NCBI RefSeq assembly: GCF_000497125.1 | Contig: NC_090602.1 | Location: 310,001 to 374,000, forward strand | Length of the DNA stretch: 64,000 bases | Origin: Spironucleus salmonicida | Lineage: Eukaryota | Direction of reading: 5' to 3' | Shown: positions 1 to 64,000 of the stretch, in pieces | Position numbering within the stretch: position 1 is the first letter of the stretch | Layout: the number at the start of each line of letters is the position of its first letter | Notes under the pieces: generated by a model | The model's input: only the letters and a program-made list of their open reading frames with translations | The model's database searches: none | Told to the model about the DNA's origin: nothing | Program-made: the position numbers and the translations under genes

Positions 1-109
1 CGGCATCAGCCAGGAGCCTGTATGTATTTGGGGCGATCTTCTTCACGCGCAGGTGCCGGCCGTTCAGCACCGCGCGGAGCAGCACCTCTTTCCGATGTGC
101 CAGCTCCAT
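1..109 (-). CDS. 5' part of a second copy of the 136-aa protein at 5910-6320 (continues off window)
   Basis: ATG at 109, MELAHRKEVLLRAVLNGRHLRVKK..., same protein sequence as the 5910 copy. Confidence 0.8.
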   Translation of the reverse strand, partial: MELAHRKEVLLRAVLNGRHLRVKKIAPNTYRLLADA

Positions 110-145
110 TGCGGCCCGGTGCCACCTGTATTATTATATAGTTAT
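1..145. repeat. Left arm (truncated by window edge) of inverted repeat A
   Basis: Reverse complement of 5874-6018; one mismatch seen (95 vs 5924, synonymous CAT/CAC His). Confidence 0.95.
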
Positions 146-484
146 TATCTAAAAACAGACTTATGAACCATGTATTAATACATAAATCTAATAATAATTA
201 TATAGATTAATCATATTATACTACAAATTACTGCATTATTTATCAATATTATGTCGAATACTAATTACAGTATAATTAAGATTTTCATTTTGCTTATTAT
301 TTTACACCTAAAACTAATATGGTCAAGGATAGTTTAACGCAATTACCACTTAATAATATGTTGATAATTAGTACATCACAAATTATAATTAAGCTAACTG
401 CTTTTCACTTCTATACTATAATAATTCCACATTTTACTAATTAGTATTATTTTATATTATATATCAATATTTATATTTCTCAAA

Positions 485-1354
485 ATGTGCTTTTCAATGT
501 GTGCATAACCTAAAACAGAATGGTTCCAGGCAGCCGCCACAAATAATGTAATGGTATTAAAGCAACTAAGCTAATTTAACTCATTCGATTAAGGCGATAA
601 CGACCTTGAATCCACCCCATAAACTATTACTGGATTTGCTGGTATCCATTATGCAGCTTTTACAGGTTCAGTCTTAGCTCTTAATATTCTACTAGAGTTT
701 GAAATAGAGGCTAAAACCCAAGTGTAAAGCATAGTTGCTATAAATAAATTACGATTTATATTGGCTGCTGGCACAACTCCCTTAATGGCAGCCGTAGCTG
801 GAGGATAAGAAGCTTCATTTTAGTTATTAAAAACACTTAAAATGAAACGAAATAACGATGGTGTCTCAGCACTCATCATAGCTGTGCTCCTTGATAGAGA
901 GTTTGCAATTAAAGAACTTTTTAATGAAATAAATTTATTTGACAGGGAAGGAAACTCCGCAATTTCTTATGCATGCTTATTTGGAAGATTAGAAATTCTT
1001 AAATAGTTGTAGGAGCTATGCCTTTAGTAACATGAAACGAAAATATTTTTCCTACGAGCTTTATTAACTAAAAATATTGATGGAAAGCTCCCAGTAGATA
1101 TGGCAATGTAAGCAGTGGATGAATCAAGATATAGTATATCGGCTGGTTAAAAGCAGAAATGTATGCTGACTGTTAGCAGCTTAATGACTGGTTTACAGCA
1201 GGCAGTTGATATTGGTGATGTTAAAGATATGGGAATTTAGCAGAAACTTTAAGATCTCAAAGAGGTTTATAAAAATTCAGAGATTGAGGTTGAATTATTT
1301 ATTGAAGATTGCCAAGAAGTAGATGTTAAAGAAGAAAATATGATTGTGAACTGA
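485..1354 (+). CDS. Ankyrin-repeat protein (Protein 21.1-like), 289 aa
   Basis: Code 6 ORF MCFSMCAQPKTEWFQAA...; ankyrin motifs GFAGIHYAA, GTTPLMAAV, GVSALIIAV, GNSAISYAC. Confidence 0.8.
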
Positions 1355-1358
1355 TTTC

Positions 1359-1754
1359 TCACACTTATGATTCTAAATAATTTAAGAATCTATCACCGTC
1401 ATCAACATCTATATATGTAAATATATAATTAGATATGGATTCTAGAGCATCTAAAGAACAAGGAATTTAAAACCTTTTTCTAAATTCGTCGGGTACTATC
1501 TTTTTAGTTGATCCTATTTTTTCTTAAACCCCATTTAAGTTTAAAGATACATTAATATCAGTCCCTTCCGTTCTTGCAAATCCCCATTTAACAATTTTTT
1601 TCATATCTTCGAGATCCAAAATATATTCCTATTCTTAATACTAGTATTTCATTGGGACTTCTACATATTGATCAATAAGAAAATGCTTGCTATTTTTTTC
1701 AGAATTATATTTTATTGTATAAGGCCTAGTCAATACATATTTTATTGATGGCAT
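1359..1754 (-). CDS. Hypothetical protein, 131 aa
   Basis: Code 6 ORF MPSIKYVLTRPYTIKY...ESQV-TGA, convergent with the previous gene. Confidence 0.6.
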
Positions 1755-1864
1755 TTTATTTATATTTGAGGATTAGGAAAATCGATAAAATTATCATATT
1801 AGGTATAATTTTGTATAATATTAAGATTATAAAGACTAATCTAGATATTTCCTTTCCTTTTATT

Positions 1865-2041
1865 ATGCCTCCTCAAACTGAAATTAAGAAAGTTAACCCT
1901 GGTATTGCAGCTATGCAGCTTAAACGTGCTGAAGCTATGGCAAAGAAGAAAGAAAAGAAGTAGAAGCAAATTGATCACCTCAATAAGATGCGTGTTAAAG
2001 CTGCTGAAAAACGTAATTCTCGCGCTTCTGCTAAAAAGTGA
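1865..2041 (+). CDS. Small basic (Lys/Ala-rich) protein, 58 aa
   Basis: MPPQTEIKKVNPGIAAMQLKRAEAMAKKKEKKQKQ...ASAKK; ends in AAGTGA; pyrimidine-rich leader. Confidence 0.65.
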
Positions 2042-2152
2042 TACCGTTATAATTTTTAGCATATAACAGAAATAAGTAAATTAATAAATATTTGTGTGAT
2101 AAAATAAATTGTAATATTATATTATTTAAATTGATTTATTAACTTTTGCTAA

Positions 2153-4348
2153 ATGAATTTTTTAGCTCTTATTCGTTCAAAATTGTAACAAGAAAAAGAG
2201 ATATAAACATCAGTATAAATTTAAGGAAATACAGTAAATTTTTTAGATAATACTTTGTAATCATTTCTTACAACTGAAGTTTTAGACTAATGCGCTTCGC
2301 CTAAACTAATTTTTGAACTTTTTATTAAGAACTTAGTCGATGCATCCATTTTAGAGTATAAAAATCCAGTTTTATGGGTTTAAGGCCCTCATGGATCGGG
2401 AAAAACTCACTTTATTGAGGGTGTGTTAAGTTAACCTTCATAACGTGGATAGCTATTCCAAATATTAAATTATTTGGTAGAAAATTAAGCATAAGATATT
2501 AAAATCGCATCATTCTTAGGTAGTTATTCATCATTATATGATTTAACAAATTATTCAACATCTCAATTTAAAAATTATTAAGTCACCCCAGGCAATAAAT
2601 TTTAGGTATCCTTTCCAAATTCTTGTTTTAGACTTATTGATTCTGCTGATGAATTATCTTTCTTTGTTAAATTAACTCGTCAAAATACGAAAAAATACAA
2701 ATAAGAACTTTCTGGAATAGATACGTTATTACACAAAATTTACCTTATCGAGTATGTAATTGAGAACTAGTTAGGAAAGATTTTAATAGTTGATTCCAGC
2801 TTATTTGGAACTTGTGATTCAAGACTTAGAAATCTTCTCTCAAGATATATTTAAGGATCAGAAACTCTTAAAAAACTAGCAAACATATAATCTCCATTAA
2901 GACTCTAAAAATCGGTAAATGATGCAATTTTAGAAAAAAAGAAGCTTTCAAATAGTACTGTTCGCCCAACAAAAGCCAAGCCAAATATTAGCTTACGTGA
3001 AAGTAAAATGTTATCTCCGTTTCGGGATTTCTTTGAAGAAAATGGAATTTTCACTGTATTGACAACAATTTCACCCATTTAAACATATTATGAACTCAGA
3101 CGTGATTCTGAATGGTTCAGCATTTGTTATAAACCGACTACCGAATAAAGAAACTAAGAAACAAAAAATTCTTAGCATTATTATACATTAAAATCATAAT
3201 TTATTAAAACAAACTAAGAACCTGCCTAAACTGAAGATTTCGCATTTAATACAGAAATTAAAGATGAACTTTCTAAGTCGCACTGGAACAAAACAAACGC
3301 ACCGGAAACTGATTTTCAGGTTGAAAATTCACTAGCAAAATCTTCTTTTTACGCCAATTTGAATCCTACAGATCTCACGCAAAATGCACTAAATTCGACC
3401 TAGCATAATTAACTATTCACTGAAATTGATCCACCTGAACAAATTCCCCTTCTTTTAAACTCTAGAATTAATGAACCAGAAACCTTCGATTTCACTCCTA
3501 TAACTGAAAATTCCCTACCAAAAACATTATAAACTACGATCGAGAATCTTCAAAATTAGGCGCAATAGGCGGAATTAAAACCAGTTTCGCGAAAAGTCGT
3601 AATAGAACAAAAAATTGAAAAATACGTCGACGAGAGAATTGGTGCATTTTAGGCTTAAATAAGCGATTTAACAGCAACTTTGAACACGAAGTAACGCGAA
3701 ATCTATGATATTTCGAACGAAAACAATATGTTAAAGCGTGAGTTAGATAATGCATTTGAGCTTCAAAGTTATTTGGCCGAAAATGGTTTAAAAACCAATA
3801 AAAAGACTACTAATGAGTGTGTTCCCGATCGGTAATTGGTACTTCAGCAGGAGAATTTGGGGTTGAAAAGTGAAAATTTAGAGCTTAAAAATGCGGTTAA
3901 AAAACTTGAAATAGAAGTTGAATAAGCTTAGAAACTTCTAGGTTAGACTAAAAAAATTATGTTAAATAACGAAAATTTAACTAATGAAAATGTAAAATAT
4001 TAATAATAAATATAAACGTTTTAAAATGAAAATATGCTTAATAATTCATTGTAATAATAGTAAATGGTTGAGATTCAGCACATTTCTGCTAAAAATTAAG
4101 TTTTTGAAGAGAAAATGATAGATTTGAAAAATGAAAATTCAGAGTTAAAAAGAATAGAAGGCAAATACAAAAACTAATTTGAATTGTGTAAAGCATAGGA
4201 ATCTGCTATGTATGAAATGGAGATGGAGATTTAAGAGCTTAAGATGAAGTATAACACAAAGGAGACGGAAGTGGAGAGACTTTTATTTGAGATTTCTAGA
4301 AGGGAAGTGAAAATGGCTGTAAATTATGGAAATGTAGAGGAATAGTGA
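2153..4348 (+). CDS. Divergent kinesin-like P-loop protein with C-terminal coiled coil, about 731 aa
   Basis: Walker A VQGPHGSGKTHFIEG in a kinesin-like context, IDSAD at the switch II position, long E/K/Q heptad region after about 3600. Confidence 0.6.
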
Positions 4349-5873
4349 GCTAAAATACTTCAGTAGAGGCCATTTCTACGTTCTCTGACCTAGTCGGAAC
4401 TTAAAAAGACAGGATTACATGATTTTCTCATTTAAGATCTTGAGAATGGGGTATAATCTAAAAATAAGATGGGGTCAGCACGGGGGCGTTATTGGGCAAA
4501 TGCAACAGTATTTCTAAATTGCCGTTTAGAAGAGAACATTAGTTTTGCATATTTAATAAACAATATAATAATACTTTTTATGATTTAAATATTAATTGGC
4601 TCTTAATATCATATGTTATTTATTAGATAATATCATAATTCTAAAATTTAGAATGCTAAGAAAATCAACATGGTCAGCATACTATTCACATTAACAATAT
4701 TTCTATTTTGAAAATTAAGGAAGCCGGGCTGATCCAATAAGATTTTTGCCATCAAATATATTTGGCAGATAGTAATTAACTATTGCCAAAAATATTACAT
4801 TCTAAGATTGCATGGCGCTAATAGAGAATACTAATAATGCTAGATCTATGCGAAAATAGTGATAAATAAATTATAAGGAATAATAAAAATATGTGATTAG
4901 TTTTGTTCAACAATCAAACATATTGTTGTATTGAAAAATCGAAAAGCAACTATAATATGCTACGTTAAGCCTGCGCAATATATTGCTTAGTGGAATTACG
5001 AGCTATAATGGAAAGTATTTGCTATGCATTCAATGTTCAAATATATTATTGATATTATTTTCGTGTTTGTTCAAAATAAATAATATTATGACATAAAAAC
5101 ATACTGGGAGATTGATATTAATAGTATTATTCCTATTTATCCATCTTGTTACTATCATTTATAAACTAAATGAAGATAATTAATATAATGCATATTTCTA
5201 TAAAAACATTTGCAAATATTGTGACACATATATTTTACGAATATAGTTTACTTGAAATATGCCTCTTATTATTTAAGCATTTAATTATTATTAGTTATAA
5301 GATGTCATAAATTAATAGATATTTTGCTATTTTGAATAGTTTATTTGACTTCAAAATGTTTATATAGCTAAGTATCTTAATTATAGTTATACTTTGGAAG
5401 TTATCTAAAGAGTTTCCTAAAACATGTTTAAAAATAAGGTTTACTAATTTTTTTGTAATATATTAAATTTATTATTAGATATTATAGCAAATAGTCATAA
5501 TTTAGGTTAATATATGCTTTGTAAAAATAAATTTCTTTTTATAATGAATTTATCAATTATTTTGATATATTAATAATTCATACTAGTATTCAATTCAGCA
5601 TATTGATTTTAAGAAAGTATAGTTATAAGCATATTTTATTACTCAATATTTATTAATATCGCTATGCTTATGATTTACATCAAATTATCATAAATAGTTA
5701 CAATAATATTAATAAAATATGTAATAATTATTTATTTGATGAATTAGATAACGGAATAACGGAATTAAAAATATAGTCTAGGTTTAACATATCTACTGGA
5801 ATTAAGATTCTCTTTACAATAAGGCTTAAAGAGAAATCAAGATAAACATAATGCAAATAAGAGCTAAATATTT

Positions 5874-6018
5874 ATAACTATATAATAATACAGGTGGCAC
5901 CGGGCCGCAATGGAGCTGGCACACCGGAAAGAGGTGCTGCTCCGCGCGGTGCTGAACGGCCGGCACCTGCGCGTGAAGAAGATCGCCCCAAATACATACA
6001 GGCTCCTGGCTGATGCCG
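5874..6018. repeat. Part of the right arm of inverted repeat A matched within the window (arm probably extends through the GC island to about 9650)
   Basis: Reverse complement of 1-145; coincides with the abrupt AT-to-GC transition. Confidence 0.9.
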
Positions 6019-6320
6019 CAGCCTCCTCCCCGGACGCGCGCTTCCTGGTGCACCGTCTGGGCGCGAACACGCTCAAGCTGCAGAGCGTCCGCTACCCGGA
6101 GTACTGGGTGCAGCGCACTGGGGATGTGGCGGATCCCTACGGCAGCGCGGGAGCGGCGTGCGCGCTGGATCTGAAGTTCTTTGGCGCGACGCTCTCCCTC
6201 GGGCCCACGGGCCAGTTCGACCTGGCCCTGTTCGTGACCGCAGCGTGCACGGTGTGCGTGGGTGCGGTAGAAGAAGGGCACCGGAGCACCCTGTTCGTCC
6301 CCGTGGGGCGCCCTCTCTGA
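5910..6320 (+). CDS. Hypothetical 136-aa protein, possible beta-trefoil (fascin/AbfB-like) fold
   Basis: Strong GC3 bias in this frame; LRAVLNGRHLRV...ARFLVHRLG..TLKLQSVRYPEYWV resembles beta-trefoil repeats. Confidence 0.55.
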   Translation: MELAHRKEVLLRAVLNGRHLRVKKIAPNTYRLLADAAASSPDARFLVHRLGANTLKLQSVRYPEYWVQRTGDVADPYGSAGAACALDLKFFGATLSLGPTGQFDLALFVTAACTVCVGAVEEGHRSTLFVPVGRPL

Positions 6321-6341
6321 GCCGTTTTGTCACTCCTCTAA

Positions 6342-7280
6342 ATGAAGATCCTCGTCACCTCCGATTTTCACGGCAACCCGCACCACGCCGAGGCGGCCCT
6401 GCTGGCAGCAGAACGCACGCGGCCCGATGTGTTTGTGTACGCCGGCGACCTCTCCCCGGTGCGGCACGACTTCCCCACGCCCGAGGCCCAGCACCAGCAG
6501 GTGGAGCAGGGGGTGTTCCGGGCCTTCAGCGCGATGGCCGTGCCCCACACGTTCGTGATGCCAGGCAATACGGATTTTGCGACGAACTGCCGCCGCTGGG
6601 CCGCGAGCACCGAGCACGGCTTCGCCTTCGTGCAGGACCAGAGCGTGCGGCTGGGCGGGCTCAACCTCGTGTTCCTCTCCACGGTGCCCGAGACCAACCA
6701 CTGCCTCAAGGACTGCGAGGCCCTAGAGACCGTGCCGCACCTCCACGACGTGTCCTACGTGTTCTCGGGCCGCTCCGCCGACCCCACCAAGACCGCCTCC
6801 GACGGGCTCACCTACGGCCCAGACTTCGAGATCTACGACTCCTACGCCCAGGTGCCGCAGTCCCACCGCGCGCGCTTCGAGCACACCATCCGCGCCCGAC
6901 TGGACGAGCTGTCGGACCCCACCGTGCCCCAGCTGCTCTTCTCGCACGCACCGCCGCAGAACGTGTGCGCGGACACGGTCCTGAACCGGCAGAAGCAGCC
7001 CAAGCACATCGGGTCCGCCGACATCGCGGCCTTCCTGCGCGCGACGCCCTCCGTGCAGGCCTGCTTCTCGGGCCACGTGCACCAGTCGGTTCTGGTCACG
7101 GGGCGCTTCGAGGACGCGCTCGGGCCCACGCAGGTGCTCAGCACGGGCAACTCCGGCATCGACTTCTGCATGATGGAGCGCGCCTGGTTCCTGCTGTACG
7201 ACACCGAGACGCGCGAGTGCGAGCGCTTCGGGCTGGACGTCCCGGCCTTCCCGCACGGGCTGAACCGCGTGTTCGTCTGA
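6342..7280 (+). CDS. Calcineurin-like (Icc-type) metallophosphoesterase, 312 aa
   Basis: Motifs SDFHG, AGD, GNTD, SHAPP, GHVH in canonical order; CACTCC before the ATG. Confidence 0.9.
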   Translation: MKILVTSDFHGNPHHAEAALLAAERTRPDVFVYAGDLSPVRHDFPTPEAQHQQVEQGVFRAFSAMAVPHTFVMPGNTDFATNCRRWAASTEHGFAFVQDQSVRLGGLNLVFLSTVPETNHCLKDCEALETVPHLHDVSYVFSGRSADPTKTASDGLTYGPDFEIYDSYAQVPQSHRARFEHTIRARLDELSDPTVPQLLFSHAPPQNVCADTVLNRQKQPKHIGSADIAAFLRATPSVQACFSGHVHQSVLVTGRFEDALGPTQVLSTGNSGIDFCMMERAWFLLYDTETRECERFGLDVPAFPHGLNRVFV

Positions 7281-7293
7281 GTGAGCGAAAGAG

Positions 7294-7947
7294 TCACCAC
7301 ACGTTGCCCGTCTCCGAGAACGTCCCGCCGCGCATCTCCTCCCGACGGCCCACGTCGTGCCAGCCGGGCCCCATCTCCATGCGGTACTTCTGCGCGAAGT
7401 CCTCGCGGAAGCGGTCCCCCGTCGCCAGCTTCGGGGCCAGGCGTGAGTCGGGGCGGTGCACATCGTACGACTGCGGGCCCAGCGGCCGGTCCACTTTCAC
7501 GCGCAGCTTCTCCAGCTGGGTCTGGCGCTGGGCGAAGTCCTCCGCGGTCTCGAAGCGCCGCGAGCGCGAGAAAGACGTCCCCGACCCGGGCCGCCTCCCG
7601 ACCTCATAGTCGCCCGGCCCCGGCGTGAAGTGAACCGGCTCGGCACGCACCGTCTGCGACACGAAGGCGGAGCGCTGGGACTGCAGCGCCTTGAAGGACG
7701 CCGAGACATCCAGGAAGGGCCGGTCCTGGCGCGGTATCAGCTTCTGCGCCAGGTACTTGGGCCGCGCGTTCTGGAGCTGCCGGGGGGCATCGCGCACGCC
7801 GATGGAGGCGCTGAAGCGGTCCCGGGCCTGCTGGGATACAGCGGCCCTGGGCTGGGGCAGAGGCTGCACGCGGTATGCGGCGGGCGGCGGCGGGACGGAC
7901 TGCAGCAGGGAGAGCTTGAGGTCGGACCTCGACCGCGCGAAGTTCAT
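7294..7947 (-). CDS. SHIPPO/ODF3-like PGP-repeat (sperm-tail PG-rich) protein, 217 aa
   Basis: TPGPGDYEV, LGPQSYDV and MGPGWHDV repeats with RF/FS linkers. Confidence 0.65.
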   Translation of the reverse strand: MNFARSRSDLKLSLLQSVPPPPAAYRVQPLPQPRAAVSQQARDRFSASIGVRDAPRQLQNARPKYLAQKLIPRQDRPFLDVSASFKALQSQRSAFVSQTVRAEPVHFTPGPGDYEVGRRPGSGTSFSRSRRFETAEDFAQRQTQLEKLRVKVDRPLGPQSYDVHRPDSRLAPKLATGDRFREDFAQKYRMEMGPGWHDVGRREEMRGGTFSETGNVW

Positions 7948-7965
7948 TCGGAGTGAAGTGACCGA

Positions 7966-8961
7966 TCACGCTAAAAGGCGCACGGTAGCCGCGAAGCCCG
8001 TCAGCACTAGAAACACCGCCCCGAGGCCCCCGGCAAGTCCATACAGCGCGGGGGTGCGGAGGGAGTCGGCGAGGCGGCTGCGGCGCGCGCGCTCACGCTG
8101 GTCCAGGTAGAGGGCGAAGGCGTCCTGGTTGCGCATCGGGATCCGGCCGGACGCCACGCCCTCCACGAAGGCCGGGAACTGCTCGAGGTCCAGGAGCGGG
8201 TACACCCACTCCTGCTCGAAGCCGCTCTCGTCGGTGAGAAAGGCGAAGGCGCAGGGTAGGTAGGGGCAGCGCACGTGGTTGGTGGCGGCGGGCTCCGCCA
8301 GCAGCAGATAGCCGTACAGGAAGGACTCGTCCATACCAGCGAAGGTGCGCGCGTGACCGAGGCTCCCCACCACGACGCCTGCGGTACGCGGGGAGAACAC
8401 GAAGGCGTCGGCGTCTCTGGGCAGCACGTGGTCCATGGGCCCGCGCTGGTGCTTGAGGAGGAAGTGCTTCACACCGCCCACGGTGAAGTTGCCCGAGAAG
8501 ACGGTCTGCTGGCCGCCGTAGTGTGCCACGAGGCGCTGGGGGCCAGGGCCGCAGGACACCCGGACGTGCCCGGGCACCTCCATGCGCCGGAAGAAGGCGT
8601 CGTCACGTGTGCAGTTTGGCGAGGAGTACGCGAAGTGGTCCCCGGTCAGGACCGCACCGAGCCGCAGCACCACGGTCTGCCCCGTGAGCAGCCTCGCGAA
8701 GTCCTCGAACCTGTAGAAGGCATTCGCGCCCGTTTCCTTCCTCATGACCAGCGGGAAGGAGAGCTCGGCGAGCTGCAGCTCGGCGCACAGCGCTGTCTCG
8801 AGGGCGCAGTCGGCCTGGTAGATCGTCTCGGGGTGGTCGGTCTGACGGGCCTGGGCGGCCTCCAGCTGGGATGCGTCCGCGTGGTAGAAGACGATATAGG
8901 CGCGATCCACGTCCTGGTAGGCGGCGCTGGTGAGGTAGGCGAACTGCAGGGCGACCAGCAT
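7966..8961 (-). CDS. Type I membrane protein (hydrophobic N-terminus, C-terminal TM), 331 aa
   Basis: MLVALQFAYL... to ...ALYGLAGGLGAVFLVLTGFAATVRLLA; GC3-biased frame; AT-rich promoter 8962-9002. Confidence 0.7.
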   Translation of the reverse strand: MLVALQFAYLTSAAYQDVDRAYIVFYHADASQLEAAQARQTDHPETIYQADCALETALCAELQLAELSFPLVMRKETGANAFYRFEDFARLLTGQTVVLRLGAVLTGDHFAYSSPNCTRDDAFFRRMEVPGHVRVSCGPGPQRLVAHYGGQQTVFSGNFTVGGVKHFLLKHQRGPMDHVLPRDADAFVFSPRTAGVVVGSLGHARTFAGMDESFLYGYLLLAEPAATNHVRCPYLPCAFAFLTDESGFEQEWVYPLLDLEQFPAFVEGVASGRIPMRNQDAFALYLDQRERARRSRLADSLRTPALYGLAGGLGAVFLVLTGFAATVRLLA

Positions 8962-9002
8962 TTTAGAATAGAAAGAGTGGGTTATATACGGGTTACTAAA
9001 AC

Positions 9003-9647
9003 TCACTGCCGCAGTATCGCCACCGCGCCCTGCCGCGCGTGGTCCTCCCGGTGCTGGAAGAGCTCGTTGACCTGGTTCTCGACGGCCGTGAGCTGCTGGC
9101 CCACGATCCGGAGCATGCGGCGATCGTACGCCTCCTCCAGCCGCCGCTTGTAGATCATGCGCTCGACTCCGGCATGGAACTACCGGATCTTGAGGATCTT
9201 GCGCTTCTGGTACTCCTGCTGGAACGTCTCCAGCTCGCGCATCTTGTCCAGCCGCACCAGGGCCGACACGGCGTCGGTGGGCCGCAGGATGTTCCGGGCC
9301 TGGGCCTCCTTGTTGCGACAGATGTTGAAGCAGTAGATGACGGTGGACGCCCGATTCTTCAGCGCCCGGAAGAGGGCGATGTCCGTGGGGTTCCGGTAGA
9401 TCGAGATGTGCTTCGTGGACCCCGAAGCGCCGTCCTGGTTGGTGATCTTTATGCCGCTCTCGCTTTTGGCCAGCTCCTGCTGCTGGACTATCTTGAAGTG
9501 GTCCGACTGGCCGATGTACTTCAGCTGGGACCGCGTCCGGAAGGCCTCTTTCAGGAACTTCTGGCGGTTCTGCGAGGACAGCAGGCTCTCTGAGAACACG
9601 CTGCTCTTGGCCAGCTGGGGGAGGCTGATTTGCTTCTGGGCGAACAT
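9003..9647 (-). CDS. Hypothetical protein, 214 aa
   Basis: The track ORF MFAQKQISL... continues through TAG(Gln) at 9180-9182 in the same GC3-biased frame to CAG-TGA. Confidence 0.75.
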
Positions 9648-10982
9648 TTTGAATCTACAGTTTGGCGGTTATTTGCTACAATATATACTATTGTTTTTGG
9701 AATACTTCTTTTTTGCCGTTATTAAACTGGTATATACCCATAGAATATAATGAATATCAGCCAAGCGACTAACTGTGGCCACTATCCCAAAGCAGACGGC
9801 ATTATTTAAGCTCCATGGGAACAAACAGTTTCTCAGTTTCCAACTTTCCAGAAACTATTTCAACCTGTATACCGCCTACACACCGATATGCAGCGTTCCA
9901 AAATTACTCCGGGCGCTGTCCGCCGCAGCATGCACTGACGAAATCCGCGATCTGGAGCGAGGCGATCTACAAATATTATTTCCAATACATCCCAAAAGTA
10001 TTTAATAACAATAAGCCCTAAAAACATAACCTTAACCACTAAAACACGGGATCTCATGGCCATTATTATTATAAAGCATAATGCATGCCTATCGACCCAA
10101 AATTTGCTGTCAAATCAATCAAACTATTTTTGGTACAACCGTGGCTTACTCAAGTATAAACGAAGCTTTGTACCAGGCTTCCCCGAACTCAGTATTTTAT
10201 AGCCCGTACTTATAACTATTAAAAGTAGAAATTGTCGGTATTCTTGTTGTTATATTATGTCTGCACGGTTATATGGATCTCAGTTTAGTCTAGTGAAATT
10301 AGAAGCAAATTTGGTGATCATTGGAGTATTGGCTAGATTGCTAGGCATGATTTTGTAAAGTTAGTTGGTGATAGATCTCAAGTCAGAATTATAGTTATAA
10401 TTATGTAAAAATTTTAACGCACAAATTGCGATACTCATCCTTATTGATGATTTATATGGTTTGGAATATATAAATTCCGATGCTGAGTAACGGTATTTTC
10501 AAAATTAAAACAGTATAATAATCTCATATAACTGTAATTAATTTTATATCATATTGCTTTTTATATTTCTGATACATGAATTAGCTACCATAAAATGTCC
10601 AGGAGTACGATCACTGTTAAATTAGATAAAGTTAATTATATGGTAGATATTACCTTCAGGCAACGGATATAGGATATGGACTATTCATAAATTTTATAAT
10701 TGCAGTATTAATCTACTTGATTCTTATATACGAAGTTTTAAATCTGGGTGGAAAATAGCATATAAAATCATAGGTAATATTAATAAGACAATAAGAATAA
10801 ATTAATTGCATTAAACTATGCTATATTTAGATTTCATAATTTATAATATATGGGTATTATAGTAATTTACTTGAGTACTTATTTTAGCATCAGTTACACC
10901 TAAATTACAATTATTTATATAATTCAGATAACTACCTGAAGTCCTGTTATAAAATTTAGGCTACCATTAAATTAATTTTATA

Positions 10983-11880
10983 ATGTTATACTTTTATACA
11001 AATAATATATGTCCATAATTTAAAATAAGTGACCGTGGTAAATGTACTTAGACTAGCTAAACTTGCAAGGCTAGGAACTATTGTCCATCAAGTAGAACTA
11101 CTGAAACAGACTGCATGCCTTGCTCATAAAACTTTTAGTATGGGAAAGGCTGTTATTGCGAAGATAACACACCCATAAGAAATTGTAAGGAATGCAGCGG
11201 TACGTCGTGCTCTAAATGTATTCCGTTTACATTTCTTAGTAATGGTGAATGCGAAGATTGTGATGATAATTGTAAAATATGTACTGGCGCAAAAACATGC
11301 ACAGAGTGTATAGACAATTTTTTTAGATGATAAAACAAAAACATGCAGCATTCCTTGCAAAACAACAGAAGATTATAGTAAACTGTAAAGATGATTCTGT
11401 AATATGTAAACTAAAAAATGCGAGCCTTGCCCATTAAACTGTGAATTATGCTCATCTGCGACTGTTTGCAATAAGTGTAACTTTGGATTTATCACTACAA
11501 TTCAAGGAACTTGTACTGGCACAATGGTAAGAAAATATTGCAAAGATGGCGCATTTGTAGATTGTGACAAAAATCTTACATCGGAATGCGACTGTGGCAC
11601 CGCTATAAATTGTGAATCTTGCACAGAGGCTAATAATACTTGCCTGACGTGTCTTCCAAGCGTAGTTAAAGGAGGAAATGGAGTCTGTAATATCTGCGTA
11701 CCTGGATTTAAGATTATAGGAGTAATGTGTTGGCCAGACGATTAAGTAGGGCGAGTTACCAATAATCTCAGCGGTGGAATTATAGCAGGAATTATCTTGG
11801 GTACTTTAGCATGCATCTGTGGGGTTGGAGCAATCGTGTTCTTTGTTATAAAAAACAAACGTTGTAAAACTATACCATGA
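10983..11880 (+). pseudogene. Cysteine-rich membrane protein (CRMP/VSP-like), disrupted
   Basis: Many CxxC motifs, C-terminal LSGGIIAGIILG...FFVIKNKR TM and basic tail. Frameshift in the T7 run near 11318-11324 and an in-frame TGA at 11392-11394. Confidence 0.8.
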
Positions 11881-12518
11881 TTGATTTTATTATTATTTGT
11901 GATAGCTTCTACGTACGAAGCATAAGTAAATAAAAATACTAACACAGTTCATTTTCATTCATTTAAATTATTAAATATTACGTTATTTGAGTATATCAGA
12001 AGTAAATTTGGCAGGCATTCCGAATCACGACTTATTACTAGTTTTTAATAATTAAATTTGTATATTAAGAAATATCTAACTAAAAGTAGAAAGATAATTA
12101 TATAAACATAATAACATATGCTAAGTAAAATAAACTTTAGGTAAATACGCAAAGATTAAAGATTATATCTTTGGTATTCTTATTTATTTAAATTAAATTA
12201 TTTTATGATTAACTTATTATTTAAGTTTAAATATATAATTCAATTATAATATTTATTTAATTTTGCAACTACCAAAGTGTAGGAATATAAAAGTTAGATC
12301 CATTTCTGAGCCATTAAGAATAATATATAACTTATTTAAATAATGGAATAAGATTGAGTACTAAGTATATAATTTTAGACATAAAAGAAGAAACTGTTCG
12401 ATATATTAAATAAACCTATCATTATATATTTTATTAATAATATATGCTATTTTACAACCAAATCGTTTTTAGTCATCAAATTTATTAAGTAAACCAATAT
12501 ATCCTTTTAAAATTCTGT

Positions 12519-13148
12519 TCACTGCATAACCTAGTTCATCTAGTAATCTACGGCAGCAGTTGCAGCTTATTTAGTAACACCTTAAGCCATCTCTTTCATT
12601 TTAGCTTTAGCATCTTTACTGCATCTCAGATAAGCGATCAAGTTACTTCCTGTTGCAAACATTCCTAATATATCTAATGGTAATTTTAAAAAGCCAAAAG
12701 TGAAGAAATCAGCAAAAGTGAAAGCAAGATAATAAATTGGAGAAAACCACATCCCACCCCAGAATACGGATTTATCAAGTTTTGACATAACTATATCCTT
12801 TGATTCAAAATAGTAATAGGTTTTACCCTCAACTACATATGTATGCCACCTTATCCCGGCCAGGTAACGTCCAGCTAAATTCTTTGATGTGTAGAAGTCC
12901 AAAACAATACCTACTGCTTAGCAAATATAAATAACTGCCTGATTAATCCTGAAAAAAATATTTACCAATCCAAAGGTTAATGGGTACGCTTTAACTAAAA
13001 GGTAAACAATAATCATTAGAGGATGTGAAGTATTTCGAGTTAATTTGTTGCCAGATATTTATTTTTCTTTCTTTGGTGCCTACTACTCAGAGTCTGCCTG
13101 ATAGTAGTCTGTTGGAGCTGAAGGCATCTCTGGATTAAATTCTGCCAT
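12519..13148 (-). CDS. TVP23: Golgi membrane protein TVP23/FAM18 family, 209 aa
   Basis: SHPLM...LDFYTSKNLAGRYLAGIRW...YYFES...FWGG...NLIAYLRC signature. Confidence 0.85.
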
Positions 13149-13263
13149 TTGATTTAGAGTGAAATTAATTTTTATTATAAATAATTATATATTATAATAA
13201 TATATTCTATGTAAATATTGAGTAATATTATATATTAAATAAACTAACAAATTGTAAGTATAT

Positions 13264-14172
13264 ATGTTCAAAGATAGATTAAAGGATTTTTATCATTTTT
13301 GCTTGAAAATATATAAAAATAAATTAAATTAAACATTTAATTTAATATAAGTAGATTTACCACATTCTATTGAGCATTAGATTATTGTAGACTGTTAGCG
13401 CTCTCTTTTCAAGTTTAAGCATCTATACAAAGACGATTTTCAGAGTATCTAAGAGATTTACACGCAATATTTTCTGGATTTTTGGTCTTTTTTGCCATAA
13501 CATATTTAGCATTCTTACTTATAAGGTATTGGGGATGTGTTTGAAATCCTATTTCTAACATTTGCTGAATTTGATCAACATTCTAACTATTACAACCCAG
13601 TAAATTTTTAAAAACGTGAAAACTTAGAGTCTTCATAATGTAATCTATCTGATTTTTCCAATTTATCAAAATCGTAAACTGCACTATATCAAGCACAAAT
13701 CCCAATTAACCCAGATATTCTTATTAAAACTTCAGTATTTATCGCACTCAGCCATTATAACGAATCGTAATTCAAAATTTCATTCTATCAGAATCTCTCT
13801 ATTAACACTCCACTTTAATCAGTAATTTTTAGCAAAGAAATACTTGACACGTAGCTCTTAAAGCTTTACATTACACAAGGAATGCACTGCTCTAAATCGA
13901 TAAATTTCGCTTTTAACCAGTCAAAGAATTCAATTTAATTTGGAATTTCCCATTCATCGAAACTTATAATTCCAATTTTCTAAACAGCGATTTTGTAGGC
14001 TGAGAAGGAGATTACCGATGAAATTGAGGGCATGCAAACGCTTTGGGAAAAATTTGAAATTTTGAGTTTTGATGTCAAACTTTAAGGTTCTTATAATCGC
14101 TATTTAGTTGTATGCTACTTTATAATTTTAGGATTATTTTTCAGCCAATTGTAGACTCTACAATTCGAGTGA
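13264..14172 (+). CDS. TBC-domain Rab-GAP-like protein, 302 aa
   Basis: IIVDCQRS (IxxDxxR) and SYLQGIGD (YxQG) fingers under code 6; ends GAGTGA. Confidence 0.7.
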
Positions 14173-14194
14173 GTTGTATTAACATAGAAAGGGT

Positions 14195-14611
14195 TCACTC
14201 TACTTTGGTGAGGCCACAGCTGTACATAGCGATTTAGCTGTCTAGAACTGGACCGATCCAACCGACTGTAACTGTACCAGCCTCGCATTGCGTGTGACCA
14301 GCATCTTGTACATAGTCTGATTAGACCTTTTAAGCCTTTGCCACGCTGGATAATCGCTGGAATTCTTCAAAATCTTCAACGTAAAAAAGCACAATTTTAT
14401 GGTGCTCTTTCCAGTTTTCGATTTCCGTCGATTAAGAAAAAAATGCGCTAGATATTGCATGACCAACCTGGGCACATATTTTACCTTTCTATATTTTAGC
14501 TGATTTGAGTACTAATACAATGAGGGTTGGACATTATAAAATAACTGGTTAACCTGAATCAGGAACAGTGCTAGTGCTTGAAAGTAATGCTGGAGATGGT
14601 TTTTGCATCAT
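14195..14611 (-). CDS. PTH2: Peptidyl-tRNA hydrolase 2, 138 aa
   Basis: KGKICAQVGHA, KIVL, VQDAGHTQCEAGTVTVGWIGP motifs. Confidence 0.9.
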
Positions 14612-14756
14612 TTATTTAATTTTATAAAAAGCCAATATTGCTCCTATTAAAACAACATTTACAACATGGAAAAAACTATTATTTATTTCAGTATCCATTA
14701 GTATAAAGTGGAAATAAATTATATGTTAGTTATGAAATAATAATTACTTTTAATCA

Positions 14757-17555
14757 TCACATCAATTTAGCAATTTCATCCTTTTGGATTTTGCTCAATT
14801 TAACGCACATAATAACTTGGGCACCTTCAATAACCCAAGCAGTCCTTCCCTTACCACCTTTTAATGGAGAAACTTTTGGCTTAACATCATTTTTCGCCAA
14901 AATAGATTCAACTTCAGTCTTGAAATCTCCTGTTTTAGCAACGAAAATAGCAAAATCAATACCTAGAAACATAAATTAAGTGATTAGCTCACCATTTTAG
15001 ATGAATTTTTCACCAATTATTTCACCTAACTGGCTGATATAACGAGTGGGTGTATCTTCAAAAACACTAAATTTAGCAATTTATATTCCATGTAATGAAT
15101 CTAAGCGCTCCTAAAATAGCTTTTCCTAGATCAAATCCACTTTATTTCCAAGTTTCTTCCAACCATCAAAAAACTTATCAGCAGTTTGCAAAATCTGTGA
15201 TTAGTCAACACCCCAAGACGTCTTCAGATTATTTATAATTTACTGTTAACTTTCACTATAAGTTAAAGCTGCTTCACCACAAACGAAAGTTAAACGAACA
15301 ACACCATCAGAAACTCTTTTAGACTTAATTAAACGAATTAGACCAATTCTTGAGGTATTAGATAAATGTGTTCCACAACAAGCTTCAAAATCAGTATTTT
15401 AGATGCAAACACAGCGAACGGATGATCCTGGGACGACACCTCCTTGATAAAGTGTGAAACCATATCTATTTTCAGCTTCATTCTTAAGAAGGTTCTCCTT
15501 AGTTATTGGGAGAGAATTTCTGACAAGTCTGTTAGAAAGTTTCTCTATTTCAAGTTCTTCTTCGGGGTCTAATGAGCGGAAATGGGTAATATCTAAAGTA
15601 GCTTCTTTGGCAGTTTTCTTAGCACCAGCCTACCAGATATGGGGACCAAGAATTTAACGACAAGCTGCTGAAATCACATGAGCACCAGTATGGTGACACA
15701 TTAATTGATATCTATTTTCTTCATCAATTTTCATTATACAAGAAATAAAAGGTATTTTTGGAGTATTTTTAGCATAATGGAAGACAACAGGACCAACTTT
15801 TTTAACATCGATAATTTCAATAGTTTCGTTTTAATCCGTCACGATGATACCGATATCATTTGCTTAACCGCCAGAAATAGGATAGAAAATAGTTTTATCA
15901 AATACAAAAATAGTTTTACTATTCTTATTCTCAACATCTTCAATAATTTTTACTAACTTAGCATCATTTTAAATAAATTTTTCTTCGCCATTTTCTTCTG
16001 TATAATAAACTTGCTCAGTAGGTAATAGATCATGAGTATCATAAAGCTACTTTTAGTGCGTTTTAACCTAGTTAAGTTCTTATTATTCAGAAATCTTACT
16101 ATATAAATCGTTAGGTATAGGCTATGCTGAAATTTAAGCGATAGTATCAGGATCTATCCCAAACGTCGTACTGGCTACTACCCAATCATCTAATTTAAGA
16201 ATAGGATTTTTCTTTAACAGTTTCTATAATTTAGACTTAGCATCAGCATCAGTAGTTTTCCATCTTAAAATTTCAATATCAAGAACCTATTTCATTGGTT
16301 TAAATTCAGGGAAAGAATCTGGCCCTTATATTTTTTATAAATCGATTCTATGTGATTCCATAATTTCATAAATTCCATCTAAACCAATATGAATCCAATT
16401 ATTCTTTTAAAGAATTGAAAGAACACGTCTGAAAACGTTTCTAAGATTACAACCACCTCCAACATTAGAAGGTAAAGCACCATCCTAAATAGCTACTAAT
16501 AGTGAACGTAAATGATCTAAAACAATATAAATATCTCTAACAATTTCAATTTCAGATTGAAATTAGGTTTTTTCAATATTAGAATCCGATGCAATACTGT
16601 CCCACGTTTTTGCAATATCCTCACATTCATCCACATTAAGTAAACATGACCGAGGTCCGAAATGCTTCCAGGAAGCTGAGTTTAGTCTAGCTGTATCAAA
16701 ACTAATTAATTTAGTGAATGTTTATAGAGCTGTAGGGAACGCTGTAATGTATGAAGTGACATTTCCAGAAATTAACCATGGAATTCTTTCTAATCCTATT
16801 CCTACATCTACAACCTATACTGGTAACTCCTCAAGAGTTCCATCTGGGAATGTTTTAAATTACATAAATACCATATTTCCTACTTCTAATCCATTGATAA
16901 AGTATTCTACACATGGACCTAAATTTCCACCTCCAGCCCAGCAATCAGCAGTAAAAGTAACAGCATCCAGATTAATTCCAAGCTTTTCTAACCATTAAAT
17001 ATTATATCTCACAATATCCTCATTCCAATATACTCTTTAGTCTTTCTTATTAAAAACTTATATACCTAACATATTAAATCCAGAATAGTGTCTTCCTGAG
17101 AGGCCAATAGAGTCTAAATCATTAAATCTTAAACAGAACTAAGCTTATATAAGGGGATTGGCTGGTGGATCTACCTCACCAGTAACACAAAATGGTTAAT
17201 AACACTAGATTCCCGCTGCAGTGAATTCGCAGTCATCTCTCCACCGAGCGACGACTGGGTAACGATTGACTAAAGTATGTGGTATATCAGTGGTAGTAAA
17301 ATGATCCTTAAACGATTAAAAGACTTATTCTGGAGTAATATCTAATGGATCTTATTTGATAAAAGTATAAGACTTTAAACAGTCAGAATCCCCACAAGTT
17401 TCTGACGCAGATGTTCTACGCCAATAAAGTGTATTGCAACAAGGACAAGTTGCCTTAGTATAACCATAGTCTAAAAATACCTATACAGGATAATATTTCT
17501 CAGCATCTTCCTAAAATTTAGGTCTCCAAAACTTTTTGAGTTATTTCGCTAACAT
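14757..17555 (-). CDS. alaS: Alanyl-tRNA synthetase (archaeal type), 932 aa
   Basis: N-terminal CPCC...YW...CGD..C, VVARWRDD, AGGGNLGP, VDVGIGLER, DHLRSL, PSNVGGGCNLR; editing motifs HHTGAH and EACCGTH; C-terminal GGKG. Confidence 0.95.
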
Positions 17556-18217
17556 TAAGGAGTGGAAGAAACAGAAAATAAATACAGAATAAGTATAATA
17601 AATATTATCATTCTAACTTTTATGAACACAAATCTATTGAAAAATGATTTACTCACCCAAATCAGATAGGCACGCATTATTTTATATTCTATCTCTGGTG
17701 CATATGAGCTGAATAGAAAATCTACCTTCACACAGACCGAATAAATCAGTTAAAAAAATGATAGCAAATAATACACATAGAAAATAGATTAGGCCATATA
17801 AAGCTTATCTATAATTAGGTGCATTTCTGCATAAACTTGTAATATAAATACATCAAATCTAGAATTATAAGTGGATATTATACCTATTAGGCCGAGCTAG
17901 TCATACAATATACAATTTAAACCATTGGAACAAAAATTAAAAAACTACTCTTCAGTAGATATAAAATTCAATAAAAAGCTTAAATTATAATCATAATCCC
18001 CTACAGGAAATATAATAAGACTTCCAAAGTGCAAATAATTAAATTTTGCTTAATATTAGGATAGTGAAGAAAAGAGATGTGTATAAAGTGTATATATAAA
18101 GAAAAGGCCGACATTAGAATGATGATACAAACTTTTATTTTTATACAAAATAGATTTGATAATAAACCTTTATAATAATATATAATTCCACATAATTATT
18201 TTCCCATTCCTTCACTC

Positions 18218-19255
18218 ATGCCTGAAAAAGTTGGTTAACTTCTTTGGTCAACAGAAGATCATCCTGAGACTGTACCTGACAGACTTGAAATTAGAGAAAA
18301 ATATAGAAAAGCTGCTGAAGTTCATCGTAAAGTCAGAGAATATGCTAGAACAAAAATTTCTCCTGGTGTTGATTTGTTTGAGGTCGCTGAAGATATTGAA
18401 GCTTTTTTGAGAACTGCGTGTGGTAACAAAGGTGCTGAATCAATGACTAAATCTAAAATGGGATAAGCTTTCCCACTAGGTTTGTCCGTTAATCACTGTG
18501 CAGCTCATTTCTCTCCTTTATCAAATGATACTTATGTAGTAACTGATAAAGATATTGTTAAGGTTGATTTTGGTGTCCACTATGATGGTTATATTATTGA
18601 TTCTGCATTTTCTATGCACTGGGACCCTAAACTAGATGTTATTTGTTAAGCCTCCAAGGAAGCTACTGATATAGGTATCAAAACTGCAGGTGTAGATGTA
18701 CCACTTAGCGAATTAGGAAAAGCTATTGAGGAGGTTATCACCTCTTTTGAATACGAAGGTAAACCGATTTAACCTGTACGTAATCTTTGTGGTCATTAGG
18801 TAGATCGTTATTGTATACATGCTGGAAGATCAATTCCTCTTCATAAGGGATCTAAGGATCATTCCCGCATGAAGGATGGAGAAGTGTATGCTTGTGAAAC
18901 TTTTGCTAGTACCGGTAAAGGTGAAATTCATGAAGAATACCCAACATCTCATTTTATGCTTGCTCCATAAGCTGTCAAGCTTCCTTTAGCTGCTATCAAA
19001 GGAACTGCTGCAGCTAAAACTCTTTTTACTACTCTTAAAACTTCATTTAGCACGCTTGCTTGGTGTCCTAGATGGCTTGATACGATGAAGATTTAAAACT
19101 ATGGTATGTCTTTAGGGTCTTTAGTTAAATCTGGATATGTCAACGATTATCCCAAGTTGAATGACAAAAAGGGTTGCTATGTTTCTTAGTTTGAACATAC
19201 TTTTATGGTAGCTGATTGGGGCAAAGAAGTATTTAGCAGAGGCGATGACTATTGA
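18218..19255 (+). CDS. MAP2: Methionine aminopeptidase 2, 345 aa
   Basis: AFPLGLSVNHCAAHF, KVDFGVHYDGYIIDSAF, NLCGH, YACETF, SQFEHT, C-terminal SRGDDY. Confidence 0.95.
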
Positions 19256-19733
19256 TGTTTTCAATATTTATATTTAAATGGAATATATTTTAATATCTAT
19301 AGTTTCACCCTTATCTAACTAAATTTTGACATTTGTCTATTTATAAAATAAAATAAAACTTTTTTGTAGTATAAGTATCATATAGTCGAATAATACGATT
19401 TTCTTAGTATAATATTGTTCCCAATAATTAAAAATTACATATTTCTTTTATTTTATGGATTAATATATATTTTATTGCTTCCTCATAGTATCATTAATAT
19501 TAAAACTGAAATTGATATTTTATAAAAATAATTAGATACCTAACTTAATGAAGATGATTAATTAACGCCTTAGCACACTGATTTTAATTTACTTTAAGAA
19601 CATTATAATATACTTAGAGTAGCAACGATTTTCATAATCTTTAATTTTTTGTGGCGTAATTTCAATCAGTATAAAAATTTACAAATAATTATCATACTTA
19701 AAAATAATAATACTAAATAATTAATCTTATTTT

Positions 19734-21494
19734 TCACTCCAAACACTTCAAAACGGCATCTGAATTAGCAAATTCGATGGCTCTTTTACCTTCCTTATTC
19801 AGCAGGTTTTTTTCGAACTTTACCAAATTACGAATTAATCCTAAATTTGTACCCTTAAATGAAGCCATCATAAGAGCACTGGTACCATCTTTAAGCTACT
19901 TACCAGAATTTGCTAAAATAAGTGAATTTTCAGCTTTCGAATCTAGATTAGAGTCACATTTTATATAAAACATTAGAGGAGTTGTACCATCCTTTAGAAA
20001 TACATTACTCTATGATTTTATAAGAACTCTAACACACTCGCTAGACCCTGCTTAAATAGCAACAAACAAAGCAGGGATATTATCAGTAAAATTTAAAAAC
20101 TTTTTAGTAAGACTTTCTAGCTCTTTTTTGCATATTTACTATTATTGTACATTATATATAAAATTAGTTAACTTTGATGATCCAAAGCGTGCGACATCTG
20201 AAATGACTTTTACTACTTAAAATTTGTTTGCAGCACAAGCACGAAGCATCACATTTTGTATGAAATCTCTTTATAACAGTACTGGAACTACCTTTCCAGC
20301 ATCATTTTAAAGTGCTAAATCAATAGCAGTTTCTCCTTTTGCATTTTTACGTTTTTTGAAAGTCTCAGCAACAACATCAATTGAGTGAACAGAATTACTC
20401 AAAGCTGCATGCATAGAAGGTGTATTTTAAGTAGGTGGAAGAGTATCTTTTTCGTATTAAAGAAGGAACGAAACAGCAGCAAAATTATCGCATTCACACG
20501 CATAAATAAGCGAGGATTTGCCTTCTAAATCAACATTATTTTAGAAGTTTTAAACAATTTGTGGAAGAATTGCATTATTTTGGGCATGGTTAACAACATA
20601 GTGCATCAAATGCCTATTTTACTTGTCTAAAATTATACTTTCTTCAGTAATTAAGAGAGCTAAACATTCTACATGACCATTTTCAGCAGCATACATACTA
20701 GCTGTTTTCCCTGAATTATCTTGCATTGAAATTTCTGAGATTAATTCATTAATACAGTTTGAATTATTGTTCGCTGCTGCATACATCAGTGCTGTTTTTC
20801 CGTCATTATCAACTGATTTAAGTTGATTTACAAAATATGGAAGAAGTGTTTAAAGACCACTTTCAGCGGCTTTCATAAGCATTGTTGTGTTATTTTTATC
20901 TGAGAAATCGCGCTCTGTTAGTAGATGTTCAGACATTTTCAAGTTTCCAGCATCTAAGCTGAACCATAAACTTGAGCGATTAAACGCATCTTAATGTTAG
21001 AGAAATTATGAAAACCTACCAACTTCTTCTTCAGAAACAGCGGCTGCCATCAGATTTGTTATTTTACCACAATTTTCGTTAATTTAATTAAAAATTGTCA
21101 GATTTCCGAGACATAGAGCGAGTTGCGAAGCTGTATATCCTTCTTTTGATATAATATTTTTTTCTTTTAAAAATTTAGTAACAGCAAGGCTCGAACCTGA
21201 AATAGTTGCATACATAAGGGCTGTGAAGCCATTGTTTGATTGGATTGTTTGCTCAATAAGAAGATCGTTGTAATAATATCCTCTTGCTGCACCATACATT
21301 GACGCGGTAATGCCATTTGCGTCCTAAAGTGTTGATTCATAGGGCGCTAAAATCTCAACTACATTTTAAAGACCACGAGATGAAGCTAACATAAGAGCAG
21401 TACGTTAAAATTAATCACGAGACGTAGAAAATGTTGGTATTAAGGTTTAGATTTAGTCAATATCGGCAGATGCAACAATTTAAAACCAGTTCAT
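19734..21494 (-). CDS. Ankyrin-repeat protein (Protein 21.1-like), 586 aa
   Basis: MNWFQIVAS... then repeated RTALMLAS, GFTALMYAT, GKTALMYAA, GTSALMMAS. Confidence 0.85.
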
Positions 21495-21687
21495 TCAGAA
21501 TTTGGAGTGGCAGAATAGGATATGAGATATTATATTTTAAAAAATCAATTATTTTTAGGTTAACGAATTAACAGATATGGACTATTATATAATAAATAAG
21601 CAAAAAAGTTTAATAAAGTTTATTAGTTCAGCATAGAGATAAATAGATCTAATAACAAATTATATTATTATTAAGTCAAAGCATGAA

Positions 21688-21873
21688 TCACTCATCTTCG
21701 CCAGCTTCAAGTACTGCATTGTTTTAACATACAGCTTTACAGTTACCACAATCCACACAACCATCAGGATCTATAAAACAGCTTTCGTTGACAAGACTAA
21801 TTGCATCAGCAGGACATTAAGTCAGGCAGTTTTGGCAGCCTTAACATACTGATGCTTTTATTTTGTGAGGCAT
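21688..21873 (-). CDS. 2[4Fe-4S] ferredoxin, 61 aa
   Basis: MPHKIKASVCQGCQNCLTQCPADAI...IDPDGCVDCGNCKAVCQNNAV: two CxxCxxCxxxC motifs. Confidence 0.9.
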
Positions 21874-22404
21874 TACAAGAAAAGAAGTGGTATCTAAGTT
21901 ATCATCGACTCAAGCAATAAAATAATATTTTATATTAATAGATATGTTTTAAAAATGTAATTAATTTATATGTTTACAGTATTAGCCAAATATAATAAAA
22001 ATGTTGTTTAACTGGATTGAAACAATATATCTTATAAATATATTAGTATTATATAATCTTATGTATATAATTATTATTAAAAATTATATTCAATTAATGT
22101 AAATTTAGATACATAATCGTTTTTTAAATCGAAAAGAAATTAGTTACTAATAATTATATAATTATAATTTATTGTCCGTTAGAAAGGAATTCTATAGTTA
22201 TAATAACAAAGAATGCTATTATTAATACTTTATAAACAAACTATTTCCTATATTATAAACCAATATATATCTTTTGTCCAAACCTTAAAGATATTTTTGG
22301 TTTGATTTAAGTATTCACATAGATAAATTCTAGAAACTATAAAACAATAAATTTTACATTCATGAAAACAAATATCATTTGCATCATATAAATATTTTCA
22401 AAAA

Positions 22405-22818
22405 ATGGAGCATCAAATTGAAAAAGACATCATATAGTTTTCAAAACTGACTTTTGATTGCATAAATATGGACTCTCTACAATAAAAAACCTATATTCCT
22501 AAAAAAGTTGGTTATAATAACATTATTTAGAGGGTTCCGTTTGTTCCATCATATAGATCTGTTCTGAAGCAAAAATCGTACTACGACCTGCCGGGGCGGA
22601 TCGACGAGAAGTGCCAGCAAAAGCTGCACAAGCTGGACGCCATCAAGTCCGCCAGGCAGCTGCAGTACAGGGAGCAGTACGAGGTGGTTGAGCGGCCCAA
22701 GACGCAGTGCGGGAGGGCGACGCCGAGGCAGCCGGCAGTGCGAACGCCGAGCCCCCTCCGAACTGGCGCGATCCGGAGGGAGCTGAGCCACTTCGTGAAG
22801 TACCATGCGGTCGAGTGA
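22405..22818 (+). CDS. Hypothetical 137-aa protein, copy 1 (AT-rich 5' part, GC-rich 3' part inside repeat B)
   Basis: MEHQIEKDIIQFSKLTFDCINMDSL...SVLKQKSYYDLPGRIDEKC...KYHAVE-TGA, open under code 6. Confidence 0.8.
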
Positions 22819-22862
22819 GCGGGTGATGCTATTGGGGCGCGACGATCCTCCGCTGCGGGCGC

Positions 22863-23756
22863 TCACCGTTGCACCAGCCCCAGGTCCAGGCGGTTGTGCA
22901 TCTCTCCGCCGCACACGACGCAGGTCTCGTCGTTCTTGAAGGTCACGACGCTCTTCTCGCACCGGGCGCACACGGCCTCGAACTGCCAGATCTCGCGCTC
23001 CACGATGCGGTGGTTGAGCTGCAGGCAGCGCTTCCAGCGTTCGAGGTACACCTTCTGGCAGTCCAGGCAGTGGAAGCAGGCCACCGCCTGGTTCTCGTAG
23101 CGGGCCTCCTCGAAGCGGATGGGCGCCGGGAGGTGGAACTGCCGCGTGCGCGTCCGCTCGAGCTGCTCGAGCTGCAGGGCCTGCTGGTGCAGGAAGTCCT
23201 GGTACTCCCGCGCGAGGCCGCGGCTGAGGTCCAGGAAGCGGAACTGGCCCGTGAGGCGCTGCTGCCGGAACTCGAGCTGCTGGTTCAGCGCGCGGAACTG
23301 CCGGTCGTAGTGGCGGTTGCACAGCAGCAGCTCCCCGAAGACGGGGCTGGCGCAGTGCAGCAGCCGGCAGGTGCGGGGCCGCTGCCCCAGGTTGATGAGC
23401 TGCGCCTGGCTGTCGACCACGAGGCAGTACGTATCCCTTTTGGCGGTGAACAGCCGGAAGTTCACGAGCGCGTACAGCGCGCCCTGCTCCAGCGCCACGC
23501 CAAGGGGGAAGGCGACCACGGCGGCCGAGCTGTCCGCGAAGAGCGTGAAGGTGGGTGTCACGCGCTGGGGGACCGCCAGGAAGACGTGCGCGTCCGGGGC
23601 GAACGAGCACGCCGAGAGCTACGGCCTGGGGTGCACCAGCCCGGGCAGGTCCCGCAGCAGGCCCAGGTGCAGCTCCTTGCGCTGGACGGCGGCGTGCAGG
23701 CGGACGGCTGCCGGTGTGGCGGAGAGGGTGTAGGGCGGCAGGCTCAGCGAGTCCAT
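22863..23756 (-). CDS. MCM10: MCM10-like replication initiation factor, copy 1, 297 aa
   Basis: OB-fold segment EQGALYALVN...CLVVDSQAQLINLG, then a CCCH finger (TC..C...CNRH..QFRAL) and C-terminal CxxC-C-H plus CxxC/CxxC zinc motifs. Confidence 0.7.
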
Positions 23757-23798
23757 TATGGAGGGGAGCTTCGCCCAGAGTCAGTGAGAGGGAGCGGC

Positions 23799-24092
23799 TC
23801 ACATCAGCTTCGCCGGATCGAAGTTGGCGGCGTGGCGCTTGAAGGTCTTCTGGAAGTACTGGGCGGCCTGCTTGTAGTTGATGGGCTTGGTCCCCAGTAG
23901 CTCGCTGTACACCTCCGCCACGCGCTTCATGAACCTGTCGGTGTTCTGAATGACCTTGCGCTCGCGCGCCTCCAGGTACAGCTTGGCGGCGTGCGCCTTG
24001 CTCTGCACCACGATGTCGAAGCTGAACATGACCTCCATGAAGGCCAGGAAGTAGTTGTCGTCCTTGACGGTGTTCAGGGGCATGAACGGCAT
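23799..24092 (-). CDS. Conserved 97-aa hypothetical protein, GC-rich copy 1
   Basis: MPFMPLNTVKDDNYFLAF...; three copies in the window. Confidence 0.85.
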   Translation of the reverse strand: MPFMPLNTVKDDNYFLAFMEVMFSFDIVVQSKAHAAKLYLEARERKVIQNTDRFMKRVAEVYSELLGTKPINYKQAAQYFQKTFKRHAANFDPAKLM

Positions 24093-24797
24093 TATCGCCG
24101 AGAAAGGTTACTATTATCTTCCCTATTAGATAGCTCCCTGATATAACTCTTTGTCGCTCCGCCGCTCCTGGCGAGTGGAAAATGCAAGTGCCGCACGCGG
24201 TCCACTGTGGCAGGGCCTTTCGCTGCGGCCCGTGCGCCAGTCTGGGATGCCAGTGCGAGATTGGAGTGCGGGGTGCCTCTGCGCAGGGTCCCACCGCCCA
24301 ACGGTCCCGGACAGCGGACTGCCACGAGCCAGCCCGCGGGCCCGGATGTTCTGGCGGGCGGGTACCGATTCTATGCATCCTCTGTTGTAGGTCCAGTGGC
24401 GAGGCAGCGCGGCCCTGCAGAGCACGAAGAGACAGACGGATGCGTGGTGCAGAATTTTGCGTGCAGGGCTCCCCGCCGGCAGTAATCGGTCGCCACCGCC
24501 CGGCACGCGCAGGATCGTGCTATCACGCCCTAAGCACGGCGCAATCTCAACAAAATCTGCAACCAGAGAATCACATGCAATGAAAGATATTGTTTTAGGT
24601 AAGTAGTTGTAATTATCTAACATCAAAATTATTGTGGTTAACCTTTTGCATAAGCTAGTCTGATATTTTAAGCATATACTGAATAATAAGTAAATTCACT
24701 CATGTTATTATTTTTTAGTCACGAACCTTTAGTTTGTCAACCTTTAACCTAAAATAATTTTAAGTAATGTTATTATACATTAAATACTAAGATAATA

Positions 24798-24805
24798 CCA
24801 CTCCA
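24798..24805 (+). promoter_or_regulatory. C-rich pre-ATG motif (CCACTCCA)
   Basis: About 10 nt before ATG 24815. Similar motifs at 37943-37950, 39115-39123, 6331-6337 and, on the minus strand, 21503-21510, 17559-17565 and 7950-7955. Confidence 0.7.
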
Positions 24806-24814
24806 AATTTTAAA

Positions 24815-25477
24815 ATGGCCTTTAATTTTGGAGGCGCAGCAGCTAAGCCTACTACTGGCTTCTCTTTCGGTGGTACAGCACCTTCTACAATATAATAACC
24901 AACTTCAGCGTTTGGCACTACTCAACCTGCCACAACATTTGGTTCAGCTTAGCCAACAACTACATTTGGAACATTTGGTGCACAAAAACCAGCTACAGCG
25001 GGATTCGGCAACTTTGGAGCTTCAGCTACTACTGTAAATTCCTCACTACCGTAGCCTATCACACTTTCGCAATAAGATCTTTACTTAGCTCCAGAAGAGC
25101 ATGTCAAACGTCTTTCTTAAGAGCTAGAAATGTAAGCAACACAATTTAGTGAAATTTCTGCAGGAATTTTATAGTAAGATCAAAGAAATTACGAAATTTA
25201 TAATTAACTAGAAACATTTTCTCTTCTACTTGATAAACTCACTTCAAAGCAGGAAAATTAAAGATAGGAAATTGCAAAAATTGCATCAGTTTAATAACAA
25301 TTGTATCAGGATTTGAACCAAAAACCTAAAAACCCAAACGCTAAAATTTCGTAAGTTGCCAGGCTAATGGTAGAAGTTGAATCGTAGATTGAAGCGGTGA
25401 GTGCAGGAAGTGTAAACATTTTGAGGGATATTTAAGAGCAGGCAACCGTATTAGAAAATTTGAAAACAATCAAGTGA
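24815..25477 (+). CDS. NUP62: FG nucleoporin, Nup62/Nsp1-like, 220 aa
   Basis: MAFNFGG...GFSFGG...FG repeats followed by coiled coil ELEMQATQFSE...QQD (Nsp1_C-like). Confidence 0.75.
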
Positions 25478-25505
25478 ATTAATTTAATATTTTAATCAAA
25501 TTCTC

Positions 25506-26054
25506 TCACTAACTCTGCTCCTATTTCCGCTACTTCAAAACACGTTTTCTAGCAATTAGCATATGTTTAAAAAGAAGTGGAAAACCTGGTACGTAAATTA
25601 ATAAAGCTATCAAATCCAACACATTAAATTAACGCTAGAAATGTTAATAAATTAGCGGAATCTCGCCAAAGAAAACACCTATTGGGTATAAAAGCAAGAA
25701 AGCTGAATAACGTAACCATTTTAAGGTTTAAAATGAGTAGTATTAGTATCTTACTACCTCGGCAGATGCCCAAGCTCCTACCATAAGCCGCCAGAAAATA
25801 CAGTAAATTGGATAATTTTATGCAAAAATAGCTATTAAATATACTCTTGAAGCTATTTATATGAATACAATTAGTGGTTTAGATGAAGTAAATTTTAATA
25901 TAGCGTGAAGTACATCCATGACCATAAAGAGTTAAAAGAAAGTGAGGATCTTACAGCATTAAATGGGGTTAGTGAGGTTCATAAAAAAAATAATGAGCCA
26001 GCCTATTACGTTTACTCGGTTATATAACGCTAGATAGAGTGATTTTAGCTTCAT
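25506..26054 (-). CDS. PHS1: Very-long-chain 3-hydroxyacyl-CoA dehydratase (PTPLA/PHS1/HACD), 182 aa
   Basis: YLALYN..GW, DVLHA, QIASR, AWASAEVVRY, WLRYSAFLLLYPIGV..GE. Confidence 0.85.
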
Positions 26055-26106
26055 TTATTTATGCGAAGGTTCAAAAAGGTTATTAAAATAATATATTAAA
26101 TACCAA

Positions 26107-26865
26107 TCACTAGCTGATATCGATAAAATCGTCGCCACAAGTTACTTCAACTAAGCTTGACTGGTTCGTAATGATTTCAACAGCCTTCTTAATAAGAATA
26201 TTATTTTAATTTATCTTTTTCTAAAATTAAATTAGATTTTACTCGGTTTCTTAAACCATGCTGGTAAGGTTTGAGTGGAAATAATCATTTTCTTTAATAT
26301 GTAATTTATTTATCATCCTTGACGATTTCTCAAGTTAGTTAATCGAAGATTACAACAATGAAAGATTTTATTAGTCCATATCACTAGCTCTAGTTTTGCA
26401 CATATTCATGGATTTTTCAATTTCATCTAAGAACATTAAGTCATTTTTCTATTAATTAGACTGAGGTGAAAATGATAGAGGGGCCTGAGAAAGTTCTAAA
26501 TTTAATTAATTAGATTTTGCTAGATCTTACTGATATGATTTTTCTAAGATATTAAGTTCTTCAAGAAATTCAACTGATTTCTTGCGTTCAATTTTTGGTA
26601 AGTACCTAGCCATTACATGATCTGGAATATCAAGAAGCATATTATCTTTGGGAAATTTATTAAAAGGATCCTCTAGCTTATTTATATTATTATCTAAAAT
26701 AGCTTTAACTTAAAGCCTTAATAGCTTACAATACTTTACTACTATTTATTTTTCTGATGATAAATTTGCTGGTCTTTTTAACCTTGATATCCATTTTTTA
26801 ACATATATTTTAATAGATTAAGGCAGTGATTCAACCACATGCTCTACTAATATTAAATTGTCCAT
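26107..26865 (-). CDS. Hypothetical protein, 252 aa
   Basis: Code 6 ORF MDNLILVEHVVESLP..., ending TAG-TGA. Confidence 0.6.
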
Positions 26866-26903
26866 TTGAAATTTTATGGCATAACATATATAATATTAAT
26901 ATA

Positions 26904-27293
26904 TCATTTAAGTTTTCCTTGAAGCGCTGTTCTGTTCAATTTATCATAATTACGCACTATTTAGTCACTAAGTGCGACTTTTTAAAACAAAAGTTCACGA
27001 TACTTTTATAAACCTTATGAAATTTTAAAATCATCTAGTGTAAACTCATACCGTTATAGGGGCGTCTATGATTTAGGTCTAGAAAAACTATTACCGTTTG
27101 ATAGGAAAACTTGTTAGTTGTCCTAAATACATGACGATGAAAGTTTTCTAATAAAGCTTTCATTACTTACCTTAAGTTTGTGAGTTTCATCAGATTCTAC
27201 ATTTATATTAAACAGCATTTCATGATAAACTCGACTCATCGGCTTAGGTTTAATTCTTGATTTAGTTATTGGTAATAAAATAGAGTAACTCAT
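26904..27293 (-). CDS. Hypothetical protein, 129 aa
   Basis: Code 6 ORF MSYSILLPITKSRIKPKP...ALQGKLK-TGA. Confidence 0.55.
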
Positions 27294-27582
27294 TAATAAA
27301 AACAATACAAAAATAATATAAATACTATATCAAAAACAAACTAATTAACCACTTCTGTATGGCTTGACCTGGAGGTTGTGGATCATTAGTTATCATGGCA
27401 GTGTTTGCTATTATATCTAGTTGCATTGAAAAGCGTACAGAGAATAAAAGGTTAAATTCAAAGACTAGTACTAAGTAGGCATGTGGCCCTAAAGGATGAG
27501 GCCGTTGAAGCTAATTACGAATCAATAAATCGGTGAATTTTCCACATAAACTTAGGATTGTGGCAAATGAGATAATATTATA

Positions 27583-28080
27583 TCACTTTTATCCTTCGAT
27601 AACTTTAACATCTTAACCGAATCTTTCATTAGAGTCATATCTAGCTCCACCAGCAGCTCTAATTTTATCTCTAACGAGATCTTTATTAATTTCATCTGAG
27701 TTTCTAGCTTAAATAGTAACATGTATATAGCCCAAACAGCTTTTTAAAGCTTCGCCATGTGGTCCAGCTAGGACACGAGTAACCTACTTGATTGTTTCAG
27801 GAACCCACTATATAAATAAAAATTTGGTTCTGACTGAGGAATCATCGCCGCCATTAACTCTCCATAAAATATAGCAAACTTCGTCAGCTAAGAATTTCTC
27901 AATATCCTCATATGCCTCAGCTTTTCCAGATTCAGCTAAGTAAATTAAGTCCTTTTTACCTGCTACATATTTAAACGCAACAAAATGGACTTCATTGTTA
28001 TCTTCTTTTAATAAGCTTAACTCTTAATCAATTTTTTCTTTATCTTAAAGTTAAATACATTAAACTTTAGTGATTGACAT
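27583..28080 (-). CDS. ADF-H domain actin-binding protein (coactosin/drebrin-like), 165 aa
   Basis: FVAFKY..., GGDDSSVRTKFLFIQWVPE, HVTIQAR, KIRAAGGARY. Confidence 0.8.
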
Positions 28081-28464
28081 TTAGTGGAAGGAATGATATA
28101 TATTTAATAACACTTTAAAGTAATATAATAATTTATAATAATTTGAAAAAACTGTTTACTAGTTATATAAATATTTATTATATACTTAGATGACTACTTT
28201 TTATATGTATGATAAACTGTCTTTAATATTGTTAATTTATATTTGAATATAACTTTATGATCACAGATTATCTATTCTATGTACTAATTTCATCTTTTAA
28301 AAAATTATTATACATATTTATCTATAGCTTTGATGCAATTTACAAAAATAAGCCGGGATTAAGCTAGATTTGAATTTAATTTAAAATTTGAAATTAATAT
28401 TATCACATAATAAGATATTATTCTTTTACAATATTAAAAATCATTATAAATATCAATTTATCAC

Positions 28465-29241
28465 TCAAATAACATTTTCAACTTTTAAGTATTCAGTCTT
28501 GAAATCCATTTCGTCAAACTTCTTTTGAATTGCCCAAATACCTGCTTACTCGCTTCTCCAATGGCCTAAAACTAACAAACCTAACCCGTTTTCTAAACTA
28601 TTTATGGGGTGATACTCACTAATCTCGCCTAAAATAAAAAGTTGACAGTCTCCAAAAACACTTTCAGCAGCATTACCACTCCCACCACTACAAACGAAAA
28701 TTTTTTCAGGTACCTCTTGACTCTACCATAAAAGTGAGTTTCCAATTGATTTTGGACCAAATTTAGATTCTGAGGTTACTGTTATCTTATAGTTTTCCTC
28801 TCCAAAAAACGTATTAAGCTTTTCTGCAATTTGGGTACATGTAAGTTTTAAAGAATTTTTACCGACAAAACCACATGATTATCTAACACAATCAGTAAGA
28901 CCTATTTCACGTGAAATAACTGCATTATGACCAAATTCCTCCTAACCATCTAAAGGTAAATGATAAGCAAAAACTGAAATTCCGGCTCTACAAAGCTTTC
29001 TTAATTTTGAAGCTTCTGTGCGTTAAAAGCAGAAAAATTTTTTTCCGAAATATCCATGGTGCACGAAAATGGCGTCAAAATTATTAGCAATTGCATAGTC
29101 GATTAGATGCTCTGAAATAGAGACTGAAAATAAGATGGACCTGATCAGACGATCACCTTCAAGCTAAAGACCATTTATTGTGAAATCGTCAAAATGAGGA
29201 AACCAGGGTGAAATCTTTTTTAATAAATCTTATGGATGCAT
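28465..29241 (-). CDS. NIF3/YbgI-like dinuclear metal protein, 258 aa
   Basis: DFTINGLQLEG, AIFVHHGYF, AYHLPLDG..ELGHN, VCSGGSG, FLGEISE, GHWRSEQAG. Confidence 0.85.
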
Positions 29242-29609
29242 TTGTTAAAAAGTGATTTACTTAATATTATATTAATATTATAATTATACCTTGATAGAAT
29301 ATATACAAAATAAACGAAAGTATATGAAAATATATTAGTAGCTATAACTGATATATAAATATTAGTTATATTTTTTAAACATTTAGGTAAACTTATAAAT
29401 TAATATGTTTATATAATAGAAATGATCTTTAGTTCCGAATAATATTAATAACTTTCACAAAAAGAATTATAATTATCTTTTCTAATTTTATATGTATAAA
29501 ATTAATAAGCATATTAATGTAATTTTTAACTCAATATTTATGTTAATTAAGAATGATTTTATTAAGATTATATAATATATAGTACTATTAGTATAATTTT
29601 TTGGTCAGA

Positions 29610-29918
29610 ATGGGTGCGGATATTCCGACTTTAGGTATGCCAACAATTAATTTAAGCAGACCAGTTAGTTATGATATTTCTCAATAAATGTAATCGTAAG
29701 TAAAGAGTTCGTCTTTTTAAGCAATGCTTAACGATACTTATTGTTAATAAGAGGCATAACAAACTGATACCAATTATTGTTGGTTTGGAGAGAAGAAGTG
29801 TAAAATACATGGAGGTAGCGAGTGTTATGACTTCAGTTATATTAGTAAAATAGATGAATAGAGTAATGTAGATAACATGGAAGTTAGTTAAAGTTAAAAT
29901 GTTAGCTTTTGGGTTTGA
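29610..29918 (+). CDS. Hypothetical protein, 102 aa
   Basis: Code 6 ORF MGADIPTLGMPTINLSRP...SFWV-TGA. Confidence 0.45.
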
Positions 29919-30017
29919 TATGATTACATACATATTTTTCAGTAAGTGTAAATAAAACTCAGTCATTATTAATAATTAGCATTGTATTTATTGAATAACA
30001 TTGAAAATATTGTTATT

Positions 30018-30734
30018 ATGTAAAATGAAACAGTAAATGCAAAGATATCTTTGCACCCACTTTTCTATAAAATACTAGGAGAGCTAGTCACCAAGTAGAT
30101 ATTATTATATTAGTTTGTATTTTTCAGTATAACTGGATAGTTAAATGTTGAATTTTGTAATATTTCAATATTATCTTAGCTCTCATACGAAAGAAATTAA
30201 TTCTATAAATGTATAACTATTTCTTATTAAGGTGTAAAAGCTTTTGTCAATTTCTTTAACTAACGATATGTAATAATATTACTGTACTAATCATAAATAT
30301 ATGTTGTAGACGAAGTTTAAATATTATCTAGAGAAATTTACTCAATAGAAAATTCAAACAAATCCATAGCATTAGTTGTAAATTCATAGAAAATCTACTA
30401 ATCCTTTTTAACAATAAAAATAGCAGTTCTCTATATAAATACATTGTCTAATTTTGAATTTGTGATAACAAGCTCTAAAATTGCATCTTCATTAGTTTTA
30501 ATATAAAGTTAATTTAGTCCTTACAATACCCCAAAATTAGTACTTTCTTATAAAAATAAAGTCCTTGATGTAGTAAAATTTTTATATTCCAATGTTAAAT
30601 GGGGTGCTGAGCCGGTTTTATATATCTAAAAGTTTTATGTTGAAAAATTAATCTATAAATTTTGTGAAGAGTTGATATATATACTTTAGTTAGGTGGCAC
30701 AACTATCGACTATTTTTTCAACGAGTACATTTGA
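30018..30734 (+). CDS. Hypothetical protein, about 238 aa (start uncertain)
   Basis: Code 6 ORF MQNETVNAKISLHPLFY...FFNEYI-TGA. Confidence 0.45.
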
Positions 30735-30891
30735 TGAGCGTAAGAAGCTAGAGTAAATGTAAGTATAACATCAATCGTTGCAAGAGCTATCATTTTCTGA
30801 CTTAGATAATTATGTTTATTATAATATATAACTTAAAAATTATTCATTGACTATAATTATTAATTACTTTACCTTCCACAAACCATTCTAA

Positions 30892-31512
30892 ATGAAGCAT
30901 ATATTTCCCCACTTAAAGCTAAATTTTACTCGTGCAGAAAAGCGTCTCAACTAGTTCATTTTAGAAAAGTTCCCTTATTTCAAGCCTACAAGGCCAACAG
31001 TCGATGACCTCCGCACATTGGAGTCTTAAAAATAAAATATTGAAATCAACTTTGAGGCGCTCTAAATGCTCCAAGCTGACCTTATTTTAAAAGACTTATC
31101 GGCACTAATTACCATACTAAACTAAGGAAAACAGCTAATCTAAGTCTACTTTAGGCAGTTGCAAAAAGACAAAAGATAGCTTATGCGAGATTTGAAATTC
31201 GCCGACAACTCGCTCGCTGCCCTGGAATTTCAACGAAATTGGCTTCCATACCGCCCCTATCACGTTGTTTTCAGGCCAAATTTTCCAAATTTGGAGGAGC
31301 AGCTCAAAATTCAAAACGATTTTGCGCTCCAATTGAGCTCAAAGGTCTTCACAAAGTGCGACGCGAACTTAGCACCGGAAATGCTGTACTTTGTTGATTT
31401 GACCAGAGTGTGCAGAGCCTGCTTGCGGCTGCAAAACAGCAAAGAGGAAGGCGATTTTGCCGCTATCAACGAAGAAGGTGAGGGCGTCGATTTGGGATAA
31501 TTTTTCGAGTGA
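30892..31512 (+). CDS. Hypothetical protein, 206 aa
   Basis: MKHIFPHLKLNF... in frame with track ORF 31183-31500, read through TAA to GAG-TGA. Confidence 0.7.
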
Positions 31513-32057
31513 AGTATTGCTGCGTATTTCATTTTATCAAATTATAGCATTAAATAGTATAAAAATTATTTTCAGTTTACGGATAGGGCAATGCTTTGGT
31601 TGAGATTGCGCCGTGCTTAGGGCGTGATAGCACGATCCTGCGCGTGCCGGGCGGTGGCGACCGATTACTGCCGGCGGGGAGCCCTGCACGCAAAATTCTG
31701 CACCACGCATCCGTCTGTCTCTTCGTGCTCTGCAGGGCCGCGCTGCCTCGCCACTGGACCTACAACAGAGGATGCATAGAATCGGTACCCGCCCGCCAGA
31801 ACATCCGGGCCCGCGGGCTGGCTCGTGGCAGTCCGCTGTCCGGGACCGTTGGGCGGTGGGACCCTGCGCAGAGGCACCCCGCACTCCAATCTCGCACTGG
31901 CATCCCAGACTGGCGCACGGGCCGCAGCGAAAGGCCCTGCCACAGTGGACCGCGTGCGGCACTTGCATTTTCCACTCGCCAGGAGCGGCGGAGCGACAAA
32001 GAGTTATATCAGGGAGCTATCTAATAGGGAAGATAATAGTAACCTTTCTCGGCGATA

Positions 32058-32351
32058 ATGCCGTTCATGCCCCTGAACACCGTCAAGGACGACAACTACT
32101 TCCTGGCCTTCATGGAGGTCATGTTCAGCTTCGACATCGTGGTGCAGAGCAAGGCGCACGCCGCCAAGCTGTACCTGGAGGCGCGCGAGCGCAAGGTCAT
32201 TCAGAACACCGACAGGTTCATGAAGCGCGTGGCGGAGGTGTACAGCGAGCTACTGGGGACCAAGCCCATCAACTACAAGCAGGCCGCCCAGTACTTCCAG
32301 AAGACCTTCAAGCGCCACGCCGCCAACTTCGATCCGGCGAAGCTGATGTGA
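32058..32351 (+). CDS. Conserved 97-aa hypothetical protein, GC-rich copy 2
   Basis: Same translation as 23799-24092. Confidence 0.85.
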   Translation: MPFMPLNTVKDDNYFLAFMEVMFSFDIVVQSKAHAAKLYLEARERKVIQNTDRFMKRVAEVYSELLGTKPINYKQAAQYFQKTFKRHAANFDPAKLM

Positions 32352-32393
32352 GCCGCTCCCTCTCACTGACTCTGGGCGAAGCTCCCCTCCATA

Positions 32394-33287
32394 ATGGACT
32401 CGCTGAGCCTGCCGCCCTACACCCTCTCCGCCACACCGGCAGCCGTCCGCCTGCACGCCGCCGTCCAGCGCAAGGAGCTGCACCTGGGCCTGCTGCGGGA
32501 CCTGCCCGGGCTGGTGCACCCCAGGCCGTAGCTCTCGGCGTGCTCGTTCGCCCCGGACGCGCACGTCTTCCTGGCGGTCCCCCAGCGCGTGACACCCACC
32601 TTCACGCTCTTCGCGGACAGCTCGGCCGCCGTGGTCGCCTTCCCCCTTGGCGTGGCGCTGGAGCAGGGCGCGCTGTACGCGCTCGTGAACTTCCGGCTGT
32701 TCACCGCCAAAAGGGATACGTACTGCCTCGTGGTCGACAGCCAGGCGCAGCTCATCAACCTGGGGCAGCGGCCCCGCACCTGCCGGCTGCTGCACTGCGC
32801 CAGCCCCGTCTTCGGGGAGCTGCTGCTGTGCAACCGCCACTACGACCGGCAGTTCCGCGCGCTGAACCAGCAGCTCGAGTTCCGGCAGCAGCGCCTCACG
32901 GGCCAGTTCCGCTTCCTGGACCTCAGCCGCGGCCTCGCGCGGGAGTACCAGGACTTCCTGCACCAGCAGGCCCTGCAGCTCGAGCAGCTCGAGCGGACGC
33001 GCACGCGGCAGTTCCACCTCCCGGCGCCCATCCGCTTCGAGGAGGCCCGCTACGAGAACCAGGCGGTGGCCTGCTTCCACTGCCTGGACTGCCAGAAGGT
33101 GTACCTCGAGCGCTGGAAGCGCTGCCTGCAGCTCAACCACCGCATCGTGGAGCGCGAGATCTGGCAGTTCGAGGCCGTGTGCGCCCGGTGCGAGAAGAGC
33201 GTCGTGACCTTCAAGAACGACGAGACCTGCGTCGTGTGCGGCGGAGAGATGCACAACCGCCTGGACCTGGGGCTGGTGCAACGGTGA
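32394..33287 (+). CDS. MCM10: MCM10-like replication initiation factor, copy 2, 297 aa
   Basis: ATG 32394, TAG(Gln) at 32529; same motifs as copy 1. Confidence 0.7.
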
Positions 33288-33331
33288 GCGCCCGCAGCGG
33301 AGGATCGTCGCGCCCCAATAGCATCACCCGC

Positions 33332-33745
33332 TCACTCGACCGCATGGTACTTCACGAAGTGGCTCAGCTCCCTCCGGATCGCGCCAGTTCGGAGGGGGCT
33401 CGGCGTTCGCACTGCCGGCTGCCTCGGCGTCGCCCTCCCGCACTGCGTCTTGGGCCGCTCAACCACCTCGTACTGCTCCCTGTACTGCAGCTGCCTGGCG
33501 GACTTGATGGCGTCCAGCTTGTGCAGCTTTTGCTGGCACTTCTCGTCGATCCGCCCCGGCAGGTCGTAGTACGATTTTTGCTTCAGAACAGACTTTATTG
33601 AAGGAGTATAAAGCGCCCTTTAAATTATATGATTATAGTTAACTGTCTTCGGTATATATGTTACTGATAAGATTTAATCCATATTAGTTGAGTCAAAAGT
33701 CAACATAGAAAACTAAAGAGTATGCTTATCAATATTCTACTACAT
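33332..33745 (-). CDS. Hypothetical 137-aa protein, copy 2 (diverged AT-rich N-terminus)
   Basis: MQQNIDKHTLQFSMLTFDSTNMDQI...PSIKSVLKQKSYY..., same length as copy 1. Confidence 0.8.
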
Positions 33746-34788
33746 TTTCAAAAATTTATTAAGATTAACTAATAGTTATATATTAAAAAATACTGATTGC
33801 TGGTTTCTTCACTTAATTATATTCATTTATTTACTAATATATTAGAGTCAAAGAAATATTAAGAAAAGGCGTTAAAATTTCGATTAATAAATATTAATTA
33901 TTGCACTATAAAGGTAATTATTTTATTAACGTGCTAATAATAATCTTTATCAAGCATAACCTTTATATCTATTATATTTTAAACATTATTATACGTATTA
34001 ATTGTTGTGACTTTTGACCACTATTTGAAGGTAATAAACTCCCAGTCGCATTAAATTTAATTATTTGATAACCTTTTTATTTTAAAATAGGCTGATTAAT
34101 GACTATTTATAGCGTTTTCCAATATATTATATAAGATAACATAATACATTCTTGTAATATTCCTAAATATATAATCAACTAAATATTATTTAAATATCAA
34201 CCTATTAATAATACTATAAAATATATACTTTTAAAACCTCTTTAATCATATTAAAATTAACAAACATACTTAAAGTCTTTTCATTTTTACTAATATTATA
34301 GGGTATAAATAAAATAATATGAGATGAATATACTCTAAGCTAAATTTACGAATGTTATTACTATAATAAAATTAGCTAAACGTAGTTTGAACAAATTTTT
34401 ATTATTTTTATTTCAATAATGCATCATTAATTAAAATATTTTATAATTGAAAAAAATTATTTTAAAATAAGTCGGAATTTTAATAATAAAAATCAATAAA
34501 TAAATATTAACAAAATTTATAGCAATATGGCTTATATTTTTCATAAAATACACCTAATTGTAACACACTCAGATAAGTCGAATATTTAAATGAAAAACAC
34601 ATGAAAAGCAAAAGCTAACATAAGTAATCATAAATAAATCTATTTAATCTTGCTATAACTGATACAAAGAATCAAACTCTAGATTGCTAATCCTGTAGGC
34701 TTGAACGGCGCATTTTTCATTCCCACTCCTTTTTAGTAAATTTTATATATTATTATATATAATATTATATATAAAATTACCGCAAATT

Positions 34789-37700
34789 ATGCTATCGTAG
34801 CTTTCACCGGCCTCACAACTTTTCGCGAAACTGGCAGTCTACGGGACTGCACCCGCAGACTTCACGGCATTCAAAACGGCCCAGTAGCCGCTCCCTAAAC
34901 TGCCGGAACCACAATTTTTGAAGCATCAGTCTCTAGAGGAGCAGCGCATTAACTGGCTTGGGAGCCAGGCAAAGGAGCAGGTGAACCTGTGCAAGCAAAA
35001 TATGGAAGACCGTACGCGCTAAATTGCGGCGCTAGAGCGCCAAAAAGAGTACAAAATGGACAGTTTGAGCACGATCGAACTGGAGAACTACCTGCAGGAC
35101 CAGCAGTTTGAGTTTGACAGAATCATGCATATGAGCCGCTTCTAGGAAGGTGACCATGCGATATTTGCGATCGTGAAGGAGTTTTGCGAAAAACGGGTCC
35201 AAATCGAAGAATTTCCTGTCAAAAACGAGATTTTGTCGCTCTACAGCAGCGACACCCTCTAGAAACTGAAAAATTCAGAGCTTATTGAGCTGATGAAGGA
35301 GGATATTCAAAAGGAGCTTTTGATCGTAAAGGAGCTACAAAGCTAGAGGTCAATTTACTGTTACCTAGATAAATTTTCAGGGGCCTATTCAAATATCGCT
35401 AAGAAGGTATAATAGAGCAATTTTAAATTTCAAAAAACTGAGAAAGTCAACGAAAAGAAGAAAACAGAAATCGAAGTCATCGAAGAATGGGTAGAAGATA
35501 GATCTGAGTACAAGTCAATTGAGGATATCGTTGAAAATTTGGACGAACTCATTCTTTTCATCGAGTTTATGTAATTTTTATAGCTAAAATAACTGAAATA
35601 AGAATAAAATATTGAGGTGAAATCATAAGAGAAAGTTTTAGAAGAAGCAAACTAGAATTAATCTGAGATTTAGAAGGATGAAATAATTGAAGATATGCCA
35701 TAAAAAAATGTCACGCGGTATTTAGGTATCATTTCTTAATTAAAGAAAGATTTCTAGGTAAATGAAATGGCAGAGCAATTGGCTGTCTAAATATACAGTT
35801 TTAATGATAATTTCAGAGAGGTAATTCCAGATTTTTGTGAATAGTACTTGATTATAAATAATATTCCTTGTGATATTAAAGTTTTAGAAGATCTAGATCA
35901 GTTTCTTATAGGGTTATAAAATGAAAGAGCGCTAAAAAATACTGAATTGGAGATTAATCTGAACATAACTGCTTTTGATAAAATCATCGTAAATAGTTTT
36001 GGTTCGTTAAATTAACTTTTATAAGCTAATCTAGCTAAAGTATATTTAGTTGATCATATATAAGTAGGATTTAATTATGATTAATATAGTTATGATTAGA
36101 TTAAAAATATTCACAGTGAAGCTAAACTTATTACTGATTTAGATGAAATTATTAAGGCTCAGTTAAATGGGTAAGCTATCTTGCATTAATTTAACTTTAA
36201 CTTTTTAGGTCACTGGAATTTATTTTAGAACTTTTTATCAGATTTATATTTAAAATATTCTTCTAAAAATGTAGGAGTATCATGGTAATTTTAGTAATTT
36301 AATCGATTAATAGTTGAAAATCCAGTTTTTGAAGATATAATTTGTGATCTTTATGATTTAGATGAAAAAAGGAATATAATCTTTCATTGGGAAATTAAAA
36401 ATATTATACAGCTAGGTGAAAAATTGATGGAAAGTTATTGTCATTTAAATAATATCAATAATAATATGAAAAAGATATAATTTGAAAAAGATAAAGAAGC
36501 AGAATTGGCTACAATGGATCCAAAAAAACGACCCCCTCCTAAAAAAGCAGAAAAATTAGTATGCACACCAGTTGAATTTATCGATTCCCTTAAATTCTTT
36601 GTAAATAATTAAGAACTATTAGATTTAGTTAAAGAATTTAAGATGTCAAAAATTAATTTAGATAATGAAATTCATATTTTTGAATAAATGTTTTTAACAA
36701 TTTAAATAATCATGAATGCCTAATAAGCCAATGATATTAGTTCTCTATAATCTGATGTAGATTCATAATTTTCATCATTATTTTAAAAAGTCGTTGTCGA
36801 ATACAACACAATGTTGACATATTTTACATCTGTACATAAAGATTAGAGAGGTGAAGATGTTATTATTTCAGATTAGCTTTTAACCTTAAACTAGATTACA
36901 TCTACATCATTAGAGTCATTCTAAAAACTTTATAGTGATATTGCTACTAATTTTAAGTAAAAATCTGAAAATATATTATAGATTAACAAAAAGTTACCAT
37001 AAGGTGTCATCTTAAATTGTAACTAGATTATTTAACTATATTTAGGATATGAAGTTCCAGAAGAATAAGAAATATCGGCAGATAAAAAGGTTAAACCACC
37101 TTCAAAATAACCTATTTTTAACTTTAGGGATATAAAAATTGAAAATTTTAATTAGCTTATCACACTTTACTGTGCAAGTCTCATTAAATAAATGACAGTC
37201 GTTGCCAAATAGTAATTTAACTTGAAAGTTAAGTGTCATTAAATTATGGTATTATTTTTATCAAACTAAATGAATCTTAAAACATTTTATCCTTACCAGA
37301 TTGAGAAATCTAAACTAATCCCTGCAAAATAGTAAAAATCATTTGATGCTTAATTAGTGCAAATGGATGCTGATGTCTTTATCAAAACTGTAGAATCAGC
37401 TATTCCAGTTGATGGTATCACGGTTGATAAATATTTGCTACTAATTTAAAGTTCTTTTGAAAAAATGCCAAAAACATTCACTAGCTAAGTATTTTGTGAG
37501 GAAAGCAATGAAATTGTAACTCTAAAATTGTAGTAAAATTTATCTTAAATGTTGAGCGATTATACAGATAAAGTTAGTGGAGTATTTTTAAATATGACAG
37601 AAAAAATTAAAGGAATATTAATTAATTATTCATAAAATGTGGTTGAAGTCATTTAGAGCAGTCTAGGAAAATAAGAAGATTTATTTGCTAGTTATGTATA

Positions 37701-37842
37701 AGTAATTGGATAGCTAAGTTAATCAGTTTAAAAATCTATTGAAGCTAATGACTATATAAAGTAAATTGAGCTTAAAGATACATTTGAGATTGTATTAAAG
37801 AAAGAGTATCCTATTATTAATGAGCAATAGGCACAAGAGTGA
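34789..37842 (+). CDS. Large coiled-coil protein, about 1017 aa
   Basis: Long code 6 ORF MLSQLSPASQLFAK...QAQE-TGA, E/Q/K-rich, with a DPKKRPPPKK segment. Confidence 0.7.
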
Positions 37843-37960
37843 TATTTATAAATTCTAATTTTTTATTATATTATCGAAAATATAACAAAACTGATTTAAT
37901 ATAATATTAGTTATTAAAAACTAATAATTATCAAAATTTAAGCCACTCCAAATTTAAAAT

Positions 37961-39049
<1,089 letters not shown>

Positions 39050-39134
39050 TTTAATTTTAATTACAATATATACTATAATATATACTATTATTAATTTTAC
39101 TAATCATCTAAATTCCCCACTCCGAATTTATATA

Positions 39135-39329
39135 ATGTCAGCCTAACCTGAAAATCCAGAAGAATTAGCCAAGTATATCCAGGATTTGCTTTAAAATGTT
39201 AAGAAGCAATACGAAGATATGACTGGTCGTGTTGTTACTGCAATTGACGATATTGCTAATCGTGTAGACTCTCTTGAAAAGAATGTAAATGCTCTTTTAG
39301 ACAATGTGAAGAGTGGTGATGCTCAGTGA
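39135..39329 (+). CDS. HSBP1: Heat shock factor binding protein 1-like, 64 aa
   Basis: ELAKYIQDLLQNVKKQYEDMTGRVVTAIDDIANRVDSLEKNVNALL matches the HSBP1 coiled-coil pattern. Confidence 0.75.
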
Positions 39330-39443
39330 GCTTTAAACTTTAGTTAATTATAGATTATTTACGCTGACGTTTCATCCTAAATTAATAAATATTAAACATA
39401 AATTAATATTATATTATTATATGATATGAAATTACTAGAAAAA

Positions 39444-40808
39444 ATGCGATCTATATACTTGTCAGCTGCTTAAAATCTCCCAGATGAATCGTCAGAAGAG
39501 TAGGAGCTCAAATGTTAGCCAATATTATAGCATACATTTGAAGATTTACTATATGCTATTGAGACACTCGAAAATACAGCTTCAGCTGAACTAGAGCCAG
39601 CATTAACCCTATTTAGCTCTGCATGCCATATTAATCACTAAACACGATTTTTTAATTCATTCAGTTAAGAATAAGTTAAAAATATAGCTAATATTCTAAC
39701 AACAGTATATGTTAAATCAACGTTTAAAGTTCTTTCTTTAAAAGCAATTTTAAATTCTACTGCAGTACTTCCTACTTCTCTTATTTTTAATGCATAAGAG
39801 GGATTCAAACTTGCTTTGAACAGCTCTCTTTACAGCACAGATCTTAAAGAAATTTAATATGCTTTAGTAACTATATATAATATAATAATAGATATTGGCC
39901 CCACAAAAAGCCTACTATTTTAAACATATTTGAATCTAGAAATTTTATATGACAACGCATATTCTCTCTTCTCATCTACAGAGAAATATGCACGCAGAGT
40001 ATGTAAAGAAATGATTGACCTAGTTGATTTTCTGAATTTTGATATTGAAAAGTTTTTAAGATTTCTTCTCAATAATTTAGTTGAAACTGAAAGATTTGGA
40101 AAAGAAATTTTATAATTTCTTGGAAATTTACTCAAAAAATTTGATAAAAAATTTGAAAAGAGTTCTATTTTAGTCTAAAAATGGCTGGTTACAAACTATG
40201 GAATCATACTCTCGCTCTACACTAATGATAAAACTCTTTTTAGCTTTCTGACGCTCATCTATATATTTTTACAACGTGGGAATGCCTTATTAAGGTAGGA
40301 TTTCTACGTACAGAATGAAATAATTAGTGATCTAACACGTTTAAAATTAAAAACTGACCGTATGAAAGAAATATCAATTTCAATAATCTATGAACTGTTT
40401 ACTTGCTTCCCCTCCTGTTTTGAGATTTAAAATGTACCTAAATACAATATTTTCTAGTTTTTGTTATCTGCTGTTACTTCAGAAAACATAGAATAGGTTT
40501 GTAATATTATGAACTCAAAAATTGAAGAGATTTTGCGAGATTTTGATGAAATTTTTATTTAACTTTTGGCCGTGTTCACAAATTTATTGTCTCGTAATAA
40601 TACATTTCTAGAGGGCTCAATTGACGAGGGTAGCTCTTATCATCGAGCTGGTGAAACATTTTTGTGTCTATTAGTGGAGATTGTAGAATATACATAAAAA
40701 TTTTAACATAAAATTCAGGAATCTGATACATTAGTTAATTGGCTAGAGCGAATGCAATTAGTAGATACTGAATGTTCTTTCAATGTTAATATTATTATAG
40801 GACAGTGA
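39444..40808 (+). CDS. Hypothetical alpha-helical (ARM/HEAT-like) protein, about 454 aa
   Basis: Long code 6 ORF that includes track ORF 39930-40115; alternative in-frame ATG at 39426. Confidence 0.65.
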
Positions 40809-42089
40809 TCACTTAAGTTTTATTTCTAGTGATAATTTTTTACTGAAAGGAATATTTGCAGGCCACTTAAACTTTAATTTTAGCTTATTTTGGCTAGAAA
40901 TTAAGGGTTCAACTGCTTCTTTCTCTGGGGAACAAATATATTTTTACAAAAAATCCTGTTCATTAATTTGGTTGTTCTTCTGCACATGTTAAACTGTATT
41001 TGTAACAAAACTTGTACTTGCTTCATCCCAAGCATCGAAATTATTTTCTTTGCCTTGGCAATTGATTTATGGTATTTCACTAACACTAGCTTGTGTTTTT
41101 ATGTGGTAATTAAGTTCATCATCTAACTGTGACTACAATAACATACTCTATTGGATAAAATCCTCATTTATTTATTCATCATCAGAAAAATTATCAAAAT
41201 CGGTGACATTATTATTAACGATTGGTTAAGTAATTTTTAAACCTACAAATTCAGCAAAATCATCGTTTTACATTGCATAATCATTTTCTAGCTCATGTGT
41301 TTATTTAAAATTCTCTAAATCAATCTCTAGTTTTTTACTTTAAAGATCTAAATCAGTCGTCATGTCAAACTATTTATCTGTTAGTGATTATAAATTAGGA
41401 AATACACTATCTTACAGTTAATTAGAATGATTAAATTAATCTGTTAAGGTATTAACCTCTTGAATATCTTACTATGCTTCTGATATTCTACATTCCATAT
41501 CATCTAACATTGTATCTAATTCAGCACTAGTTATTGATTAAAAAGATTACTGCTTATCTTTTTATTGTAATTTCTGACTACAAATTTATTAAACTTGATC
41601 AGATTCATGGATTTATTCTGGTAACGATGTAGTAGAACCATTAATTACTCCATCGATATGAGGTTTGTTAACTTGAGCCTCGAAAGTTTACTCAGCCAAA
41701 GGTTCTGAAGATTAATCATATTCTAAAGTCTTAAGTTATGTCTAATTTATTGCTGTTAAAAGTCCATTTATTGGGCTATTTAGTTCTAATGCTGATGGAG
41801 ACGCTATAAATTTTGAAGAAGACAAATTAACATCATTATCTTCATTATCGCTAGAACTTTAAGGTTATGTATTTATTACTAAATTTGTTGTGGGCGATTA
41901 TATTGGATTATAAAATGCAGATTATGGAAGGTTTTCCATTTATATTACTTACGGTGTACCATAAGTATCTGAAAAATCGTTTGTAGTATCTTCATATTTA
42001 TCTTTCTATGTATTAGTAAATGATTCTAAATTAAGATCCTTAGTTGTTTCTATAAGTAAATCATTTGGATCTAATTCTATATCTTACAT
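40809..42089 (-). CDS. Hypothetical acidic protein, about 426 aa
   Basis: MQDIELDPNDLLIE...; its stop abuts that of the previous gene. Confidence 0.6.
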
Positions 42090-42147
42090 TAAATTTAATA
42101 CTAAATTTAATATATATTAATTGTAATAGAGTTTATAAATTTTAATT

Positions 42148-42702
42148 ATGGACTAATTAAAATAAAAATTCGTAGATTGCTTGAAATAAAAGATATCGAT
42201 TATTAAAAATTCCACTTAAACACTATAGATAAAATAAACTGCTATAGTTAAAAATTATATTACATTATAAGTGTATAAAAATAATAGCTTAAATTGCTGT
42301 AAATCGTGTGAACAATTACAAAATATAATTTTAACATTAAACACACAGGTACATTAAATAAAGTTATAAATTAATAAAGTAAAAACCGATGTTCATCCAC
42401 CACTACCTACAAATGGATTTTAGTAAATATTAAACAAATATGAAAAACATTTAATTATGGAGGCTCAATTAAAAAATTTAAACAAGACAGTAAATTTAAA
42501 CATACACGTATAATAATAACGGTATGAAGAATTAAATAATTAACATTTAAAATTAATAAATAGTGTAAAACAAAAATAAGAATTGTTATTATTGAGACAA
42601 AAATATTCCCCTTTTATTAATAAATTATTATAAAATATTGCAGCACATAAAAAATAAATTTAAGATTACAAGTAACTTATTTTATTGATGCATAGTAAAT
42701 GA
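42148..42702 (+). CDS. Hypothetical coiled-coil protein, 184 aa
   Basis: Code 6 ORF MDQLKQKFVDC...LMHSK-TGA. Confidence 0.55.
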
Positions 42703-42707
42703 AACAA

Positions 42708-45700
42708 TCAATCATCATTAATAGGTTTTCTTGATAAGATTATTATATTCACATTATCAAAGTTCATTTGTGAGTTAACTTTTGGGCTACTGACTATGAC
42801 TTATCCTTACAGACTTCTAACCATTTCATGTGCACATTTTTCAAACTCTTCATCCATTCCTTAATTTATTTCATCTATAACTCTTATAGGAATACCTTAT
42901 AAACAACAAGCTAAGCACAATGAAATAACACTTCTCTCGCCTCCAGATAAGCTAGCAGCAGATAATTTCTCAGATGATGAAAATTTTGTATCTACATCAA
43001 CACCTGGTGAGAATCGTCGTAAAATTGCGGATAGGGATTATGCATCAAAACTAAACTATTGTAATATTTCTGATATTTCTTACGGATTCATAGATTAATT
43101 TAATATCTAAAATTAATTGTTTTCTAATAATTTTTTCTACTCCTGCAATTCCTTATTATTAGCAAGTTCTGGTCCAGACTTCCATGTTTTTAGTTTAAGA
43201 GAGCCTGATACAGAGAAAGATTATAAATTTATCATAAATTATTTGTTTAAACTACCTAAAAATATCTAAAGCTATTAAATAGAAGCCTCAAAAGAATTAA
43301 ATAAATTAAGAGCTTCTTTTGAGATATAATTATATAAATTTAATAACATGTGATAGCTTTTTAATATATCTTCTTATAATTAAGTAAGATCAACGTTTTG
43401 TTAAGAAATTTTTAGTTTTAATTTTTACTAAAGCTACTATAATGTTTATTAAATATTATTGGACTCCTCGATTATTTTAATAGTTTCTTCCTACAAGTCG
43501 TGCTTTTCTTAATTAAATATTGGTAAGAAATCAGATTCTTTCTTAATTTTTATTTTAAACTTGCTTAAATTTTCAATTTATTGCTCATAAGATACACATA
43601 ATAGTTAAATTTTATTTTCTTAATCTATAATTTAATTTTTAATACTTTTACACGATAATTACTTATCTTCTATTGTAATTTTTAATTGCTCAATTTTATT
43701 TTCAATATTTGACCATTATATCATAATATCTGAACAATCAACTTACATAATCATACTCTCTTTAGCAATTTAACAAATTTTTAATAAACATACGGAATTT
43801 TTCTCCTATATTTTTTATATCTATGAATTGCAGTGGTGAATCTCTTCTTATGTTACAGTTCGTATTGATCCTATTTCACGCTATTTATTTTCAATTTCAG
43901 TATCTATCTACTAAACTTAACTTTTTATCATATCAACATTGTTTTTCATCTTTTTGATTTATAGTTCTTTTGCCTAAAATAGTTCTTTTGCATTATTTAA
44001 TTAAGATTATTTAGAATCATATTATTACTATATATCATTAAATTATTCCTAAATGATTATTTCATGAAGATAACTTTGTTCAGTAGAAATTTGTAAATAT
44101 GAAGAAGTTTAACTATATTGTTTCGGCTAAATTTATTACACTTGTTTACCATTATACTAATTGTTGTATTTTAAAACTTTATATAACTTATTTTTTGCAT
44201 AAATTGCGCTAACATGATTATTATTCTCAAATATATAATCAATTTCTTTTTATAAAAATTGCTCAGATTATGCTTCTTCGTGTTTTATGTAATATACTGA
44301 CTTAAACTTACTTGCAAACTAATTAATAACTATATAATTTCCAATTAATATATCAAGACAGCATATCATTTAGTGTTACTTTAATGCCTTTAACTTAACA
44401 GATTGTTCATTTACAATTTATTCTTTTTTTGCTAATTCAAAAGCTTATTTATATGATAGCCCAAAATATTAAGAAGGTAGTGTTGATACATTAGTAGCTC
44501 CACCTTTTGACTAAAAATCAGCAAATTTTTAAGATAAATTTGTGTTAATATCGAAAGAAGATGTAATAACAGTATTAATATCGTTACCTAAAATTATCTA
44601 AATAATGAGTCTAGCATCTGTTTAAGGTATAATGGATAACTAATTAACAGCAATATGAGACAATACAGGAAATATCATAAACTATCCAGTTAGTTATTAC
44701 TAAACTTAGCTACAGTAATCAAACCATTACGAATTTTTACAACTAGATGCATATTATTTCAATTAATATTATAGAGATGCTCTTTATTTTTTAATATTCA
44801 GAAAACTTTCCGATATGTTATTTAGGAGCGAATTATCTGTGTTATCATTTGTACGAAGTTTTATTAATTTTTAGGACATTTCGTCCATTTATGATAAAAG
44901 ATCAAATTTCTAGTTTTTAATAACATTTAACTAAGTTTCAAGACTTTATTTTTAATCGAAATTTGATTGATTTTATAACTATGAAATTTTTTATTGTTCC
45001 TTTTTTAACGATTTCAAATCAATTAAATATTATCTAAGAACAATTTTTTATTATGATTGCTACTCATATTTTCTCTTAAAATCATGAAATTATTTAGATT
45101 TTTCAGAATCAAGCTTCAATAATTCTTTATTTAATAAATCAACATCTCTATTTAACTAAGCTACACAATCTAATATAAGTTATTTCTATTTTATGCTTTC
45201 TATTAATTAAGTATCAGCTTAATTCTTCTAAAATATTGTATCATAAAGTTTTTGCAGTGCAACATATTTTTCCAATTAAAAAATTATTCTTTTCCCATGC
45301 TCTAACTCTTCAAAAATTTAAAAATCTTTAGCTGACTTAATATATAAATTTCGCTATCCAATAAATTTTTGATAAATAGTGGAGAATTCATCTAATCTTA
45401 TTAAAATATCAGATACATCCACGTTAAATGCTTCTGATTTATTACATAGCGACGTAATATATTACAATCTTTCAAAAGCATTAACTTCCATAATTCTTTG
45501 AGCAGAATGTTACATCATAGATACAAATGGATTATCTATCACGATATTAAGTTGCGATACTAATTTTTTAATACTTTATACTGTTGCTTTTGCTCCATCA
45601 ATAAAATAAATTCTAGAATTATCTGATAAAACTTACACTTTTATTGTATGAGAATTAGGCGAGTTAAATATTTCTATTTATGCATATCCTTTATCTTGAT

Positions 45701-45893
45701 CTTCGAACAGTAGGCCATTTAAGTCAGTCGATTATGACCCTAAACATAAAGCTATACCTTAAAGAATTGAACTTTTTCCATGACCATTTGGTGCTAATAA
45801 AAAATTAACTGATGGTGAAAGATTAACTTCTAGGTGCCGCACTCCCTTAAAATTATAAAGTAAGATCTTCTTTATATTACCATTCTGAAACAT
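42708..45893 (-). CDS. SMC5: Structural maintenance of chromosomes protein 5, about 1061 aa
   Basis: GNIKKILLYNF, APNGHGKSSI, DNPFVSMMQ, long coiled coils, LSGGERS and the SMC5-type IDEINQGMD. Confidence 0.85.
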
Positions 45894-45955
45894 TTTAAAT
45901 AGAATAAATATATAATTATAATATATATACAACTGCAATCTATATTAGTCTCAAA

Positions 45956-48745
45956 ATGCCACCAAAACCATAAATCTCTGAATCCTTAGACTGGTCGAAA
46001 TCTTCTGAGCCATTGCCATACATATTTGAAGATCTTGAAAATGCAGCACATGAATTATCGGAAACATTTTTACCTGGAGATTAGTCTGCCTAATATATAT
46101 CAACTTTTCATCAAGCGTTTTCTTTTATTTTTGATTTCACACAATCCTAGTTATTATAAATTCAGTAAGGTAATATGTCTATTATAACTCCAGAGTGTTT
46201 TGATAACGCTCTTAAATAACCTAAATCTGGGATACAAGCAATTCTAGCATTGATTTTAGGTTATTATGATGCAGGAGAAACTACAATTACATCAGTTGTT
46301 GAAAAATCGCTAGTAATATCTAATATTATTGATTCATTAGCTGCTATTTTTATTTAAGAAGCTTAGACTTGTCTAGTTGCATTAGAAGATCCACCATAAG
46401 ATTAAAAGGCAACGCATTAGTTAACATCTCTATTGATCAATATTATTTAATTATTACATCTTTTAATAACATCTTAAAATTTATCGAATAATTTCATTGG
46501 CTCTGGATAGGTTTATTTAAAGATTTTAAATATTTCATCATAACTTCTTATCTCTCTATCGGGGATTTCCCTTTCTTAACCACCTTAAACATTTCTCATG
46601 TCAAATGCTCGCTGCTTTGCTGGAAGTAGAGTTATATGCTTAATTAGATAAACTTTAATTAGACTTTTAGGAATGACTAAGGAGCTGAAGTCCGTAGATA
46701 AAATTTTAGCAGCTAAGATAAAAAATGAGGAAAAAACTGTTAAAAGACTTCCAGCACCAAGATTTTATGGGTTTGCTAATCCAATTTGTTAGTAGATATA
46801 ATAATTAGAATTAATATCGAAAGTAGATGTTTAGTATGGTGATATTTTTACAGATATTTAACCAGTATTACATAGTTACTGGAACGATGAGAATATGATG
46901 GAGTTTATTGATTTTTACGATAAAATATAATAGAAAAGAAGAGGTATTATGACTTAAGAGTGTGATGTTTATAATAAATAAAGAAATGATTAAATTTAAA
47001 GTTTGTTCAATTAATTGAGCAATACAGAAATGAAAGGTAGTTTAGAAGGCATAGAATAAAACCATGCAGCATATGTTTCTATGAAGCTAGCATCAGATGG
47101 AAGAACATAATCTTTAGTGACATAAAATTAAACTCCAATCAGCTAGTAAAATTCAGGAAGATTTCCTGGATAGATTAATAAGAATCTTCAAAGTGAAGCT
47201 ACTGAAATAATGAAAAATAAGTTTTAAAGTAGTTATACTAAATCTTTCTAATATTCAGGAAGAGCATAGTTAATTAGTAAAGCATCTTAAAATATACTTC
47301 AGTCCATTGATTATAATTTACTCGGTTTTGAATAAAGCAATATCGATCTTAATAATGTTAAAAGAAAATTTAAAGATATTGGCCCTTTAGATCTTTAAAG
47401 TTCAATATTAAAACAAAAACTAGTAGTAAACTAACTAAGTAATGTACCATCATATAGTAATATTTATAAAGTTTTGTAGCAATTTGATATTTATCAATTT
47501 CTACATTCAATAGCTAGATTCGGTTTATGTTCAATCCCAAACACCGCTGATGTTATCAACAATAGACACAATATTCCAGAGCCAGGTCAACCACCATCTA
47601 ATAATTCAGTGGCAAGTATACGACATGTTCGTGAAATTGTTTTGAAGTAAGTATCCTATATTAATTACTAACTGATTTACGTATCCAAATAAGTCCATCC
47701 AGCTTTACATCGATATTTAGCAAAATATTATTCAAATATCCCAGAGCTCTATGAATACCTCATCTGCGTAATTTCACAGCCACTCGGTATATATTCTTCT
47801 ACTTTCGACTAGCGCCAAAAATCTATTGGTCAATGCCTTTTTGAACTTCAACCGAACGTGCTTTCAACTTCAGAGCTTTTTTCACATGCGTCAGAAATAA
47901 TTTATAACACTAGCTCATCATAGTTGAACCCCCAAACGCCGCTAGCTTCATTTTCCTCGACTAGACGACTTTTCATTTTGAATTCAGTTTTTCGCTCTAT
48001 TTATGGAACAATTTAGCATTCCAGAAAACGATAATCCGATTTCAACAAGCTCTATAACAAAATTTCAGCAAATTATGTTTCCTCAATAATGTAATCTGCG
48101 AGTAACGCTTTGCAGCAAAATATCGAAGAGGATACGTCTTAAATTTCACTTTCCCAAACAATAAATAAGCAAAAGCTTCAAAAAGCCATTGGGGGCCTTT
48201 CAGATTTTAATATTAACAGCAAAAAGTAGACGCAAAGCGTTCTTGATCCTTTATCGGTTGCTAGTTTGATTGAATTTTTGAGTGGTCAGAATGCCAATAA
48301 CAACCCATAAAGATAAAATATGGCTTGTACCATTTCGTGTACGTTCCCTGGTTACTAGGCGTTACGTGTAAACAATTTAGGTCTGATCGGTGTGTTTTTG
48401 AAACTTTCACTTCACTTACTTCCAGCATCTTCTGGAAGCGAGAATGGTGATTTTTCTAGTGTTTTTGAAGTACCTGGTCTTTAAAGTGCAAGAGAGGCGG
48501 TCATTAAATCTGGGTGGTTGAGCGGTATCAGTGCGAAGAGTGTGGATTGCTACAGGTGGAATAGAGATAGCGTGTGTAGTGGTGAGGCAGAGCGTGATTT
48601 TCAGGAGAGTAGGGTAATTCTGGAGGTTCTTGGATAGCAATTGGACATGTAGGTCATCTCAGAGACTATTAAAAATGGTTATTGTAATGGTTATGGAGCT
48701 AGTGTTGTTGATGCTGAACTTGGATTTGTTGGGAAACTGAAGTGA
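45956..48745 (+). CDS. Hypothetical protein, about 929 aa
   Basis: Long code 6 ORF MPPKPQISESLDWS...GFVGKLK-TGA (AAGTGA). Confidence 0.7.
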
Positions 48746-48761
48746 ACGACTCTGAAATTAA

Positions 48762-49949
48762 TCACTGGTAGCAAGAAAATGGTTCTACAACTGTACTTCG
48801 ACGTCTGCTTGACGTTTCTGAAACACGTTGCGAAGAAAATAATTTTTTTTAATTTAAAGTTATGAAGCATGGGGATTCTGAAACCTCGTCAAACGTTGAC
48901 CGAATCAAATCTGTATTTTAATATATAACCGATTTTTGTGTTTCTTAATGTGGACTTAGTACAATTTATTTTGTTGGCATGCCTGACATTTCTGTTATTA
49001 TACTGGCATTAGTTTTTGGTGTTTGCTTACCATATCTATACAAAGAGCTAGGAGATCCTATCTGTGACATAGATTCATAATTATGTTGCGGGTATTAAGG
49101 AGGTGTTTTTGCATTTTAATATATAAACTATTCATTACTAATTTGACGATTCTGATTTTTATGTTCTTTTTAGGAATTATAATTATTGTTATAACTATTA
49201 TTGATATATTAGGATTCGTAATTAAAAGTTGTATTATCAATTTCGGCTCTGGAGTTATGGTCAATTTTATGAAATAGAGAAGCTGAATCTGGCCTAATTT
49301 TGCTTTCAACACTTTTGATAGGGCTTTCGTATGGTTTGTAATAAGCATCATTAGAGCTTTAAATTTATTGCATCAATTTATTAATGTTTTAACTTTCTTA
49401 TTTAATACTATCTCTTCTATCTATATTAGACGAATTTCTTCGATTCATTCTACTCTTTTCAATTTCTTCTTTTTAAATAGTTTTTTATATTTCAAACTTC
49501 TATTATGCTTCAATTTCAACTTCATGACTTTCGCATTTGTTGATTCCACATTATTTCTCTAACCGTTACATCATCTTAATTAGTTCAACCTCCTCTTTAG
49601 TCTTTTTACCTTATTCACATCTTAGTATTTATTCTTAGAATGCATTTGCAACTTCCCCCATTTATGTTTTTGCACGACCTCTTTTAGACCCTAGGGTCAA
49701 AGTTGATGACGCTGGTCGTTTAGCTTTATTACCAATATGGTAAGCTACACCGCCAACGATTGAAACTCCTGGTTGCCCTTTATTCTCTGGTATCTAGACT
49801 TGACACCCATTTAATTGTTTCACTCGTACGGGCCTACCTGGTAATGGATTATCTCTAGGATTCGTAGATATGTTATTATAACTTTTAGAATAAGAAACCT
49901 CATAGATAGGCTAAGATGTTTCACAAAACTAAATTTGGCGCAGGTTCAT
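48762..49949 (-). CDS. Hypothetical protein with central coiled coil, about 395 aa
   Basis: MNLRQIQFCETSQPIYE...FSCYQ-TGA. Confidence 0.6.
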
Positions 49950-50197
49950 TTTGTAAAATCTATTAGTGAAGACATAATATAATTAATATACAAAATAACG
50001 GTTTCACGATTCCTAAATCTTAAATTAAACTGTTTTAGTTATAATAATATATTCTTTTAATCTATTGTTTAATTATATTTATATAATATGAATAATCGAA
50101 CAATCTTAAAAATGTTAAAATATTTATATATTTAAGCTGACATAATATTTTAATACGAACGCTCAACATATTTGCATCCTCAAAAATACGGTTATAA

Positions 50198-50749
50198 ATG
50201 CCCACAAACTCTCAAAAACGTGCCAAACAAGCCAATATTCTAGCTGAAATTATCATCAAGTATAATCCTTCTTAGACTAAAAATAAACTTTTGTCTGATA
50301 TAGATTTAATGTAAAAATTTGGTCGTGAGCAAAACGTAAAAAAGTTGTTTATGAGTATTTAAGGGGTTAAGAGGTAGTCAGCAGAGTATTTCATAAATAA
50401 TGTCTTGGATGAATTGAAGTTAGAAATATGTGAAAAAGATAAAGCGGAAATCAAGAAGTTTATGACTGATAAGAAGCGAGAGATAACTTAATAAGATATA
50501 GAATAGTGTATGAATAGTATAAACTTAAATCGTGAAAAATAAATACCTTTGATAGTATTTAGCAGGGCTGCAACTGCAGTTAATTGTTAGATTAACAAAA
50601 ATAAAAAACCTAAAATATAAATTATGGAATGTGATTCATCCGCAAGGGATTTAATTGGTGTTGAAATTAAAGATAGAGTAAAAAGAATTAAATAGAATAC
50701 ACATGATGATGAATATATAGCATAATTATTATAGAGAATAGAAGTCTGA
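50198..50749 (+). CDS. Hypothetical basic protein, 183 aa
   Basis: MPTNSQKRAKQANILAEII...QRIEV-TGA. Confidence 0.6.
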
Positions 50750-50849
50750 ATTGATTTTTTTTAACTTTCTATCGATTTCTCCCAATTTCGCACAGACTTT
50801 AATACGTCGCCGCTGCTGTGTGGGCATATTCTCGACATCAATCATTAAA

Positions 50850-51194
50850 TCACTTGGTACGCTTTTATTTCTTGGCGGCAGTAGCAGCAATGGTGGCCTT
50901 AGCAGCACGAGATTCTTCACAGAGGAAGGCCTTGAGGATTTTAGAGCGGCATGCTTTCATGGAAAGAACACCACCATAAGCGCGAGAAACAGTACGCTTG
51001 TTCTTGGTAACTAAATTTTTGTTGTTAAGAGCAATACCGTTAAGCATTTCACCAGTTTCCTGGCATACTAAACGCTTATGCTATTTAGTGATGTTAAGAG
51101 TAGAATAACCAGTAACAGTCTTGATGATGGCCCATCTGTTGGATTTAGTACGATAGGTGGAGTGACCTCTGCAAGTAACACGAGTATTAGCCAT
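50850..51194 (-). CDS. RPL34: 60S ribosomal protein L34 (eL34), 114 aa
   Basis: RVTCRGHSTYRTKSNR, CQETGEMLNGI, RTVSRAYGGVL, ILKAFLCEE. Confidence 0.92.
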
Positions 51195-51853
51195 TTGAGC
51201 AATGGAATGAAAATTAGAAAAATAATTAAAACAATATAGTTTAACTTTGATATAATAATATATTTTATACGAAATTTATATTAATAAATGACTATATACT
51301 AATTCTAGAGAATATTTACTTTAGTAATGTAATATAATTCAATTTAAGTAGTAATAAGTATTATAATAAATAATTATGAAGTGCATATACTTAATTTAAA
51401 TAAAGCCTCTATTAAGTTTTTTATGAAAAAATGTATAGTATTTCCTAGTCTTCGTGATATATAGTGAATGATATAATGATAATAGTGAGTAATATTTAGC
51501 TTAATTATTCCAATAATATACTTATCTTTAAGATAAAAACATGGAGACTACATGGGGTTGTAAGGTTAAGGGAATGTATGAATATTATTCATAGGTCATA
51601 TACTTTTCTAGAGATTAAAAGAGTCCAATTAATCAATCTCTGCGATAAAAGATAAATCAAGTAATAATTAAATTTTAATCAATTTTATAGTATCAAGTAC
51701 ATATAAACTGTCTATTTTTAAGGTATGAGTATAATATCTACTAATCTATGATTAAGTAAATTTTCAACTGGTTAGTACTTATTTTCAAAAAGAAGGATTA
51801 AATCACACTACATTAAATACTATACTACCTGTAGTAACCATTTCATCGCGATA

Positions 51854-52147
51854 ATGCCGTTCCATCCTAAAAATAGTGTGAAGGATGATAACTACTTCCT
51901 TGCCTTTATGGAGGTTATGTTTAGTTTCGACTTTATTGTATAAACTAAATCACACGCTGCTTCACTCTACTTAGAAGCGCGTGAAAAGAAACTTATTTAG
52001 AATTAAGATAAATTCATGAAACGTCTAGCAGATGTCTATAGTGAGTTGCTAGACACGAAACCTATCAACTATAAGCAAGCAGCATAGTATTTCTAGAAAA
52101 CTTTTAAGCGGCATGCCGCCCATTTTGACCCAACGAATCTGATGTGA
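51854..52147 (+). CDS. AT-rich paralog of the 97-aa protein in repeat B
   Basis: MPFHPKNSVKDDNYFLAFMEVMFSFDFIVQ...FDPTNLM; same length, 18 aa differences by hand count. Confidence 0.9.
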
Positions 52148-52806
52148 TAAATATTGTTATCGATATAAGTAAGCAATGTTTATAGTAGTTGTAAAAGATA
52201 AAGAATAAATCTTCGTAATTCATTCATAAAATAGGTGTATTTTTTACGTACTTGAGAGGGTTGCTAATATTTCTTACAATATCGGTACGCAATATACTTT
52301 AATTTGTTTAAAATATATCATATTTTCTTATTAACATACGATTTCTTTTAATTTTTTGATATATTTATTAGAAATATGACTTTCTCAACTTAAAATAACA
52401 TAAATAATATTCTATTGAACAAATTATAATATAGTTCATTTCTTCTAATCTCTAATTTTGGCACATCCTAGTTTTTAGTTATAGGGATCAAATAGTCTAT
52501 TTAGAGTGATCTTTATAGATAGTAGTATTATTATATAATAACCATATATAAATATATGTTATTTTTAGCAAAATTATCTTTAATACTAAAAATTTGATGT
52601 ATGCCGCAAAAATATAACTAACTTTCTATCTAAATAATTTCATAACAATCATACTTTCTGAAATATCACATTTGTATTTATCATTTATACCAGCATTCAA
52701 AATTTGTTTAAAAGATCATTAATTTTCAATAAAACTAAAATTATTTAGCATATTATATAATAAATATTAATTAGTATTCTACAAATAATTTTAATCGCTT
52801 TATCAC

Positions 52807-55800
52807 TCACAGCAAAACATCTCTCACAACCTCCTTAATCATGTCTTCTATTACCATACTACTTATATCACCCAAAATCTTATCTTGACTTACTTAATAA
52901 TCGGCAGCTTTCTCAATACTGCAAATCGAGCTTTTCATTGCAGTAAAAATCCATTGTTTTTAATTTTCAGCACTTTAAATTTCTTAAAAAAGCTGGCTTT
53001 CATCCATTTCAGGTTCAAATCTAGTATTATAAAAATCTGCCATTTCAACATCATCGCGTATTTCATTATATGAGACTAAATATCTTTTTGATCCTCCACA
53101 GTAATACTAATAATTTAGCTTTCTTGATGTAAATAAAATGAAATCGATTTCAAAATTATTAAAATTACTTAATTATGAGTCATTATTCATAGGATCAATT
53201 AGGAACTAAATTATATTGTGAATATTTTTAGAGATTTAAAGAGATTTAGGTACATAAAATGCTTTTCCTGGAGTTTATGAATATGCTTACTAATCTATTT
53301 ATAAATTATTCCTTTCATTCTAAAGCTATTTTTAGATGGATGAATTAATATCATGATTACTGTCAGGATCTTGAATAAGTGTTGTTGATTCTTACTAGAA
53401 TCCAAATTCTTCTAATTCATTTTCTTCATAGAAATCTGCATCCTTCTTCTCTTCCTGCTTGGGTTCCACCTAGTCAAAGTTGTCTAGATCGTCGAAGTTA
53501 TCGAAGTTGTCTAGATCGGTATCCTTCTTCTCTTCCTGCTTGGGTTCCACCTAGTCAAAGTTGTCTAGGTCGTCGAAGTTGTCTAGATCGGTATCCTTCT
53601 TCTCTTCCTGCTTGGGTTCCACCTAGTCAAAGTTGTCTAGGTCGTCGAAGTTGTCTAGATCGGTATCCTTCTTCTCTTCCTGCTTGGGTTCCACCTAGTC
53701 AAAGTTGTCTAGGTCGTCGAAGTTGTCTAGATCGGTATCCTTCTTCTCTTCCTGCTTGGGTTCCACCTAGTCAAAGTTGTCTAGGTCGTCGAAGTTGTCG
53801 AAGTTGTCTAGATCGGTATCCTTCTTCTCTTCCTGCTTGGGTTCCACCTAGTCAAAGTTGTCTAGGTCGTCGAAGTTGTCTAGATCGGTATCCTTCTTCT
53901 CTTCCTGCTTGGGTTCCACCTAGTCAAAGTTGTCTAGGTCGTCGAAGTTGTCTAGATCGGTATCCTTCTTCTCTTCCTGCTTGGGTTCCACCTAGTCAAA
54001 GTTGTCTAGGTCGTCGAAGTTGTCGAAGTTGTCTAGATCGGTATCCTTCTTCTCTTCCTGCTTGGGTTCCACCTAGTCAAAGTTGTCTAGATCGGTATCC
54101 TTCTTCTCTTCCTGCTTGGGTTCCACCTAGTCAAAGTTGTCTAGGTCGTCGAAGTTGTCTAGATCGGTATCCTTCTTCTCTTCCTGCTTGGGTTCCACCT
54201 AGTCAAAGTTGTCTAGGTCGTCGAAGTTGTCTAGATCGGTATCCTTCTTCTCTTCCTGCTTGGGTTCCACCTAGTCAAAGTTGTCTAGGTCGTCGAAGTT
54301 GTCTAGATCGGTATCCTTCTTCTCTTCCTGCTTGGGTTCCACCTAGTCAAAGTTGTCTAGGTCGTCGAAGTTGTCGAAGTTGTCTAGATCGGTATCCTTC
54401 TTCTCTTCCTGCTTGGGTTCCACCTAGTCAAAGTTGTCTAGGTCGTCGAAGTTGTCTAGATTGGTATCCTTCTTCTCTTCCTGCTTGGGTTCCACCTAGT
54501 CAAAGTTGTCTAGGTCGTCGAAGTTGTCTAGATCGGTATCCTTCTTCTCTTCCTGCTTGGGTTCCACCTAGTCAAAGTTGTCTAGGTCGTCGAAGTTGTC
54601 TAGATCGGTATCCTTCTTCTCTTCCTGCTTGGGTTCCACCTAGTCAAAGTTGTCTAGATCGTCGAAGTTATCGAAGTTGTCTAGATCGGTATCCTTCTTC
54701 TCTTCCTGCTTGGGTTCCACCTAGTCAAAGTTGTCTAGGTCGTCGAAGTTGTCTAGATCGGTATCCTTCTTCTCTTCCTGCTTGGGTTCCACCTAGTCAA
54801 AGTTGTCTAGGTCATCGAAGTTGTCATTATAGGAAGATTCTTATTTAACTATCTTCAATGATATAGTAACATTAGTATCAATTTCAGGACGCGAATCAAA
54901 AGCAGAACTAATCAATTAATTTTAATTATTATCTATCTAGCTAGTTTTAGACTATTTTAATTCATCAGAGTCATCATCAAATTTGATTATTGGTTTTGTA
55001 GTCTAATTAATATTTAATGGTTGTAATGGTATTAATGTCGTATTAGGCCCAAAATCCATCGAATCGTCATCCATAAATTCATTTGTTGAGTTTATTGGTG
55101 GATTTATCTCTTTAGGCTTGGTATCTTCTTTAAATACAAAATTATCTGTTTCAAATCCTGAACTGGGATCATCAGGATAATTTATTTTATTTTCTTACTG
55201 TATTATGTATTGCTTCGTTTATTATGGCTACTGCTACTTAGTAATATTAGATTGTCTAACAAAATCATCCTATTTAGTATTAATGAAATCATTTAAAGCG
55301 TCATCTGATTTATGAACCAATATATCATCAGATCTTATAGAAGTGGATATTGATTTTTCCTTTACAATTCGATTTGGAGAATATTTATTATCTTATATTT
55401 CCTATAATTAATCATAATCTGCCTTCTATTCAGTTTTAATATAATATGATTTTTTAAACTCTGTATTAAAAGGTACATCAGACTCATCCGCTGAGTGTAA
55501 AGTTTCTGGCATAGTTGCAGGTCGTATTGGCGATGAATTTGTTGATAAATCAATTTTCTAAGTAGATTGTTTTTATTATCTGTTAACTTAAATAATTTAT
55601 TCAGATACCTTATTAGATTCGTGTTGATTTTTATTCTACTAATTAATTACTTGTTATTTAACTTAAAAATCATCTTTACATATTTTTTGGGATTTTTTAG
55701 GAGTATTAATCGATAAATTATCATAATTTTAATCCTCATCTTCGTTTTCTGATTGTACTTTGCTAGACTTCACCACTACCGCTTGTTAAACTTCAATCTT

Positions 55801-56964
55801 ATTTTTAGGTGTTATTTTAACTATAGTCCTTTTAACCTTCTCTGATTAGTTAAATTAATCTTATTCTTCTTAAGTATCTTTTTAAATCAGAGCCGAATTA
55901 TTGTGACCGGATTAAACATTTTATTACACTACAGACAGAGATAATGATTCATTATTATTAATTTATTGCTTTTAAGGTGATTTTTGTTCAACCAACGACG
56001 CTAATTTTGATTTAATAAGTTGTGAGCTCTACTGATCCATCAAAAGCTCTAAAAGTGCCTTCTTGATCACATCTTGGAGAGTTCCTGAATCAATATTTTC
56101 AAAACTTTAACCTTCCGTTAAATATTTATTTTATCTTGGACTTTTCGGATTTCTTTCGATGAATGGTGTTTTTTTACGTGGAAATTATTTCTTCCCTGAT
56201 TTTGAGCGTTTTATAATATACTATTCTGCAACTGCAATATCACCCTGCATTTAAACGATTAACGGTTTCAGTTACTTATCTTTTTGAGCAGAGTTTGACA
56301 TATTTCTGACTATTTTTGACATCTTATGAAGCTGGTGCTGCACTTTGTGTAATTCAGATTCTTCATCCTCATAAGAATAGTTTTGCTATACGCATATTTA
56401 AGATAGCGAATCATCAACTGGAAGGGGATTCTCAAGATTTTCTTTGATTTGTTTGATACTAAAAGGGGGGATTTGATTATCAATTAAATTACCTTTGAAA
56501 ATATCTAAATCTGGAGAGTTGACCTTTTAAATTTTATGGACCTGTTTTTAAATAAGATGTTTCTGAGGATAGTCAATTGGTTGATATTTTTTAGGGGATG
56601 AATATAGTTTTTTGCTTGCAGAAAGCTATTTTTTCGGTGATTGAATACCAGAAGTTCTAACCCTCTAAACAATAACTTCCTATTCCTCAAAATCATCTTC
56701 TGATAAATTAATTTTCTCTACTTTTTACTGCTTAACATGGCTTTTACGTTATTTAGTTTGTTCACAAATAATTTTTTGTTATAATAAGTCTAAAATAGAG
56801 CCTTGCTCTGGATTTTTCATATTATGGTATTTTTAATTCTTTTCTATGATACTATCTCCCTTTTATTTAACAATATTAGTATTATTAGTACAAACTTACT
56901 ATTAACGAACTTATTTAATTAACACTTTTTATGTACTGGAAGCCTTTTACACTTTTGCTCTCAT
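52807..56964 (-). CDS. Large low-complexity protein with an acidic 24-aa tandem repeat, about 1385 aa
   Basis: MRAKVQKASST...; the repeat reads VEPKQEEKKDTDLDNFDDLDNFDQ in this frame; all unit length variants are multiples of 9 nt. Confidence 0.75.
53440..54826. repeat. Coding minisatellite, 19 units of 72 bp (81- and 54-bp variants)
   Basis: Unit atccttcttctcttcctgcttgggttccacctagtcaaagttgtctaggtcgtcgaagttgtctagatcggt. Confidence 0.95.
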
Positions 56965-57047
56965 TAATAAAATTTGGAATGAAATTACCTAATTATATAA
57001 TATACTATATTATATATAATAAAATAATTCATCTTTACAAATTAGGA

Positions 57048-58460
57048 TCATATATTTATTTCCTCTCGACAAATTTCTGGTCCTCCGCCATATATGTCTA
57101 AAATAGCTTTCCATGCATCGTGTTTCACACCTCTGTAGTCAACAACTGGCATTGATTATAAATTCAATACATAATTGTCGATTTATCCTGGCACTACTCC
57201 TCCAGCAATGAAATTTCGCCATTTAATCAACCATTTTTCACTGATTATATACCATTTCCCCCCTTTCATGGTATTAAATGAGTAAAATAAATCTCTTTCA
57301 TAATCTCGGCGTTGTTATAATGTTTTAAAAACCTTCAATGATTAATTGCGTACTACGTTAACACTTTTTCTGTATTTTTCACCCATATCTAAAATCATTT
57401 AATTTCCAACTTAAGAGATATTTTAATCATAACATCTTAGAACTTAAAATACGACAGATTTTTCAAATAGTGTTCTAATTGAATCAACAATAAAATCTTG
57501 AATATAGTTATTAGAAATATCCAAAAATTAAATATTCTTATGATCTTCTATACTTTCTAAAATCCTTATTAATCCATGTTAAATATTATTGTTGCTAATA
57601 TAAAGCTCAATCAGCGTATCATTATTTTATAATAATTCGCTTAAAACATCCCCACAATCTGGGCATAGTTTATTGTGATCTAGTCTTAATTTCCTAATTC
57701 TTGAAGAACTAAAAAGTAAATTTAACTACTTAAGTGCATCAACTTAGAGTAAGTTGTTAGACAAATCCACCGATTTTATTTAAACCTACCAGTGTAAGTC
57801 TACAGTATATAGCTAATTTTTAGATAGGTTAATTGCATCTGCTCCAGAATTTATAAATAATTGAGCATATTCTAATGCGAAATCGCCTAAAAATCGCATA
57901 TCTGGGATGAGCAAGATAAGCTATCGTATTTATGATATCGATGGTTAAGTTTTCCATTTTTTTGTAATTAATTCCGTAAAAATATACGAAATCATCCTGT
58001 TTTTCCATTCTCCTATTTACACCTCTTCTGATTCTTGGGTTGATGGTGTAACTGTAGAACTTAATAACTCGTAATAATCATTTAGCTCATCTATATATTC
58101 TGTCACTTGTATCTTAACGTATTCTTTTGTGAATTTATTTTTCATAAATGCCTTACAAACATCCTCTTACATAATGTTGATATATACAAAAATCTAATCG
58201 GCCGATTAGTTTTAAATGTAATATATTTGTGTAAGTATTGGGAGAAACTCAAATTACTATATGTTGAGATATTGTTTACACATTTCGTTTGTGTAGTCTG
58301 TGTCATTAATAAATATAGATTCTTTTAATAGTTAATAATTGATCTAGTATCTGTCATTAGTCACATACTTTAGATAATTTTCAAATGAGTAATCATGAAT
58401 TGGGAACATATAAAATTTTGTAAACTTTGTAGACTTTAATAATTGTTTTTTATTAATCAT
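57048..58460 (-). CDS. Leucine-rich repeat protein with C-terminal DUSP domain, about 470 aa
   Basis: RI-like LRRs (VDLSNN, LRLDHN, LYISNN, LDISNN); C-terminal WYIISEKWLIKWRNFI...PGQIDN...DY..V...AW..I..IYGGGP. Alternative ATG at 58409. Confidence 0.75.
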
Positions 58461-58564
58461 TATTATATCTTAAAAAAGTAACATATAAATTAAAATTTCC
58501 AATTAGTATTTTAAATATATAATACTCTTTATTATCTTTTTCGTTTTAAATTCCGTTCCTTCGA

Positions 58565-59653
58565 ATGATCTATTTTACATTTTCATCATCTGCATGCAAT
58601 TTGTGCTGTGAATATTGTGGTTCTACACCAGAAGGACTAGAAATGCCAGCAAAACCCACATATGATGCAAAACTTCTTGCAGAACGCATTAAAGAGGATG
58701 ATGATCCAGTTATTGTTTTTTATGGAGGTGAACCTTTGGTTAATATACCTTTTGTAATGTAAGTCATGGATCTCATTCCAGATGCTACTTTTGTTCTTTA
58801 ATCAAATTGTACGTTACTTCATAAGCTGTCCACGCCTTACCTATTAAGATTCTAGTGCATTCTCGTCTCCATCGATGGAAGGCCCGAAACGGTTGCCACT
58901 TATCGCGGACCTACTGTTTATCAATCTATTATTGATAACTTAGAAGATACTAGATAACGTGGATATACTGGTCATATGATAGCTAGAATGGCATGTTCAA
59001 TGAACACTGATATATATGAAGACGTTACATTTTTGCTTGAGCATCCTCTCAAATTTGATTCTATTTATTGGTAGTTAGATGCTGAATGGGACTATCCTAT
59101 GAATATTCGCTGGGGAGATTTTGAAGGTTATTTAAGAGATAGCTACAAGCCTGGTATTGCTAAGTTAATGTAAGATTTAATGAGAGATGCTAGAATAGGT
59201 AAATTTAGATAAATTAGTCCTTTTGCTTAAATTTTTGAAACTCACTTGAAAAACGTACCTTGTGACTTACGATGTGGTGCAGGACATCGTGCTGTTAGTA
59301 TAGCTACTGATGGTAAAATGCTTGCATGTCCAGTTGCTGCAACAGAAAAATGGAATCATATCGGTAATTTAGATGTAGATAAACCTAAGGATGTAATGAA
59401 AATTTAATAAATTAGCGGTCCGTGCGAAGGTTGTGATATAAGATATGCATGTGGTGGTAGATGTTTATATGCAAACAAGACTATGCATTGGAAAGAATAA
59501 GGCTATCAAATTGTATGTGGTACAGTTAGATAATTAGTAGATTTAGTTAAGGAAAATTTAGACGAAATGAAGTAACTTATAGCAGATGGAGTAATAGATT
59601 TCAGCAATTTTGAATTCCCTAATGAAAGATATAGTATTGAAACCATACCTTGA
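58565..59653 (+). CDS. Radical SAM/SPASM protein resembling the archaeal AF0577 family, 362 aa
   Basis: CNLCCEYC, FYGGEPL, VSIDG, IARM; SPASM cysteines RCGAG...ACP...CEGCDIRYACGGRCLY; ends ETIP. Confidence 0.85.
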
Positions 59654-59666
59654 CATGATTATTTTT

Positions 59667-61274
59667 TCATATTATAGTATTTATATCAACTTATAATAAC
59701 ATATATGTAACTGCTAGAATACCAAGTATAACTACTGGTATTGTAAGCATATTTCTTGCTAAATTTACTTAATAGTTAACTTCGACTTTTTATACTCTAA
59801 TAGGAGTACTATTCCCATCATTTATATAAACTACTATATATTTATCTATTTATTCATTTGATAAAATATTCAATGCAGATAGTAGCTCATAAGTTTATTT
59901 TAATTTAACACAATAATTTTCGTGATATAAGTTTGTCACACCTTGAGAAAAATTATAAATTTACTATAATAAAATTTCCTGTTAAGTGTTACCCTCATAA
60001 ACAATAGAAATTTATCCATATATTTTCTAATTAGAACATAAATACTAATTATAAAGTGTTAATAATATTTATGGCTACAGATCTATCTCTAAATATGATA
60101 TTAAAAAGCAAGTATTCGTTAATACATTATTTTTTTCTGTAGTTATCTGAAAACTAAATCCTAACTAGTATTAAGACTAATTGCATATAAATAGAAATTA
60201 ATTAATATTAAAATCTAAATCTAATTAAAGATTATTACCAGCAATTCGATTAACTGATAGGTTGTAGGTTTAACTAAAACACGTTATATCCGCATATTAA
60301 TTATCAAATAAATGTTTTATATCAACACCTGTTCTATTAACAAAAACAGATTTAATATTTAATTAGACAATGTAATTTACCCGCTGTTCCATTATAAATT
60401 TATCCGAATTTTAGAATTCAATAAATAACTAACTAGCTATAATTTTCGCTTGTACTATTTTTAAATCTGACTAACATGTAAGATTAGTATTAAATATTTG
60501 AAATGAAACATTAATTGAAAGTTACTATTGACCGTCATCATATAAAATTAAATTTAATTCATTTTACGAATGCTAGTACATAAGTGATAACTTATTGATA
60601 CATTGTTATTTTCTAACATCATCCAAATTTTCACAACTCATACAGTAATAATTACTTTCTAAATAAGGATTTTTCATGTTAGAAGAAAAAATATTTTTAG
60701 ACACTTAAGGATGGGATTAAGTAATTTTAAACGAATTAGATGAACCATCTTGTATATCTAGATAAATAAATTAGTTTTTAAATTGATAGAATACTGCTGC
60801 CTTTTACTATCTAAATAAATTTAAACTGCATCCTGTTGGCTCGACATATAGGCATAATTCTGACCCTGTTACTACTGAAATAACGGCACCATTTTTGAAG
60901 CAACGTTGAAAATCTACTTAAATTATTTCAAAAAATTCAATTGGATATATCTCTGTATAATTATGACTCTCAAATATATAAATACCACTATTATCTGTAA
61001 ATTATGAAATTGAACTTGGATAATCAAATAAAATAGAAAATTCAACCTCATCATCAAAATATATATGTAAATCTAAATTTGTTAAAGTTAAATCTTGATA
61101 TAAAATCTAAACTGCAGTAAAGTATCCACAAGTTGAGAAATTAGTAAACACCATGTTTTAAAATTTAGTTACTGTTAAGATAATAGTTTTCATTTAATTA
61201 TTTACTTCTAATTTACTATTTGAAAAACAGTTATTTGAAAATGTTATTTCTGACTACAACAAAATAATTATCAT
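59667..61274 (-). CDS. Hypothetical type I membrane protein, about 535 aa
   Basis: Short hydrophobic N-terminus MIIILLQ and C-terminal TM MLTIPVVILGILAVTYML. Confidence 0.65.
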
Positions 61275-61335
61275 TATCAAATGTGGCTTTGATACTATAC
61301 TAATATATAATATGTGTATAAACTTAATCACTGAA

Positions 61336-61749
61336 ATGAATATCGAAAAAATGAGATAGTTATTTAACCTAAGCGCCAACAAAGACTAGCTCATTATGAA
61401 AGATTAGCTTTTATTACTATTTTAATAATTAAATACTCCATTACCAGATGAAACAGATAATATACTACTACTAATAGACCCATAATTTGATGGAACGCTC
61501 ACTTTTCCAAAGTTTCAAAGATTTTATTACATATCCATAAACGAACAAGATCCAACATCCATCCTATTTTTTGCAGCTGATAAAAACTATGATGCATAAC
61601 TTTTATGCACAGAACTAGTTGAATTTCTTGATTTCTTAGGATATAAATCAGAGCCAGGAGACATGTTAAAACTAGCAAATAGCTTTGCTAGTGATGGAGT
61701 AGTGAACTAACAGCGATTCTAAAACCTAATCTAGTGGCTTATTGAGTGA
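61336..61749 (+). CDS. Degenerate EF-hand (calmodulin-like) protein, 137 aa
   Basis: IDPQFDGTLTFPKF, ADKNYDAQLLCTEL, SDGVVNQQRF; calmodulin-like size. Confidence 0.7.
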
Positions 61750-61800
61750 TTTATGTTTAGAGAATCAACATATGATAAAAGAAGAATAAATTATTTTCAC

Positions 61801-62940
61801 TCAATTACCAGTTCGACCCATGATCTTCTCAACAACCTCATTTTGGTCAATTTTTGGTTGAATCCCCGCACTTAGTAGCTGGTTTTCCAGTTAACTGACC
61901 AGATGTTCATACATGGCACACCTGCTTCTTTCTAATGCTATCTCCTACTCAAAACGTTCTTTTTCGTTATCAAAACTTCTAGAATTTTACTTCAAATTTT
62001 AAATCTCTTAAATCAGCTAAAATACTAAGTTACTTTCTCTGTGATAGTTGATGTAAGCCTATGAGCGCCATGTTTAAAATAGTTCATTTGCTGATTTTGT
62101 TTCAATTCCCTCACAACATTTTAACCACTTAACCATAGGTATGACATCTGTCCAATTTTCGTCTAATTAGTTAAAGAAACCAGCTATAAGAGGGTCATCA
62201 TCCAATCCACAATTTCTGAAAAATCTGACTGCATCTGATCCTGCAAATGTGAAATATGCATCTTTTTCTTCAGATTCAAACATTGTTGATTTAATTAATC
62301 TTCTGCCTAACTTTAAAGCCTAAAATCTACATCTAACACCAATATAAACTAATTAAGATATGTTTATTTTACCTTATACTTAATCTACAATATCCTTAAA
62401 CTGGAACGTTGCTGCTCCAATAATTTTGTCCTTTTCACGAAGTTTGAATGTTTCTGGCTTAACAAGATTAATATCATCTTTATTTCCTCTAATTTTTTCA
62501 GAAAGACCTGGAAATTTTGACTTAACTAATTTATCAAAATTCGATTTTTTGCGATTTGTGATAAATTCTTCACATTTAAGGAGGAGATCAACACCATTAT
62601 CGTCTAAATCAGAGTTCTCTGAAAAGTCAGAAAATGGTAGGTTTTGTTTATGTTAATATCTTCTTAGCAGTCTTATAGGTTTTTTGGAAAAATCTTAGCG
62701 TACCGCCTCTTCAGTTCTTGATATTATTATAGTAAATGAGTTCTCTGTCATAATATCTCGTTCTATATCCTCGTGAGGAACATTTGGAAGAACGTGAGAA
62801 TAAAGAGATGTTAATGCATATATTAAGTCTTAATTATGCGATATTTATCCTGATGATATCTTTTATGCTATGCATGGAAGCGGCTAACCACCATATTAAT
62901 ATAAAAGAGTTGTGTTATACGGCAATGGCTCGTTTGACAT
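61801..62940 (-). CDS. Hypothetical protein, about 379 aa
   Basis: MSNEPLPYNTTLLY...; stop TGA followed by GTGA. Confidence 0.6.
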
Positions 62941-63470
62941 TTTAAATTTTGAAAAGCCAAATTCTTATAAAGTATATGATATTTATTATCTGAGCCTAAA
63001 ATTATTGGCTTTAAAATATTTCTAATAGGTCATTTTATAAGAGTATAACATTCATAGATATAAAAATTGAAAATAATGTGATAATTCATATTTTTGCACG
63101 TAAAAATTTATTATAAATTTATTCTATTGTCTAGCTTAGTGCAAATTATAGTATGTTGATAGAGTAGTGTTAAAAAATGCCTAAGAATATCCTCAACTTT
63201 ACGTCTAACATTTTACTTAAATATTCTATATTTCACCATCACTCTTTCTTTAAATCGTTGTATTACCTAAGCTAGTCGTAATTTTAAGAATTTAATATTT
63301 ACTAATTAAAAAATATTTATTTTTATTATTCAGATTTATTTTCATATACTTAAGGTTATTCATATTACTGATATTATAATATTATCATCCTTGCTTAAAA
63401 ATTACGCTTATATACAAAATACTATATGATATTCATTTAAAAATACTAAAATATACTAAATTTAACTATA

Positions 63471-64000
63471 TCAACACATACATTCATTTATCAAGTCGCT
63501 AACCAGCATCATTTGGCGATCTCCTGCTGACTAAACTCCTTGTAAATGTTCTAAAATATCTTCAAGTGTTAAAAATTACTCCAAAATTAAGCCTTTAATA
63601 AATCCTAACAAATGTATAATAATAGTAACGTTATTTAAGTTTCTGGTCATACAAATCCAAACGTTATCTACAACATCATTATCTTCCAAAAATTCTTATA
63701 AAAATTAATCTAAATAACAGCTCATCTCTTCTAAACAAATTGCAGCATAAGTTATAATTTTGATATCAGTTGACTCTAAACCTTTCAAGATTAATTAAAT
63801 AACTTTCTCAGTAAATAGATATTTATAATCCTTTACGGAATTAGAAATAAGCCATAAATATAATCCAATATCATTATCTGCGAATTGTGAAATTATAAAA
63901 AATATTGGTGTATTAAAAATAATATCAAGATTTGATCTTCTAAAAGAAATAGTGGCAACTAAATCCAAGGCCTCAGAGAATATATCTTATTGTAAAAATG
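63471..64000 (-). CDS. 3' end of an ARM/HEAT-like protein (starts beyond window)
   Basis: Open code 6 frame ...LWLISNSV...[21 protein letters not shown]...NECMC-TGA. Confidence 0.55.

Follow-up and report, generated by a model that had tools for sequence, protein, structure and literature searches.

A homogenized, GC-rich palindrome in Spironucleus salmonicida whose outer edge runs through a diverged gene pair

The arms of primate palindromes extend over many kilobases or more and carry testis-expressed gene families, a setting unlike that of the diplomonad Spironucleus salmonicida. On the primate X chromosome, the arms are reported to be GC-enriched by ~5 points relative to their flanks (46% vs 41%; 2021, PMC8981503). 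Mosaic concerted evolution has been described for the mammalian gene pairs BMP8A/B, DDX19A/B, and TUBG1/2, the converted parts of which are GC-enriched (Carson & Scherer 2009, PMC2720389).

The AT-rich genome of S. salmonicida (33% GC) has been known since 2007 to contain short segments with 65–70% GC and a third-position GC content (GC3) near 1 (PMC1805757). Composition would predict a more random codon usage than the high-GC3 genes show (Andersson et al. 2007, PMC1805757), and the S. barkhanus orthologues of these genes have a lower GC3 (Roxstrom-Lindquist et al. 2010, PMC2874811). The cause of these segments was left open in the 2007 and 2010 papers as a “peculiar phenomenon” (PMC1805757, PMC2874811). 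In the 2022 chromosome-scale assembly, duplicated regions (≥2 kb, ≥95% identity) have a mean of 44.7% GC, compared with 30.7% elsewhere (Xu et al. 2022, PMC9509377); no mechanism is offered there for ordinary genes, and gene conversion is raised solely for regions of cysteine-rich membrane proteins. The three papers (PMC1805757, PMC2874811, PMC9509377) do not appear to describe a gene crossing a tract edge; their supplements may list such regions. A search for “biased gene conversion” together with “Spironucleus” returned no open-access full text. The mechanism proposed below is of a known kind, and GC-rich segments and GC-rich duplicates have already been published (2007, 2010, 2022), without a conversion explanation.

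The locus described here lies in a window of 64,000 nucleotides (RefSeq assembly GCF_000497125.1, contig NC_090602.1, positions 310,001–374,000) and exemplifies two patterns already in the literature, i.e., the segments with GC3 near 1 (PMC1805757, PMC2874811) and the GC-rich duplicates (PMC9509377). With the primate palindromes (PMC8981503; Hallast et al. 2013, PMC3723533), it shares inverted arms of >99.9% identity, a unique spacer, arms that are GC-richer than their flanks, and genes within the arms. In contrast to the ~5 GC points of the primate arms (PMC8981503), the gap in S. salmonicida amounts to ~35–38 points, and the arms are 2 kb long. With the mammalian pairs (PMC2720389), it shares a copy number of two, a part homogenized by conversion while the rest diverges, and a converted part that is higher in GC3 and non-coding GC than the diverging part or the flanks. 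The contrast is far larger in S. salmonicida, however, with a GC3 of 0.27–0.31 vs 0.87–0.97 within one gene of 137 aa; silent sites of the diverged part have reached saturation, the repeat is inverted, and the host, a protist, uses an alternative genetic code. A tree-based test with orthologues was used for the mammalian pairs (PMC2720389); for the S. salmonicida pair, the case is made from its two copies, as searches turned up no orthologue.

Palindrome layout and the gene pair at the outer edge

In this window, TAA and TAG are decoded as Gln, and open reading frames (ORFs) were called with table 6. Two near-identical inverted arms of 1,998 bp each and ~65% GC lie on either side of a unique spacer, as is characteristic of a palindrome. 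The arms differ only at left-arm positions 23040 and 24552 (99.9% identity), and both mismatches pit A/T against G/C (n = 2). Genes B and C lie within each arm, together with the last 86 codons of gene A and a 463-bp non-coding stretch:

22558–24555, no strand: left arm, homogenized GC-rich tract; matches the reverse complement of 31595–33592
31595–33592, no strand: right arm, homogenized GC-rich tract; inverted partner of the left arm
24556–31594, no strand: unique AT-rich spacer of 7,039 bp; ~7 ordinary genes with TAA/TAG Gln codons
22405–22818, plus strand: gene A, left copy, 137 aa, no known family; table 6 ORF; codons 1–51 unique and AT-rich, 52–137 common and GC-rich
33332–33745, minus strand: gene A, right copy, 137 aa, built like the left; table 6 ORF, same codon division
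22405–22557, plus strand: diverged, non-converted N-terminal coding part of the left gene A copy, 51 codons
33593–33745, minus strand: diverged, non-converted N-terminal coding part of the right copy, partner of 22405–22557
22863–23756, minus strand: gene B, left copy, 297 aa, orphan with Cys-rich C-terminus; ORF with GC3 0.97 and strong periodicity
32394–33287, plus strand: gene B, right copy; protein identical to the left copy
23799–24092, minus strand: gene C, left copy, 97 aa, no family; ORF with GC3 0.97, GC2 0.29, and strong periodicity; covered by RNA-like contigs
32058–32351, plus strand: gene C, right copy, on the other arm
24093–24555, no strand: non-coding inner arm end, left, GC-rich (0.63) and apparently transcribed; no codon periodicity; covered by X5 and X6 contigs
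31595–32057, no strand: non-coding inner arm end, right, on the other arm

The identity of the arms includes silent third positions and the 463-bp non-coding stretch, and selection on the proteins therefore cannot account for it. The mismatch at 23040 is itself synonymous in gene B (GAA vs GAG, codon 239). The non-coding arm end has no match in Rfam at the gathering threshold, with sub-threshold matches at chance level, and folds no better than shuffled sequences (z = −0.5 and 0.07).

The start codons of the gene A copies (22405 and 33745) mirror each other exactly (22405 + 33745 = 22389 + 33761 = 56150). The final difference between the copies is at ORF nucleotide 153 (22557/33593), and they are identical from 22558/33592 onward. 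The first 51 codons align without gaps with 96 of 153 nucleotides and 27 of 51 residues identical, and the 57 mismatched nucleotides are distributed as 13, 16, and 28 over codon positions 1, 2, and 3. This similarity far exceeds chance. Nucleotide identity among 5000 dinucleotide shuffles has a mean of 46.1 (sd 5.4, max 65; z = 9.3), and none of 14,819 AT-rich 153-nt pieces of the window reaches 96 in ungapped comparison with the left N-terminus (max 69). The ungapped BLOSUM62 score of 141 compares with −39.5 over 20,000 shuffles (sd 15, max 28; z = 12). Silent sites are saturated (pS 0.82, with pN 0.257), and the amino acid is altered in 24 of 51 codons vs 33.4 expected, a value as low being reached in 2 of 20,000 simulations. 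The N-terminal homology is real and under purifying selection. Upstream of the start codons, no similarity above random is found (37% identity; local-alignment z = 1.0).

A near-identical tract thus adjoins far more diverged homologous DNA in the same alignment register and without indels, which is the signature of a mosaic, and the two sides of the edge are of two ages. These results bear out most of an earlier note on this DNA, which had claimed mirrored 137-aa ORFs with a gapless and roughly half-identical stretch of 51 residues. It had also claimed homogenization limited to the inner tract and an old duplication that once extended further; the saturated silent sites and randomized upstream DNA indicate the age, and the duplication reached at least 153 nt past the identical tract. 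The note's guess of a hexamitine is likewise right, the organism being S. salmonicida. The exact proteins of both gene A copies are present in public collections. Gene A matches no Pfam family, and homology searches with genes A and B turned up no orthologue or detectable relative.

Base composition across the tract edges

The composition of gene A changes within its reading frame. GC is 0.28 and 0.27 in the left and right N-termini vs 0.64 in the common part, and GC3 is 0.27 and 0.31 vs 0.87. In the left copy, G/C-ending codons make up 14 of 51 in the N-terminus vs 75 of 86 in the common part (Fisher p = 1.5e-12). Gln is encoded by TAA/TAG three and five times in the left and right N-termini (CAA/CAG two and zero times), and by CAA/CAG in all eight instances of the common part. 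The GC3 switch does not coincide with the identity edge; it is found ~6 codons (18 nt) further in, near 22576, with codons 52, 53, 56, and 57 being A/T-ending, followed by just 7 A/T-ending codons out of 80. At the inner edge, identity stops at 24551–24555, and GC drops inside a 30-nt window starting at 24540. GC-richness and homogenization therefore have common limits, to within ~18 nt at the outer edge and ~10–15 nt at the inner edge, which establishes a link and not a date.

The earlier note had placed both the start of identity and the gain of GC and CAG codons at 22558/33592; the former stands, as do the GC-rich common part with CAG and the AT-rich N-termini with TAA/TAG Gln codons, but the GC3 switch is displaced. 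Its dating of the GC gain to after the duplication is not borne out, since N-termini with saturated silent sites would revert to an AT-rich equilibrium whatever their starting composition and cannot date the gain.

Tract GC exceeds that of the flanks both at third positions and in non-coding DNA, as expected of GC-biased conversion. GC3 is 0.87–0.97 in the tract genes vs 0.23–0.45 in unique genes, and the non-coding arm DNA has a GC of 0.63–0.73 (0.73 and 0.64 in its two short intergenic spacers) vs roughly 0.15–0.30 in adjoining unique non-coding DNA, measured in 200-nt windows of 22000–22399 and 24600–24799. The rise is not equal across neutral site classes. Four-fold sites of the GC-island genes are G/C in 525 of 555 cases (0.946) vs 291 of 459 non-coding arm positions (0.634; Fisher p = 1.6e-37), and biased conversion that is uniform and neutral is therefore not the full explanation. 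The extra factor may be constraint on the non-coding parts, codon selection, or a later entry of the non-coding DNA into the tract.

Two unique genes beside the arms have a mildly raised GC3, of 0.45–0.60 in the last 400 nt of 30757–31512 and 0.55–0.75 in the first 480 nt of 34789–37842.

The window contains three long GC-rich stretches, all of which are inverted-repeat arms. The third, 5861–9680, is 99% identical over its initial 145 nt to the first 145 nt of the window, and its partner arm therefore lies beyond the left end of the window. This island encodes a phosphoesterase with relatives in Hexamita inflata (38% identity), in which the GARP fraction is 0.16 vs 0.29 in the island copy; this other island also matches a sperm-tail PG-rich repeat, weakly and below threshold. 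An in-frame TAG at codon 46 of gene B must be decoded as Gln, and together with the H. inflata relatives, this indicates that the GC-island genes are native.

The sharp compositional edges, and genes A and B without detectable relatives, could also be explained by a mobile or foreign 2-kb GC-rich cassette that inserted twice into old paralogues, both times at one and the same codon, the open frame into the cassette being secondary. This is highly improbable. No transposase, integrase, or reverse-transcriptase domain is present among the arm ORFs, neither a terminal repeat nor a target duplication stands out by eye at the edges, and the other GC island holds ordinary eukaryotic genes, while gene B itself requires TAG to be read as Gln. 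Moreover, codon periodicity in the frame of gene A runs unbroken through the identity edge, with frame-specific GC3 periodicity in the common part; this edge falls within AT-rich coding sequence, 18 nt before the GC switch is reached; and the 51 codons preceding the edge are themselves paralogous.

Contigs over the arm junctions

Near-identical inverted repeats are difficult to assemble, and a collapsed, chimeric, or falsely palindromic contig has to be considered. Short-read DNA contigs from runs X1 and X4 bridge all four arm junctions, linking the arm to both distinct outer and both distinct inner flanks. One X4 contig of 7,107 nt consists of exactly the spacer, flanked on either side by 34 nt of arm, the two arm pieces being inverted relative to each other. 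In X1, the left arm is recovered as one 1,994-nt contig, and an 11,226-nt contig extends from the arm into the unique flank of the right gene A copy. X1 and X4 derive from one sample, possibly the source of the assembly, and are thus independent by method, not biologically. A bubble or variant at 23040 in the contigs agrees with the arm mismatch.

The depth of the collapsed-arm contig relative to the flanks is 1.6x in X1 and ~1.0–1.1x in X4, where two copies would predict 2x; contig depth is not copy number, and GC bias could account for the shortfall. Although the undoubled X4 depth favors an artefact, a misassembly cannot create flanks that are diverged yet paralogous, and this explanation is essentially refuted.

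In runs X5 and X6, for which the label of RNA is a guess, the unique-5′/common-3′ junctions of gene A are each bridged in one run. A 229-nt X5 contig spans 22410–22638, beginning 5 nt past the left start codon, and a 2,064-nt X6 contig covers the arm and extends 100 nt into the unique flank of the right copy. The intergenic stretch 21541–22386 is uncovered in both runs, as expected of RNA. With all four junctions in DNA contigs and both outer ones in these RNA-like contigs, the pattern is that of two real copies, and both mosaic copies of gene A are real and appear to be transcribed. The earlier note had argued that the DNA is neither recently duplicated, nor collapsed in assembly, nor of foreign origin; each of these alternatives is unlikely given the diverged paralogous N-termini, the bridged junctions, and the TAG Gln codon of gene B.

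Conversion, GC gain, and their meaning

The locus is probably a product of mosaic concerted evolution, in which arm-to-arm gene conversion is confined to the inner tract and linked to a gain of GC. The starting point would be an old inverted duplication on an S. salmonicida chromosome, the inner 2.0 kb of which would be kept identical by recombinational repair between the arms (non-allelic gene conversion). Conversion, or a process tightly tied to it, would have pushed the tract to ~65% GC and a GC3 of 0.87–0.97, GC-biased repair of heteroduplex DNA being the foremost candidate. The lower GC3 of the S. barkhanus orthologues (PMC2874811) supports such a bias indirectly. Conversion would have its outer limit inside gene A at codon 51/52; beyond it, silent sites are saturated, while purifying selection, AT-rich composition, and TAA/TAG Gln codons have been kept. 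The N-terminal divergence may now stop heteroduplex extension, rendering the edge self-sustaining. The layout, the two ages, the selective constraint, the reality of all junctions, and the common limits of identity and GC are shown directly by the data; we infer from them that conversion has recurred instead of happening once, and that the GC gain was caused by repair bias.

Two copies fit one event as well as many. A single recent homology-guided copying event (one long conversion or repair patch) could have overwritten one old paralogue with the 2-kb tract of the other, the tract having been GC-rich beforehand for an unrelated reason, e.g., local mutation bias, an allelic or inter-nuclear recombination hotspot, or codon selection. 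The excess of four-fold GC over that of the non-coding arm hints at a codon-level force, the raised GC3 of the adjoining unique genes also favors this reading, and neither mutation nor selection alone explained the islands in Andersson et al. 2007 (PMC1805757). Such an event is nevertheless unlikely, as a prior GC island and a later copying must coincide at both ends within ~20 nt, and homologous repair would work poorly between a donor and a recipient of ~63% identity, unless the tract stayed similar throughout. That all three long GC islands of the window are repeat arms, and that duplicated DNA is GC-richer genome-wide (PMC9509377), likewise speaks for recurrent conversion.

The gene A pair is a natural control within one reading frame, with normal composition where the copies diverge and extreme GC where they are identical, the change occurring over ~20 nt while gene, promoter side, and chromosome region stay the same. 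Proteins of such tracts are pushed toward Gly/Ala/Arg/Pro and may pass for orphans, and GC-rich antisense ORFs in them are artefacts. To our knowledge, sex has never been observed in S. salmonicida. More tentatively, and with rather less than even confidence, all GC-rich islands of this organism may be by-products of concerted evolution, i.e., duplicated segments that conversion keeps identical and that a very strong bias in repair carries to extreme GC. If so, the bias would suffice to switch Gln from TAA/TAG to CAG codons and to move the GARP fraction from 0.16 to 0.29, and the drive would erase detectable homology, giving rise to apparent orphan genes. Edge-crossing gene pairs would then serve as built-in before/after controls of repair bias. 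The pair makes the conversion hypothesis directly testable genome-wide and would offer a route to measure recombination-linked bias in a diplomonad.

The inverted repeat and the gene crossing its edge

The arms of an inverted repeat in the window occupy 22389-24555 and 31595-33761 and flank a spacer of 7,039 bp. In a base-by-base comparison, 22558-24555 is identical in both arms except at 23040 and 24552, such that a 1,998-bp tract carries two differences, silent and non-coding positions included. Outside the tract, the mirrored alignment retains 62-66% identity back to ~22400 and then 30-42%, the random level for AT-rich DNA here. Most of the window is 23-35% GC, and TAA/TAG encode Gln (table 6) across it; for example, 26 Gln codons of this kind occur in the ankyrin-repeat gene 19734-21494. 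Within the spacer between the arms lie some seven ordinary genes, AT-rich and with GC3 values of 0.23-0.45. The left arm is organized as follows, with the right arm as its mirror image.

Gene A, codons 52-137 (+); from phase-specific GC and the ORF list
Gene B, 22863-23756 (-), right copy 32394-33287, 297 aa, GC3 0.97; from the ORF list and phase-specific GC
Gene C, 23799-24092 (-), 97 aa, GC3 0.97; from the ORF list and phase-specific GC
Non-coding stretch, 24093-24555, 463 bp, GC 0.63, without codon periodicity

Codon 46 of gene B is an in-frame TAG, and third-phase GC is 0.93-0.95 in the windows covering it. A 609-aa Pro/Arg/Ala-rich ORF also runs antisense through each arm (22549-24378(-) and 31772-33601(+)). 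It is an artefact, a chance open frame of 65-70% GC DNA under a single-stop code, and clashes with the periodicity that genes A, B, and C show in their codons; automatic annotation could take it for a gene.

Both copies of gene A, 22405-22818(+) and 33332-33745(-), encode 137 aa, and their ATGs are exactly mirrored. As the earlier note had observed, the first 51 codons align without gaps, with about half of the residues identical (27/51 aa); 96/153 nt are identical, and the last difference is at ORF nt 153. This similarity is far above chance, and the shuffle test by which the earlier note could have been refuted is passed. Over 5000 dinucleotide shuffles, identical nt averaged 46.1 (sd 5.4, max 65), placing the observed 96 at z = 9.3, and none of 14,819 ungapped comparisons of the left N-terminus with other AT-rich 153-nt pieces of the window reaches 96 (max 69). 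At the protein level, the BLOSUM62 score is 141 vs -39.5 (sd 15) over 20,000 shuffles (z = 12). The reported change in composition is likewise borne out: the N-termini have a GC of 0.28 and 0.27 with 3 and 5 TAA/TAG Gln codons, whereas the shared part has a GC of 0.64 with no TAA/TAG and 8 CAA/CAG codons.

Both gene A ORFs are genes. By codon position, the 57 N-terminal differences split 13/16/28 (chi-square p = 0.036), with a pS of 0.82, which is beyond saturation, and a pN of 0.257 (Nei-Gojobori, table 6). Amino-acid changes affect 24 of 51 codons vs 33.4 expected from 57 random differences, a number as low being reached in 2 of 20,000 simulations. An in-frame TGA arose in 7,304 of these simulations and is absent from both copies. 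The shared part exhibits strong three-base GC periodicity in an unchanged frame. Both exact gene A proteins are contained in public protein collections.

The contigs of four public runs (X1, X4, X5, and X6) were placed on 21400-25600, a stretch with one arm only. X1 and X4, both short-read DNA runs, derive from one sample, possibly the source of the assembly. In X1, an 11,171-nt contig extends from the left flank to 30 nt into the arm, the whole arm is a single 1,994-nt contig, and an 11,226-nt contig comprises the unique flank of the right copy and, at its end, the first 30 nt of the arm. The inner arm end is continued by two X1 contigs, one to the left and one to the right inner flank. In X4, similarly, the spacer makes up a 7,107-nt contig whose two ends each carry 34 nt of arm, in opposite orientation. 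Position 23040 carries the other base in X1, X5, and X6 contigs, and X4 contigs are broken on both sides of it, as expected from a true difference between the arms. Contig depth of the arm relative to its flanks, which is not a copy number, is 1.6x in X1 and ~1.0-1.1x in X4.

The RNA label of X5 and X6 is a guess; no listed run is on record as RNA. In both, the intergenic 21541-22386 is uncovered, and contigs begin and end at gene ends. A 229-nt X5 contig (22410-22638) starts 5 nt past the left ATG and bridges the left junction, while a 2,064-nt X6 contig spans the arm and 100 nt of the unique N-terminal coding sequence of the right copy; each of these bridges comes from a single run. Support for the junctions between unique and shared sequence, which the earlier note had sought, is therefore present in DNA contigs and in RNA-like contigs (X5 left, X6 right). 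That the arms are an assembly artefact is essentially refuted, since run contigs bridge the junctions.

RNA-like contigs also cover 24093-24555 (copy 31595-32057) at the highest contig depth of the stretch (1,085 in X5) and continue past both inner junctions. The transcript is possibly a long gene C leader, read-through, or a new RNA. A structured RNA was considered and rejected, there being no Rfam match and fold z-scores of -0.5 and 0.07. Over the whole window, Rfam gave no match at gathering threshold, and a looser scan gave two sub-threshold matches (E 0.11 and 0.81) with bits far below gathering.

Age of the duplication and homogenization of the arms

The gene pair has two ages, with silent N-terminal sites that are saturated and an adjoining 1,998 bp that are nearly free of differences. 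Because the paralogous flanks are saturated, a recent duplication cannot explain the pair. Neither protein selection nor misassembly can produce the pattern of two ages; the identity of silent and non-coding sites rules out the proposal that identity is kept by selection. The entry of the tract as a mobile or foreign cassette is disfavored: gene B has an in-frame TAG, the reading frame and periodicity are continuous over the edge, the identity edge sits in AT-rich coding DNA, and the tract is without mobility domains or, by eye, obvious end repeats.

The pair fits an old inverted duplication in which arm-to-arm exchange has kept the inner part identical, that is, mosaic concerted evolution with a conversion limit inside gene A. 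Local alignment against 200 shuffles gave no significant homology upstream of the ATG (z = 1.0) or beyond the inner arm edge (z = 2.3). The saturated flanks beside a near-identical tract support the earlier note in its old duplication with a homogenized inner tract and, together with the bridged junctions, in its case against a recent duplication and an assembly fault; its case against a foreign insert is supported by the in-frame TAG and the continuity of frame and periodicity. Its interpretation is largely supported overall, with the exception of the dating of the GC gain and of the step from GC being linked to homogenization to GC being caused by biased repair.

GC content, conversion, and the second palindrome

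Composition shifts where identity shifts, at both edges. At the outer edge, identity begins at 22558; codons 52, 53, 56, and 57 end in A/T, as do only 7/80 afterwards, and GC3 in the left gene A rises from 14/51 to 75/86 across the edge (p = 1.5e-12). On the inner side, identity stops at 24551-24555, and GC drops from ~0.6-0.7 to 0.2-0.3 in some 30 nt. Each of the three long GC-rich stretches that the window contains is the arm of a repeat. GC-biased repair during conversion would be the simplest cause of the tract GC, and has been proposed for converted mammalian gene pairs (PMC2720389) and primate X palindromes (PMC8981503). Alternatively, an already GC-rich tract may have been copied in a single recent homology-guided event, with which the two copies are compatible. 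However, two independent sets of limits must then coincide, and repair partners only ~63% identical are needed.

The third GC-rich stretch, the 3.8-kb island 5861-9680 (67% GC), belongs to another palindrome built in the same way. Window positions 1-145 (58% GC) match 5874-6018, at the start of the island, at 99% in inverted orientation, which places a partner arm just left of the window, over a 5.7-kb AT-rich spacer. The island contains the following ORFs.

6342-7280, calcineurin-like phosphoesterase, 312 aa; 100% identical to a public Spironucleus salmonicida protein; nearest relatives in Hexamita inflata, 38% identity
7294-7947, 217-aa ORF; sub-threshold Pfam sperm-tail PG-rich (SHIPPO) repeat (E 0.0017, 19.8 bits vs a cut-off of 20)
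Within 5861-9680, a membrane-anchored ORF

The right edge of the island (9000-9700) shows a GC gradient over another ORF.

Under GC-biased repair, a uniform neutral bias would not suffice, given the gap between four-fold and non-coding sites: four-fold sites of five GC-island coding segments (shared A, B, C, and two genes of island 5861-9680) are 94.6% GC (525/555), vs 63.4% (291/459) for non-coding arm bases (p = 1.6e-37). Two short intergenic spacers in the arm have a GC of 0.73 and 0.64. Possible sources of the gap are constraint on transcribed non-coding DNA, an extra force on codons, or later entry of the non-coding DNA into the tract. Codon usage in high-GC3 genes has been described as less random than composition predicts (Andersson et al. 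2007, PMC1805757).

The earlier note had dated the GC gain to after the duplication. The N-termini cannot date it, since at saturation they are AT-rich now regardless of their state at duplication. A later gain is nonetheless plausible. Its best outside support is the lower GC3 that Spironucleus barkhanus shows in the orthologues of genes with high GC3 in S. salmonicida (PMC2874811).

Milder elevations of GC occur elsewhere. GC3 is mildly raised in two unique genes that neighbor the right arm, 34789-37842 (1,017 aa) and 30757-31512, where it is 0.55-0.75 over the first ~480 nt and 0.45-0.60 at the 3' end, respectively (noted at 34781-35160 and 31201-31500). Such segments could mark the limits of further tracts with partners elsewhere, or could be former arm sequence or spill-over from a recombination hotspot. 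Some 18 tandem copies of a 72-nt unit (24 codons), with higher-order periods of 225 and 297, form an array at 53440-54825 in a region of 37-43% GC vs ~27% around it, another repeated, partly homogenized sequence with raised GC. The tRNA scan found no genes in the whole window, which excludes tRNAs as the source of the small GC peaks.

Tract proteins are shifted to Gly/Ala/Arg/Pro, as in the phosphoesterase, whose GARP fraction is 0.29 vs 0.16 in two H. inflata relatives. Gene A has no assignable family by Pfam and protein searches, and a word-based search recovered only the two window proteins. HMMER, run in full against 1.84 billion representatives, returned its own cluster and one 376-aa match (E = 1.7e-4), which was dismissed as chance because it is a translated tandem repeat in which the same 25 residues are matched five times. 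Gene C matched only unnamed eukaryotic clusters, the searches found no relatives of gene B, and Pfam at E up to 10 returned nothing credible for genes A, B, and C. A weak structural lead to MCM10 for gene B (TM 0.40 on an Atlas model with pLDDT 0.56) fell below the acceptance bar. The C-terminus of gene B has paired Cys motifs; the MCM10 lead, on this low-confidence model, is an OB fold plus zinc motif. Were the lead to prove right, a conserved replication factor may have been masked by the shift that GC has driven in protein composition.

Precedents and significance

The mechanism of the gene pair is of a known kind. Some mammalian gene pairs combine a concerted part with a diverging one, GC3 being higher in the former (Carson & Scherer 2009, PMC2720389), and primate X palindromes have arms of ~46% GC vs 41% in the flanks (Jackson et al. 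2021, PMC8981503), a contrast that is roughly seven times as large in the pair here. In S. salmonicida, segments that are rich in GC and have a GC3 close to 1 were described in 2007 as a "peculiar phenomenon" for which mutation and selection scenarios gave no easy explanation (PMC1805757), and in 2010 as less pronounced in S. barkhanus (PMC2874811). Duplicated regions were reported in 2022 to make up 19.2% of the assembly, with a mean of 44.7% GC vs 30.7% for the rest; in the relevant passages of that paper, gene conversion is named only for the surroundings of cysteine-rich membrane proteins and for chromosome ends (PMC9509377). A search of open-access full text found no paper joining "biased gene conversion" with "Spironucleus".

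The advance is modest but useful and consists of one specific gene pair, verified to cross the edge of a tract. The pair joins the GC puzzle of 2007 to the duplication statistic of 2022 and opens a long-standing question of diplomonad genomics to direct testing.
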